64,000 nt of DNA, from NCBI RefSeq assembly GCF_964355755.1, contig NC_092674.1, positions 17,608,001-17,672,000 on the forward strand, read 5' to 3'. The DNA is from Antedon mediterranea (Eukaryota > Animalia > Echinodermata). The notes under the pieces were generated by a model. The model worked only from the letters and a program-made list of their open reading frames with translations, did no database searches and was not told the DNA's origin. Every line of letters begins with the position of its first letter. Positions within the stretch are counted from its first letter, which is position 1. The position numbers were made by a program, and so were the translations under genes. This document shows, one piece after another, positions 1 to 64,000 of this stretch.

Positions 1-3000
1 TCTAAACTGTTACTGAATAATAAACGGTCTTTTGACTAAACAATTCACTGATTATTCTACTATGTATTTACAGTTTAAATTCTCTAAACTGTTACTGATT
101 AATCAACTACATTTTGACTAGACAATTCACTGATTATTCTACTATGTATTTGGATTTTAAATTCTCTAAACTGTTACTGACTAATCAACTGTCTTTTGAC
201 TAAACAATTCACTGATTATTCTACTATGTATTTGCAGTTTAAATTCTCTAAACTGTTACTGAATAATCAACTGTCTTTTGACTAAACAATTCACTGATTA
301 TTCTACTATGTATTTGCAGTTTAAATTCTCTAAACTGTTACTGAATAATCAACTGTCTTTTGACTAAACAATTCACTGATTATTCTACTATGTATTTGCA
401 GTTTAAATTATCTAAACTGTTACTGACTAATCAACTACTTTTGACTAGACAATTCACTGATTATTCTACTATGTATTTGCAGTTTAAATTCTCTAAACTG
501 TTACTGACTAATCAACTACATTTCGACTAGACAATTCACTGATTATTCTACTATGTATTTGCAGTTTAAATTCTCTAAACTGTTACTGAATAATAAACGG
601 TCTTTTGACTAAACAATTCACTGATTATTCTACTATGTATTTACAGTTTAAATTATCTAAACTGTTACTGAATAATCAACTACATTTTGACTAGACAATT
701 CACTGATTATTCTACTATGTATTTGCAGTTTAAATTCTCTAAACTGTTATTGAATAATCAACTGTATTTTGACTAGACAATTCATTGATTATTCTACTAT
801 TTACACATAGTTTATATTCTCTAAACTGTTACTGAATAATCAACTGTATTTTGACTAAACAATTCATTGATTATTCTACTATTTGCACACAGTTTAAATT
901 CTCTAAACTGTTACTGACTAATCAACTGTCTTTTGACTAAACAATTCACTGATTATTCTACTATGTATTTGCAGTTTAAATTATCTAAACTGTTACTGAA
1001 TAATAAACGGTCTTTTGACTAGACAATTCACTGATTATTCTACTATTTACACACAGTTTAAATTCCCTAAACTGTTACTGACTAATCAACTGTCTTTTGA
1101 CTAAACAATTCACTGATTATTCTACTATGTATTTGCAGTTTAAATTATCTAAACTGTTACTGAATAATAAACGGTCTTTTGACTAGACAATTCACTGATT
1201 ATTCTACTATTTACACACAGTTTAAATTCCCTAAACTGTTACTGACTAATCAACTGTCTTTTGACTAAACAATTCACTGATTATTCTACTATGTATTTGC
1301 AGTTTAAATTATCTAAACTGTTACTGAATAATAAACGGTCTTTTGACTAGACAATTCACTGATTATTCTACTATTTACACACAGTTTAAATTCCCTAAAC
1401 TGTTACTGACTAATCAACTGTCTTTTGACTAAACAATTCACTGATTATTCTACTATGTATTTGCAGTTTAAATTATCTAAACTGTTACTGAATAATCAAC
1501 TGTATTTTGACTAAACAATTCACTGATTATTCTACTATGTATTTGCAGTTTAAATTCTATAAACTGTTACTGAATAATAAACGGTCTTTTGACTAAACAA
1601 TTCACTGATTATTCTACTATGTATTTACAGTTTAAATTCTCTAAACTGTTACTGAATAATCAACTGTCTTTTGACTAGACAATTCACTGATTATTCTACT
1701 ATGTATTTGCAGTTTAAATTATCTAAACTGTTACTGACTAATCAACTACATTTTGACTAGACAATTCACTGATTATTCTACTATGTATTTGCAGTTTAAA
1801 TTATCTAAACTGTTACTGAATAATCAACTGTCTTTTGACTAGACAATTCACTGATTATTCTATGTGTTTGCAGTTTAAATTCTCTAAACTGTTACTGAAT
1901 AATCAACTGTCTTTTGACTAAAAAATTCACTGATTATTCTACTATGTATTTGCAGTTTAAATTCTCTAAACTGTTACTGAATAATCAACTGTCTTTTGAC
2001 TAAAAAATTCACTGATTATTCTACTATGTATTTGCAGTTTAAATTCTCTAAACTGTTACTGAATAATCAACTGTCTTTTGACTAAAAAATTCACTGATTA
2101 TTCTACTATGTATTTGCAGTTTAAATTCTCTAAACTGTTACTGAATAATCAACTGTATTTTGACTAGACAATTCATTGATTATTGTACTATTTACACACA
2201 GTTTAAATTATCTAAACTGTTACTGACTAATCAACTACTTTTGACTAGACAATTCACTGATTATTCTACTATGTATTTGCAGTTTAAATTATCTAAACTG
2301 TTACTGACTAATCAACTACTTTTGACTAGACAATTCACTTATTATTCTACTATGTATTTGCAGTTTAAATTCTCTAAACTGTTACTGATTAATCAACTAC
2401 ATTTCGACTAGACAATTCACTGATTATTCTACTATGTATTTGCAGTTTAAATTATCTAAACTGTTACTGACTAATCAACTACATTTTGACTAGACAATTC
2501 ACTGATTATTCTACTATGTATTTGCAGTTTAAATTCTCTAAACTGTTACTGACTAATCAACTACATTTTGACTAAACAATTCACTGATTATTCTAATATG
2601 TATTTGCAGTTTAAATTCTCTAAACTGTTAAGTGTTACTGAATAATCAACTGTCTTTTGACTAAAAAATTCACTGATTATTCTACTATGTATTTGCAGTT
2701 TAAATTCTCTAAACTGTTACTGAATAATAAACGGTCTTTTGACTAGACAATTCATTGATTATTGTACTATTTAGACACAGTTTAAATTCTCTAAACTGTT
2801 ACTGACTAATCAACTGCCTTTTGACTAGACAATTCACTGATTATTCTACTATGTATTTGCAGTTTAAATTATCTAAACTGTTACTGAATAATAAACGGTC
2901 TTTTGACTAGACAATTCACTGATTATTCTACTATTTACACACAGTTTAAAATCCCTAAACTGTTACTGACTAATCAACTACATTTTGACTAGACAATTCA

Positions 3001-6000
3001 CTGATTATTCTACTATGTATTTGCAGTTTAAATTATCTAAACTGTTACTGAATAATCAACTGTCTTTTGACTAAACAATTCACTGATTATTCTACTATGT
3101 ATTTACAGTTTAAATTCTCTAAACTGTTACTGAATAATCAACTGTCTTTTGACTAAACAATTCACTGATTATTCTACTATGTATTTACAGTTTAAATTCT
3201 CTAAACTGTTACTGAATAATAAACGGTCTTTTGACTAAACAATTCACTGATTATTCTACTATGTATTTACAGTTTAAATTCTCTAAACTGTTACTGATTA
3301 ATCAACTACATTTTGACTAGACAATTCACTGATTATTCTACTATGTATTTGGATTTTAAATTCTCTAAACTGTTACTGACTAATCAACTGTCTTTTGACT
3401 AGACAATTCATTGATTATTCTACTATTTACACATAGTTTAAATTCTCTAAACTTTTACTGACTAATCAACTACTTTTGACTAGACAATTCACTGATTATT
3501 CTACTATGTATTTGCAGTTTAAATTATCTAAACTGTTACTGACTAATCAACTACTTTTGACTAGACAATTCACTGATTATTCTACTATGTATTTGCAGTT
3601 TAAATTATCTAAACTGTTACTGACTAATCAACTACATTTCGACTAGACAATTCACTGATTATTCTACTATGTATTTGCAGTTTAAATTATCTAAACTGTT
3701 ACTGACTAATCAACTACTTTTGACTAAACAATTCACTGATTATTCTACTATGTATTTGCAGTTTAAATTCTCTAAACTGTTACTGACTAATCAACTACAT
3801 TTCGACTAGACAATTCACTGATTATTCTACTATGTATTTGCAGTTTAAATTATCTAAACTGTTACTGATTAATCAACTACATTTCGACTAGACAATTCAC
3901 TGATTATTCTACTATGTATTTGCAGTTTAAATTATCTAAACTGTTACTGACTAATCAACTACATTTTGACTAGACAATTCACTGATTATTCTACTATGTA
4001 TTTGCAGTTTAAATTCTCTAAACTGTTACTGAATAATAAACGGTCTTTTGACTAAACAATTCACTGATTATTCTACTATGTATTTGCAGTTTAAATTATC
4101 TAAACTGTTACTGACTAATCAACTACTTTTGACTAGACAATTCACTGATTATTCTACTATGTATTTGCAGTTTAAATTATCTAAACTGTTACTGACTAAT
4201 CAACTACATTTCGACTAGACAATTCACTGATTATTCTACTATGTATTTGCAGTTTAAATTATCTAAACTGTTACTGACTAATCAACTACTTTTGACTAAA
4301 CAATTCACTGATTATTCTACTATGTATTTGCAGTTTAAATTCTCTAAACTGTTACTGACTAATCAACTACATTTCGACTAGACAATTCACTGATTATTCT
4401 ACTATGTATTTGCAGTTTAAATTATCTAAACTGTTACTGATTAATCAACTACATTTCGACTAGACAATTCACTGATTATTCTACTATGTATTTGCAGTTT
4501 AAATTATCTAAACTGTTACTGACTAATCAACTACATTTTGACTAGACAATTCACTGATTATTCTACTATGTATTTGCAGTTTAAATTCTCTAAACTGTTA
4601 CTGAATAATAAACGGTCTTTTGACTAAACAATTCACTGATTATTCTACTATGTATTTGCAGTTTAAATTCTCTAAACTGTTACTGACTAATCAACTGCCT
4701 TTTGACTAGACAATTCACTGATTATTCTACTATGTATTTACAGTTTAAATTCTCTAAACTGTTACTGACTAATCAACTACATTTTGACTAAACAATTCAC
4801 TGATTATTCTAATATGTATTTGAAGTTTAAATTCTCTAAACTGTTAAGTGTTACTGAATAATCAACTGTCTTTTGACTAAAAAATTCACTGATTATTCTA
4901 CTATGTATTTGCAGTTTAAATTCTCTAAACTGTTACTGAATAATCAACTGTATTTTGACTAGACAATTCATTGATTATTGTACTATTTAGACACAGTTTA
5001 AATTATCTAAACTGTTACTGACTAATCAACTGCCTTTTGACTAAACAATTCACTGATTATTCTACTATGTATTTGCAGTTTAAATTCTCTAAACTGTTAC
5101 TGAATAATCAACTGCCTTTTGACTAAACAATTCACTGATTATTCTACTATGTATTTGCAGTTTAAATTCTCTAAACTGTTACTGACTAATCAACTACATT
5201 TCGACTAGACAATTCACTGATTATTCTACTATGTATTTGCAGTTTAAATTATCTAAACTGTTACTGACTAATCAACTACTTTTGACTAGACAATTCACTG
5301 ATTATTCTACTATGTATTTGCAGTTTAAATTCTCTAAACTGTTACTGACTAATCAACTACATTTCGACTAGACAATTCACTGATTATTCTACTATGTATT
5401 TGCAGTTTAAATTATCTAAACTGTTACTGACTAATCAACTACTTTTGACTAGACAATTCACTGATTATTCTACTATGTATTTGCAGTTTAAATTATCTAA
5501 ACTGTTACTGACTAATCAACTAAATTTCGACTAGACAATTCACTGATTATTCTAATATGTATTTGCAGTTTAAATTCTCTAAACTGTTACTGAATAATCA
5601 ACTGTATTTCGACTAAACAATTCATTGATTATTGTACTATTTACCAACAGTTTAAATTATCTAAACTGTTACTGAATAATCAACTGTCTTTTGACTAAAA
5701 AATTCACTTATTATTCTACTATGTATTTGCAGTTTAAATTCTCTAAACTGTTACTGAATAATCAACTGTATTTTGACTAGACAATTCATTGATTATTGTA
5801 CTATTTACACACAGTTTAAATTATCTAAACTGTTACTGACTAATCAACTACTTTTGACTAGACAACTCACTGATTATTCTACTATGTATTTGCAGTTTAA
5901 ATTATCTAAACTGTTACTGATTAATCAACTACATTTCGACTAGACAATTCACTGATTATTCTACTATGTATTTGCAGTTTAAATTATCTAAACTGTTACT

Positions 6001-7528
6001 GATTAATCAACTACATTTCGACTAGACAATTCACTGATTATTCTACTATTTACACACAGTTTAAATTCCCTAAACTGTTACTGACTAATCAACTGTCTTT
6101 TGACTAAACAATTCACTGATTATTCTACTATGTATTTGCAGTTTAAATTATCTAAACTGTTACTGACTAATCAACTACTTTTGACTAGACAATTCACTGA
6201 TTATTCTACTATGTATTTGCAGTTTAAATTCTCTAAACTGTTACTGAATAATCAACTACTTTTGACTAGACAATTCACTGATTATTCTACTATGTATTTG
6301 CAGTTTAAATTCTCTAAACTGTTACTGAATAATCAACTGTCTTTTGACTAGACAATTCACTTATTATTCTACTATTTACACACAGTTTAAATTATCTAAA
6401 CTGTTACTGACTAATCAACTACATTTTGATTAAACAATTTACTGATTATTCTACTATGTATTTGCAGTTTAAATTATCTAAACTGTTACTGACTAATCAA
6501 CTACTTTTGACTAGACAATTCACTGATTATTCTACTATGTATTTGCAGTTTAAATTATCTAAACTGTTACTGACTAATCAACTACTTTTGACTAGACAAT
6601 TCACTGATTATTCTACTATGTATTTGCAGTTTAAATTATCTAAACTGTTACTGACTAATCAACTACTTTTGACTAGACAATTCACTGATTATTCTACTAT
6701 GTATTTGCAGTTTAAATTATCTAAACTGTTACTGACTAATCAACTACTTTTGACTAGACAATTAACTTATTATTCTACTATGTATTTGCAGTTTAAATTC
6801 TCTAAACTGTTACTCAATAATCAACTGTCTTTTGACTAGACAATTCACTGATTATTCTACTATGTATTTGCAGTTTAAATTATCTAAACTGTTACTGATT
6901 AATCAACTACATTTCGACTAGACAATTCACTGATTATTCTACTATTTACACACAGTTTAAATTCTCTAAACTGTTCCTGAATAATCAACTGTATTTTGAC
7001 TAAACAATTCACTGATTATTCTACTATGTATTTGCAGTTTAAATTCTCTAAACTGTTACTGAATAATAAACGGTCTTTTGACTAAACAATTCACTGATTA
7101 TTCTACTATGTATTTACAGTTTAAATTCTCTAAACTGTTACTGATTAATCAACTACATTTCGACTAGACAATTCACTGATTATTCTACTATGTATTTACA
7201 GTTTAAATTCTCTAAACTGTTACTGACTAATCAACTACATTTTGAATAAACAATTCACTGATTATTCTAATATGTATTTGCAGTTTAAATTATCTAAACT
7301 GTTACTGATTAATCAACTACATTTCGACTAGACAATTCACTGATTATTCTACTATGTATTTGCAGTTTAAATTATCTAAACTGTTACTGATTAATCAACT
7401 ACATTTCGACTAGACAATTCACTGATTATTCTACTATGTATTTGCAGTTTAAATTATCTAAACTGTTACTGACTAATCAACTACATTTTGACTAGACAAT
7501 TCACTGATTATTCTACTATGTATTTGCA
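1..7528. repeat. 81-82 bp tandem satellite array (continues off the left edge)
   Basis: Unit TCTAAACTGTTACTGA(A/C)TAATCAACT..TTTTGACTA(A/G)ACAATTCACTGATTATTCTACTATGTATTTGCAGTTTAAAT(T/A) is repeated continuously and ends abruptly at ..TATTTGCA 7528. Confidence 0.98.
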
Positions 7529-10500
7529 AATCTTCATAGTTCTATAGAAAACTTGCAATGCTTTTAAATAATTTCTTGCTACTGCATGCCACTGAAATTA
7601 AAAACATAAACCTACCTTTGGATGGATCCTCCTCATTTTGTCATATAACTGTTGAAATTCATAGTAATGGAGAACTGGATTTTTGTTATAGACTTCTCTT
7701 GCCTACAAAAAAAAATAAAAATTGTATTTAATAATGTGATGGTGATTATTACAATTAAATAGATAATACATAAACATTAAACATACTGTTCTTTTTGGCA
7801 CATGACCCTCTTCTATTTGTCTGCCAAACAATTTAAATACAGCGTCCATAACGTCTTGGTTGTCGAATTTCGACTTTGGGCCATGTTTGCTTAGAGGATG
7901 GCTTACAGACTAGTTATATTGAAAGTAGAAAAATAATAAAGTCAAATTAATAGGTGAAATAAGTTTTACAGAAAATGTACTTTAAGTATTTCAAATGAGA
8001 ATTGTATTGATGTTTTAGATAACAATAATAATGACAATAATACCAGGAGTAATTAAAGTGCTTGTAAGATTAACTGGTGGATGATGTTAATATGAAATTG
8101 TATGCCACATATGGATTTGATTATGGGTGATTAGCATAGATTAAATTAAAATAAAATAAACACATTCTATAAACTCAGTACTACACAAAACTAAAAATGC
8201 ATGCAGTTATTTGGTGGTTGATGTTAAAATAAAAGTGTATGCCACATCAGGATTTCAACCCGAGACAAGAGTGTCGATGCTCTACCAGCTGAGCTATGAT
8301 AGCATCCTATAAAAGAAATAGATTTTAGTGATTAGCATGGATTAACACATTCTATAAACCACTAAACAAACAAAAAACGTGCATGCAGTTATCTGGTGGA
8401 TGATGTTAATATGAAAGTGTATGGCACATCAGGATTTGAACCCGAGACCAGAGTGCCGATGCTCTACAAGCTGAGCTATGATAGCATCCTATAAAAGAAA
8501 TAGATTTTAGTGATTAGCATGGATCAACACATTCTATAAACCACTAAACAAACAAAAAACGTGCATGCAGTTATCTGGTGGATGATGTTAATATGAAGGT
8601 GTATGCCACATCAGGATTTGAATCTGAAAAATTAGCATAGATTAAACTAAAATAAAACAAACACACAAACACATTCTATAAACTACTAAACAAATAAACA
8701 TGCATGCAGTTATCTGGTGGATGATGTGAGATATGAAAGTGTATGCCATATCAGGATTTGAATCTGAAAAATTAGTATAGATTAAATAAAAAAAAAAGCA
8801 CAAACACATTCTATAAACTACTAAGCTACCAACTGAGCTATGATAGCATTCTATAACAGAAGAAGATGTTGATATTTAGTATGGAAAAATCATTCTGAAA
8901 ACTACTACATTTAAACAATATACAACTGCAAAGTGAGGATTTGAACAATTACTTTAGAAACTACAGAAGTTATCTTGGGGAGGCCTCAAATTAGTTTGTA
9001 TAAATAAATTAACTAAGCATACAAACTAGAGAATACAAAGAGTAATGTGCAAATTTAAAAAGTAAACATTTTCCTGTTCTTTGAGATACCAAGACCTGAT
9101 AAAAACAGTTAAAGAATGTCCATACAAGTACAAGGGACATTTTGCTGACCTGAAATAAAAACTAATTAAACAAGTACAGTAAAGCCAAATATACCAGGAA
9201 ACTTTGCTGACCTGGTAAAAACATTAGTGCAATATATTGGGAGACTCAAAATCCTACCATCACTCAAGGAATCATACTGCAGTACTAAAACGATAATGTA
9301 CAGTACTCATACAAATTGTTTAAAAATACTACATCAACGTTGACCATATATTGCAGTACCAATTAAAAAGAGTGTGGACTGGAGTGTGGTCTGGCAATAT
9401 TAGTTTGATGCTTTACAAATGTGTCCTTATTAACAATTATTGAATACTTACAGATGATGGCGCTTCATTCGCATGTGCTTGAGAAATTTCCTGGTGAATG
9501 TAAAATAATATTGTACATAATACCATTACTTGTTTCATTATTCGTAAAGAGGTATACAAGATAATAATAATGATTACATAGAATTCAGTCCTGTAAATAA
9601 ATGGACACTGGAAAAATATATATTTATGTGAAAATTGTATCTTACCAGCATTTCATCTATGGTGTCCTCCACACTTGAAAATGCAACCTAGAAAAGATAT
9701 ACCTTAAAGTGAAGTATGTATTGCATTTGGGATAATAAAAGCTTAATATTAAAATGATTTAAGATGCGAAATTGTGTTCCTTTAATTGGTAGTTATACAG
9801 CATTTATAAAACACATAAATTATACAGTTTGCATTCTTTTGTTTTTTATATGAAAGTAATGGCCATCCTTACCTGGACATCAGCAGTTTCATTTATATTC
9901 TGAAAAAGTGTACATAGCACATTAAAAAAAGTAAAGTAAAATTTTAGTTAATAGATGCAATGTTTGTTTTCTTGTTGATTGCTAATTATTAAAGTGTTAG
10001 ATATATTCTTTATATTATGTTATGTTTCAATAAAAAATAAACATCTTTCGGGATACAAACATTTTAGACAGAAATTAAATCTTACCCCACTTCTCCCGAG
10101 TTGACGGTTTGCTGCTATAAGATTGTGGGCTCTTACAGCCGTCTCCCGGGATTGCGTGGCTACTAAAACAAAATAAAAATGAAAGTGTATGCCAGATCAG
10201 GATTTGAACCGGAGACCTTCGACTAGAGTGCCGATGCTCTACCAGCTGAGCTATGTTAGCATTCTATACAAGAAATAAATTTTAGTGATTAGCATGGATT
10301 AACACATTCTATAAACTACTAAACAAAAACATGCATGCAGTTATCTGGTGGATGATGTTAATATGAAAGTGTATGCCACATCAGGATTTGAATCTGAGTG
10401 ATTAGCATAGATTAAATTAAAATAAAACAAACATACATACAAACACATTATATAAACTACTAAATAAATAAACATGCATGCAGTTATCTGGTGGATGATG

Positions 10501-13500
10501 TGAGATATGAAAGTGTATGCCACATCATGAATTAAATCTGAGTGATTAGCATAGATTAAATTAAAGTAAAATAAACACACAAACACATTCTATAAACTAC
10601 TAAACAAATAAACATGCATGCAGTAATCTGGTGGATGATGTGAGATATGAAAGTGTATGCCATATCAGGATTTGAATCTGAAAAATTAGCATAGATTAAA
10701 CTAAAATAAAACAAACACACAAACACATTCTATAAACTACTAAACAAATAAACATGCATGCAGTTATCTGGTGGATGATGTGAGATATGAAAGTGTATGT
10801 CACATCTGAATTTGAAAAATTAGTATAGATTAAATTAAAATAAACAAAAACTGAAACACATTCTATAAACTACTAAACAAATAAACATGCATGCAGTTAT
10901 CTGGTGGATGATGTTAGATATGAAAGTGTATGCCACATCAGGATTTGAATCCGAGTGATTAGCATAGATTAAATTAACAAAAATAAACACACAAACACAT
11001 TCTATAAAGTACTGAATAAATAAACATGCATGCAGTTATCTGGTGGATGATGTGAGATATGAAAGTGTATGCCACATCAGGATTTGAACCCGAGACCTTC
11101 GACAAGAGTGCCGATGCTCTACCAGCTGAGCTATGATAGCATTCTATAAAAGAAATAGATTTTAGTGATTAGCATGGATTAACACATTCTATAAACTATT
11201 AAACAAAAAACATGCATGCAGTTATCTGGTGGATGATGTTAATATGAAAGTGTATGCCACATCAGGATTTGAATCCGAAAAATTAGCATAGATTAAATTT
11301 AAAAAAAACAAACACACAAACACATTCTATAAACTACTAAACAAATAAACATTCATGCAGTTATCTGGTGGATGATGTTAATATGAAAGTGTATGCCACA
11401 TCAGGATTTGAATCTGAGTGATTAGCATAGATTAAATTAAAATAAAACAAACATACAAACACATTCTATAAACTACTAAACAAATAAACATTCATGCAGT
11501 TATCTGGTGGATGATGTTAATATGAAAGTGTATGCCACATCAGATTTGAATCTGAGTGATTAACATAGATTAAATTAAAATAAAACAAACACACAAACAC
11601 ATTCTATAAACTACTAAATAAATAAACATGCATGCAGTTATCTGGTGGATGATGTTAGATATGAAAGTGTATGCCACATCAGGATTTGAATCTGAGTGAT
11701 TAGCATAGATTAAATTAAAATAAAACAAACATACAAACACATTCTATAAACTACTAAACAAATAAACATGCATGCAGTTATCTGGTGGATGATGTTAATA
11801 TGAAAGTGTATGCCACATCAGGATTTGAATCTGAGTGATTAGCATAGATTAAATTAAAATAAAACAAACATACAAACACATTCTATAAACTACTAAACAA
11901 ATAAACATTCATGCAGTTATCTGGTGGATGATGTTAATATGAAAGTGTATGCCACATCAGGATTTGAATCTGAGTGATTAGCATAGATTAAATTAAAATA
12001 AAACAAACACACAAACACATTCTATAAACTACTAAATAAATAAACATGCATGCAGTTATCTGGTGGATGATGTTAATATGAAAGTGTATGCCACATCAGG
12101 ATTTGAACCCGAGACCTTCGACAAGAGTGCCGATGCTCTACCAGCTGAGCTATGATAGCATTCTATAAAAGAAATAGATTTTAGTGATTAGCATGGATTA
12201 ACACATTCTATAAACTACTAAACAAATAAACATGCATGCAGTTATCTGGTGGATGATGTTAATATGAAAGTGTATGCCACATCAGGATTTGAATCTGAGT
12301 GATTAGCATAGATTAAATTAAAGTAAAATAAACACACAAACACATTCTATAAACTACTAAACAAAAAAAAAACATGCATGCAGTTATCTGGTGGATGATG
12401 TTAATATGAAAGTGTATGCCACATCAGGATTTGAACCTGAGACTTTCAACAAGAGTGCCGATGCTCTACCAGCTGAGCTATGATAGTATTCTATAAAAGA
12501 AATAGATTTTAGTGATTAGCATGGATTAACACATTCTATAAACCACTAAAACAAAATATTAAAAATTAAATACACAGTTATTGAGTGGATGATGTATGAC
12601 ACATCAGGATTTGAACTAGATGTAAATGTTCAGAAATAAGGTTATTTATTTATTATAAAATTATGTGTGAATATTTTTGCCTTTAAAATAGTTTACTTTT
12701 CCCATTCTCCTAGTTTAATTTAATAAAATTAAAATTGCCAATCATCCAATGCCTGAAATAAAAGGTAACATACTACATTTTTATATATCAATAGTAAAAG
12801 TAAAAGGATAGCCAGCCAGACAACCATAATAATATTGTGCAAGAATGCACCCAGATAGATTAAGGGTACTTGGAAATCAATTAACTACTACTGTACTTAG
12901 TTTAGTAAAAGGATTTTGATCATTTACATAGTGACCTTGTCCTGGTAAATACAGGTGAACCTTAGAACAATATCATAATCAACATTTTACCTATACCTAA
13001 TTACCTTTACTAACACAATGACTAAATAAGCTAGGATTAAGGTTAGTTTTAGTTATTTCTCCTAGTTTCTCCTAGTCTTTACCTAATAACATACAATATG
13101 ATAAATCTTATGATTATCAATACATTTTATGGATAAAGAAATAATATAAAAAACATACCAACTATGCTTTTAATTGTTTTCTCAGATTTTCTGAGATAAT
13201 GGGATTGTTCGTCCGCCGAAACTAGATCACCTTAAAAGAAAATTAAAACATATTATTATTATTATTTCAATTTAAATAATATGACTTTCAAACATTTGAT
13301 GAAAAGAAAAACTTTAATTCAATAGATGTTACCTTCAATTTCTTCGTGCTTTTTGGCCTTCTCTTCAGAAATGCGTTTTCTGAGAGCTTTGCTCAGGCCT
13401 TTGCATGCATCTTTGCACTTGTATATTTCGGCAAGCGAAACAGATTTAGATTCGTATATTGAAATGTAGTCCAATATTTTCACAAAGGAGCACAGGTAGT

Positions 13501-16500
13501 GTCTTAACGTGGAGCCAGCAAGCTTCAATTGTAAATGGCTAACAGCACTAAACAATTATTTTTAAAAAAATGAAAAGAAGAGTACAATACACAAAAATCG
13601 AATATTAAAATATGTAATATCTTCATTATAGTAATTAGGATCGAGTGATTCATGGTAACTTCACATGGTTTAAAATTCAATTCAAATTCAACTTAACATT
13701 TATTTCTTCCTTCAAGAAAATGAAGGTAGCAGGCAATAATACATTATACTCACAATCTATAGCTGACATTTAAGAAAACTTTTTATTTTAATGCTAAATG
13801 AAATTTAAATTGTTTGGCTTCTTCCTTTTTCTATTAATATAATTGTAATAAAAAAATGTTACGTCTTTAATATCTTTGGAGAATATCCCTTCTCCCCTGC
13901 TTCACTCCAAATTCCCTCTATCCCCTTTATGACCTGTGCTGCATGCTTTGCCGGTATTTTTAAAGTTTCTAACATGTAGGCCTTGAACCGGCTCATTGCT
14001 GTAGATGGCTCTATAGAAGTTAAAAAGACTTTAATGACATTAAAAATAAGTCCATTCTTGGAAAACAAAGTTCAGGATCCGAAAGTTGACCCATGACATA
14101 ATTATTATTATATTACAATTGTTATTACAGTAATTTTATTTATTAGTGTCTGGGATTGGTTATCTAAATTAATAGTAATTATTTGGGATAAAGAGAACTT
14201 TGTATTTGACCTAAATGTAGTAGTTAGTAGTAGAAATTAGGTAATTATAATTCTCCAGCATAGATAAAATGAATTGTTTTTGTCAATAAAAGGTACACAT
14301 TTATTTTTAAATTGAAACTATTAATTATCTATCAAAAAATGAAACTTTATAATAATTTTATAAATAAAAGGTTACCTGCAAATTTACAGACTTTTTGTTG
14401 TCTGAACTTAATATATTCAGGACTGCCAACCAAAAAAAAAATGTAAATGTATAACTTACCTATATAACTTTGATTTGCATCACAATTAAGCTAAGAAATT
14501 AGCATGGATTAAGACATACAGCGAAAATTAAAGTATTTAAAAACAATTACAAAGTAAATAAAAAATAAACATGCATGCAGTAATCTGGTGGATGATGTTA
14601 ATATGAAAGTGTATGCCACATCGGGAATTGAATCTGAGTGATTACCATAGATTAAATTAAAATAAAATAAACACACAAACACATTCTATAAACTACTAAA
14701 CAAAAAAACATGCATGCAGTTATCTGGTGGATGATGTTAATATGACAGTGTATGCCACATCAGGATTCAAACCCGAGACCTTCGACAAGAGTGCCGATGC
14801 TCTACCAGCTGAGCTATGATAGCATTCTATAAAAGAAATAGATTTTAGTGATTAGCATGGATTAACATATTCTATAAACTACTAAACAAAAAAACGTGCA
14901 TGCAGTTATCTGGTGGATGATGTTAATATGAAGGTGTATGGCACATCAGGATTTGAATCTGAAAAATTAGCATAGATTAAACTAAAATAAAACAAAACAC
15001 AAACACATTCTATAAACTACTAAACAAATAAACATGCATGCAGTTATCTGGTGGATGATGTTAATATGAAAGTGTATGCCACATCAGGATTTGAACCCGA
15101 GATCTTCGACAAGAGTGCCGATGCTCTACCAGCTGAGCTATGATAGCATTCTATAAAAGAAATAGATTTTAGTGATTAGCATAGATTAACACATTCTATA
15201 AACTACTAAACAAAAAAAACATGCATGCAGTTATCTGGTGGATGATGTTAATATGAAAGTGTATGCCACATCAGGATTTGAATCTGAGTGATTAGCATAG
15301 ATTAAATTAACAAAAATAAACACACAAACACATTCTATAAACTACTAAACAAATAAACATGCATGCAGTTATCTGGTGGATGATGTTAATATGAAAGTGT
15401 ATGCCACATCAGGATTTTAATCCGAGTGATTAGCATAGATTAAATTAAAGTAAAATAAACACACAAACACATTCTATAAACTACTAAACAAAAAAACATG
15501 CATGCAGTTATCTGGTAGATGATGTTAATATGAAAGTGTATGCCACATCAGGATTTAAATCTGAAAAATTAGCATAGATTAAATTAAAATAAAACAAACA
15601 CACAAACACATTCTATAAACTACTAAACAAATAAACATGCATGCAGTTATCTGGTGGATGATGTTAATATGAAAGTGTATGCCACATCAGGATTTGAACC
15701 CGAGACCTTCGACAAGAGTGCCGATGCTCTACCAGCTGAGCTATGATAGCATTCTATAAAAGAAATAGATTTTAGTGATTAGCATGGATTAACACATTCT
15801 ATAAACTACTAAACAAAAAAAACATGCATGCAGTTATCTGGTGGATGATGTGAGATATGAAAGTGTATGCCACATCCGAATTTGAATCTGAAAAATTAGT
15901 ATAGATTAAATTAAAAAAAACAAAAACTGAAACACATTCTATAAACTACTAAACAAATAAACATGCATGCAGTTATCTGGTGGATGATGTTAATATGAAA
16001 GTGTATGCCACATCAGGATTTGAATCTGAAAAATTAGCATAGATTAAATTTTTAAAAAACAAACACACAAACACATTCTATAAACTAGTAAACAAATAAA
16101 CATGCATGCAGTTATCTGGTGGATGATGTTAATATGAAAGTGTATGCCACATCAGGATTTGAATCTGAGTGATTAGCATAGATTAAATTAAAATAAAACA
16201 AACATACAAACACATTCTATAAACTACTAAACAAATAAACATTCATGCAGTTATCTGGTGGATGATGTTAATATGAAAGTGTATGCCACATCAGGATTTG
16301 AATCTGAGTGATTAGCATAGATTAAATTAAAATAAAACAAACACACAAACACATTCTATAAACTACTAAATAAATAAACATGCATGCAGTTATCTGGTGG
16401 ATGATGTTAATATGAAAGTGTATGCCACATCAGGATTTGAATCTGAAAAATTAGCATAGATTAAATATAAAAAAAACAAACATACAAACACATTCTATAA

Positions 16501-19500
16501 ACTACTAAACAAATAAACATGCATGCAGTTATCTGGTGGATGATGTTAATATGAAAGTGTATGCCACATCCGAATTTGAATGTGGTGGATTTAAGCATAG
16601 ATTAAAATAAAACAAACACACATTCTATTAAATACTAACAAAATAATAAATAATTTTAAAGTGTACTGCATGTACACCTCAAAATTTGGACCTGAGACAG
16701 AGTGGTGATACTCTACGAACTCTAAAAAATAGATTTTTGTAATTAACATACATATTTAAAAAAAAAATAAACAATAAACAAACAATTATAATAGTTGGAA
16801 ATACATTACTACTCTACACACTATTTCTTGGTCTGAAATAAAACAAAAAATTTAATTTAACATTTGATTGAACATATATCTGCTAAAGTTGAAAGAATTT
16901 TAACTTACAGGGAATTTATGCTTCCTTTGCAGATGCATGTCATACCTTGCCAGGTTTTTAGCCGAACATCCAGGCACACTGCAGGAATGTCTGGCCTTTT
17001 TTTTTCCCCCTTAAAGAAAACTTTAAATGATACACTCATGATAACTAGATAAAACATACAAAACTGTTTATCATTTTTCAATAATCCAATCACAGTATTC
17101 AATTCACCCAAAAATAGAAACCATTGAGAATGTTTGGTTTTCAATACATTACAAGTGCAGTTTTCGGTTTCCAGTATTGGTAGAGTTAACTAGTAAAATA
17201 TTCTATAAAAAAGAAACTGCAAACAAAACTAAGATAAATAAAAATATGTAATTTATTATATTTAGCTGAAGAAACTCCATGTTATACTTAACAATATGTT
17301 ATTTATAATTTAGCTGGTAACCACATGAAAAAAATTGTTCATAATGAATGAAGTACTCACCTTTTTCTAGCATCAGCAACCATGTTTTTAATTATTTCTC
17401 TATTTATTATTTTGTGGGCCTTTTCCAGATGGCTGGCAAGGTACCTGCTTATGCGGCCACACAGAATGCATGTTAACAATTTTCTGTTCTGTAGGCAATA
17501 ATAAACCATGACTATTTTGAATGAATGCTTTAAGGTCTATTCATTATCAACAACCAATATCAAAATATAAAATTTTATATTATTTGTATTCAATAAAAAA
17601 AACTATTTTAATGAAGTTAAATAATTTAAGACTTCAGTAACCACAGATGTAAACTACAACTATCTACGGTAATTAGATTTTTGATGCTAATCTACAGGGA
17701 AAATTTAATCTAGCTAAATTGATAATAAAAAAAATGAGGAAACAAAGTTTAAGTTAATATTTTACTTCAAATTAAGTACAAAAGTATATTCAATATGCTA
17801 CTTTCCCTTACAGCTTTCTTCTTTTCTATGTCCTTCCTAATAAAAACAAAATACAACACATAGGTATTAAAGGAAAAGTACTGATAAAGTAATATAATAT
17901 TTCATGTTAACTGTATATAACTACCGTATTTTTATTTTTACATTATTTAATAACATAGCATTTAGGGCCTAAGTGATCCATTGGCTGTTTATTTTAATTA
18001 CAGTATTAGTCAAAAAATATTATATTTACTTTTTTCCCTTCTTTTGAAAATCACTATACCTAAACAAATTAAAAAAATATTGTTATGGTTATAGTAATAA
18101 CTAAAGTTAACACAAATAAGGATGCTCAATAGTATATGTTTTGCTACATAATAAGCTCAATCTAGAAAAATAATACTGGTAAATTTTAGAAAATGATAAA
18201 CTATGTTCATTCTAGAATGTCTAAATACAAAACAGTTCATAACTTACATCTCAACTACCTCCTCTTCTTTTTCCTCGTCTTCTTTCTCGCTTTCTTCTTC
18301 TTCTTCTTCCTCCTCCTCCTCCTCCATGTTTTCCTCTTCCTCCATTTCTTCTTCCTCGTCTTCTTTCTCATTTTCTTCCTCCTCCATGTTTTCCTCTTCC
18401 TTATTTTCTTTCTTCTCAAATTCTCCATCCTCACTTCTATTAATAGTTCACAAAGTACACACAAATATTGTAGGTGTATTAAAATAAAAGTCGAAAAAAA
18501 AAAACTATTTATAGACCTACTATGAAATAATATAGAAATTATATAAGCATGTATGTTTGCACAAATTAGAATAGATGTTTGGCTTTAGGTAAATAAACAA
18601 CAGTATATATCCTATTCTTCGTTAACAAAATAATTTCAAGTATTTATTTTTTAACAAAAATAAGTTTGAATTGTATGGTGTGAATAATAAAGTATAAATA
18701 ATTACGTCAAAATAAAACAAAATTGTAAATTTATGGCAAAAATGGTTTATCACAGATAACAAATCACCCGAGTTAACTAACTGGTTAATTATTGAACCGA
18801 TTAATATTAAAATTTGCAAGGTAGGCTCAAATTAAACCCTAGCCATCAGCGCAAGATCAGTAATCTGGATGTCGTGGTTCATACAAACACAACAGATTTA
18901 TTCTCAAATTGGATACTTACACTTTGTCAGACATGTAGTCTTCTTTGCTACTAATAATAAAATTAAACAAATATTGTTAGTTAATTTTTACTTTGAAAAA
19001 CAAATACAGGCTCTAATTATTAACCTCTTTTATTTCATTAAAGCAAATAATTAAAAAAATCATTTCAAACCCTTACTTTTTTATCATTATGAATAAAAAT
19101 GAATAAAGGTTTGTTTATAACATGTCATTTTTCAAGAAGGCTGTACCAACGAAGATACAATATTGGAATTAAAAATAAAATACTTACCATCTAAATTTGT
19201 CATGGATGTAAAAATGGAGTAATTTATCAATAAATTTCTAACTATACTTACCAGTCTTCATGATTAAAAAAAATCGCTTTCAGTTAATTCATCAGGTTGC
19301 TATAAAAAAATAATGTTATTATTATTGTATATTTGTTACAAATAATTAAACTAAAGTTATCCGTAACTATTATTACATAGTGCAGTATTATTATTACTTT
19401 TCTAAGGCTTAACCTTACTTTTATATACTGTACTTGAAAAAGTTGAATTCCATGACTAAGATAAGCTCTAGATAAATGGATTATTACATTTGTGATTCAG

Positions 19501-19777
19501 CCAAGGAGCATTATCAGTACGGGACATGTCAGCTCATTTAGGAGATTAGATTAGTAATGACGTACATTTTATAAAAAGTCTGCTTTAGCGATAACATTTT
19601 ATAAACTTAAAATACCAACAACTGACAACAACCATTTGGTCCAGCATAAAATCTGGATGTTTCAGTATACAAAGCGAGTTGAATCGCTCCACCAAACCTG
19701 GAATAAATCATCCTGGATTCAGGTAAATTTAGGTAAATGAATTGTTTACTTACGGGTGAATTACAAAAACGGTCCAT
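7473..19777 (-). CDS. Multi-exon gene (possibly a pseudogene): acidic region, 2x C2H2 zinc finger, YR-like core-binding region and Myb-like C-terminus; no catalytic YR domain found
   Basis: Hand-built exons with GT..AG flanks on the minus strand: 19777-19754 (ATG, MDRFCNSP), 19299-19252, 18950-18921, 18436-18248, 18059-18030, 17836-17812, 17488-17361, 17009-16909, 14490-14460, 14010-13863, 13547-13333, 13230-13159, 10162-10086, 9899-9873, 9687-9646, 9490-9452, 7909-7787, 7702-7616, 7541-7473 (TAG). Phases are compatible throughout except for one extra base in each of two homopolymer runs (19266-19273, 16997-17005). The two most upstream exons and 14490-14460 are the least certain. Confidence 0.72.
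7616..7909 (-). CDS. Two exons encoding a Myb/SANT-like helical C-terminal domain
   Basis: 7909-7787 SVSHPLSKHGPKSKFDNQDVMDAVFKLFGRQIEEGHVPKRT (123 nt) and 7702-7616 AREVYNKNPVLHYYEFQQLYDKMRRIHPK (87 nt). Both are phase 0 with canonical splice sites. The Myb-like call is by motif resemblance. Confidence 0.7.
8070..8860 (-). repeat. Intronic tRNA-derived tandem repeat, array 1 (degenerate)
   Basis: Units contain CATGCATGCAGTTATCTGGTGGATGATGTTAATATGAAAGTGTATGCCACATCAGGATTTGAA. tRNA-like copies at ~8240-8303 and ~8422-8484 carry a 7-nt deletion. Confidence 0.9.
10178..12620 (-). repeat. Intronic tRNA-derived tandem repeat, array 2 (~119-bp and ~170-bp units)
   Basis: Short units keep only the T-arm/B-box half. 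Long units carry the full tRNA-like sequence (10190-10260, 11070-11140, 12089-12159, 12417-12487). Confidence 0.93.
11070..11140 (-). tRNA. tRNA-like sequence or pseudo-tRNA (Lys-CTT-like), representative copy
   Basis: Minus strand GCTATCA-TAGCTCAGCTGGTAGAGCA-TCGGC-ACTCTT-GTCGA-AGGTC-TCGGGTTCAAATCCTGA-TGTGGCA has A box, B box, D arm and T arm. The anticodon loop is 6 nt and the acceptor stem is bulged, so it is probably not a functional tRNA. Confidence 0.65.
13159..14010 (-). CDS. Three exons encoding a tyrosine-recombinase-like core-binding (SAM-like) region
   Basis: Spliced in phase (1/2/1/1): EPSTAMSRFKAYMLETLKIPAKHAAQVIKGIEGIW..KILKT|AVSHLQLKLAGSTLRHYLCSFVKILDYI..LRKRISEEKAKKHEEIE|GDLVSADEQSHYLRKSEKTIKSIV. 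The STxxxYLxSxxxxxxY helix pattern is typical of integrase N-terminal domains. Confidence 0.65.
14495..16700 (-). repeat. Intronic tRNA-derived tandem repeat, array 3
   Basis: Same two unit types; full tRNA-like copies at 14753-14823, 15077-15147 and 15680-15750. Confidence 0.93.
16909..17488 (-). CDS. Two C2H2 zinc-finger exons
   Basis: 17488-17361 NRKLLTCILCGRISRYLASHLEKAHK.. with donor AG|GTGAGT. 17009-16909 ..HSCSVPGCSAKNLARYDMHLQRKHKFP with donor GTAAGT. Neither reading is in the ORF track. Confidence 0.8.
18248..18436 (-). CDS. Glu-rich acidic exon
   Basis: 189 nt, phase 2/2, AG..GTAAGT; reads SEDGEFEKKENKEEENMEEEENEKEDEEEEM..EEEVVEM. Confidence 0.75.
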
Positions 19778-19859
19778 TTTGAAATAATCTGTGGAACAAA
19801 TGATACATTTTTTGAAGAAAAAAAAAGCACTGAAGCCAGGGGTAGCATATACTTGCTAA

Positions 19860-20385
19860 CGAGAAGGGCCTACTGTGGTCCAACTTTTAATACCCTCTCC
19901 TTTATGCTAGGCCTAGGGGCCTACTCTAACCTAGCTAGTGTGGTATGATTGATAGGCCTAGCTAGAGACTAGGCCTATACATGACATAGGCCTACACCTA
20001 ACCTCCTATCTAGGCTACAGACAGATTCAGCCAACTAGGCTAGGCCTAAACTATTATTAACCTAGCCTAGGCCTAGCTAGGTAGACCAGGCTAGTAGGCC
20101 CTATAGCCTGGCCCAAGGAGGTAGGTTTAGTTCCTACCCTATCTAGGCCTATAATAATACTTTAATACGCAGGCCTAGGCCTAGCTAGGTAGGCTATGCC
20201 TAGCTAAGCTAGCTAGGACCTAGCCTAGCTAGGAGGGCTTATTAATTATTGTTAGGCCTCTAGCTAGCTAGCTAGGCCTAGCCTAGCTAGGCCTAGGCCT
20301 AGCCCTCTAGGGCCTAGGCTAGTAGGCCTAAGCCTAACTAGGGGCCTCTAGGCTAGGCCTAGCCTAGGCCTAGGTTAGGCCACAA
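19860..20385. repeat. CTAG/AGGCCT palindromic low-complexity tract in the predicted first intron
   Basis: Dense CTAGGCCTAG and CTAGCTAG motifs lie between the donor at 20532 and the ATG exon at 19788. Confidence 0.8.
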
Positions 20386-20532
20386 TCATTTTATGGTGGT
20401 ATTTTTTTATTTTGGCCATTTAAAACAAAAAATCTCTGTACTTTAGTACAGGGATTAAGGCACTTGGTTATGCAATAAAAATTTATGTTAGGATAATAAA
20501 ATGTAATAAAAGTACCTAGCTTATAGCCTTAC

Positions 20533-20790
20533 CTTTCTACAAACAGTCTGTTTTAACGATCAGATCAATACAGATGAATTTAAAAATTTAAAAAAACACC
20601 GCGTCCGGATGGGTTTATTTATAAAATTAGTGAAAGAGGCTGAATGCCAGTGATTACCTAACTGTTGAAAATTCTTCAATCGACGCGAGTGCATCTGAAA
20701 TCAGCATAATTGCACCCAAAAAACAGGTTGCATCGCGATATGCTGATCGGCCGCCGCTGATTAGCATTGAAAAGTTGCATTGTGCGCTCC
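20533..20790 (-). promoter_or_regulatory. Putative non-coding first exon and promoter of the minus-strand gene
   Basis: Strong donor AAAG|GTAAGG at 20532, a locally CpG-containing segment at 20600-20790, and the CTAG tract downstream. Inferred only. Confidence 0.4.
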
Positions 20791-22386
20791 CTCGCTGATC
20801 TATCTCTCTCTCGCTGATCTATCTCTCTTTCTCGCTGATCTATCTCTTTCTCGCTGATGTATCTCTCTCTCGCTGATCTATCTCTCTCTCGCTGATCTAT
20901 CTCTCTCTCGCTGATCTATCTCTATCTCGCTGATCTATCTCTCTCTCGCTGATCTATCTCTCTCTCGCTGATCTATCTCTCTCTCGCTGATCTATCTCTT
21001 TCGCTGATCTATCTCTCTCTCTCGCTGATCTATCTCTCTCTCGCTGATCTATCTCTCTCGCTGATCTATCTCTCTCTCGCTGATCTATCTCTCTCGCTGA
21101 TCTATCTCTCTCTCGCTGATCTATCTCTCTCGCTGATCTATCTCTCTCGCTGATCTATCTCTCTCTCGCTGATCTATCTCTCTCTCACTGATCTATCTCT
21201 CTCTCGCTGATCTATTTCTCTCGCTGATCTATTTCTCTCTCTCGCTGATCTATCTCTCTCTCGCTGATCTATCTCTCTCTCGCTGATCTATCTCTCTCTC
21301 GCTGATCTATCTCTCTCTCTGATCTATCTCTCTCGCTGATCTATCTCTCTCTCGCTGATCTATCTCTCTCTCGCTGATCTATCTCTCTCTCGCTGATCTA
21401 TCTCTCTTTCGCTGATCTATCTCTCTCTCGCTGATCTATCTCTCTCTCGCTTATCTATCTCTCTCTCGCTGATCTATCTCTCTCTCTCGCTGATCTATCT
21501 CTCTCTCGCTGATCAATCTCTCTCTCGCTGATCTATCTCTCTCGCTGATCTATCTCTCTCTCGCTGATCTATCTCTCTGTCGCTGATCTATCTCTCTTTC
21601 GCTGATCTATCTCTCTCTCGTTGATCTATCTCTCTCTCGCTGATCTATCTCTCTCTCGCTGATCTATCTCTCTCTCTCGCTGATCTATCTCTCTCTCTCG
21701 CTGATCTATCTCTCTCTCGCTGATCTATCTCTCTCTCGCTGATCTATCTCTCTCTCTCGCTGATCTATCTCTCTCTCTCGCAGATCTATCTCTCTCGCTG
21801 ATTTATCTCTCTCTCGCTGATCTATCTCTCTCTCGCTGATCTATCTCTCTCTCTCGCTGATCTATCTCTCTCTCGCTGATCTATCTCTCTCTCGCTGATC
21901 TATCTCTCTCGCTGATCTATCTCTCTCTCGCTGATCTATCTCTATCTCGCTGATCTATCTCTCTCTCGCTGATCTATCTCTCTCTCGCTGATCTATCTCT
22001 CTCTCGCTGATCTATCTCTCTCGCTGATCTATCTCTCTCTCTCGCTGATCTATCTCTCTCTCGCTGATCTATCTCTCTCTCGCTGATCTATCTCTCTCTC
22101 TCGCTGATCTATCTCTCTCGCTGATCTATCTCTCTCTCGCTGATCTATCTCTCTCGCTGATCTATCTCTCTCGCTGATCTATCTCTCTCTCGCTGATCTA
22201 TCTCTCTCTCACTGATCTATCTCTCTCTCGCTGATCTATTTCTCTCGCTGATCTATCTCTCTCGCTGATCTATCTCTCTCTCGCTGATCTATCTCTCTCT
22301 CGCTGATCTATCTCTCTCTCGCTGATCTATCTCTCTCTCGCTAATCTATCTCTCTCTCGCTGATCTATCTCTCTCTAGCTGATCTA
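20791..22386. repeat. 17-21 bp pyrimidine-rich minisatellite (CGCTGATCTA(TC)nT)
   Basis: Continuous repeats of CTCGCTGATCTATCTCTCT with a variable CT count. Confidence 0.98.
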
Positions 22387-22835
22387 CAGTATATTGTGTT
22401 AACATCATCTAATTGAGCCATAGTAACGAGTTATGTCTAAAAATAAAAGGGTCGAAATTTGGCCATTTTTCGAAAAATTTCCCTGCGGGGGACTATAGGA
22501 TTTTTTCCAAAAATTTTAAAATTTTCCACTTTTTAAAATTCAATAATTATGCTATAATATTGCCATTTATGCAAATATATTGTGCTAACATCATCTTATA
22601 GAGCCATAGTTACTAGTTATGTCAAAAAATAAAACGATCGAAATTTGGCCATTTTTGAAAATTTTCCTGCTGGGGACCATAGGAATTTTTTCGAAAAATG
22701 GCAAACCTTTCCACTTTTTAAAATTCGAAAATTATGCTGTAATATTGCCATTTACGCACATACATACCCTTTTTTTTTACATAACTAGTTACTATGCTTG
22801 TAAAAAGACTATGGCTCTATAAGATGATGTTAATA
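22387..22835. repeat. ~186-bp repeat family A (two forward units, then an inverted fragment)
   Basis: ATATTGTGTTAACATCATCTTATAGAGCCATAGTAACTAGTTATGTC.. at ~22391 and ~22577; reverse-complement fragment at ~22768-22835. Confidence 0.88.
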
Positions 22836-22839
22836 CTGT

Positions 22840-23790
22840 AGCTATTCTTAGCACTTTGGTGTTTTTTCGAAAATCACAAAATGGTCTAAAACGTCTCCAG
22901 ATGCGATTTGAAGCTATTCTGTACACTTTGATGTTTTGTGTGAAAAAATTTTGTTGAAATGCTCAAAATGGTCTAAAACGTTTTCAAATACCATATTAAG
23001 CTATTTTGTGCTCTTTGATGTTTTTGTGTGAAAAGTTTTATCGAAATGCTCAAAATGGTCTAAAACGGTTTCTAATGTCATTTTAAGCACTTTGATGTTT
23101 TTGTGTAACCAAGTTTCATCAAAATGCACAAAATGGTCTAAGACGTCTCCAAATGCGATTTGAAGCTATTCTAGGCACTTTGGTGTTTTTATGTTAACAA
23201 GTTTTTTCGAAAATCACAAAATAGTCTAAAACGTCTCCAAATGCGATTTGAAGATATTCTGTAAACTTTGATGTTTTGTGTGAAAAGTTTTATCGAAATA
23301 CTCAAAATGGTCTAAAACGGTTTCTAATGTGATTTTAAGCACTTTGATGTTTTTGTGTAACCAAGTTTTTTTCGAAAATCACAAAATAGTCTAAAATGTC
23401 TCCAAATGCGATTTCAAGCTATTCTGTAAACTTTGATGTTTTTTGTGAAAAAATTTTGTCGAAATGCTCAAAATGGTCTAAAACGTTTTCAAATACGATA
23501 TTATGCTATTTTGTGCACTTTGATGTTTTTGTGTGAAAAGTTTTATCGAAATGCTCAAAATGGTCTAAAACGGTTTCTAATGTGATTTTAAGCACTTTGA
23601 TGTTTTTGTGTAACCAAGTTTTATCGAAATGCACAAAATGGTCTAAAACGTCTCCAAATGCGAATTGAAATAATTATTAGCACTTTGGTGTTTTTATGTT
23701 AACAAGTTTTTTTCGAAAATCACAAAATGGTCTAAAACGTCTCCAAATGCGGTTTGAAGCTATTCTGTACACTTTGATGTTTTGTGTGAG
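22840..23790 (+). repeat. ~70-80 bp repeat family B array
   Basis: Repeated CAAAATGGTCTAAAACG(TCTCC/TTTTC/GTTTC)..CACTTTGATGTTTT. Confidence 0.9.
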
Positions 23791-24330
23791 AAATCGGGGT
23801 CGTTGTCTTTGCGTAAAATCGGTGTCGATTTCTGTACGTCAAAACGGGATCGATGTCTGTACATAAAATCGGAGTCGCTGTCTGTACGTAAAATCGAGGT
23901 CGATGTCTTTACGTAAGAACGGAGTCGATGTCTGTACGTAAAAACGGGGTCGATGTCGGTACGTTAAACGGAGTCGATGTATGTACGTAAAAACTAGGTC
24001 GATGTAAATACGGGGTCGATGTCTGTACGTGAAATCGGGGTCGACGTCTTGCGTAAAATCGGTGTCGATGTCTGTACGTCAAAACGGGGTCGATATATGT
24101 CCGTCAAAACTAGGTCGATGTAAAATCGGGGTCGCTGTCTGTACGTAAAATCGGGGTCGATGTCGGTACGTAAAACTAGGTCGATCTCTGTACGTAAAAA
24201 ACAAGGTCGATGTCTGTATGTAAAGACGGGGTCGATGTCTGTACGTCAAAACTAGGTCGATGTCTGTATGTAAAATCAGGGTCGATGTCTGTACGTAAAA
24301 CCGGTGTCGATGTCTGTAGGTCAAAACTAT
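23791..24330 (+). repeat. 21-bp satellite (GTCGATGTCTGTACGTAAAATCGGG-type)
   Basis: Direct tandem 21-mers. Confidence 0.95.
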
Positions 24331-25228
24331 CGCCCGTATTCTTAAACCGGACTTTAGTCGTAGTTCGAGCTAAAACTAAAAAAATGACGTTATTTTAATT
24401 CATAAACCGAACTTCAACTAAATCGCCGACTAATTCAGGCCAACCTCGACTTAATCGAGACGGATTTTGATCGATTTTTTTTGTCCTGGAGGGGGCAGGC
24501 TAAATGGTCGACTAAATGGTTTTTAAACGATGTTTATGAAAAACGAAACAGTCATTGAGTTGTTATATTGGCCAGATATTGAAGAATGAAATATCTATTT
24601 TTATATTAGCTTAATTAAATATACATTGGTATATGTTATAATAATGAAAATCATCTTTATTTACAACTGTATACAAATTACATAATTTTCTACGTCACGC
24701 CATAGCGACAATGGCAGATGCGGAAATTCACCACGCGATGGAATGTTTAGGGGGCCTAGCGCTTTCTTGTCACGCTATGAAGTGCGTGGTTCGTCGTGAT
24801 CATACTTTGTTGGGGGCCTAGAAAATTTAAAGGTTACCGTACCGCCATGGTTCCTAAATATATTTATAAGATTTTGTTTGTTGTTAATCAAATATACTTC
24901 ACTGTTAAATTAATACTGATCTTGTCTGACGATTAAAATTATTTTTCATGTATATAGTCCTGATGTGTAAAAAGTGTTGTAAGAAAATGGAAAGTGATAT
25001 CAATGCGCAAAATTTCGTCTGCTCCACAAATACTCTCTTGTCATTGGCCAATGTATAGCCTTTGTTACCCAGACGTGTGCAACTTGACTAAAAGCTCGAC
25101 TTCATTAAGTCGAACTGCAAACTTAGACTACTTCGTTTTTTAATCGAATTTGAAGTAATAGCTCGAACTACGACTTTTTCAAGTCGAACTTCGAACTACG
25201 ACTAAAGTCCGGTTTAAGAATACGGGCG
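24331..25228. mobile_element. Non-autonomous DNA transposon (PIF/Harbinger-like MITE), copy 1
   Basis: 38-bp TIR CGCCCGTATTCTTAAACCGGACTTTAGTCGTAGTTCGA with its perfect reverse complement ending at 25228. Flanks are TAT and TAA (degenerate TAA TSD). No ORF. Confidence 0.88.
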
Positions 25229-26736
25229 TAAGTCGATGTCTGTAGGTCAAAACTAGGTCGATGTCTGTACGTAAAATCATTGTCGATGTCTGTACGTAAA
25301 ATCGGGGTCGATGTCTCTACGTTAAATCGTGGTCGATTTATGTACGTAAAAACGGGATCGATGTCTGCACGTAAAAACGGGTTCGATGTCTGTACGTTAA
25401 ATCAAGGTCGATGTCTATACGTAAAATCGGGGTCGATGTCTGTACGTAAAATCGGGGTACATTTCTGTATGTAAATTCAGGGTCGATGTCTGTACGTAAA
25501 AACGGAGTCGATGTCTGTAGTTCAAAACTAGGTCGATGTCTGTACGTAAAAATGGGGTCGATGTCTGTACGAAAAAACTGGGTAGATATCTGTACGTAAA
25601 ATTGGGGTCGATGTATGTACGTAAAAACGCAGTTGATGTCTGTAGTTCAAAGCTAGGTCGATGTCTGTACGTAAAATTGAGGTCGATGTCGGTACGTAAA
25701 AACTAGGTCGATGTCTGTACATAAAAACTAGGTCGATGTCTGTACGTAAAAACTAGGTCGATGTATGTACGTAAAAACTAGTTCGATGTCTGTACATAAA
25801 ATCGGGGTCGATGTCTATACATTAAATCGGGGTCGATGCCTTTACGTAAAAACGGGGTCGGTGTCTCCACGTGAAATCGGGGTCGATGTCTGTGCGTAAA
25901 ATCGGATTCGATATATGTATGTAAAAACGGGGTCAATGTCTGTACGTCAAACCTAGGTAGATGAATGTATGTAAAATCAGGGTCGATGCTGTACGTAAAA
26001 ACTAAGTCGATTTCTGTACGTAAAATCGGGATACATGTCTATACGTAAAATCAGGGTCGATTTCGATGTCTGTAGTTCAAAACTAGGTCGATGTCTGTAC
26101 GTAAAAACGGGGTCGATGTCTGCACGTAAAAACGGGGTCGATGTCTGTACGTAAAAACGTGGTCGATGTCTGTACGTAAAAACTGGGTCGATGTCTGTAC
26201 GTAAAATCGGGGTCCATATCTGTACGTAAATTCGGGATCGCTGTCATTGCATAAAAACTATGTCGAGGTCTGTAAGTAAAAACTAGGCCGATGTCTGTAC
26301 GTAAAAACTAGGTCAATGTCTGTACGTAAAAACTAGGTCGATGTCTGTATATAAAATCGGGGTCGATGTCGGTACGTTAAACGGAATCGATTTCTGTACG
26401 TAAAATAGGGATCGACGTATGTACGTAAAATCGGGGTCAATGTATGTACGTAAAATCAGGGTCGATGTCTGTACGTAAAAACGGGGTCGATGTCTGTACG
26501 TAAAAACTAGTTCGATGTCTGTACATAAAATCGGGGTCGATGTCTATACATTAAATCGGGTCGATGCCTGTACGTAAAAACGGGGTCGGTGTCTGCACGT
26601 GAAATCGGGGTCGATGTCTGTGCGTAAAATCGGATTCGATATCTGTATGTAAAAACGGGGTCGATGTCTGTACGTCAAAACTAGGTAGATGAATGTATGT
26701 AAAATCAGGGTCGATGCTGTACGTAAAAACTAAGTC
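25229..26736 (+). repeat. 21-bp satellite
   Basis: Direct tandem 21-mers resume after the MITE. Confidence 0.96.
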
Positions 26737-29700
26737 GGATGGTTTGAGTATTGAATTTTATAGACATTTTTGGGTTGATATTAAAGATATGTTATGTGAC
26801 GCTTTGAATCACTGCTATATTAGCAAAAGATTAGGCGGCTCACAAAGACTAGGTATTATAAATCAACTGTTTTAAGGCGGAAAAAGAGAAAAACTAGAAA
26901 ACTTTAGGCCTATAACACTACTGAATGTAGATTATAAAGTAATGGCTCATGTTCTCTCCAATAGAATACAAATTGTAATTGGATCTATAATTGGATATGA
27001 TCAGAAAGGTTATGTCAAAGGGAGATTTGGAGAAGAGAATATTAGGTTAGTAGAAGATGTATTGTAATATACAGAAAATAACAATCAGCCAGATGCAATA
27101 GTTTTTCTAGACTTTGCCAAGGCGTTTGATTCTATAGATAGAAATTTAATGTTTATATGTCTGAAAAAATATGGTTTTGGACAGTCATTTATTAACTGGA
27201 TAAAACTATATATACAGATACGCAATGCCTTGTAACCCACAATGGTTGGATATCTGAAAGATTCAATATGAGATGTGGTGTAAGACAGGGTTGTCCTTTG
27301 TCTGCTTTGTGAAAATGAAGATCATATTGTTAAAATAGCTCAACTAGCTGACGATACTCTAATATTTACAAAGGATGAAATTAGTTTAAACCATTTTCTG
27401 TGTGAAATTGAAATGTTCTGTTCAATATCAGGTTTAAGGTTAAATAAAAGTAAATCGAAAGGAATTTGGATTGGAGCAAATAAAAACAAACAAACATCGC
27501 CATTTAATATCAAATGGACCAAAGAACCAGTGAAATTCCTTGGAATCTACGTAGGGTATGATAAACATACTTGTGTTAAACGAAATTGGGATGATACAGT
27601 TTTAAAATTAGAGAATACACTAAAACTATGGGAAAAACGAAGCCTTACGTTTTTTGGCAAGGTAACAGTAATAAAATCTCTTGCCATTTCGAAATTAATA
27701 TACAATGCTTGTATAATAGATGTACTATCTTATATCTTTCCAAAAGTTGATACATTGTTATATAGATTTTGTGGGGAGGAAAAAGGGAAAAAATTTAAGG
27801 AAAAACTCTTATAAACGCAGTAGATAAAGGTGGTATAAATATGGTGAATTTTAATATCTTAGTGGACTCTCTGAAGTTGAGTTGGGTTAATAGACTGTTA
27901 AATCCTAACCCAGGTATTTGGAAATGTATTCCAAACTACTATATGCATCCAGTTGATTATACTGCGAATTGTAGTAAATTAAATACTGAAGCGCATACTA
28001 AATTAAACAAGGCCAACAGCCATTAAGTCGCGTGCTACAATGCATAGTGATACCGGACCGACAGACAGACAGACCGACCGACCGACATAGTGAACTATGC
28101 TGACCGAAATTACTGAACATGTTTAAAAATGTTGAAATGTTTAAAAACATTTATATTTTTTTAATTTACACGTGCGTAGCCTGTCACTTTTGACGTGCTC
28201 GTATAACGTAATTTCGAGTTGAAAAGTAAGTCAAGAAAACAGATATCGGGCAAAAAGAGTGCGGAATAACATTTAACGCGCAGTGCGCGCGCAAAAATAT
28301 GCGCACTCATGGCAATTTTGTAAACGCTTAAAATTGCCTGAAACGTACTCTTATTTCATCGAAAATAAATTTTGAAAATTTTAAGCGCGCGTACGCATGC
28401 GTTACATGCGCTACGCACGTAATTGTATTGCCATATGATGATTTATGCCCTGAAATTTATGGGTACCAAATTTTATTTAATTGTGATTCATGGTTGTGAA
28501 GATATGATTACAAACGTGATTTCGTTAAATCGTACGTAGACCACGTAATTTTTTATTGCGCACCGTGAAAACATCACCACATTGATTCCTGGCCATAAGG
28601 AATATACTGTGAAAAATTGACCTAGCTAGATTAAACTGATATCAAGATAAGGTCAGAAAGCGATAAAACGCATAGTGATACCGGACCGACAGACCGACAG
28701 ACAGACCGACAGACAGACAGACCGACCAACCGACCGACATAGTGAACTATAGAGTCGCTTCCACGCGACTAAAAATATGCCAGTATTTTATATGAATATG
28801 TTGAAAGCAGCTGTTAAATTAAACAATATTGTATATTGTTTAGAGCCGCAAAATTTACAAGAAATTAAGTCACAACACTTATGGGAAAACCAATTTATAA
28901 CATCAATTGAGGGAAAATCTTTATATTTCAACACCTGGTTAAACTCTGGATACAAAAGAGTAAATGATATAGTCGTAAATAACAAGTTATTGACTGCAGC
29001 AGAAATTATTCCAACTCTGTCGAATAAACAGAATGGATTAATTGAATACTTTGCAACAATAAATGCAATACCTGATATAGGCCTATGTAAAGAACAAATA
29101 AGGTTGGAAAATGCACGCATAGATATACAATTTAGAGAACATAATATATTTCATAATAGGATAAGATCGTCTTACGATTATAAGCAGTTTATAAATGGTA
29201 TATGTATTATTCCAAATCCTCAAATGAAATGGGAAATAGAATTTAGAGATGAAATTATTGACTGGAATTAAATATGGAATAGAAAAGTATGTAGAATGAA
29301 ACACATGGTAAAAGTAGCTCAATTTAATTTTAAGTTGTTACATCGAATCCTTATATGTAAAAAAAGACTAAAATGATGGAAATTATCCACAACAGACAAA
29401 TGTAATAAGTGTAAGAATCATATAGAAAATGAAAAACACTTATTAATTGCATGTAAAACTATTCAACCAGTCTGGAAAAAGTTTAAAGATATGCTGGTTC
29501 AGTGTCTTCCAAATGAGGTTACAGTACAGCAAGACTTCCCAAAGTGGCTTAATGTAATTTTTGGAACAACAAACAAACTTGTAAACGAATTAATTTCAGT
29601 TTTTACTTTTTGTATATATAAATCCTCCATAATATATAGAGAACTAGAAACGACAGAAAAAAAGAATCTGCAAATATTTGGGGGCTATTTAAAAATGAAA

Positions 29701-30625
29701 TTATAAACCTCATAAATAATGAGTATTCGTATAACTTTTATACTGCTGATCAGAAATGGAATAAAGACAGGATATTTGACCTATTGAATAATTAAAATAT
29801 ATATGTGCTTGAGATCTCTATCCCTACGTTTTACAATTGTATTTTATATTAGTGTGACATATGCTGTATAAGTTTTAATATAAATGTGTAGCCCTTTTTT
29901 ATTTCAAGTGATTTTAAATGGAACCCTTGATTATGTTTTTAGACAATTTTAATAACTTATATGAAATCTGTAATTATTGGTATTTATTTTTTAATATATA
30001 TATATTTTTCTATATTTGCAATATTCATATTGTATACATGTCAATGTCAATGTAATCTGCATGTATTTGTATTTGTCCAATATATATATTTTTCTATATT
30101 TGCAATATTTTATATCGTAAATACAAATTGTAAGTAGTAGTTGTACCAAGGTGACATCGGGTATGAAGTGTCTCGCACAGTGTATGGACTCTAACCTTAC
30201 GGTTTTCATTAAATATATTATTGCATGCTATCATTCTAAATATCTAACTTTCAAACCTTTGCATTCCTCTTTTTTCATTTCATCCTTTTTATCTTGGTGA
30301 AAAGGGAGGATACTACATTTTCCTCCCCTGTGTTTATAGCCTCTCTACTCGAACACAAATAAGAGCACAAATAAGATAGTTTAACAAGAAAATTTTAATC
30401 ATGTATTTTACCGCCATTTTTCTTTTTTTTTTCTAAAATTTTAATGAAAACAAATATGGTTAATACTGAATTCAAGCATCTTATTATGTAAATATACCTG
30501 TATTTTAACTACTTTAAACACTTACTTTTAATTGTCACAAATATACTTATATGTATATAATATATTCACCAATGAGAATTTAAATAAACGTGAGATGAAC
30601 TAACACAAGACAAAACAAAATTTAA
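26737..30625 (+). mobile_element. 5'-truncated, decayed L1/Tx1-type non-LTR retrotransposon (RT + CCHC), copy 1
   Basis: Fragments DGLSIEFY..FRPITLLNVDYK..LDFAKAFDS..GVRQGCPLS..QLADDTL..SGLRLNKSKS..KFLGI..CNKCKNHIENEKHLLIAC, with several stops and frameshifts. The 3' boundary is approximate. Confidence 0.9.
28006..28772 (-). mobile_element. Non-autonomous Helentron/DINE-1(HINE)-like element nested in the LINE, copy 1
   Basis: Subterminal inverted motif AGTCGCGTG/CACGCGACT, terminal hairpin AGTCGCTTCCACGCGACT, (GACA/GACC)n tracts and an AACAAG terminus. It sits in an A-run without a TSD, and removing it rejoins the LINE frame (..TKLK-NMPVFY..). Confidence 0.78.
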
Positions 30626-33600
30626 AAAATCGAGGTCGATGTCAGTACGTAAAAACGGGGTCGATGTCTGTATGTAAAATCAGGATGAATAAAAAAAAAA
30701 AAAAAAAAAAATCAGGATCGATGTCTGTACGTCAAAACTAGGTCGATGTCTGTACGTAAAAACGGGGATGATGAATGTACGTAAAATCGGGGTCGATGTA
30801 TGTACGTCAAATCGGGGTCGATGTCTCCACGTAAAATCGAGGTTGATGTCGGTACGTAAAAACTAGGTCGATGTCTGTACGTAAAAACGGAGTCGATATA
30901 TGTACGTCAAAACTACGTCGATGTCTGTTTGTAAAATCAGGGTCGACGTCTGTACGGAAAAACTAGGTCGATGTCTGTACGTAAAAACGGGATCGATGTC
31001 TGTACGTAAAATCGGGGTCAATGTCTGTACGTAAAATCGGTGTCGATGTATGTACATAAATCGGGGTCGATGTCTGTACGTTAAATCGAAGTCGATGCCT
31101 GTACGGTAAATCGGGTTCGATGTCTGTACGTAAAAACGTGGTCGATGTCTGTACCTCAAAATGGGGTCGATTTCTGTACGTCAAAACTAGGTCGATGTCT
31201 GTACGTAAAAACAGAGTCGATGTCTGTACGTAAAATCGAAGTCGATGTCGGTACGTAAAAACTAGGTCGATGTCTGTACGTAAAAACAGAGTCGATGTCT
31301 GAATGTCAAAACGGGGTCGATGTCTGTACGTCAAAACTAGGTCGATGTCTGTACGTAAAAACGGGGTTGATGTCGGTACGGAAAATCGGGGTCGATGTCT
31401 GTACGTTAAAACGGAGTCAATATATGTACGTCAAAACTAGGTCAATGTCTGTTTGTAAAATCAGGGTCGACGTCTGTACGTAAAAACTAGGTCGATGTCT
31501 GTACGTAAAAACGGGGTCGATGTCTGTACGTAAAATCGGGGTCAATGTCTGTACGTAAAATCGGGGTCGATGTATGTACATAAAATCGGGGTCGATGTCT
31601 GTACGTTAAATTGAAGTCGATACCTGTATGGTAAATCGGGTTCGATGTCTGCACGTAAAAACGTGGTCGATGTCTGTACCTCAAAATGGGGTCGATTTCT
31701 GTACGTCAAAACTAGGTCGATGTCTGTACGTGAAAACAGAGTCGATGTCTGTACGTAAAATCAAAGTCGATGTCGGTACGTAAAAACAGGTCGATGTCTG
31801 TACGTAAAAACAGAGTCGATGTCTGAATGTCAAAACGGGGTCGATGTCTGTACGTCAAAACTAGGTTTATATCTGTACGTAAAATCGGGGTCGATGTCTG
31901 TACGTCAAATCGAGGTTGATGTCTGTACGTAAAAACTGGGTCGATAACTGTACGTTAAATCCGGTCGATGTCTGTACCTAAAATCGGGGTCGATGTCTGT
32001 ACGTTAAATCGGGGTCGATTTCTGTACGTAAAATCGGGGTCGATTTCTGTACGTAAAAACTTGGTCGATGACTGTACGTAAAATCGGGGTCGATGTATGT
32101 ACGTAAAATCGAGGTCGATGTATGTACGTCAAATTGGTGTGGATGTATGTACGTCAAAACGAGGTCGATGTCGGTACGTAAAAACTAGGTCGATGTCTGT
32201 TCGTCAAAACGGGGTCGATGTCTGTACGTAAAAACGGGGTTGATGGCTGTACGTAAAATCGGGTCGATGTCTGTACGTAAAATCGTGGTCGATGTCTGTA
32301 CGTAAAAACAGAGTCGATGTCTGAATGTCAAAACGGGGTCGATGTCTGTACGTCAAAACTAGGTCGATGTCTGTACGTAAAAACGGGGTTGATGTCGGTA
32401 CGTAAAATCGGGGTCGATGTCTGTACGTAAAAACGGAGTCGATATATGTACGTCAAAACTAGGTCGATGTCTGTTTGTAAAATCAGGGTCGACGTATGTA
32501 CGTAAAAACTAGGTCGATGTCTGTACGTCAAAACGGGGTCGATGTCTGTACGTAAAATCGGGGTCAATGTCTGTACGTAAAATCGGGGTCAATGTCTGTA
32601 CGTAAAATCGGGGTCGATGTATGTACATAAAATCGGGGTCGATGTCTGTACGTTAAATCGAAGTCGATGCCTGTACGGTAAATCGGGTTCGATGTCTGTA
32701 CGTAAAAACAGAGTCGATGTCTGAATGTCAAAACGGGGTCGATGTCTGTACGTCAAAACTAGGTCGATGTCTGTACGTAAAATCGGGGTCAATGTCTGTA
32801 CGTCAAATCGAGGTTGATGTCTGTACGTAAAAACTGGGTCGATAACTGTACGTTAAATCCGGTCGATGTCTGTACCTAAAATCGGGGTCGATGTCTGTAC
32901 GTAAAATCGGGGTCGATTTCTGTACGTAAAATCGGGGTCGATTTCTGTACGTAAAAACTTGGTCGATGACTGTACGTAAAATCGGGGTCGATGTATATGT
33001 ACGTAAAATCGTGGTCGATGTATGTACGTCAAGTTGGTGTGGCTGTCTGTACGTAAAATCGGGGTCGATGCCTGTACGTCAAAACGAGGTCGATGTCGGT
33101 ACGTAAAAACTAGGTCGATGTCTGTTTGTCAAAACGGGTTCGATGTCTGTACGTAAAAATGGGGTTGATGGCTGTACGTAAAATCGGGTCGATGTCTGTA
33201 CGTAAAATCGTGGTCTATGTATGTACGTAAAATCGGGGTCGATGTCTGTACGTAAATCGAGGTTGATGTCTGTACGTAAAAACTTGGTCAATGACTGTAC
33301 GTAAAATCGGGGTCCATGTATGTACTTAAAATCGGGTTCGATGTATGTACGTTAAATCGGGATCGATGTCTGTACGTAAAATCGGGGTCGATGTCTGTAC
33401 GTAAAAACTGGGTCGATCTCTGTACGTAAAATCGGGGTCGATGTCTGTACGTAAATACGGGATCGATGCCTGTTCGTGAAATCGGGGTCGTTGTCTTTAC
33501 GTAAAATCGCTGTCGATGTATGTACGTCAAAGCGGGGTCGATATCTGTACGTTAAAACTAGGTCGATGTCTGTAAGTAAAATCGGGGATCTGTCTGTACG

Positions 33601-36600
33601 TAAAATTGAGGTCGATGTCGGTACGTAAAAACGGGGTCGATGTCTGTATGTAAAATCAGGGTCGATGTCTGTACGTAAAAACTAGGTCGATGTCTGTACG
33701 TAAAAACGGAGTCGATATATGTACGTCAAAACTAGGTCGATGTCTGTTTGTAAAATCAGGGTCGATGTCTGTACGTAAAAACTAGGTCGATGTCTGTACG
33801 TAAAAACGGGGTCGATGTCTATACGTAAAATCGGGGTCGATGTCTACGTAAAATCGGGGTCGATGTATGTACATAAAATCGGGGTCGATGTCTGTACGTT
33901 AAATCGGAATCGATGCCTGTACGGTAAATCGGGTTCGATGTCTGTACCTCAAAACGGGGTCGATTTCTGTACGTCAAAACGGGGTCGATATCTGTATGTC
34001 AAAACTTGGTCGATGTCTGTACGCAAAAACGGGGTTGATGGCTGTACGTAAAATCGGGGTCGATGTATGTACGTAAAATCAGGTTCGATGTATGTATGTT
34101 AAATCGGGGTCGATGTCTGTACGTAAAATCGCGGTCGATGTCTGTACGTAAAAACTGGGTCGATCTCTTTACGTAAAATAGGGGTCGATGTATGTACGTA
34201 AAATCGGGGTCGGTGTCTGTACGTAAATAGGGGATCGATGTCTGTTCGTGAAATCGGGGTCGTTGTCTTTACGTTAAATCGGAGTCGATGCCTGTACGGT
34301 TAATCGGGTTCGATGTCTGAACGTAAAAACGTGGTCGATGTCTGTACCTCAAAACGGGGTCGATTTCTGTACGTCAAAACGGGGTCGATATATGTACGTA
34401 AAAACGGGGTTTATGGCTGTACGTAAAATTGGGGTCGATGTCTGAACGTAAAATCGGGGTCGATGTCTGTACGTAAAAACTGGGTCGTTCTCTGTACGTA
34501 AAATAGAGGTCGATGTATGTACGTAAAATCGGGGTCGATGTATGTACGTAAAATAGGGATCGATGTCTGTACGTAAAAACTGGGTCGATGACTGTACGTA
34601 AAATCGGGTCGATGTCTGTACGTAAAATCGGGGTCGATGTCTGTACGTAAAATCGGGGTCGATGTCTGTACGTAAAAACGGGGTTGATGGCTGTACGTAA
34701 AATCGAGGTCGATGTATGTACGTAAAATCGGGGTCGATGCCTCTACGTAAAATCGAGGTTGATGTCGGTACGTAAAAACGGAGTCGATATATGTACGTCA
34801 AAACTAGGTCGATGTCTGTTTGTAAAATCAGGGTCGATGTCTGTACGTAAAAACTAGGTCGATGTATGTACGTAAAATCGGGTTCGATGTCTGTACGTAA
34901 AAACTAGGTCGATGTCAGTTAATAAATACAGGTCGATGTATGTACGTAAAATCGGGGTCGATATATGTACGTAAAATAGGGATCGTCGGTACGTAAAATC
35001 GAGGTTGATGTCTGTACGTAAAAACTGGGTCGATGACTGTATGTAAAATCGGGTCGATGTCTGTACGTAAAATCGGGGTCGATGTCTGTACGTAAAATCG
35101 GGGTCGATGTATGTACGTAAAATAGGGATCGATGTCGGTACGTAAAATTGAGGTTGATGTCTGTACCTAAAAACTGGGTTGATGACTGTACGTGAAAGCG
35201 GGTCGATGTCTGTACGTAAAATCGGGGTCGATGTCTGTATGTAAAATCGGGGTCGATATCTGTACGTAAATTCGGGGTCGATTTCTGTACGTAAAAACTT
35301 GGTCGATGTCGGTACGTAAAAACTAGGTCGATGTCTTTACGTAAAAACGGGGTCGATGTCTGTATGTCAAAACTAGGTCGATGTCTGTACGTAAAATCAG
35401 GGTCGCTGTCTGTACGTAAAATCGAGGTCGGTATCGGTACATGAAAACTAGGTCGATGTCTGTACGTAAGCGGAGTCGATATCTGTACGTCAAAACTAGG
35501 TCGATGTCTGTACGTAAAAACGGGGTTGATGGCTGTACGTAAAATCGGGGTCGATGTATGTACGTAAAATCGGGGTTGATGTATGTACGTCAAAACTAGA
35601 TCGATGTCTGTACGTAAATACGGGATCGATGTCTGTACGTGAAATCGGTGTCGATGTATGTTCGTCAAAACGGGGTCGATGTCTGTTCGTCAAAACGGGG
35701 TCGATGTCTCTACGTAAAATCGGGGTCGATGTCTGTACGTAAAGTCGAGGTAGATGTCGGTACATAAAAACTAGGTCGATGTCTGTACGTAAAAGCGGAG
35801 TGGATATCTGTATGTAAAAACGGGGTCGATGTCTGTACGTCAATACTAGGTCGATGTCTTTATGTAAAATCAGGGGCGATGTCTCTACGTAAAAACTAGG
35901 TCGATGTCTGTACGTAAAATCATGGTCGATGTCTGTACGTAAAATCGGGGTCGATGTCTGTAAGTGAAATCGGGGTCGTTTTCTTTGCGTAAAATCTGTG
36001 TCGATGTCTGTACGTCAAAACGGAGTCGATATCTGTACGTCAAAACTAGGTCGATGTCTGTACGTAAAATCGGGGTCGCTGTCTGTACGTTAAATTGAGG
36101 TCGATGTCGGTACGTAAAAACTAGGTCGATGTCTGTACGTAAAAACGGGGTCGATGTCTGTACGTAAAATCGGTGTCGATGTATGTACGTAAAAACTAGG
36201 TCGATGTCTGTACGTAAAAGCGGAGTGGATATCTGTATGTAAAAAAGGGGTCGATGTCTGTACGTCAATACTAGGTCGATGTCTTTATGTAAAATCAGGG
36301 GCGATGTCTGTACGTAAAAACTAGGTCGATGTCTGTACGTAAAATCATGGTCGATGTCTGTACGTAAAATCGGGGTCGATGTCTGTAAGTGAAATCGGGG
36401 TCGTTTTTTTTGCGTAAAATCTGTGTCGATGTCTGTACGTCAAAACGGAGTCGATATCTGTACGTCAAAACTAGGTCGATGTCTGTACGTAAAATCGGGG
36501 TCGCTGTCTGTACGTTAAATTGAGGTCGATGTCGGTACGTAAAAACTAGGTCGATGTCTGTACGTAAAAACGGGGTCGATGTCTGTACGTAAAATCGGTG

Positions 36601-36715
36601 TCGATGTATGTACGTAAAAACTAGGTCGATGTCTGTACGTAAAAACGGGGTCGTTGTCTGCACTTAAAAACGGGGTCGATGTCGGTACGTAAATTCTGAG
36701 TAGATTTCTGTACGT
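30626..36715 (+). repeat. 21-bp satellite, long block
   Basis: Direct tandem 21-mers; source of the many YRHRPRFYVQTST ORFs. Confidence 0.97.
30687..30707 (+). mobile_element. Minimal retrotransposition product: GAAT + poly(A) with an 11-bp TSD
   Basis: AAAATCAGGAT (30676-30686) and AAAATCAGGAT (30708-30718) flank GAAT(A)n inside one satellite unit. Confidence 0.75.
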
Positions 36716-37594
36716 TCCTATTAATCAAATAATCAACACAAAATTTCTTGGTATATTTATTGACGACAGACTTGTCTGGAAAGCCCATGTTAATTACCTT
36801 TGCAAATTATTATCAAAACATGTTGGCATGAGGTATAAATTGAAATCAATATTTCCTCAAAAAGTATTAAATATTTTATATTCTACTCTTATATTATCGT
36901 ACTTAAATTATGGTGTTCTTGCTTGGGGAAATGCTTCAAAAACAATTATTACTAAAATTTGATTAATCCAGAAACGAGCTGTCAAAATTATCTCAGGGTG
37001 CTCACACCCAAGATCTCTTTCAAAAAAAAAATATTAAAAATTGAGGACCTCTATACATTTAATGTTGGAGTCATCATGTTTCAATTAACCGCTGGACACT
37101 TACCACCCATAATATCCAGTAAATTCACTCAAAATAAACAATATCACACTCACCAAACAAGACAAAAAGATCACCTGCCACTTACTCGATCTAGTCTTAA
37201 AATGAACACCCTTGTATACACGGGACCTAAACTCTGGAATTCTCTTCCTTTATCACTTAAACAATCTCATAACTGTGCCTTATTTAAACGTCAATTTAAA
37301 GTATTATTGGTTGAAGGTTCTTTGTAAATTCTTTTATTATTTACTATTTGGATATTTCTTAAATAATTTATATAATCTATTTTTTACTTGTTTTTTAGTT
37401 TTAAACATGTTAAACTTATGTGTTAGAGAAAAGATAATAGTTAAATTGTTGTTTTTTTTTGGAGTTTCTAATTGTGTTATATTATTTATATATTATTATT
37501 TGTTTTGAGGAGCCTATTCACCACAGGCTTTGCTTTCTTTTAGGCTCCTCCACTTTATATTTATATATTTGTAAAGTGAAATAAATAAATGAAA
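36716..37594 (+). mobile_element. 3' fragment of an L2/CR1-group (Crack/Daphne-like) LINE
   Basis: Translates as TKFLGIFIDDRLVWKAHVNYLC..LYSTLILSYLNYGVLAWGNAS..YTGPKLWNSLPLSLKQS..FKRQFK. The 3' UTR has the inverted pair GGAGCCTA..TAGGCTCC and an AAATAAAT tail. Confidence 0.85.
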
Positions 37595-37861
37595 CATTGC
37601 CGCCAAGCAAAACATGTTGATGCTCAACGCGTGACACACATGAGAAAATCTTTTTACTCACCACATTGACAACCAACCATGATGGAAGGTGAACAATCGG
37701 CCCTGGTGCATTTTGGCCAGCATGCCAAAAAAATGTTTGTAAAAGAATGTAGTGGGAAAATGGAGATATTGGAGAAATGTGCTGATGTACGTAAGGACAA
37801 ATTTAAGCGTCTTGTGTTTCTTTCTTATTTTTGATTATGTTTTCTTTTGTTATTTGTAATT

Positions 37862-38204
37862 CCTCTAGTTGTTCCCATGCACTGACGTCTGTGGCTTCAT
37901 CTGCAGACAATCCGTATATACCACCACCATCCTTTATTCTGCTTACAAGTTGTTGCTGAATGTCCTCTGACATACAGTTGAGCCATTGAGTTGTTGTGGT
38001 CTTAGAAATATAGCTGGCGTTTCGAGCGCAACTACTTAAATGGTCATTAAGCGACTCATCACTTTCTGCCATAAGTCGCAGCAACTCCTTTAAATTGCCC
38101 ATGTGTGTGTCTGTGAAGGCAAGAAGTGATCCATCATCACTGTGACCTCGTATGGATATCCCTTGTCGTCCACAATACTCCAGTGCACGAATTACCGAAA
38201 ACAT
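37862..38204 (-). pseudogene. hAT transposase fragment (ZMYM1/THAP12-PRKRIR-like, DUF4371 region)
   Basis: YCGRQGISIRGH..GNLKELLRL..LNDHL..RNASYISKT..LSADEATDVSAWEQL; truncated at both ends. Confidence 0.88.
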
Positions 38205-38207
38205 AAC

Positions 38208-38358
38208 GCACGTAAATACATACAGACATCGACCCCAATTTTACATACAGACATCGACTCGTTTTTAAGTAAAGATATCGACCCGTTTTTAAGTACAGAT
38301 ATCTCCCCGTTTTTAAGTACAGATATCTCCCCGTTTTAAGGGCAGATATCTCCCCGGT
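38208..38358 (-). repeat. Short inverted block of the 21-bp satellite
   Basis: ACAGACATCGACCCCAATTTTAC units grade into AGATATCTCCCCGTTTTTAAGT. Confidence 0.85.
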
Positions 38359-38887
38359 TTTAATGGCCAGGTGCGCACAAAAAATTTCTATTGATCATAC
38401 ATTACAATAATTATCGATCTATAGCTTCCCCTATGTTTCATATTTTTTGGGATTTTATTTGTGTTACACAAGCTTGTTGAAAATAAGCACTTTCTTATCA
38501 GTGGGGTGATAGTTCAAATTACACAGTAAAATCTCTATTCTTCTATACACAAATGTTGTAAATAAAGAGGCATTTTAAAAAACTATTAAAAATAAACGGC
38601 GTGGTAAAAAATGTTATCAGATGACTAAATATAGGTAATATATGTAAAACGAACTGTGGTCGAGCACGGACGTGTTTTGTTCGAGCTCTGTACTTTACTA
38701 TTTTTCCTTGTTTTCGACTGAGCTGAATCTGGTCTAACTACAAACTTTGATGTTTATGATCTGTTTAAGACTGTGCTGTAGTTAATTTTACTGGTGTTTG
38801 ACTGTTTTGTGAGTTTTTCTGTGTTTTTCTGTTACTTTAAAACACTAGCGTTGCACGTTATATTCTGGGCTTCTGAAACACCCGCTG

Positions 38888-40847
38888 TTGGCCATTTTTC
38901 GAAAATTTCCCTGTGGGGGACCATAGGACTTTTTTTCTAAAAATGGTCAAAATTTCCATTCTTTAAAATTAAAAAATTATGCTTAACATCATCTTATAGA
39001 GCCATAGTAACTAGTTATGTCAAAAAATAAAAGGGTCGAAATTTCGCAATTTTTGCGAAAATTTCCCTGCGGGGGACCATAAGAATTTTTTCGAAAAATT
39101 GCAAAAATTTTGAATTTTTAAAATTCTATAATTAGGCTATAATATTGCCATTTATGCACATATATTGTGTTAACATCATCTTATAGAGCCATAGTAACTA
39201 GTTATGTCAGGAAATAAAAGGGTCGATATTTGGGCATTTTTCGAAAAATTTCCCTGCGGGGGACCATAGGATTTTTTTTCGAAAAATGGTCAAAATTTCC
39301 ATTGTTTAAAATTCAAAAATTATGCTATAATATTGCCATTTATGCAAATATATTGTGCTAACATCATCTTATAGAGCCATAGTAACTAGTTATGTCAAAA
39401 AATAAAAGGGTCGAAAAATGGAAAAATTTTCCACTTTTTAAAATTCAATAATTATGCTATAATATTGCCATTTATGCACATATATTGTGTTAACATCATC
39501 TTATTGAGCCATAGTAACAAGTTATGTCTAAAAATAAAAGGGTCGAAATTTGGCCATTTATCGACAATTTCCCTGAAGGGGACTACAGGGATTTTTTTCG
39601 AAAAGTTCCCAAATTTCCACTTTTCAAAATTCAATAATTATGCTATAATATTGCCATTTATGCACATATATTGTGTTAACATCATCTTATAGAGCCATAG
39701 TAACTAGTTAAGTCAAAAAATAAAAGGGTCGAAATTTGGTCATTTTTAGAAGATTTTTCTGCGGGGGACCATAGGATTTTTTTTCGAAAAATGGCGAAAA
39801 TTGACACTTTTTAAAATTCGAAAATTATGCTATAATATTGCCATTTATGCAAATATATTGTGCTAACATCATCTTATACAGCCAGAGTAACTAGTTAAGC
39901 CAAAAAATAAAAGGATCGAAATTTGGCTATTTTTTTCGAAAATTTTCCTGCAGGGGACCACAGGAATTTTTTCAAAATATAACCAGAATTCCCACCTTTT
40001 AAAATTCAATAATTAGACTATAATATTGCCATTTATGCACATATTGTGTTAACATCATCTTATAGAGCCATAGTAACTAGTTATGTCAAAAAACAAAAGG
40101 TTTGAAATTTGGCAATTTTTGAAAATTTTCCTGCGAGGGACCATAGGAATTTTTGTGAAAAATGGCAAAAATTTCCACTTTTTAAAATTCGAAAAATTAT
40201 GCTATAATATTGCCATTTATGCACATATATTGTGCTAACATCATCTTATAGAGCCATAGCAACTAGTTATGTCATGAAATAAAAGGGTCGACATTTTGCC
40301 ATTTTTGGGAAAATTTCCCTGGAGGGTACAATAGGAATTTTTTCGAAAAATGACTAAAATTTACAATTTTTAAAATTCAAAAATTATGCTATAATATTGC
40401 CATTTATGCACATATATTGTGTTAACATCATCAAATTTCCATTGTTTAAGATTAAAAAATTACGCTATAGTATTGCCATTTATGGAAATAGCAAATATAT
40501 TGTGCTAACATCATCTTATAGAGCCAGAGTAACTATAGTTATCTCAAAAAATAAAATGGTTGAAATTTGGCCATTTTTGGGAAAATTTCCCTGGAGGGGA
40601 CAATAGGAATTTTTTCGAAAAATCACTAAAATTTACAATTTTTAAAATTCAAAAATTATGCTATAATATTGCCATTTATGCACATATATTGTGTTGACAT
40701 CATCTTATAGAGCCATCGTAACTAGTTATGTCAAAAAATAAAATGGTTGAAAACTGGCCATTTTTCGAAAATTTCCCTGCGGGGACCATGTGACTTTTTT
40801 TCAAAAAATGGTTAAAATTTCCATTCTTTAAAATTAAAAAATAATTA
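38888..40847 (+). repeat. ~186-bp repeat family A array, forward
   Basis: Same unit as at 22387; each unit has an internal inverted repeat GCCATTTTTCGAAAAA..TTTTTCGAAAAATGGC. Confidence 0.92.
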
Positions 40848-40939
40848 TGTGAAAAGTTTCATCGAAATGCTCAAAATGGTCTAAAACGGTTTCTAATGTG
40901 ATTTTAGCACTTTGATGTTTTTGTGTAACCAAATTTCAT

Positions 40940-42112
40940 TAACTAGCTCTATAAGATGATGTTAGAAAAATATAATGTGTATAAATGGCAATATTATAGC
41001 ATAATTATTTAATTTTAAAAAGTGGAAAATGTTGCCATTTTTCAACCCTTTTATTTTTTTGACATAACTAGTTGCTATGTCTCTATAAGATGATGTTAGC
41101 ACAATATATTTGCATAAATGGCAATATTATAGCATAATTTTCGAATTTTAAAAAAGTGGAAATTTTCTCTATTTTTCGAAAAAAAATTCCTATGGACCCC
41201 CGCAGGGAAATTTTAGGAAAATGTCCAAATTTCGACCCTTTTATTTTTTGACATAACTAGTTACTATGGCTCTATAAGATGATGTTAGCAAAATATATCT
41301 GTATAAATGGCAATATTATAGCATAATTTTCGAATTTTGAAAAGTGGAAATTTTGATATAATTCGTTACTATGACGTTATAAGATGATGTTAGCAAAATA
41401 TATCTGTATAAATGGCAATATTATAGCATAATTATTTAATTTTAAAAAGTGCAAAATGTTGCCATTTTTCGACCCTTTTATTTTTTTGACATAACTAGTT
41501 GCTATGTCTCTATAAGATGATGTTAGCACAATATATGTGCATAAATGGCAATATTATAGCATAATTATTGAATTTTAAAATGTGGAAATTTTTGCCATTT
41601 TTCGAAAAAATTCCTATGATCCCCTGCAGGAAATTTTTCGAAAAATGGCCAAATTTCAACCATTTTATTTTTTGACATAGCTCTATAATATGATGTTAGC
41701 AAAATATAGCTGTATAAATGGCAACATTGTAGCATAATTTTCGAATTTTGAAAAGTGGAAATTTTAGCCATTTTGTGAAAAAATTCCGCAGGGAAATTTT
41801 TGCAAAAATTGCCAAATTTCAAACCTTTTATTTTTTGACATAACTAGTTACTATGGCTCTATAAGATGATGTTAGCACAATATATGTGCATAAATGGCAA
41901 TATTATAGCATAATTTTTGAATTTCAAAAAGTGAAAATTTTGGCAATTTTTGGAAAAAATTCCTATGGTCCCCCGCAGCGAAATTTTCGAAAAATTGCCA
42001 AATTTCGACCCATTTATAATTTGACATAACTAGTTACGATGACTCTATAAGATGATTCTAACACAATATATTTGCATAAATGCCAATATAATAGCATAAT
42101 TATTGAATTTTT
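40940..42112 (-). repeat. Family A array, reverse orientation
   Basis: GACATAACTAGTTACTATGGCTCTATAAGATGATGTTAGC units; separated from the forward array by one family-B unit (40848-40939). Confidence 0.92.
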
Positions 42113-43500
42113 TAGAGTTTTAGACCATTTTGTGCATGTCGATAAAACTTTTCACACAAAAACATCAAAGTGCACAAAATAGCTTAATATCGTATTTGAA
42201 AGCGTTTTAGACCATTTTGAACATTTCGACAATATTTTTTCACACAAAATATCAAGGTGTACAGAATAGCTTCAAATTGCATTTGGAGACGTTTTAGACC
42301 ATTTTGTGCATTTCGAAAAAATTTGTTAACATAAAAAGGCCAAAGTGCTTAGAATATCTTCAAATCGCATTTGGGGACGTTTTAGACCATTATGTGCATT
42401 TCGATGAAAATCACATTTAAAACCGTTTTAGAGCATGTTTGAGCATTTCGATAAAACTTTTCACACAAAAACATCAAAGTGCACAAAATAGCTTCAAATT
42501 GCATTTGGAGACGTTTTAGACCATTTTGTGCATTTCGATGGAACTTGGTTACACAAAAACATCAAAGTGCTTAAAATCACATTTAAAACCGTTTTAGAGC
42601 ATTTTGAGCATTTCGTTAAAACTTTTCACACACAAATATCAAAGTGCACAAAATAGCTTAATATCGTATTTGAAAGCGTTTTAGACCATTTTGATCATTT
42701 CGACAAAACTTTTTCACACAAAATATCAAAGTGTACAGAATAGCTTCAAATTGCATTTGGAGACGTTTTAGACCATTTTGTACATTTCGATGGAACTTGG
42801 TTACACAAAAACATCAAAGTGCTTAAAATCACATTTAAACCGTTTTAGAGCATTTTGAGCATTCGATAAAACTTTTCACACAAAAACATCAAAGTGCACA
42901 AAATAGCTTCAAATCGCATTTAGAGACGTTTTAGACCATTTTGAGCATTTCGATAAAACTTTTTATACAAAAACATCCAAGTGCACAAAATAACTTAATA
43001 TCGTATTTGAAAATGTTTTAGACCATTTTGAGCAATTCGACAAAACTTTTTCACATAAAACTTCAAAGTGCTTAGAATAGCTTCAAATCGCATATAGAGA
43101 CGTTTTAGACCATTTTGTGATTTTTGAAAAAACGTGTTAACATAAAAAAAACCAAAGTGCTTAGAAATGCTTCAAAGCGCATTTGGAGACGTTTTAGACC
43201 ATTTTGTGAATTTCGATGAATCTTAGTTACACAAAAACTTCAAAGTGCTTATAATCACATTTGAAACCGTTTTAGACCATTTTGAGCATTTCGATAAAAC
43301 TTTTCACACACAAAATAATATCAAAGTATACAAAATAGCTTAATATCGTATTTGAAAGCGTTTTAGACTATTTTCAGCATTTCGACAAAACTTTTTCACA
43401 CAAAATATCAAAGTGTACAGAATAGCTTCAAATTGCATTTGGAGACGTTTTAGACCATTTTGTGCATTTCGAAAAAATTTGTTAACATAAAAAGACCAAA
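42113..43500 (-). repeat. Family B array, reverse orientation
   Basis: CGTTTTAGACCATTTTG..AAACATCAAAGTG units, the reverse complement of 22840-23790. Confidence 0.92.
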
Positions 43501-46173
43501 GGCCGGTATTCATGAAAGGGGACTATCTTTAGTCCAGGACTAAGGATAATCCTGGACTATCCTTGATATGGTATTCATGAAACCTGGACTAAATAGTCCT
43601 GGATTAAGCCATAGAAAATTACAGCAGCTAGGTGGTCCATGATGTTTCCTTTTAAACTTGTTCTAAACACGCTAGCATTGCAATCGCGTACTACGCGTCC
43701 AGGGTATAATTTACCCTGCACAAGTTCAACTAGAGGTCAGATTATAGGTTCTGCACACACAGTACGTGTACACGTGTGACAGATGCCTGATGAATAAATA
43801 GTAACATAAAACAACTAATTTTGCCATTAAACCAGAAGCATACAGGTAAATGAAATTATTGGAAAACAAAGTAAGTCTTGAATATTTAAAGAAGACTCTT
43901 GTGTAATTTTATTTGAATTTCATTTCAAGAAATTGGATTTTAAGGCAAACTTCAGGCCTAGCTAGCCTAGGCCTACCTTGTTGGCCTAGGCCTAGCCTAC
44001 CTCTCTCTAGGCCTGTAAACTAGGCCTAGCCTAGGCGCAACTACTATCTAGGCCTAGTATTCCCACCCACTATTCTAGTCCTAGGCCTACACTAGTTTCA
44101 CTAAAACTATGGCCTATTACCTAGCCTAGGCCTAGTTCCAGTAGTAACTACTGTCTACCTACTCTTTAGATCTAGACTAGCCTACTAACTAGCTAACTAC
44201 AAGGCCTATATTTATTATTATATATATAGGAGGATTATAGGCAGACTCCTACTACTGCTACTAGTTCTAGCCTAGGCTTAGCTAGTAGTACTACTAATCT
44301 TGTCCTTTTTTATATTTTTTTTAAAAAATGGGTTCATCATTTGTTATTATTAGTTGATCTGTTACAGTAGGTTGATTCATAATAATAATAATATGATGAT
44401 TAAATTTAAAAAAATAGGCCTAACCTAGCTAACTGCAACCTTGCCTATCTAGTTCCTACTACTAGACTAGAGTAATAGCCTGCCTTCTACTAGCTACTGG
44501 CCAGGGTAGTCTCTCCTGGTAGTAGGCATAACAATAACATGCATTATTTAATTGAAGATCTGTGTTCAATAAGATTTACAATGAGATATCACATTTAAAT
44601 AGTGCACTACATTTTATATATAATAATTTCAAATGTTTTATTTGTTTTTTTGTTAAATGGTGAATCTAGCATATAGTATGCATGATGACCATAATTCAAG
44701 GGGCCCTCATATAAATACATAAAACAAACAAATAAATATAGCAAAGCAAACAAAAAACAGAGAAATAAGAAAAATATGTTCAAAAGAAATATTGATTAAA
44801 AAGTAATTTCACAGGAAAATATAAAAAAAAAACAATAATACAGTTACTAATTTCCAATATTTATTGTAAATTTCCTCTTTTTTTTATCTACACAGATTTT
44901 CAAGTTAGCAAGGCATCAACATTGTTTAAATACTGTTATTATACTACTATTTTCATTGTTGTAGCTGTGATTGCAAAATTATCACAGAGTATAAACTGGC
45001 TCGACTGCAGAATTGAGAATCGGACATAAATAATTGAAGACATGATGACCCTCTTTAAGTATAAACAAAACTGTTTTGATGACAATTGTATATATTATGT
45101 ATTTCAGTCACAAATTATTTATCTAAATAAAAATTGAACAGAATTCTGTGATCTGAACATGAATGTACATGCTGACAAAACTACAGTAATAATATGGTAT
45201 TTTAATTTATTTATTTACTGTTTTTGAATAAAACAATACAGTAATTTAAAAAGTTTCATTTGTTGTTTTTATATGGATATTCTTATTTTCATTTATTACT
45301 ACACAAGTATAACTTGCTATACAATTGTTTTTGGTAGTCCTGTTTCTCTCTGCATGATTATTGCGCTCCATCCAGGTTTGTTAGCAATTGTATCTAAAAA
45401 AAAATTAATAATGTTAAATTGTAATACATCCAAACACAGTACGGATAATAGCGGTAGACGATAGACAATCTTTAGCCCTGGCCAACAAAAACTTTAGGCT
45501 TATAAGCCTAGATAATTTGTCACAATTATACTCCACTCCATTTTTTTTTCAATAATACCGCTTAACTTAATATGATGAAAATATCCAGAAATCAGGCCTT
45601 CCTAGATACCTATGCAGTGGGTGGATCCAGGATTTTTTGATTCAATCCCCCACCCACCTTGTGTAGTTTGCAGGATGCAATTTTTTTAGACAATTTATTA
45701 ATACATTTTAAATATTTGTCTTTATCTTATTACCTTACATGACCAACAGCATCATTCCATGTAGCCTAAGAGGACGGTAGTCGAGGAGGCATATAATATT
45801 GACCAGATATGTGTTCAGCAGTCTAGTAAACCAATAGAAAAATAAATGAAATTAAACTATATTATCTAAAAAATATTGAAAGTATTCCTAGCCTAGGCCT
45901 ATTTACATTAAATTATGCCAAATTAAAATTAATTCAACAGGTTGTATGTAAATTGTTTTATTTTTATCTTACCTTACCTGACCAGCAGCATTCCATGTAA
46001 CTAGGACAGTAGTGGAGGCATATAATATTAACCTGACATTTTTCTTCAGCTGTCTAAACCAAATAGAAAAATAAATGATATTAAAATATATACATCTATT
46101 ATTACTACTAACTATTTATTAGCCTAGGTCTATTACATTTCGACACAATGTAGTTGATATGGGGTTAAAAAGG

Positions 46174-46294
46174 TGTGATGTATCATACACATGACTCAGG
46201 CTCGGTATCCATTTTATAGAGAGAGATTGCTTTAATGAACAACAGAGGGCGGCATAACTATTTACAGTATGATATATGTGGTCAATACACTACA
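46174..46294 (-). repeat. 3' LTR
   Basis: Direct repeat of 50452-50572. Confidence 0.97.
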
Positions 46295-46499
46295 ATTTTT
46301 CCCCTTTAGATTCAATGGTAATAACATTTTAAATAGCATTAAGCTTTAAGGTATATTGCTCGTTATAAGATTTATTTTTTTTTTTTTAAACTGTTCTGAT
46401 AATAAAGTGTTTCAATCTCAAGTGTCCGTAGTCTCATTATTTATATTGTTATCATTATGATTATTGTTAACTGTATTGAGTTATGTCTAAAGGTCCATT

Positions 46500-49400
46500 A
46501 TAAATCAAGTCTGTTAGGTGGTTTCCTGTTCCTCTGTGGGTATCTCCTTGGTGGTGGTTGTTGTGGAATCTCAACTGGTTGTTGTATTTCCGGTGGTGGT
46601 GTTGGTGTTGCTGAGATAGCTGGTTCTAAATAAACAGGATCTATATCTGGAGGTGTCTCTAGATCTAGTGTTAAGCCACTGCTAGGATTTGATCAATGTG
46701 TCTTTTCCAAATCATGTCTGGTCCAACTTTGACTTCATATGACAACTTTCCAGTTTTCCTATGAATAATTCCAACTATCCACTTCTGACTCTTTGATCTA
46801 TAGTCACGAACACACACTTTGTCTCCTTCTTTGAATTCTCTAAGCTTCTTTTCGCTAGTTGGTTTTCTCTGGCTTTCCTGGTTATTTTCAACTTTTTGAC
46901 GTAAGTCAGGTATAATGCAATCTAGTCTGGTGCGTAGTTGTCTTCCAATAAACATCATTGCTGGAGATATTCCAGTTGTGTTGTGTTGGGCATTTCTATA
47001 TGCTAATAGAAAGTTTGCAAGTTTTTGTTTTGTGTCGTTTCCTTCTTTTGCCGATTTGAGTGCTCCTTTAAATGATTGCACAAAACGTTCTGCTAACCCA
47101 TTGGTTGCTGGGTGGTATGGTGCTGATTTGATGTGTCTAATACCATTATTCTTGAGAAACATTTCAAATTCTTCTGACACAAATTGCGGACCATTGTCCG
47201 ATACCAACTGCTTTGGTAGTCCATACCTCGCAAATAAATCACGCAACAGAGTTATTGATTTGCTTGATGTTGCTGTGGTCGTAGGCAATACCTCAGGCCA
47301 CTTGGATTGTGCATCCACAACTACCAGATACATTATGTTGTTTATTGGTCCCGCATAGTCGATGTGGATACGTTCCCACGGACTGCTCGGCCACTGCCAT
47401 GGATGTAGGGGTGCTTTCTGAGGTTCATGCAGTGTCTTTTGGCATCCACTACAGGTTTTTGCTAATTTCTCTATGTCAGCATCCACTCTCGGCCACCAAA
47501 CATAGCTCCTTGCCAAGGACTTCATTTTTACAATGCCCAAATGTCCTTCATGTAACTCGTCAAGTACTCTTGCTCTGAATTTTGGTGGAACAATGATTCG
47601 CGTACCCCATAGCAAACATCCATCAAAAATTGACAGTTCATCACGTCGTCTATGGAATGGTTCAAAATCCGGATCACAGCTCTTAGGCCAACCCTTCATT
47701 GTGTAATCATACACCTTTGACATTGTTGGGTTGTGTAATGTCTCAATCTTGACCTGGGCACTTGTTACAGGAAGTGGTTGAAACTGCATAGTGTGAAACA
47801 CCTCAACCGGATTCTCAGCATTAGCTTCAGTATTTGCTAATGGTAGTCGTGAAAGTCCATCTACATTTTTGTGGTTTTCACCTTTCTTGTATTCAATCTC
47901 GTAATTGAATCCTGACAAGTAAATTGCCTGGCGAGTTAATCTTGCAGCTGCTGTGGCAGGAATAGCCCTCGATGTATTGAAGATGTACGTAAGTGGTTTA
48001 TTGTCTGTAACTAAGGTGAACTTTCGACCAATCAAGTAACTGGTAAATTTCTTTACTCCCCATACTATGCCAAGAGCTTCCTTATCAATGTGAGAGTAAT
48101 TCTTCTCCGCTGCGCTCAAGGTCCTCGATGCATAGGCGATTGGTCGTTCGACTCCATCAATGTTGTGTGACAATATGGCTCCTAAGCCATATGGAGAAGC
48201 ATCTGTAGCTAGCTTAACAGGCAATGTTGAGTCATAATGTGTTAACACATTATCTGCAGTCACAAGTTGTTTGGCTTTATTAAACGCCATCTCGCAATCC
48301 TTTGTCCATGTCCATTTTTCCTTTTTCTCTAACAGTTTATTCAACGGATGAATTTCTGTAGCTAAGTCTTTCAGGAATCGATGGTAATAGTTGATCAATC
48401 CCAAGAATGATCTGAGTTCACTTACGGTTGTAGGTTTGGGAGCATTTCTAACAGCTTCAATCTTGTCCTCAGTTTTATGTAATCCATTTTTATCTATCAC
48501 ATGACCACAAAAAACGACCTTTTCTTTGAAGAATTCACACTTCTTGTCATTGAGGCACAGTCCTCTATCACTGAGAACCTTTAATACTTTTTCTAGATTC
48601 CTTAAATGTTCTTCATGAGTAGTGCCAGTAATAATCATGTCGTCAAGTAGACACTGGACTCCCGGAATACCATTCAGGATTTGTTCCATGGTCCGCTGCC
48701 ATATGGCAGTAGCAGATGCAATGCCATACGCTAGTCAATTAAACTGGAATAGCCCTTTGTGTGTATTTATGGTCAGTATGTTTCTGGATTCTTCTTCCAT
48801 CTCTAAATGTAAATATGCTTGTTTCAAATCTAGTTTGGTGAACTTCTGTCCACCCGCTAAGGTTGCGAAAACATCCTCGATTCTTGGAAGAGGGTAGCAG
48901 TCCACTTTTAACTTTGGATTTACTGTAACTTTGTAGTCTCCACACAACCTGACATCTCCATTACTTTTTGGTACAGGCACTATTGGGGTTGCCCAATCAC
49001 TAGTTTGAATCGGGGTGATGATTCCCTGACTCTCGAGGTTCCTTAATTCGGCTTCAACTGCAGGTCGAAGTGCATATGGTACATTCCTTGCCTTAATAAA
49101 AACTGGTTGTGCTCCATCCTGTAAGGTAAGTTTACCTTTTACCCCATTCACCTTTCCAATTTTGTTAAAGAGTTTTGGAAATTTATTCAGTATTGCTGGT
49201 ACATCAGCTTTGTTGTGGTCAGCCTTCACTGTGAAGATGCTGGCCCAGTCTAACTTGATATGTGTCAACCACTGACGACCAAACAACGGGGGTCCACCTC
49301 TTTCTACTACATATAGTTTTCCATCGTGTTTCTGTCCGTTGTATTCTACTTTGGCCTTCAAATACCCTTTTGTCTTTACTTCTTCTCCAGTATAAGTTCT

Positions 49401-50358
49401 AAGTTGAACTTTGGTCGGCAACAAGTCTGTATTCCTAAAATATTTCTCAAAATCTTCTGTCGAAATCAACGAGAGTGCACTGCCAGTATCCACTATCATG
49501 TCCAATGGGATATTATCTATCGTTGGTTTTATCTTCACTGATTTCCCAACGTCTACATTATTAACATACACCATGGCTAGAAGGTTGTCTTCTTCTTCAT
49601 CAACAACATTCACTCGCTTACCCTTCTTAGTTTGGTGTGGTGTTTGTTTTGATTTACTCCGGCATGCAGCCTTGATATGTCCCTTCTTTTTACAGTTATG
49701 GCACTCAACTTCTTTGTACCGGCAGTCGTTTGCCTTATGACCACCCTTGTTGCAGCGATAACATAATTGCTGCTTATTATAGTGTTTCACGTTTATCTTG
49801 TTCACAGTACTCTGTGGTTCTTCTTTAAACTGTTGTTGTAGTAGCGAAGCATCCTTCGTTGCAGTTTCCATAGCAACTGCCATTTGTAGCGCTTTCGCTA
49901 ATGTAAGCTTTGCCTCAGCCAACAGTCTTTTTTGTATACTGCCTGACCTAATTCCGCAAACAAGACGATCCCGCAGGGCGTCATTTAGCTGTGCTCCAAA
50001 TTCACAGTGTTTGGTGAGGCGTCGTAAATCCGCTAAATAGGCCTGGATTGTTTCACCTTTCATGCTGCTCACGTTTGTGAAACCTGAATCTTTCAGCTAT
50101 AACTAGAGGTTTAGGACTCAGATGCCTTTCCAACGAATCCACAAGTTCCGGAAATGTTTTGGTTGATGGTAAATCAGGTGCTACTAAGTTCTTCAGAAGA
50201 CCGTAAGTCTTAGGCCCTATCAAGCTGAGTAACGTAGGTACACGCTTGTCGTCATCCACGCCGTTTGCCATGAAATATGCCTCTAACCTTTCCACATAGG
50301 AGGCCCAGTCCTCTGCCTCGCCGTCATACGGATCGAGTCTACCAATTATAGTACTCAT
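46500..50358 (-). pseudogene. Disrupted gag-pol polyprotein of the Gypsy element
   Basis: Gag with two CCHC knuckles (CYRCNKGGHKANDC, CHNCKKKGHIKAAC), protease VDTGS, RT CLLDD, RNase H ATDAS, and integrase HHCC plus HIDY/SDNG/E. Lesions: frameshift ~50060, in-frame TGA at 48735-48737, frameshift ~46680 before the RRYPQRNRKPPNRLDL tail. Confidence 0.93.
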
Positions 50359-50437
50359 CTTAGCAGATTGTAGAATATTAACTATTGAATATTCTTACTC
50401 ACAGATTAATCTTCTTATTGACGCGCTTTCCGTTATA

Positions 50438-50449
50438 TTCTCGTCGCCA
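50438..50449 (-). promoter_or_regulatory. Primer-binding site (tRNA-Ser(GCT)-type)
   Basis: TGGCGACGAG is complementary to the ..CTCGTCG-CCA 3' end of eukaryotic tRNA-Ser(GCT). Confidence 0.75.
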
Positions 50450-50451
50450 AT

Positions 50452-50572
50452 TGTGATGTATCATACACATGACTCAGGCTCGGTATCCATTTTATAGAGA
50501 GAGATTGCTTTAATGAACAACAGAGGGCGGCATAACTATTTACAGTATGATGTATGTGGTCAATACACTACA
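50452..50572 (-). repeat. 5' LTR
   Basis: Direct repeat of 46174-46294, adjacent to the PBS. Confidence 0.97.
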
Positions 50573-51306
50573 AAAGGCATCGCCTAAACTTTCCCATTAT
50601 AACTAAACTAAACTAAACTATGCCAAATTAAAATTAATTCAACAGGATGCCCTATGTATGTGAATTGATCCAATATTTTGAAAATACCTAACACTGCATT
50701 CATTCCAGTCTAGGCCTAGACAAGGCTAACTAAGTAATACAATGTATGCCTACAATAGAATAAGACTACTGTTTACTGACTACCTGAAGTAGGGCCTTGC
50801 AATGCCCACCGACTCAGCCAATGGCATAGCTTAAATAGGCTTTTAGACTGCGGTCTAGCTAGCTAGGCTATATCCCTCTAGCATCATTTTAAACAAAAAT
50901 GTTAATAATGTAAAATCTATTACAAATTAAGATTATATATAATGTGATTTACATCTTTAAATAAGTTAAATGTGCGCTTAATGAAGAACAAATCATTTTA
51001 ACACTAGAAGTATAGGGTGGTTTCTAGGCAATATCGCCCTAGGCAAGCGATGTCAGAATTAAAGCTGTGGGCCTAGCTTTTGGGCCTAGATTAAACACAC
51101 TAAATTAACTTACTAAACATAATTTTTTTACTTTCTAAAGTACTTTATTATATTAAATATATGTTGTAATTACTAATTTGATACAAATAAAAATGATTAT
51201 TATTATTTTGCTTCTTAAATACCGTTTTAAAGTTGTCACATTTGTAACCTACCTTACCTCAGGCCGCCATTTTTTTCGAGCTATTCTTGAGATAGTCCAG
51301 GACTAA

Positions 51307-52435
51307 CGCCCGTATTCTTAAACCGGACGTTAGTCGTAGTTCGAGCTAAAACTAAAAAAATGATGTCATTTTAATTCATAAACCGAACTTCAACTAAATC
51401 ACCGACTTAAGGGCCTTTCACACCTGTTCCGGCACGGTTCCGGTCCGGCGAATCGAACGCCAATGTTTCGTTTTCACGACGCTCCACGCGGCCAAGCACC
51501 AATCGATATGCGCGTAGCCGCGTAAAAACGAAACATTGACGTTCGATTGGATTTGCCGTCGCCGGACCGGAACCGTGCCGGAGCAGGTGTGAAAGACCCT
51601 TAAATCAGGCCAACCTCGACTAAATCGAGACGGATTTTGATCGATTTTTTTAGTCCTGGAGGGGGCAGGCTAAATGGTCGACTAAATGGTTTTTAAACGA
51701 TGTTTATAAAAAACGTAACAGTCATTGAGTTGTTATATTGGCCAGATATTGAAGAATGAAATATCTATATTTATATTAGCTTAGTTAAATATACATTGGT
51801 ATAAGTTATAATAATGAAAATCATCTTTATTTACAACTGTATACAAATTACATTATTTTCTTCGCGCAAGTCCGACTTGAGCTACGTCACGCCATAGCGA
51901 CAATGGGAGATGCGGCAATTCACCACGCGATGGAATGTTTAGGGGGCCTAGCGCTTTCTTGTCACGCTATGAAGTGCGTGGTTCGTGGCGATCATACTTT
52001 GTTGGGGGCCTAGAAAATATAAAAGTTACCGTACCGCCATGGTTCCTAAATATATTTTGAAGATTTTATTTGTTGTTAATCAAATATACTTCACTGTTAA
52101 GTTAATACTGATATTGTTCTAATAATTAACGATTAAAATTATTTTTCATGTAGGCCTATATATAGTCCTGATGCGTAAAAAGTGTTGTAAGAAATGGAAA
52201 GTGATATCAATGCGCAAAATTTCGTCTGCTCCTCAAATACTCTCTTGTCATTGGCCAATGTATAGCCTTTGTTACCCAGACGTGTGCAACTCGACTAAAA
52301 GCTCGACTTCATTAAGTCGAACTGCAAACTTCGACTACTTCGTTTTTGAATCAAATTTGAAGTAATAGCTCGAACTACGACTTTTTCAAGTCGAACTTCG
52401 AACTACGACTAAAGTCCGGTTTAAGAATACGGGCG
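51307..52435. mobile_element. PIF/Harbinger-like MITE, copy 2
   Basis: Same TIRs as 24331-25228 (one mismatch in the left TIR), flanked by TAA on both sides; carries a nested insertion. Confidence 0.9.
51411..51599. mobile_element. 189-bp palindromic MITE nested in MITE copy 2
   Basis: GGGCCTTTCACACCTGTTCCGGCACGGTTCCGGTCCGGCGA..TCGCCGGACCGGAACCGTGCCGGAGCAGGTGTGAAAGACCC, flanked by TTAA on both sides and absent from copy 1. Confidence 0.9.
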
Positions 52436-53944
52436 TAAGTCGATGTCTGTAGGTCAAAACTAGGTCGATGTCTGTACGTAAAATCATTGTCGATGTCTGT
52501 ACGTAAAATCGGGGTCGATGTCTCTACGTTAAATCGTGGTCGATTTATGTACGTAAAAACGGGATCGATGTCTGCACGTAAAAACGGGTTCGATGTCTGT
52601 ACGTTAAATCAAGGTCGATGTCTATAAGTAAAATCGGGGTCGATGTCTGTACGTAAAATCGGGGTACATTTCTGTATGTAAAATCAGGATCGATGTCTGT
52701 ACGTAAAAACGAAGTCGATGTCTGTAGTTCAAAACTAGGTCGATGTCTGTACGTAAAAATGGGGTCGATGTCTGTACGAAAAAACTGGGTAGATATCTCT
52801 ACGTAAAATTGGGGTCGATGTATGTACGTAAAAACGCAGTTGATGTCTTTAGTTCAAAGCTAGGTCGATGTCTGTACGTAAAATCGGGGTCGATGTCTGC
52901 ACGTAAAATTGAGGTCGATGTCGGTACGTAAAAACTAGGTCAATGTCTGTACATAAAAACTAGGCCGATGTCTGTACGTAAAAACTAGGTCGATGTATGT
53001 ACGTAAAAACTAGTTCGATGTCTGTACATAAAATCGGGGTCGATGTCTATACATTAAATCGGGGTCGATGCCTTTACGTAAAAACGGGGTCGGTGTCTGC
53101 ACGTGAAATCGGGGTCGATGTCTGTGCGTAAAATCGGATTCGATATATGTATGTAAAAACGGGGTCGATGTCTGTACGTCAAAACTAGGTAGGTGAATGT
53201 ATGTAAAATCAGGGTCGATGCTGTACGTAAAAACTAAGTCGATGTCTGTACGTAAAATCGGGGTACATGTCTATACGTAAAATCAGGGTCAATGTCGATG
53301 TCTGTAGTTCAAAACTAGGTCGATGTCTGCACGTAAAAACGGGGTCGATGTCTGTACGTAAAAACGTGGTCGATGTCTGTACGTAAAAACTGGGTCGATG
53401 TCTGTACGTAAAATCGGGGTCCATATCTGTACGTAAAGTCGGGGTCGCTGTCATTGCATAAAAACTATGTCGAGGTCTGTAAGTAAAAACTAGGCCGATG
53501 TCTGTACGTAAAAACTAGGTCGATGTCTGTACGTAAAAACTAGGTCGATGTCTGTATATAAAATCGGGGTCGATGTCGGTACGTTAAACGGAATCGATTT
53601 CTGTACGTAAAATAGGGATCAACGTATGTACGTAAAATCGGGGTCAATGTATGTACGTAAAATCAGGGTCGGTGTCTGTACGTAAAAACGGGGTCGATGT
53701 CTGTACGTAAAAACTAGTTCGATGTCTGTACATAAAATCGGGGTCGATGTCTATACATTAAATCGGGGTCGATGCCTGTACGTAAAAACGGGGTCGGTGT
53801 CTGCACGTGAAATCGGGGTCGATGTCTGTGCGTAAAATCGGATTCGATATCTGTATGTAAAAACGGGGTCGATGTCTGTACGTCAAAACTAGGTAGATGA
53901 ATGTATGTAAAATCAGAGTCGATGCTGTACGTAAAAACTAAGTC
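52436..53944 (+). repeat. 21-bp satellite (duplicate of 25229-26736)
   Basis: Unit-by-unit variant order matches copy 1. Confidence 0.95.
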
Positions 53945-56900
53945 GGATGGTTTGAGTGTTGAATTTTATAGACATTTTTGGGTTGATATTAAAGATATGT
54001 TATGTGACGCTTTGAATCACTGCTATATTAGCAAAAGATTAGGCGGCTCACAAAGACTAGGTATTATAAATCAACTGTTTTAAGGCGGACAAAGAGAAAA
54101 ACTAGAAAACTTTAGGCCTATAACACTACTGAATGTAGATTATAAAGTAATGGCTCATGTTCTCTCCAATAGAATGCAAATTGTAATTGGATCTATAATT
54201 GGATATGATCAGAAAGGTTATGTCAAAGGGAGATTTGGAGGAGAGAATATTAGGTTAGTAGAAGATGTATTGTAATATACAGAAAATAACAATCAGCTAG
54301 GTGCAATAGTTTTTCTAGACTTTGCCAAGGCGTTTGATTCTATAGATAGAAATTTAATGTTTATATGTCTGAAAAAATATGGTTTTGGACAGTCATTTAT
54401 TAACTGGATAAAAACTATATATACAGATACGCAATGCCTTGTAACCCACAATGGTTGGATATCTGAAAGATTCAATATGAGATGTGGTGTAAGACAGGGT
54501 TGTCCTTTGTCTGCTTTGTGAAAATGAACATCATATTGTTAAAATAGCTCAACTAGCTGACGATAGTCTAATATTTACAAAGGATGAAATTAGTTTAAAC
54601 CATTTTCTGTGTGAAATTGAAATGTTCTGTTCAATATCAGGTTTAAGGTTAAATAAAAGTAAATCGAAAGGAATTTGGATTGGAGCAAATAAAAACAAAC
54701 AAACATCGCCATTTAATATCAAATGGACCAAAGAACCAGTGAAATTCCTTGGAATCTACGTAGGGTATGATAAACATACTTGTGTTAAACGAAATTGGGA
54801 TGATACAGTTTTAAAATTAGAGAATACACTAAAACTATGGGAAAAACGAAGCCTTACGTTTTTTGGCAAGGTAACAGTAATAAAATCTCTTGCCATTTCG
54901 AAATTAATATACAATGCTTGTATAATAGATGTACTATCTTATATCTTTCCAAAAGTTGATACATTGTTATATAGATTTTGTGGGGAGGAAAAAGGGAAAA
55001 AATTTAAGGAAAAACTCTTATAAACGCAGTAGATAAAGGTGGTATAAATATGGTGAATTTTAATATCTTAGTGGACTCTCTGAAGTTGAGTTGGGTTAAT
55101 AGACTGTTAAATCCTAACCCAGGTATTTGGAAATGTATTCCAAACTACTATATGCATCCAGTTGATTATACTGCGAATTGTAGTAAATTAAATACTGAAG
55201 CGCATACTAAATTAAACAAGGCCAACAGCCATTAAGTCGCGTGCTACAATGCATAGTGATACCGGACCGACAGACAGACCGACAGACCGACACACAAACA
55301 GACCGACCGACCGACATAGTGAACTATACTGACCAAAATTACTGAACATGTTTAAAAATGTTGAAATGTTTAAAAACATTTATATTTTTTTAATTTACAC
55401 GTGCGTAGCCTGTCACTTTTGACGTGCTCGTATAACGTAATTTCGAGTTGAAAAGTAAGTCAAGAAAACAGATATCGGGCAAAAAAAGTGCGGAATAACA
55501 TTTAACGCGCAGTGCGCGCGCAAAAATATGCGCACTCATGGCAATTTTGTAAACGCTTAAAATTGCCTGAAACGTACTCTTATTTCATCGAAAATAAATT
55601 TTGAAAAGTTTAAGCGCGCGTACGCATGCGTTACATGCGCTACGCACGTAATTGTATTGCCATATGATGATTTATGCCCTGAAATTTATGAGTACCAAAT
55701 TTGATTTAATTGTGATTCATGGTTGTGAAGATATGATTACAAACTTGATTTCGTTAAATCGTGCGTAGACCGCGTAATTTTTTATTGCGCACCGTGAAAA
55801 CATCACCACATTGATTCCTGGCCATAAGGAATATACTGTGAAAAATTGACTTAGCTAGATTAAACTGATATCAAGATAAGGTCAGAAAGCGATAAAACGC
55901 ATAGTGATACCGGACCGACAAACAGACCGACAGACAGACAGACCGACCAACCGACCGACATAGTGAACTATAGAGTCGCTTCCACGCGACTAAAAGTATG
56001 CCAGTATTTTATATGAATATGTTGAAAGCAGCTGTTAAATTAAACAATATTGTATATTGTTTAGAGCCGCAAAATTTACAAGAAATTAAGTCACAACACT
56101 TATGGCAAAAAAACAAATTTATAACATCAATTGAGGGAAAATCTTTATATTTCAACACCTGGTTAAACTCTGGATACAAAAGAGTAAATGATATAGTCGT
56201 AAATAACAGGTTATTGACTGCAGCAGAAATTATTCCAACTCTGTCGAATAAACAGAATGGATTAATTGAATACTTTGCAACAATAAATGCAATACCTTAT
56301 ATAGGCCTATGTAAAGAACAAATAAGGTTGGAAAATGCACGCATAGATATACAATTTAGAGAACATAATATATTTCATAATAGGATAAGATCGTCTTACG
56401 ATTATAAGCAGTTTATAAATGGTATATGTATTATTCCAAATCCTCAAATGAAATGGGAAATAGAATTTAGAGATGAAATTATTGACTGGAATTAAATATG
56501 GAATAGAAAAGTATGTAGAATGAAACACATGGTAAAAGTAGCTCAATTTAATTTTAAGTTGTTACATCGAATCCTTATATGTAAAAAAAGACTAAAAAGA
56601 TGGAAATTATCCACAACAGACAAATGTAATAAGTGTAAGAATCATATAGAAAATGAAAAACCCTTATTAATTGCATGTAAAACTATTCAACCAGTCTGGA
56701 AAAAGTTTAAAGATATGCTGGTTCAGTGTCTTCCAAATGAGGTTACAGTACAGCAAGACTTCCCAAAGTGGCTTAATGTAATTTTTGGAACAACAAACAA
56801 ACTTGTAAACGAATTAATTTCAGTTTTTACTTTTTGTATATATAAATCCTCCATAATATATAGAGAACTAGAAACGACAGAAAAAAAAAGAATCTGCAAA

Positions 56901-57850
56901 TATTTGGGGGCTTTTTAAAAATGAAATTATAAACCTCATAAATAATGAGTATTCGTATAACTTTTATACTGCTGATCAGAAATGGAAAAAAAGTAAAGAC
57001 AGGATATTTGACCTATTGAATAATTAAAATATATATGTGCTGGAGATCTCTATCCCTACGTTTTACAATTGTATTTTATATTAGTGTGACATATACTGTA
57101 TAAGTTTTAATATAAATGTGTAGCCCTTTTTTATTTCAAGTGATTTTAAATGGAACCCTTGATTATGTTTTTAGACAATTTTAATAACTTATATGAAATC
57201 TGTAATTATTGGTATTTATTTTTTAATATATATATATTTTTCTATATTTGCAATATTCATATTGTATACATGTCAATGTAATCTGCATGTATTTGTATTT
57301 GTCCAATATATATATTTTTCTATATTTGCAATATTTTATATCGTAAATACAAATTGTAAGTAGTAGTTGTACCAAGGTGACATCGGGTATGAAGTGTCTT
57401 GCACAGTGTATGGACTCTAACCTTACGGTTTTCATTAAATATATTATTGCATGCTATCATTCTAAATATCTAACTTTCAAACCTTTGCATTCCTCTTTTT
57501 TCATTTCATCCTTTTTATCTTGGTGAAAAGGGAGGATACTACATTTTTCTCCCCTGTGTTTATAGCCTTTCTACTCGAACACATATAAGAGCACAAATAA
57601 GATAGTTTAACAAGAAAATTTTAATCATGTATTTTACCGCCATTTTTCTTTTTTTTTTCTAAAATTTTAATGAAAAAAAATATGGTTAATACTGAATTCA
57701 AGCATCTTATTATGTAAATATACCTGTATTTTAACTACTTTAAACACTTACTTTCAATTGTCACAAATATACTTATATGTATATAATATATTCACCAATG
57801 AGAATTTAAATAAACGTGAGATGAACTCACACAAGACAAAAAAAATTTAA
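53945..57850 (+). mobile_element. Decayed L1/Tx1-type LINE, copy 2
   Basis: Near-identical to 26737-30625, with the same 5' truncation point. Confidence 0.9.
55215..55993 (-). mobile_element. Helentron/HINE-like element, copy 2
   Basis: Same structure and insertion point as 28006-28772. Confidence 0.78.
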
Positions 57851-60800
57851 AAAATCGAGGTCGATGTTGGTACGTAAAAACGGGGTCGATGTCTGTATGT
57901 AAAATCAGGATGAATAAAAAAAAAAAAAAAAAATCAGGATCGATGTCTGTACGTAAAAACTAGGTCGATGTCTGTACGTAAAAACGGGGATGATGAATGT
58001 ACGTAAAATCGGGGTCGATGTATGTACGTCAAATCGGGGTCAATGTCTCTACATAAAATCGAGGTTGATGTCGGTACGTAAAAACTAGGTCGATGTCTGT
58101 ACGTAAAAACGGAGTCGATGTATGTACGTCAAAACTACGTCGATGTCTGTTTGTAAAATCAGGGTCGACGTCTGTACGTAAAAACTAGGTCGATGTCTGT
58201 ACGTAAAAACGGGGTCGATGTCTGTACGTAAAATCGGGGTCAATGTCTGTACGTAAAATCGGGGTCGATGTATGTACATAAAATCGGGGTCGATGTCTGT
58301 ACGTTAAATCGAAGTCGATGCCTGTACGGTAAATCGGGTTCGATGTCTGTACGTAAAAACGTGGTCGATGTCTGTACCTCAAAATGGGGTTGATTTCTGT
58401 ACGTCAAAACTAGGTCGATGTCTGTACGTAAAAACAGAGTCGATGTCTGTACGTAAAATCGAAGTCGATGTCGGTACGTAAAAACTAGGTCGATGTCTGT
58501 ACGTAAAAACAGAGTTGATGTCTGAATGTCAAAACGGGGTCGATGTCTGTACGTAAAAACGGGGTTGATGTCGGTACGTAAAATCGGGGTCAATGTCTGT
58601 ACGTAAAAACGGAGTCGATATATCTACGTCAAAACGTCGATGTCTGTTTGTAAAATCAGGGTCGACGTCTGTACGTAAAAACTAGGTCGATGTCTGTACG
58701 TAAAAACGGGGTCGATGTCTGTACGTAAAATCGGGGTCAATGTCTATACGTAAAATCGGGGTCGATGTATGTACATAAAATCGGGGTCGATGTCTGTACG
58801 TTAAATCGAAGTCGATGCCTGTACGGTAAATCGGGTTCGATGTCTGTACTTAAAAACGTGGTCGATGTCTGTACCTCAAAATGGGGTCGATTTCTGTACG
58901 TCAAAACTAGGTCGATGTCTGTACGTAAAAACAGAGTCGATGTCTGTACGTAAAATCGAAGTCGATGTCGGTACGTAAAAACTAGGTCGATGTCTGTACG
59001 TAAACACAGAGTCGATGTCTGAATGTCAAAACGGGGTCGATGTCTGTACGTCAAAACTAGGTCGATGTCTGTACGTAAAATCGGGGTCGATGTCTGTACG
59101 TCAAATCGAGGTTGATGTCTGTACGTAAAAACTGGGTCGATAACTGTACGTTAAATCCGGTCGATGTCTGTACCTAAAATTGGGGTCGATGTCTGTACGT
59201 AAAATCGGGGTCGATTTCGGTACGTAAAATCGGTGTCGATTTCTGTACGTAAAAACTTGGTCGATGACTGTACGTAAAATCGGGGTCGATGTCTGAACGT
59301 AAAATAGGGATCGATGTCGGTACGTAAAATCGAGGTTGATGTCTGTACCTAAAAACTGGGTCGATGACTGTACGTAAAAACGGAGTCGATGTATGTACGT
59401 CAAAACTACGTCGATGTCTGTTTGTAAAATCAGGGTCGACGTCTGTACGTAAAAACTAGGTCGATGTCTGTACGTAAAAACGGGGTCGATGTCTGTACGT
59501 AAAATCGGGGTCAATGTCTGTACGTAAAATCGGGGTCGATGTATGTACATAAAATCGGGGTCGATGTCTGTACGTTAAATCGAAGTCGATGCCTGTACGG
59601 TAAATCGGGTTCGATGTCTGTACGTAAAAACGTGGTCGATGTCTGTACCTCAAAATGGGGTTGATTTCTGTACGTCAAAACTAGGTCGATGTCTGTACGT
59701 AAAAACAGAGTCGATGTCTGTACGTAAAATCGAAGTCGATGTCGGTACGTAAAAACTAGGTCGATGTCTGTACGTAAAAACAGAGTTGATGTCTGAATGT
59801 CAAAACGGGGTCGATGTCTGTACGTAAAAACGGGGTTGATGTCGGTACGTAAAATCGGGGTCAATGTCTGTACGTAAAAACGGAGTCGATATATCTACGT
59901 CAAAACGTCGATGTCTGTTTGTAAAATCAGGGTCGACGTCTGTACGTAAAAACTAGGTCGATGTCTGTACGTAAAAACGGGGTCGATGTCTGTACGTAAA
60001 ATCGGGGTCAATGTCTATACGTAAAATCGGGGTCGATGTATGTACATAAAATCGGGGTCGATGTCTGTACGTTAAATCGAAGTCGATGCCTGTACGGTAA
60101 ATCGGGTTCGATGTCTGTACTTAAAAACGTGGTCGATGTCTGTACCTCAAAATGGGGTCGATTTCTGTACGTCAAAACTAGGTCGATGTCTGTACGTAAA
60201 AACAGAGTCGATGTCTGTACGTAAAATCGAAGTCGATGTCGGTACGTAAAAACTAGGTCGATGTCTGTACGTAAACACAGAGTCGATGTCTGAATGTCAA
60301 AACGGGGTCGATGTCTGTACGTCAAAACTAGGTCGATGTCTGTACGTAAAATCGGGGTCGATGTCTGTACGTCAAATCGAGGTTGATGTCTGTACGTAAA
60401 AACTGGGTCGATAACTGTACGTTAAATCCGGTCGATGTCTGTACCTAAAATTGGGGTCGATGTCTGTACGTAAAATCGGGGTCGATTTCGGTACGTAAAA
60501 TCGGTGTCGATTTCTGTACGTCAAAACTTGGTCGATGACTGTACGTAAAATCGGGGTCGATGTCTGAACGTAAAATAGGGATCGATGTCGGTACGTAAAA
60601 TGGAGGTTGATGTCTGTACCTAAAAACTGGGTCGATGACTGTACGTAAAAGCGGGTCGATGTCTGTACGTAAAATCGTGGTCGATGTATGTACGTCAAAT
60701 TGGTGTGGCTGTCTGTACGTAAAATCGGGGTCGATGCCTGTACGTAAAAACTGGGTCGATGTATGTACGTCAAAACGAGGTCGATGTCGGTACGTAAAAA

Positions 60801-62279
60801 CTAGGTCGATGTCTGTTTGTCAAAACGGGGTCGATGTCTGTACGTAAAAACGGGGTTGATGGCTGTACGTAAAATCGGGTCGATGTCTGTACGTAAAATC
60901 GTGGTCGATGTCTGTACGTAAAAACTGAGTCGATGTCTGAATGTCAAAACGGGGTCGATGTCTGTACGTCAAAACTAGGTCGATGTCTGTACGTAAAAAC
61001 GGGGTTGATGTCGGTACGTCAAATCGGGGTCGATATCTGTACGTAAAAACGGAGTCGATATATGTACGTCAAAACTAGGTCAATGTCTGTTTGTAAAATC
61101 AGGGTCGACGTATGTACGTAAAAACAAGGTCGATGTCTGTACGTAAAAACTAGGTCGATGTCTGTACGTAAAAACGGGGTCGATGTCTGTACGTAAAATT
61201 GGGGTCAATGTCTATACGTAAAATCGGGGTCGATGTATGTACATAAAATCGGGGTCGATGTCTGTACGTTAAATCGAAGTCGATGCCTGTACGGTAAATC
61301 GGGTTCGATGTCTGTACTTAAAAACGTGGTCGATGTCTGTACCTCAAAATGGGGTCGATTTCTGTACGTCAAAACTAGGTCGATGTCTGTACGTAAAAAC
61401 AGAGTCGATGTCTGTACGTAAAATCGTGGTCGATGTATGTACGTCAAATTGGTGTGGCTGTCTGTACGTAAAATCGGGGTCGATGCCTGTACGTAAAAAC
61501 TGGGTCGATGTATGTACGTCAAAACGAGGTCGATGTCGGTACGTAAAAACTAGGTCGATGTCTGTTTGTCAAAACGGGGTCGATGTCTGTACGTAAAAAC
61601 GGGGTTGATGGCTGTACGTAAAATCGGGTCGATGTCTGTACGTAAAATCGTGGTCGATGTATGTACGTAAAATCGGGGTCAATGTCTGTACGTAAATCGA
61701 GGTTGATGTCTGTTTGTCAAAACGGGGTCGATGTCTGTACGTAAAAACGGGGTTGATGGCTGTACGTAAAATCGGGTCGATGTCTGTACGTAAAATCGTG
61801 GTCGATGTATGTACGTAAAATCGGGGTCGATGTCTGTACGTAAATCGAGGTTGATGTCTGTACGTAAAAACTTGGTCGATGACTGTACGTAAAATCGGGG
61901 TCCATGTATGTACGTAAAATCGGGTTCGATGTATGTACGTTAAATCGGGATCGATGTCTGTACGTAAAATCGGGGTCGATGTCTGTACGTAAAAACTGGG
62001 TCGATCTCTGTACGTAAAATCGGGGTCGATGTATGTACGTAAAATCGGGGTCGATGTCTGTACGTAAATACGGGATCGATGTCTGTTCGTGAAATCGGGG
62101 TCGTTGTCTTTATGTAAAATCGCTGTCGATGTATGTACGTCAAAGCGGGGTCGATATCTGTACGTTAAAACTAGGTCGATGTCTGTAAGTAAAATCGGGG
62201 ATCTGTCTGTACGTAAAATTGAGGTCGATGTCGGTACGTAAAAACGCGGTCGATGTCTGTATGTAAAATCAGGGTCGAT
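57851..62279 (+). repeat. 21-bp satellite with a 1271-bp higher-order duplication
   Basis: Identical spurious ORFs are offset by 1271 bp (58185/59456, 58240/59511, 58737/60008). The poly(A) micro-insert recurs at ~57912-57930. Confidence 0.96.
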
Positions 62280-64000
62280 CAGTGGGACAGCCAGTCGACA
62301 AATCGTGTCAAATTTCGACTCGGAGAGGGCGCCCTACTTTTCTAATTTAGTTCAAAATTGCTAAATTTTAGGGTGTTGGAAAAACACAATATTTGTAAAT
62401 TTAGCTGATTATCGGAAAAATATTGTTAGTGAATTAAATTCATAAATGGTTTTAATATATTGTCATGTAAAATTAAATGTATTTGAACAAAACGATAATC
62501 TGTAATTTAACGGCAAAATCAACCAATGTCTTTTTTCCGAAATTGTACCCTAGAAAATCGTTAAAATAAAATATTTAGAAAAATTGAACAGTCCTGAATT
62601 TAAAATCCCTGTTAGAAAAATTAATAATCTACAGAATACGATATTAAGATACAAAATTCGGTGGTTCGGATGCAGCTCCGACTATTCAAACTAAAGGTAC
62701 CACTATTTGTTCCATCGAAAACTAGCGAAACCGCCATTTTGTAAACACATCGTCATCGTGTTTATGAATTTATTCATAGCGAACGATATACGCGATGTTT
62801 ATAATTGTCCGCGTATAAGAATTCATATAAATAAATATATTCCAATACAACGTATATTATTTCTTGTTTATTTATCACAGTATACATTTTAGTTGAGGAA
62901 TATTTATCATAACTATTATAATAGCTTTTATACGAGTCCGAGGCCTAGCCCTATTAGCGAGCGATTGTTCCAGGGGCGGAAAGTCACTTAGTGACGTTGT
63001 GATCGGGCGCGTCGGGCCTAGCTAATATTAATAATATGACCTGAAATAAGCGACTAACAAGAACTGTTATATACTTGCTTACAATTGTTTTGTTATTGAT
63101 GAACAAACAAGCAATTAGATTGAATAACAAATTATTTATTCATTTTTTTTGGGTAAAAACATGTACAAACTATGCCCTAGTACTGTATATAAATTAATAG
63201 TAATATTAAACTAATTAATACAGTATTAATAAAATATAAAATAGGCCTAACATACAATAAATATTCAATTTTTAAGGTCTACCACATGACAATAACATAA
63301 TTTACAGAGTGTAGGTTTGCATTCAACTTAAATATTTGTATTGTAATTCATCTAAATCCTCTGCAACATACATATATTTGTAATTCAACATTTTGTTTTA
63401 AATAATTAAATTATAGTTTGGGTATGACAATGTCTGGTACCGGTGTCATCTTTTTATCCACTTCACTCTCAGTTTGAAGTCACAAAGACAAAGAACTCTG
63501 CATCATCAACGATTCCTGAAAGTGTCAGAAAAAATAATAAATATTATTTTTAAAAAATTTTAATGTCTGGTTGTATATATAATTATAATATATGATGACA
63601 TAAAAGTAAGGCAAATGGAAGCTGTATTTTATTAATTAATATTAGTATTACAGTATTTGCTATTATTATTTATATAATCTAGGCCTACTAGTAGCATAGC
63701 TAGGCATCTATTGAGCCTAATAAATCAAATAATAAATGAAAAATAAAATAATAATATTAATACTGATTGAAAAAAAGTATTTTTTGTGGGGGATCAGATC
63801 ACCAGGCTAGGCCGGCCAGGACCAATGATACTCGTAATCAGTACTGTACAACTTAACGACTATCGGATCAGCATCAACACAGTACAACACACGTCTCGCT
63901 ATCGCCTATACTGACACACGTGTCTCGCTTTGCCGAAACCACGCTCACAGCTAGAAAATGTACCTACCTTTCGAGGCCTGAGAATACACCAACAAATTTT

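What the first reader, a model, noticed from the sequence alone, without database searches (positions are those of the whole stretch)
7473..20790. Hidden micro-exon gene for a zinc-finger / tyrosine-recombinase-like / Myb-like protein, bracketed by two satellite arrays
Seen: about 18-19 minus-strand exons, many only 24-48 nt, whose splice phases chain into one protein (acidic tract, CxxC..HxxxH and CxxxxC..HxxxH fingers, a helical STLRHYLCSF region, and a C-terminal AVFKLFGRQIEEGHVP..NPVL..LYDKMR domain). The ORF track shows only scraps of it. From memory, this layout matches poorly characterised intron-containing animal proteins with a tyrosine-recombinase fold (Crypton-like). Inference: the ~13-kb unit between the 82-bp satellite and the CT minisatellite could be a large intron-rich YR-type mobile element, or a gene derived from one, with satellite-expanded ends.
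Basis: partly seen in the sequence, partly recalled or inferred. Interest (0 to 1): 0.85.

Follow-up and report, generated by a model that had tools for sequence, protein, structure and literature searches.

The report
Recombinase-derived gene missing its catalytic core
An animal genome holds a real, spliced gene of about 20 mostly tiny exons that likely descends from the DNA cut-and-rejoin enzyme of a jumping gene; it keeps predicted DNA-binding parts but, as assembled, lacks the cutting domain, so this copy would not be able to move itself.

Summary
The gene is real. GT-AG exons lie on the minus strand, 4 of 11 testable junctions appear spliced at the predicted bases in one RNA-like run, and 23 of 36 listed differences to a related organism are synonymous. 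An 18-exon model reads open for 482 aa, but needs one weak acceptor and skips one candidate exon. Recombinase ancestry is supported indirectly: the only database hit, a crinoid protein (E 1e-7; 42% over 96 aa across exons 13-14), matches a tyrosine-recombinase profile from the core-binding domain to the first catalytic arginine (0 of 500 shuffles as good). The likeness ends at exon 14, and no catalytic domain is detectable in the window. So this is a recombinase derivative with fingers and core-binding domain but no catalytic core. Frameshifted sister copies exist. The satellite brackets are weak evidence: 52% of the window is tandem arrays and the ends share no repeat. The Myb label was neither confirmed nor excluded. 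Verdict: gutted member of a barely described animal recombinase family; domestication or an assembly gap remain open.

The parts
1..7528 (.). 82-bp satellite, about 92 units, runs off the window; its first unit overlaps the predicted last coding exon
7473..7541 (-). Exon 21, predicted last coding exon; stop codon lies inside the first satellite unit
   Evidence: AG acceptor and open phase-0 frame; not covered by laid reads
7616..7702 (-). Exon 20, second half of the C-terminal helical domain (NPVL, LYDKMR); Myb-like by recall only
   Evidence: no Pfam/PDB match
7787..7909 (-). Exon 19, first half of the C-terminal domain (AVFKLFG, GHVP)
8070..8850 (-). Intronic array of the 139-bp family with tRNA-like pieces (intron 18-19)
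9452..9490 (-). Exon 18 (39 nt), linker
9646..9687 (-). Exon 17 (42 nt), linker
9873..9899 (-). Exon 16 (27 nt), linker
10086..10162 (-). Exon 15 (77 nt); does not match the Box I region of the homologue; by recall it resembles the helix after the catalytic tyrosine
   Evidence: 1744 of 2000 shuffles score as well
10163..13158 (-). Intron 14-15: 543 unique bases plus a 2.45-kb 139-bp/tRNA-like array; the place where the catalytic domain would be expected
13159..13230 (-). Exon 14 (72 nt), linker and helix before the catalytic domain
   Evidence: junction to exon 13 seen in X5; matches P0003, 0 of 2000 shuffles as good
13333..13547 (-). Exon 13 (215 nt), core-binding (SAM-like) domain region, STLRHYLCSF
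   Evidence: hit to P0003 E 1e-7; 12 of 14 listed differences to organism B synonymous; P0003 aligns to recombinase profile
13863..14010 (-). Exon 12 (148 nt), likely first helices of the core-binding domain
   Evidence: 3 of 6 differences synonymous
14376..14422 (-). Exon 11 (47 nt)
14559..16623 (-). Intronic array of the 139-bp family with tRNA-like pieces (intron 10-11)
16678..16712 (-). Exon 10 (35 nt with acceptor 16712; acceptors 16721 or 16691 also possible)
   Evidence: phase fit and 2 of 3 differences synonymous; unverified
16805..16832 (-). Candidate exon 9; strong acceptor, finger-tail-like peptide, but out of phase with exon 8
   Evidence: unresolved
16909..16990 (-). Exon 8, second finger CxxxxC..HxxxxH; acceptor uncertain (16990 fits the phase, 17009 does not)
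   Evidence: 4 of 5 differences synonymous; indel-variable acceptor region
17361..17488 (-). Exon 7, first finger CxxC..HxxxxH
   Evidence: weak Pfam finger hits E 0.09 and 0.15, below cut-off
17812..17836 (-). Exon 6 (25 nt), basic
18030..18059 (-). Exon 5 (30 nt), basic
18248..18436 (-). Exon 4 (189 nt), acidic tract
   Evidence: acceptor seen in X5 joint
18921..18950 (-). Exon 3 (30 nt), holds the first Met of the long frame
   Evidence: both ends seen in X5 joints
19252..19299 (-). Exon 2 (48 nt), spliced; stop in the frame of the exon-1 ATG
   Evidence: both ends seen in X5 joints
19754..19788 (-). Exon 1 as counted here (35 nt) with an upstream ATG; further untranslated exons may lie at 20528-20780
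   Evidence: donor seen in X5 joint
20787..22386 (.). 19-bp CT-rich minisatellite, about 85 units, just upstream of the gene

Best explanation
This is a spliced, many-exon animal gene likely descended from the tyrosine recombinase of a mobile element, and the catalytic domain is missing from it as assembled. Shown: exons, four splice junctions, coding constraint, homology of exons 13-14 to a crinoid protein that runs on into a recombinase Box I, and no detectable catalytic domain in the window. Inferred: the ancestral protein was acidic tract, two C2H2-type fingers, core-binding domain, catalytic domain, short helical tail. The roughly 130-150 aa catalytic core was lost in frame between two phase-1 introns, plausibly by recombination between copies of the 139-bp intronic array, which now fills that intron and two others. 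Any protein made would bind DNA through fingers and core-binding helices but could not cut. The locus is one of several related copies, some frameshifted, so it is best read as a non-autonomous, still transcribed member of a small element-derived family lying in satellite-rich DNA. The two flanking satellites are not shown to be its ends.
For: Junctions. Constraint: 24 of 36 listed differences at third positions (p 4e-5), 23 of 36 synonymous; rough pN/pS 0.05 in exon 13, 0.07 in exon 8, 0.29 and 0.36 in exons 12 and 7. Homologue: 1 hit among 1.84 billion proteins, XP_033114909.1 of Anneissia japonica; 42% over 96 aa with no gap at the exon 13/14 junction, ending at the end of exon 14. A profile of 77 prokaryotic recombinases scores P0003 11.4 bits, E 8.9e-6 for the single comparison, 0 of 500 shuffles as high, collinear from the core-binding helix to the arginine matching XerD R148. 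Atlas: nearest clusters are unnamed animal proteins (0.95-0.97); 8 of the 10 best named hits share a family or clan, and the listed names are mostly recombinase families (0.81-0.86, lead only). Missing core: the window model scores -0.4 bits, 153 of 500 shuffles as high; best of 2,917 six-frame pieces E 5.9; P0003's post-exon-14 tail finds nothing above shuffles (30 vs mean 30.4). Arg-to-Tyr spans 128-152 aa in 6 of 6 reference enzymes. Sister copies: X4 has three versions of exon 13, two with frameshifting indels; X6 and X8 have two each.
Against: Recombinase ancestry rests on one 161-aa homologue and a weak profile score; hhalign of the thin alignments gave only E 0.15, though with the same register. 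Absence of the core is a negative result on possibly tiny, diverged exons. Synonymous excess on both main lineages (by my reading: 7 of 7 changes private to organism B's main version of exon 13) fits a working gene better than a dead copy. 7 of 11 testable junctions were not seen, the exon 14-15 junction was not testable, and X5 is RNA only by the tool's guess. Dispersed copies at unrelated loci were not shown (no genome held).
Confidence: 0.55

Rival explanations
1. The core-less protein is kept on purpose: a domesticated DNA-binding protein, or a repressor/helper of its own element family, that binds target repeats through fingers, core-binding domain and tail without cutting.
For: Strong synonymous excess in exons 8 and 13 between organisms A and B; in-frame loss; spliced RNA-like contigs; organism B shares the intron DNA at 12560-12960 and the start of the array. 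Precedent: ALOG domains derive from the recombinase N-terminal domain (PMC3537659, abstract start and passages); DUF3504 genes lost catalytic residues (PMC3212892 abstract).
Against: Stop in exon 2 in the frame of the first ATG; phase trouble at exons 7-10; frameshifted sister copies; satellite-rich setting; not shown that organism B lacks the core too; the constraint may date from catalytically intact ancestors.
Confidence: 0.2
2. The gene is a complete recombinase in the animal (or in most copies) and the catalytic exons are missing only from this assembly or haplotype, dropped by collapse or recent recombination between near-identical intronic arrays.
For: The gap coincides with a 2.45-kb array whose units match those in two other introns at 85-99%; purifying selection is what an active recombinase would show; the window differs from all laid runs at 17010-17014; the intron is not bridged end to end.
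Against: Exons 14 and 15 join in phase (one chance in three if accidental); unique intron DNA up to the array is matched without differences by X4 (12560-13113); no trace of catalytic exons anywhere in 64 kb.
Confidence: 0.2
3. One reading: the 13-kb unit bounded by the two satellites is itself an intact recombinase-driven mobile element with satellite-expanded ends.
For: Recombinase ancestry; several copies; related elements target repeats: CryptonV in microsatellites (PMC8869645 passage), nimavirus recombinases in telomere repeats (PMC10871703 abstract and passages); the gene abuts a CT-rich array.
Against: No catalytic domain; no terminal repeat beyond chance 6-7-mers; 52% of the window is arrays and the longest array-free gap is 8.9 kb; the two flanks are unrelated repeats.
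Confidence: 0.05

Closest known systems
C2H2 + SAM-like tyrosine recombinases of endogenous nimaviruses and related decapod proteins (PMC10871703; abstract and passages read)
   Same: Animal-associated recombinases with a C2H2 finger and an N-terminal SAM-like domain; some are multi-exon; the paper finds them distinct from Cryptons and DIRS; they insert into repeats.
   Different: Those keep most catalytic residues and serve large viruses; here the catalytic domain is absent. Sequence kinship was not tested (their sequences were not on hand).
CryptonV DNA transposons (Kapitonov and Jurka 2012, seen only as a citation and one sentence in PMC8869645; table entry in PMC5753468)
   Same: Animal recombinase-encoding DNA transposons; some families sit in microsatellites; this gene abuts a CT-rich array.
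   Different: That this finger-bearing family corresponds to CryptonV or CryptonH is a recalled lead.
CryptonA / DUF3504 elements and derived genes ZMYM, QRICH1, KCTD1 (PMC3212892; abstract and part 1 of 3 of Results read; PMC13465315 passages)
   Same: Intron-containing eukaryotic recombinase genes; derivatives without catalysis that act as DNA- or protein-binding factors.
   Different: Those keep a degenerate catalytic domain (DUF3504); here the domain is gone whole, and no DUF3504 hit was found.
ALOG domain proteins of plants (PMC3537659; abstract start and passages)
   Same: The recombinase N-terminal DNA-binding domain reused without the catalytic domain: what this gene would work like if domesticated.
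   Different: Derived from DIRS1-type retroposons, zinc ribbon inserted in the domain, conserved host genes; no sequence match here.
XP_033114909.1, uncharacterized LOC117115294, Anneissia japonica
   Same: 42% identity over exons 13-14.
   Different: A 161-aa predicted fragment that continues into Box I with the catalytic arginine; no fingers or tail in the record.

Membership tests
Tyrosine recombinase superfamily | Core-binding (SAM-like) helical domain (PMC8138268 passages) | tested here: met
   Indirect: exons 13-14 match P0003, whose same region aligns to the core-binding part of a 77-sequence profile, 0 of 500 shuffles as good. The window model alone does not score.
Tyrosine recombinase superfamily | Catalytic domain with R-K-H-R-H pentad and tyrosine | tested here: not met
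   No signal in six frames (best E 5.9), in the model, or with the homologue's Box I tail. Holds for the assembled window only.
Tyrosine recombinase superfamily | Recombinase fold by structure comparison | tested here: inconclusive
   Models of P0003 had mean pLDDT 38.8 and 48.1; fold searches gave only generic helical hairpins.
Crypton (F, S, A, I) | DUF3504 or GCR1_C domain | tested here: not met
   No such Pfam hit for 8 exon translations, 2 read-throughs or P0003 at E up to 10; Atlas lists DUF3504 clusters only at 0.83-0.84.
Crypton (F, S, A, I) | Short terminal direct repeats at defined ends | tested here: inconclusive
   Only 6-7-mer matches, E 1.8 or worse, between 200-base stretches at the two junctions; true ends are unknown.
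CryptonV | Insertion inside a microsatellite, same repeat on both sides | tested here: inconclusive
   CT-rich 19-bp array upstream; unrelated 82-bp array downstream runs off the window.
CryptonV | Sequence kinship with Repbase CryptonV proteins | not testable with these tools
   No Repbase sequences; 3 papers mention the name.
Mobile element (any) | Several copies at unrelated loci with shared ends | tested here: inconclusive
   Three versions of exon 13 in X4, two in X6 and X8; flanks unknown, no genome held.
Nimavirus-type C2H2 recombinases | C2H2 finger plus SAM-like domain before the catalytic domain | tested here: met
   Two Cys/His fingers in exons 7 and 8, core-binding region in exons 12-14; architecture only.
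Nimavirus-type C2H2 recombinases | Placement in that clade on a tree | not tested
   No clade members retrieved.
Myb/SANT domain | Three-helix domain with spaced aromatic residues | tested here: inconclusive
   No Pfam hit and one unrelated PDB hit at E 2 for exons 19-20; not folded.
Domesticated transposon gene | Purifying selection between species | tested here: met
   23 of 36 listed differences synonymous; tables are cut, but at most about 2 differences are unlisted for exons 7 and 13.
Domesticated transposon gene | Single copy, intact frame, conserved synteny | tested here: inconclusive
   Frameshifted sister copies; frame questions at exons 2 and 7-10; synteny not testable.

The most novel reading that the evidence does not exclude
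A recombinase of a barely described animal transposon family shed its whole catalytic domain through recombination between its own intronic repeats, and the core-less finger/core-binding/tail protein has since been kept by selection in at least two species as a repeat-binding protein or repressor of its family: an animal counterpart of the plant ALOG story, caught young.
Probability: 0.2. Interest if true: 0.75.

Novelty: new variant of a known kind. Interest (0 to 1): 0.45.

Why it matters
The protein family has no Pfam model, yet its nearest Atlas clusters are unnamed proteins from chordates, molluscs and arthropods, and my searches found no paper devoted to it (subscription journals and Repbase Reports are not covered). 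The locus gives a concrete exon map for such a gene, invisible to ORF and domain scans. If the core-less form is what selection keeps, it is a recent, testable case of a recombinase turning into a DNA-binding factor. If not, it is one more gutted copy, useful mainly as a pointer to the intact element.

Tried and rejected
No whole genome is held, so paralogue flanks could not be counted. Word-index protein searches found nothing: exon 13 (55 candidates, 0 scored), exons 19-20 read through their intron (9, 0), P0003 (336, 0); all three looked only at longer proteins. Pfam, PHROGs, NCBIfam: nothing above cut-off; one PHROG of unknown function at E 0.0026 for P0003. PDB sequence searches: nothing significant. 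tblastn of P0003 on phages and plasmids: best E 2. Related-locus scans of viral and metagenome contigs with exon 13 and P0003: none confirmed. A degenerate Box I pattern on viral contigs gave 2 loci with the same unrelated protein. Structure models were too poor and fold searches uninformative; the Atlas structure search gave nothing above its bar. No RNA holder is on record as such; gaps in contig cover were not used as findings. Contig depth ratios (about 3:1 and 5:3 at some variants in X4) hint at more than two near-identical copies but depth is no copy number, so I did not rely on them. I first read the end of exon 15 as Box I; rejected. I first suspected homopolymer assembly errors in exon 2 and at the exon-8 acceptor; exon 2 matches X1 and X4 contigs, and the exon-8 difference is a 12-13 base indel. 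ARAGORN finds no tRNA gene. Earlier-findings look-ups by sequence and place were blank. The Kojima 2020 review is not held. PMC10942377 and PMC13465017 (passages) only name Crypton-H and Crypton-V as repeat classes. No supplements were opened; those of PMC10871703 may hold recombinase sequences that bear on the family placement.
Full report
Setting. The window is AT-rich eukaryotic DNA (GC mostly 26-46%). Tandem arrays cover 52% of it, with LINE-like, Gypsy-like and hAT-like fragments that I named by eye from the ORF list (not searched against families). No genome is held. The only protein homologue comes from a crinoid, which fits an animal origin.

Is the gene there? Yes. Reading both halves and enumerating AG..GT pieces gives about 21 candidate exons on the minus strand. 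In the 7,765 non-array bases, GT[AG]AG occurs 20 times on the minus strand and twice on the plus. Exons 11-21 chain into 314 aa with no internal stop and exons 3-7 into 133 aa. From the open frames, nine successive phase matches in exons 11-20 would arise about 2 times in 10,000 by chance; this is my arithmetic and ignores that I chose the boundaries. Eight runs hold the stretch; five were laid in two calls. Run X5, RNA by the tool's guess, shows four joints at the predicted bases, all GT-AG: exons 1-2, 2-3, 3-4 and 13-14. That is 4 of 11 model junctions inside the laid stretches; the four other runs show none. Against organism B, 24 of 36 listed exon differences are at third positions and 23 are synonymous. 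The tables are cut, but contig totals leave room for at most about two unlisted differences in exons 7 and 13.

Where the chain is not clean. Exon 2 is spliced but has a stop in the frame of the exon-1 ATG; X1 and X4 contigs match the window there, so the long frame opens at a Met in exon 3. Exon 7 ends in phase 2; the pyrimidine-rich acceptor of exon 8 needs phase 1, and only a purine-rich acceptor at 16990 fits. All laid depth of X1, X4 and X5 has 12 or 13 more bases at 17010-17014 than the window. By my reading of that table, indels of unequal length there are harmless only if the stretch is intronic, which favours 16990. The candidate exon at 16832 is out of phase with exon 8.

What the protein is. 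Domain libraries are blank. A full HMMER scan with exons 12-14 read through their introns returned 1 protein of 1.84 billion: P0003, E 1e-7, an uncharacterized 161-aa protein of Anneissia japonica. It aligns with the spliced model at 42% over 96 aa straight across the exon 13/14 junction and stops at the end of exon 14. To test P0003, I built a profile from 77 distinct prokaryotic recombinases: 71 distinct of 80 XerD-like loci plus XerC, XerD, FimB, FimE, lambda Int and Cre; the 80 near-identical lambda loci were left out. P0003 scores 11.4 bits, E 8.9e-6 for the single comparison, above all 500 shuffles (max 7.2), collinear from the 'T..Y' helix of the core-binding domain to Box I, with its arginine on XerD R148. 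The Atlas agrees as a lead: 8 of the 10 best named hits share a family or clan, with resolvase, integrase, DUF3435 and DUF3504 clusters listed at 0.81-0.86, while the nearest clusters are unnamed animal proteins at 0.95-0.97. hhalign on thin alignments gave the same register but E 0.15. Folding failed.

What is missing. After exon 14 the homologue goes on into Box I; the window does not. Exon 15 does not match that tail, the tail finds nothing above shuffles downstream, the model does not score on the profile, and none of 2,917 six-frame pieces does. The Arg-to-Tyr span is 128-152 aa in the six reference enzymes; exons 15-18 give 62 aa that look like linker. From memory of this family, exon 15 resembles the helix just after the catalytic tyrosine; this is not tested. 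The intron where the core should be holds 543 unique bases and a 2.45-kb array of a 139-bp unit with tRNA-like pieces; the same unit fills two other introns and was found nowhere else in the window. Recombination between such arrays would delete the exons between them. An assembler collapsing them would do the same, and no laid contig bridges this intron.

Copies and flanks. X4 holds three versions of exon 13, two with frameshifting indels, and a version of exon 12 with a 65-base replacement that X5 shares; X6 and X8 hold two versions each. So this is a small family with decayed members. The flanking satellites are unrelated to each other, the junction stretches share only chance 6-7-mers, and the longest array-free gap in the window is 8.9 kb, so being bracketed says little. 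It remains notable that the predicted last exon ends inside the first 82-bp unit, and that related elements target repeats (CryptonV; nimavirus recombinases).

How it most likely works. Ancestor (inferred): an element-borne recombinase with fingers and core-binding domain for site recognition and a catalytic domain for cutting and rejoining (domain roles from PMC8138268 passages). This copy (partly shown): transcribed and spliced at least in part, core lost in frame, so any product would bind but not cut; mobility would need an intact partner. I put 0.55 on a non-autonomous derivative, 0.2 on a selected core-less protein, 0.2 on loss only in this assembly or haplotype, 0.05 on an intact 13-kb element.

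Comparison and novelty. It works like other recombinase derivatives that keep DNA binding (ALOG; DUF3504 genes). Its layout is closest to the C2H2 + SAM-like recombinases of nimaviruses. It fails the catalytic test for an active recombinase and the DUF3504 test for CryptonA; CryptonV membership is untestable here. Two earlier notes of this scan describe similar gutted copies in other genomes; I did not check them, and they lower the surprise of a deleted core. Verdict: a real, cleverly spotted gene, a new variant of a known kind, interest 0.45.

Noticed in passing
window 8240-15750, minus strand: Nine tRNA-like pieces (7 of 9 above the Rfam gathering score; shortened anticodon loop) are interleaved in the 139-bp intronic arrays; ARAGORN calls none. 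The 139-bp unit was found only in three introns of this gene within the window.
   Followed up: partly
window 13333-13669: Exon 13 differs from organism B at 14 listed sites of 215, nearly all synonymous, while the adjoining stretch 13529-13669 differs at 3 of 141, two of them shared with X4. An exon more diverged than its intron is unexplained; exchange between copies or constrained introns could do it.
   Followed up: no
window 7473-7541: The predicted last exon merges into the first unit of the 82-bp satellite and takes its stop codon there; the satellite may have grown from the gene's 3' end.
   Followed up: partly
window 13685-13725, 16755-16793, 18824-18861: Short intronic stretches with far higher contig depth and many loose ends: fragments of abundant interspersed repeats.
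   Followed up: no
window 24330-30700 and 51290-57900: Duplicated block: an element with inverted ends (24334-25228; again near 51308-52436, there with a nested palindromic insert), 25-bp satellite and a broken LINE-like element, in two near-identical copies.
   Followed up: no
window 46177-50573: Gypsy-like element on the minus strand with short terminal repeats and two long frames (453 and 687 aa) separated by one stop; named by eye.
   Followed up: no
window 43502-51310: Possible larger DNA element around the Gypsy-like insert; both ends carry a tagtccaggacta motif and it includes a CTAG-rich tract like the one at 20175-20381.
   Followed up: no
window 22385-23789 and 38888-43501: Modules of 186-bp and 87-bp tandem units recur in both orientations, inverted around 40.9 kb.
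   Followed up: no
window 37803-38240, minus strand: 145-aa frame that looks like a fragment of a hAT/ZMYM-type transposase; by eye only.
   Followed up: no

What the first reader, a model, noticed from the sequence alone, without database searches (positions are those of the whole stretch)
10086..13230. YR catalytic domain seems cleanly missing, exactly across a repeat-filled intron
The exon ending ..DLVSADEQSHYLRKSEKTIKSIV (phase 1) can splice in frame to VATQSRETAVRAHNLIAAN.. (phase 1). As I recall the family, the R-K-H-R-H-Y catalytic domain lies between these segments, and the second resembles the helix after the catalytic Tyr. The interval holds only the 2.4-kb tRNA-repeat array and ~0.5 kb of AT-rich DNA with no such motifs. 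Inference: recombination between repeat arrays in different introns deleted the catalytic exons in frame. That would leave a DNA-binding-only protein, either a non-autonomous derivative or a possible dominant-negative repressor.
Basis: inference. Interest (0 to 1): 0.72.

Follow-up and report, generated by a model that had tools for sequence, protein, structure and literature searches.

The report
Broken copy of a recombinase gene
This assembly carries a copy of a likely transposon-type tyrosine recombinase gene whose catalytic middle is cut out, and other individuals still hold the missing catalytic-tyrosine stretch, so it is likely an ordinary private deletion or an assembly error, not a purpose-built repressor.

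Summary
The catalytic region is absent from the window and the 13159-to-10162 splice would be in frame. The proposed mechanism is wrong. Contigs from two other samples of the same organism (X1, X5) and from a related organism (X6) do not run from 10161 into the repeat array. They continue as coding sequence reading KLSTQEAYYK, a catalytic-tyrosine-like motif whose 7 variable sites are all third codon positions. One breakpoint therefore lies inside an exon, just after the tyrosines. The other lies inside a repeat unit, and the join has a 2-nt microhomology. The 'acceptor' at 10163 is the repeat unit's own TTTAG, one of 26 such sites in the array. No X1 or X5 contig crosses the window's junction, and no spliced skip was seen. 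Best reading: a private microhomology-type deletion in an intron-rich, multicopy, Crypton-like gene (about 0.6); an assembly misjoin is the main rival (0.3). A dominant-negative repressor is unsupported (0.04), and an unverified upstream frameshift may stop translation first. YR identity rests on motifs and sub-threshold leads only. No earlier scan note on this gene turned up.

The parts
10160..10161 (.). Deletion (or misjoin) junction: 2-nt microhomology shared by the exon and the repeat unit; joins the array edge to the middle of the catalytic-Tyr exon
   Evidence: tables 7 and 8; (26 of 27 CTACTAAA words in the arrays follow repeat DNA, only this one follows exon DNA)
10086..10161 (-). 3' remnant of the exon that carries the tyrosine motif in other individuals (ATQSRE..GRSG), true donor GTAAGA at 10085
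10163..10178 (-). Acceptor-like pyrimidine tract plus AG supplied by the repeat unit (cryptic; use not shown)
   Evidence: 26 acceptor-like AGs in 2394 nt of array
10162..12555 (.). Intronic tandem array of about 139-nt units with longer tRNA-like units; low-coordinate edge truncated mid-unit
10190..10260 (-). tRNA-like unit nearest the junction (others at 11070-11140, 12089-12159, 12422-12482)
   Evidence: RF00005 30.7-38.8 bits; ARAGORN 0 genes
12556..13158 (-). Unique intron DNA without YR motifs; 12600-13113 matches an X1 contig with 0 differences
13159..13230 (-). Exon DLVS..IKSIV, phase 1/1, last exon before the missing region
   Evidence: (spliced X5 contig ends exactly at 13159)
13333..13547 (-). 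Exon for a helical, likely core-binding-type domain; 43% identical to P0001; 14 of 16 listed differences synonymous
13863..14010 (-). Exon PSTAMS..KILK
14376..14422 (-). Tentative small exon (with 16822-16832) that links the frames
   Evidence: prediction only
14559..16622 (.). Second intronic array of the same repeat
16909..17009 (-). Exon with a C2H2-like motif; one base out of frame with the preceding exon, A9 run at 16997-17005
   Evidence: not checked with reads
17361..17488 (-). Exon with a C2H2-like motif
   Evidence: (only sub-cutoff ROS_MUCR and Sgf11 matches)
17812..18950 (-). Four predicted 5' exons (18950-18921, 18436-18248 acidic tract, 18059-18030, 17836-17812), one open frame
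9452..9899 (-). Three small phase-0 exons (9899-9873, 9687-9646, 9490-9452)
8159..8824 (.). Third intronic array of the same repeat
7616..7909 (-). Two C-terminal exons (7909-7787, 7702-7616)

Best explanation
The window holds a deletion version of an intron-rich, likely Crypton-type tyrosine recombinase gene, in which the edge of an intronic tRNA-like repeat array is joined to the middle of the exon that carries the tyrosine motif, likely by a microhomology-type break repair private to this haplotype. SHOWN: the catalytic region is absent here; other individuals and a related organism continue the exon into a KLSTQEAYYK motif; the join is mid-exon with 2 nt of overlap. INFERRED: that the protein is a YR; that the event is a real allele made by end-joining or template switching at the array edge; that the copy is catalytically dead and probably makes no useful protein. 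The size of the lost piece is unknown.
For:: X1 record 2 (0 differences over 9994-10161, depth 31.8), X1 record 7 (depth 18.1), X5 record 10 and an X6 record all leave the window at 10159-10161 into the same coding motif. X1 record 8 (depth 36.2) and an X6 record show the array edge preceded by more repeat DNA; listed records account fully for the depth across the junction in X1 (49.66 vs 49.7; 36.2 vs 36.2) and X5 (6.25; 0), so neither run has a contig across it. For a real allele rather than an error: nine main X1 pieces match the window over about 3,150 laid letters with 9 substitutions and 0 gaps (my sum, pieces overlap by about 30 nt), so base quality is high; the join is in unique exon DNA with only 2 nt shared, not inside long identical repeats where a collapse is expected (general knowledge). 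X1 differs from the window at full depth at several sites (9079, 9186, 9264, 9906), so it is likely another individual and its lack of the junction does not prove an error. Broken copies occur elsewhere in the family (X6 frameshifted copy; X1 depth-5 copy interrupted near the same spot).
Against: The deletion is seen in one source only, the assembly itself. Contigs drop rare variants. For X6, 24 of 32 laid records were not listed, so a bridging contig there is not excluded. The junction abuts a 2.4-kb array with two near-identical sister arrays in the same gene, a setting prone to misassembly. YR identity has no significant profile hit: Pfam 0 significant for 8 exons and for P0001, PDB sequence search 0, Atlas named hits all under 0.9, fold model unusable (pLDDT 48.6).
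Confidence: 0.6

Rival explanations
1. Assembly misjoin: the individual has the intact gene and the assembler dropped the catalytic exons at the array edge.
For: 3 of 3 covering runs show the uninterrupted form; no X1 or X5 contig crosses the junction. Three copies of the same array lie within 9 kb. A possible homopolymer slip at the A9 run suggests long-read origin.
Against: The join is mid-exon with 2 nt of overlap, not repeat-to-repeat. No indels against the main X1 contigs. X1 is probably a different individual.
Confidence: 0.3
2. The deletion copy is spliced through the repeat-derived cryptic acceptor and makes an in-frame protein with zinc fingers, core-binding domain and the helix after the tyrosine, acting as a KP-like poison subunit against intact copies.
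For: The chain from 17009 to 7616 is open for 329 codons. The cryptic AG is followed by the true donor. The gene is spliced in X5. C-terminal helices dock into neighbouring subunits in XerA and Cre (PMC3646895 passages). KP repressors exist for P elements (PMC5800288 passages).
Against: No contig shows the skip. The allele was seen once. The acceptor is an accident of the repeat unit. A frame mismatch upstream would stop translation at codon 151 if real. The window has a private non-synonymous change at 13923 where all four runs agree, a single site that fits relaxed selection.
Confidence: 0.04
3. One reading: unequal recombination between repeat arrays in two introns removed whole exons in frame.
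For: The same repeat does fill three introns of this gene.
Against: The exon-side breakpoint is inside coding sequence in X1, X5 and X6, and 8890-10161 has no repeat similarity beyond 10-11-nt chance words.
Confidence: 0.02
4. The family naturally lacks the domain here and the tyrosine-motif contigs belong to other copies.
For: X1 and X6 hold several related copies.
Against: In X1 every listed record reaching the site leaves the window at 10159-10161 and depth bookkeeping leaves no room for a window-type copy. P0001 has the R-motif straight after the upstream segment.
Confidence: 0.04

Closest known systems
Crypton DNA transposons and their non-autonomous derivatives (CryptonA/I, PMC3212892 abstract and sections 5, 8, 16 read; CryptonV, known to me here only from passages in PMC8869645 and PMC5753468)
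   Same: Eukaryotic gene with a YR-like R-motif (in P0001) and tyrosine motif, several copies per genome, some broken. Deleted non-autonomous derivatives are described for CryptonA and CryptonI.
   Different: About 17 predicted exons, two C2H2-like motifs, an acidic tract and a C-terminal extension; PMC3212892 says CryptonA/I have no C-terminal domain. No element ends found. Assignment to CryptonV is a recalled resemblance, not tested.
Domesticated DUF3504 genes (KCTD1b, KIAA1958, ZMYM2-4, QRICH1, WOC; PMC3212892)
   Same: Crypton-derived, intron-containing, non-catalytic proteins proposed to bind DNA or proteins; QRICH1 and DUF3504 clusters appear among the sub-0.9 Atlas leads.
   Different: Those keep the domain, lose catalytic residues by substitution and are fixed across deep lineages. 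Here the domain is deleted in one assembly while other individuals keep the tyrosine motif under apparent purifying selection.
Glomhopper (fungal CryptonA; PMC13465315 abstract and passages)
   Same: Intron-rich YR copies (1-20 predicted introns), many truncated; the authors cannot separate domesticated from decaying copies.
   Different: Fungal, DUF3504-positive, single-domain. No DUF3504 Pfam hit here.
KP repressor of the Drosophila P element (PMC5800288 passages)
   Same: Internally deleted element keeping the DNA-binding N-terminus.
   Different: KP is a DDE-transposase derivative, widespread in populations, with shown repression. This deletion was seen once and has no evidence of a product.
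Anneissia japonica XP_033114909.1, uncharacterized, 161 aa (P0001)
   Same: 43% identity over 70 residues; collinear across two window exons.
   Different: Continues into the R-motif that the window lacks, then ends; it is itself a fragment.

Membership tests
Tyrosine recombinase superfamily (intact form of this gene) | First catalytic Arg motif | tested here: inconclusive
   ENSCRAGVI motif seen by eye in homolog P0001; absent from the window; the intact local sequence could not be retrieved.
Tyrosine recombinase superfamily (intact form of this gene) | H-x-x-R motif and catalytic Lys | not testable with these tools
   Lies in the missing segment; loose ends give only 30 letters.
Tyrosine recombinase superfamily (intact form of this gene) | Catalytic Tyr nine residues after His/Trp, followed by a helix | tested here: inconclusive
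   KLSTQEAYYK read by eye from four loose ends. The codon nine before the second Tyr ends in C, compatible with His but not shown. The spacing rule is recalled.
Tyrosine recombinase superfamily (intact form of this gene) | Profile or fold match | tested here: inconclusive
   No significant Pfam or PDB sequence hit. Atlas: 8 of the 10 best named hits share a family or clan with the best one (telomere-resolvase catalytic domain), all at 0.86 or lower. Model pLDDT 48.6, so no fold search was run.
Active YR (window copy) | R-H-R-Y tetrad present | tested here: not met
   No match in 10163-13158; the Tyr-motif letters have 0 matches in the window at up to 3 mismatches.
Crypton transposon | YR gene without reverse transcriptase | tested here: inconclusive
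   No RT-like ORF among stop-free segments of 7.5-21 kb; element limits unknown.
Crypton transposon | Multiple dispersed copies | tested here: inconclusive
   X1 holds extra records about 90% alike at depths 5-18 and X6 holds at least two versions; alleles and paralogs cannot be fully separated and positions are unknown.
Crypton transposon | Defined termini or empty site | tested here: inconclusive
   Only 11-12-nt chance words shared between 7400-7700 and 19400-22900; no genome held.
CryptonV | Insertion into a microsatellite (some families) | tested here: inconclusive
   The gene is flanked by different tandem arrays, an 82-mer (1-7528) and a 19-mer (20787-22386); not the same repeat on both sides.
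CryptonV | Sequence similarity to Repbase CryptonV proteins | not testable with these tools
   No Repbase library on hand.
DUF3504 domesticated genes | DUF3504 domain with lost catalytic residues, fixed in the lineage | tested here: not met
   No DUF3504 hit; other individuals keep the Tyr motif.
KP-type repressor | Expressed truncated protein, spread in populations, represses the intact element | tested here: inconclusive
   Junction absent from X1 and X5 contigs; no carrier RNA available; repression not testable.

The most novel reading that the evidence does not exclude
The interesting object is the intact gene, not the deletion: a roughly 20-exon, zinc-finger-bearing tyrosine recombinase that is spliced, present at full depth in other individuals, shared with related organisms (with the same repeat edge in X6) and under purifying selection right through its catalytic tyrosine. 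It would be a host-domesticated YR that has kept its catalytic activity in an animal, unlike the DUF3504 genes, and the window would be a natural knock-out allele of it.
Probability: 0.1. Interest if true: 0.6.

Novelty: new member of a known kind. Interest (0 to 1): 0.17.

Why it matters
As it stands it matters little: internally deleted copies of transposon-type genes are common, and this one may be an assembly error. The useful lesson is that a repeat unit can supply a convincing in-frame splice acceptor at a mid-exon break, so a 'clean exon loss' read from one assembly can be false. If the intact gene proved to be a fixed, catalytically competent recombinase in this animal lineage, it would be a rare domesticated active YR and worth a functional study.

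Tried and rejected
No whole genome is held, so paralogs could not be aligned. Homolog searches found one protein only: 1 hit among 1.84 billion representatives; 0 of 336, 1 (itself) of 19 and 0 of 2420 candidates in three word-based searches. Viral and metagenome collections gave nothing. Pfam and PDB sequence searches gave nothing significant. The AlphaFold model was too poor to search. Atlas structure hits were unrelated helical proteins, TM 0.5 or less by query for 9 of 10 rows. No run is on record as RNA (no RNA holder listed); X5 is a guess supported by one spliced joint and it also holds unspliced intron. The X5 contig stopping exactly at 13159 suggests a branch at the donor but does not say which exon follows, so it is not used for or against the skip. 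Parts without cover in X5 and X9 are not used as evidence. Hidden catalytic exons in 12560-13158 were rejected: seven phase-compatible candidates, none with a YR-like motif. No micro-exon repairs the 17361/17009 frame mismatch. The chain stop counts used an exon start off by one and are void; one search replaces them. Literature: searches for CryptonV or tyrosine recombinase, Crypton + transposon + domestication and Crypton + crinoid (only irrelevant listings) found no description of this gene; Repbase Reports is outside the library, and no supplements were read.
Full report
What the window shows. A minus-strand gene runs from about 18,950 to 7,616 in 17 predicted exons, all with AG/GT ends. 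Three introns hold arrays of one repeat of about 139 nt. In 10,000-12,700 four longer units score above the Rfam tRNA threshold, while ARAGORN finds 0 tRNA genes in the window. No whole genome is held.

Is something missing? The 72-residue exon found 1 protein among 1.84 billion representatives, P0001, E 5e-08, 43% identity, an uncharacterized Anneissia japonica protein of 161 residues. It aligns collinearly with exons 13547-13333 and 13230-13159 and then continues into YLRNYIITSLAIENSCRAGVI, which resembles the first-Arg motif of tyrosine recombinases (recalled). That part has no match in 10163-13158 (best E 1.2), and seven phase-compatible exon candidates in the unique intron show no such motif. 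So a segment is missing.

Where the break lies. Nine public runs hold part of the locus; I laid four of them on the two flanks. On 8900-10200, X1, X5 and X6 cover the junction and X9 does not. X1 record 2 is identical to the window over 9994-10161 and then continues into other letters. X1 record 7, X5 record 10 and an X6 record do the same. Read by eye on the minus strand, in the frame of the ATQSRE codons, these four loose ends give K-L-S-T-Q-E-A-Y-Y-K. They vary at 7 sites, all third codon positions, with no residue changed (one codon incomplete; record 7 also has one non-synonymous change at 10160). A fifth loose end, X1 record 5 at depth 5, matches for about 4 letters and then diverges into unrelated DNA. 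From the other side, X1 record 8 (0 differences, depth 36.2) and an X6 record show 10160-10200 preceded by more repeat sequence. Exon and repeat share the two letters at 10160-10161. In the arrays, 26 of 27 copies of the word at the junction follow repeat DNA and only this one follows exon DNA. The listed records account for all depth across the junction in X1 and X5, so those runs hold no contig of the window's form. For X6, 24 of 32 laid records were not listed, so this is not shown there. The 30 motif letters occur nowhere in the window at up to 3 mismatches.

The loss runs from inside a repeat unit to the middle of an exon, just after the tyrosines. It is not a repeat-to-repeat event between two introns, and 8890-10161 has only chance 10-11-nt words in common with the repeat. 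The AG at 10163-10164 is the unit's own TTTAG; 26 acceptor-like AGs lie in the array. Because a true donor follows at 10085, cryptic use is possible and would be in frame, but no contig shows it. An X5 contig shows the intron 13332-13231 spliced out and stops exactly at 13159; it does not reveal the next exon.

Real allele or assembly error. For real: nine main X1 pieces match the window over about 3,150 laid letters with 9 substitutions and 0 gaps (my sum); the join is in unique DNA with 2 nt of overlap; X1 differs from the window at full depth at several sites and is likely another individual. For error: one source only, an array-rich setting, and a possible homopolymer slip elsewhere. I put these at 0.6 and 0.3.

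State of the family. In exon 13547-13333, 14 of the 16 listed differences are synonymous, against 21% expected at random (P of at least 13 of 16 is 5e-07). These are the listed rows only; 56 rows of that table were not shown. In other exons the listed differences are more mixed: 3 of 6, 4 of 8 and 6 of 10 synonymous, partly from paralogs. Broken versions exist: an X6 version with frame-breaking indels beside an indel-free one. The window itself has one non-synonymous change at 13923 where all four runs agree, and a one-base frame mismatch between exons 17488-17361 and 17009-16909 that would stop translation at codon 151; no micro-exon repairs it and it was not checked with reads.

What it is like. 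The YR call rests on two motifs and on Atlas leads: top hits are unnamed eukaryotic clusters at 0.95-0.97, and 8 of the 10 best named hits share a family or clan with the best one, a telomere-resolvase catalytic domain, all at 0.86 or lower. Pfam, PDB sequence search and folding gave nothing usable. An intron-rich animal YR gene without a nearby RT is closest to Cryptons. Non-autonomous derivatives and catalytically dead domesticated forms are described (PMC3212892, abstract and sections 5, 8, 16), as are intron-rich and truncated fungal copies (PMC13465315, passages). CryptonV I saw only in passing mentions (PMC8869645, PMC5753468), so membership is untested. The repressor idea has a precedent in KP (PMC5800288, passages) and a structural rationale in C-terminal helix docking (PMC3646895, passages), but no evidence here. 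PMC8371274 passages added nothing.

Earlier scan notes. None near this place, by sequence or by words. Six unrelated notes on the same genome came up; some call the host a feather star, which fits the P0001 hit but is not otherwise checked here.

Verdict. The gap is real in the assembly and the mechanism proposed for it is refuted. This is most likely a dead deletion copy of a Crypton-like gene, possibly a misjoin. Interest 0.17.

Noticed in passing
window 10160-10165 (X1 record 5): A low-depth related copy in X1 leaves the shared sequence about 4 nt beyond the window's own breakpoint into unrelated DNA: an insertion or an extra intron at almost the same spot next to the tyrosine codons.
   Followed up: no
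window 9885 (X5 record 10): The X5 contig has 108 other letters before 9885, inside the 27-nt exon 9899-9873; X1 and X6 follow the window there.
   Followed up: no
window 13282-14053 (X6 records 18-21): The related organism holds an indel-free version (depth 57-60) and a version with frame-breaking indels (depth 27-39).
   Followed up: partly
window 16997-17005 and 19266-19273: A9 run in an exon that is one base out of frame with the one before; T8 run in a further 5' exon-like segment (19299-19252) that has stops in all frames. Real lesions or homopolymer errors.
   Followed up: partly
window 8159-8824, 10162-12555, 14559-16622: One tRNA-derived satellite has expanded in three introns of the same gene; the array edge at 10160 is shared with the related organism X6, so it is not recent.
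   Followed up: partly
window 12815-12960 (X9 record 25): An intronic stretch is matched by the third organism with 1 substitution and 7 gap letters, and 12716-12860 by X6; possibly a conserved element or an unrecognised exon.
   Followed up: no
window 13671-13733: A short high-copy element in an intron (depth about 1,200 in X1 and 4,400 in X6), absent from one X1 variant and one X6 contig.
   Followed up: no
window 24431-35083 and 51601-62279: A 10.7-kb direct duplicate at 92% identity with 25-bp satellite arrays and LINE-like ORF fragments.
   Followed up: no
window 46674-50394, minus strand: Long gag-pol-like ORFs of an LTR retrotransposon, recognised by eye.
   Followed up: no
window 1-7528 and 20787-22386: The gene is bracketed by an 82-bp satellite of at least 7.5 kb and a 19-bp CT-rich array.
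   Followed up: partly
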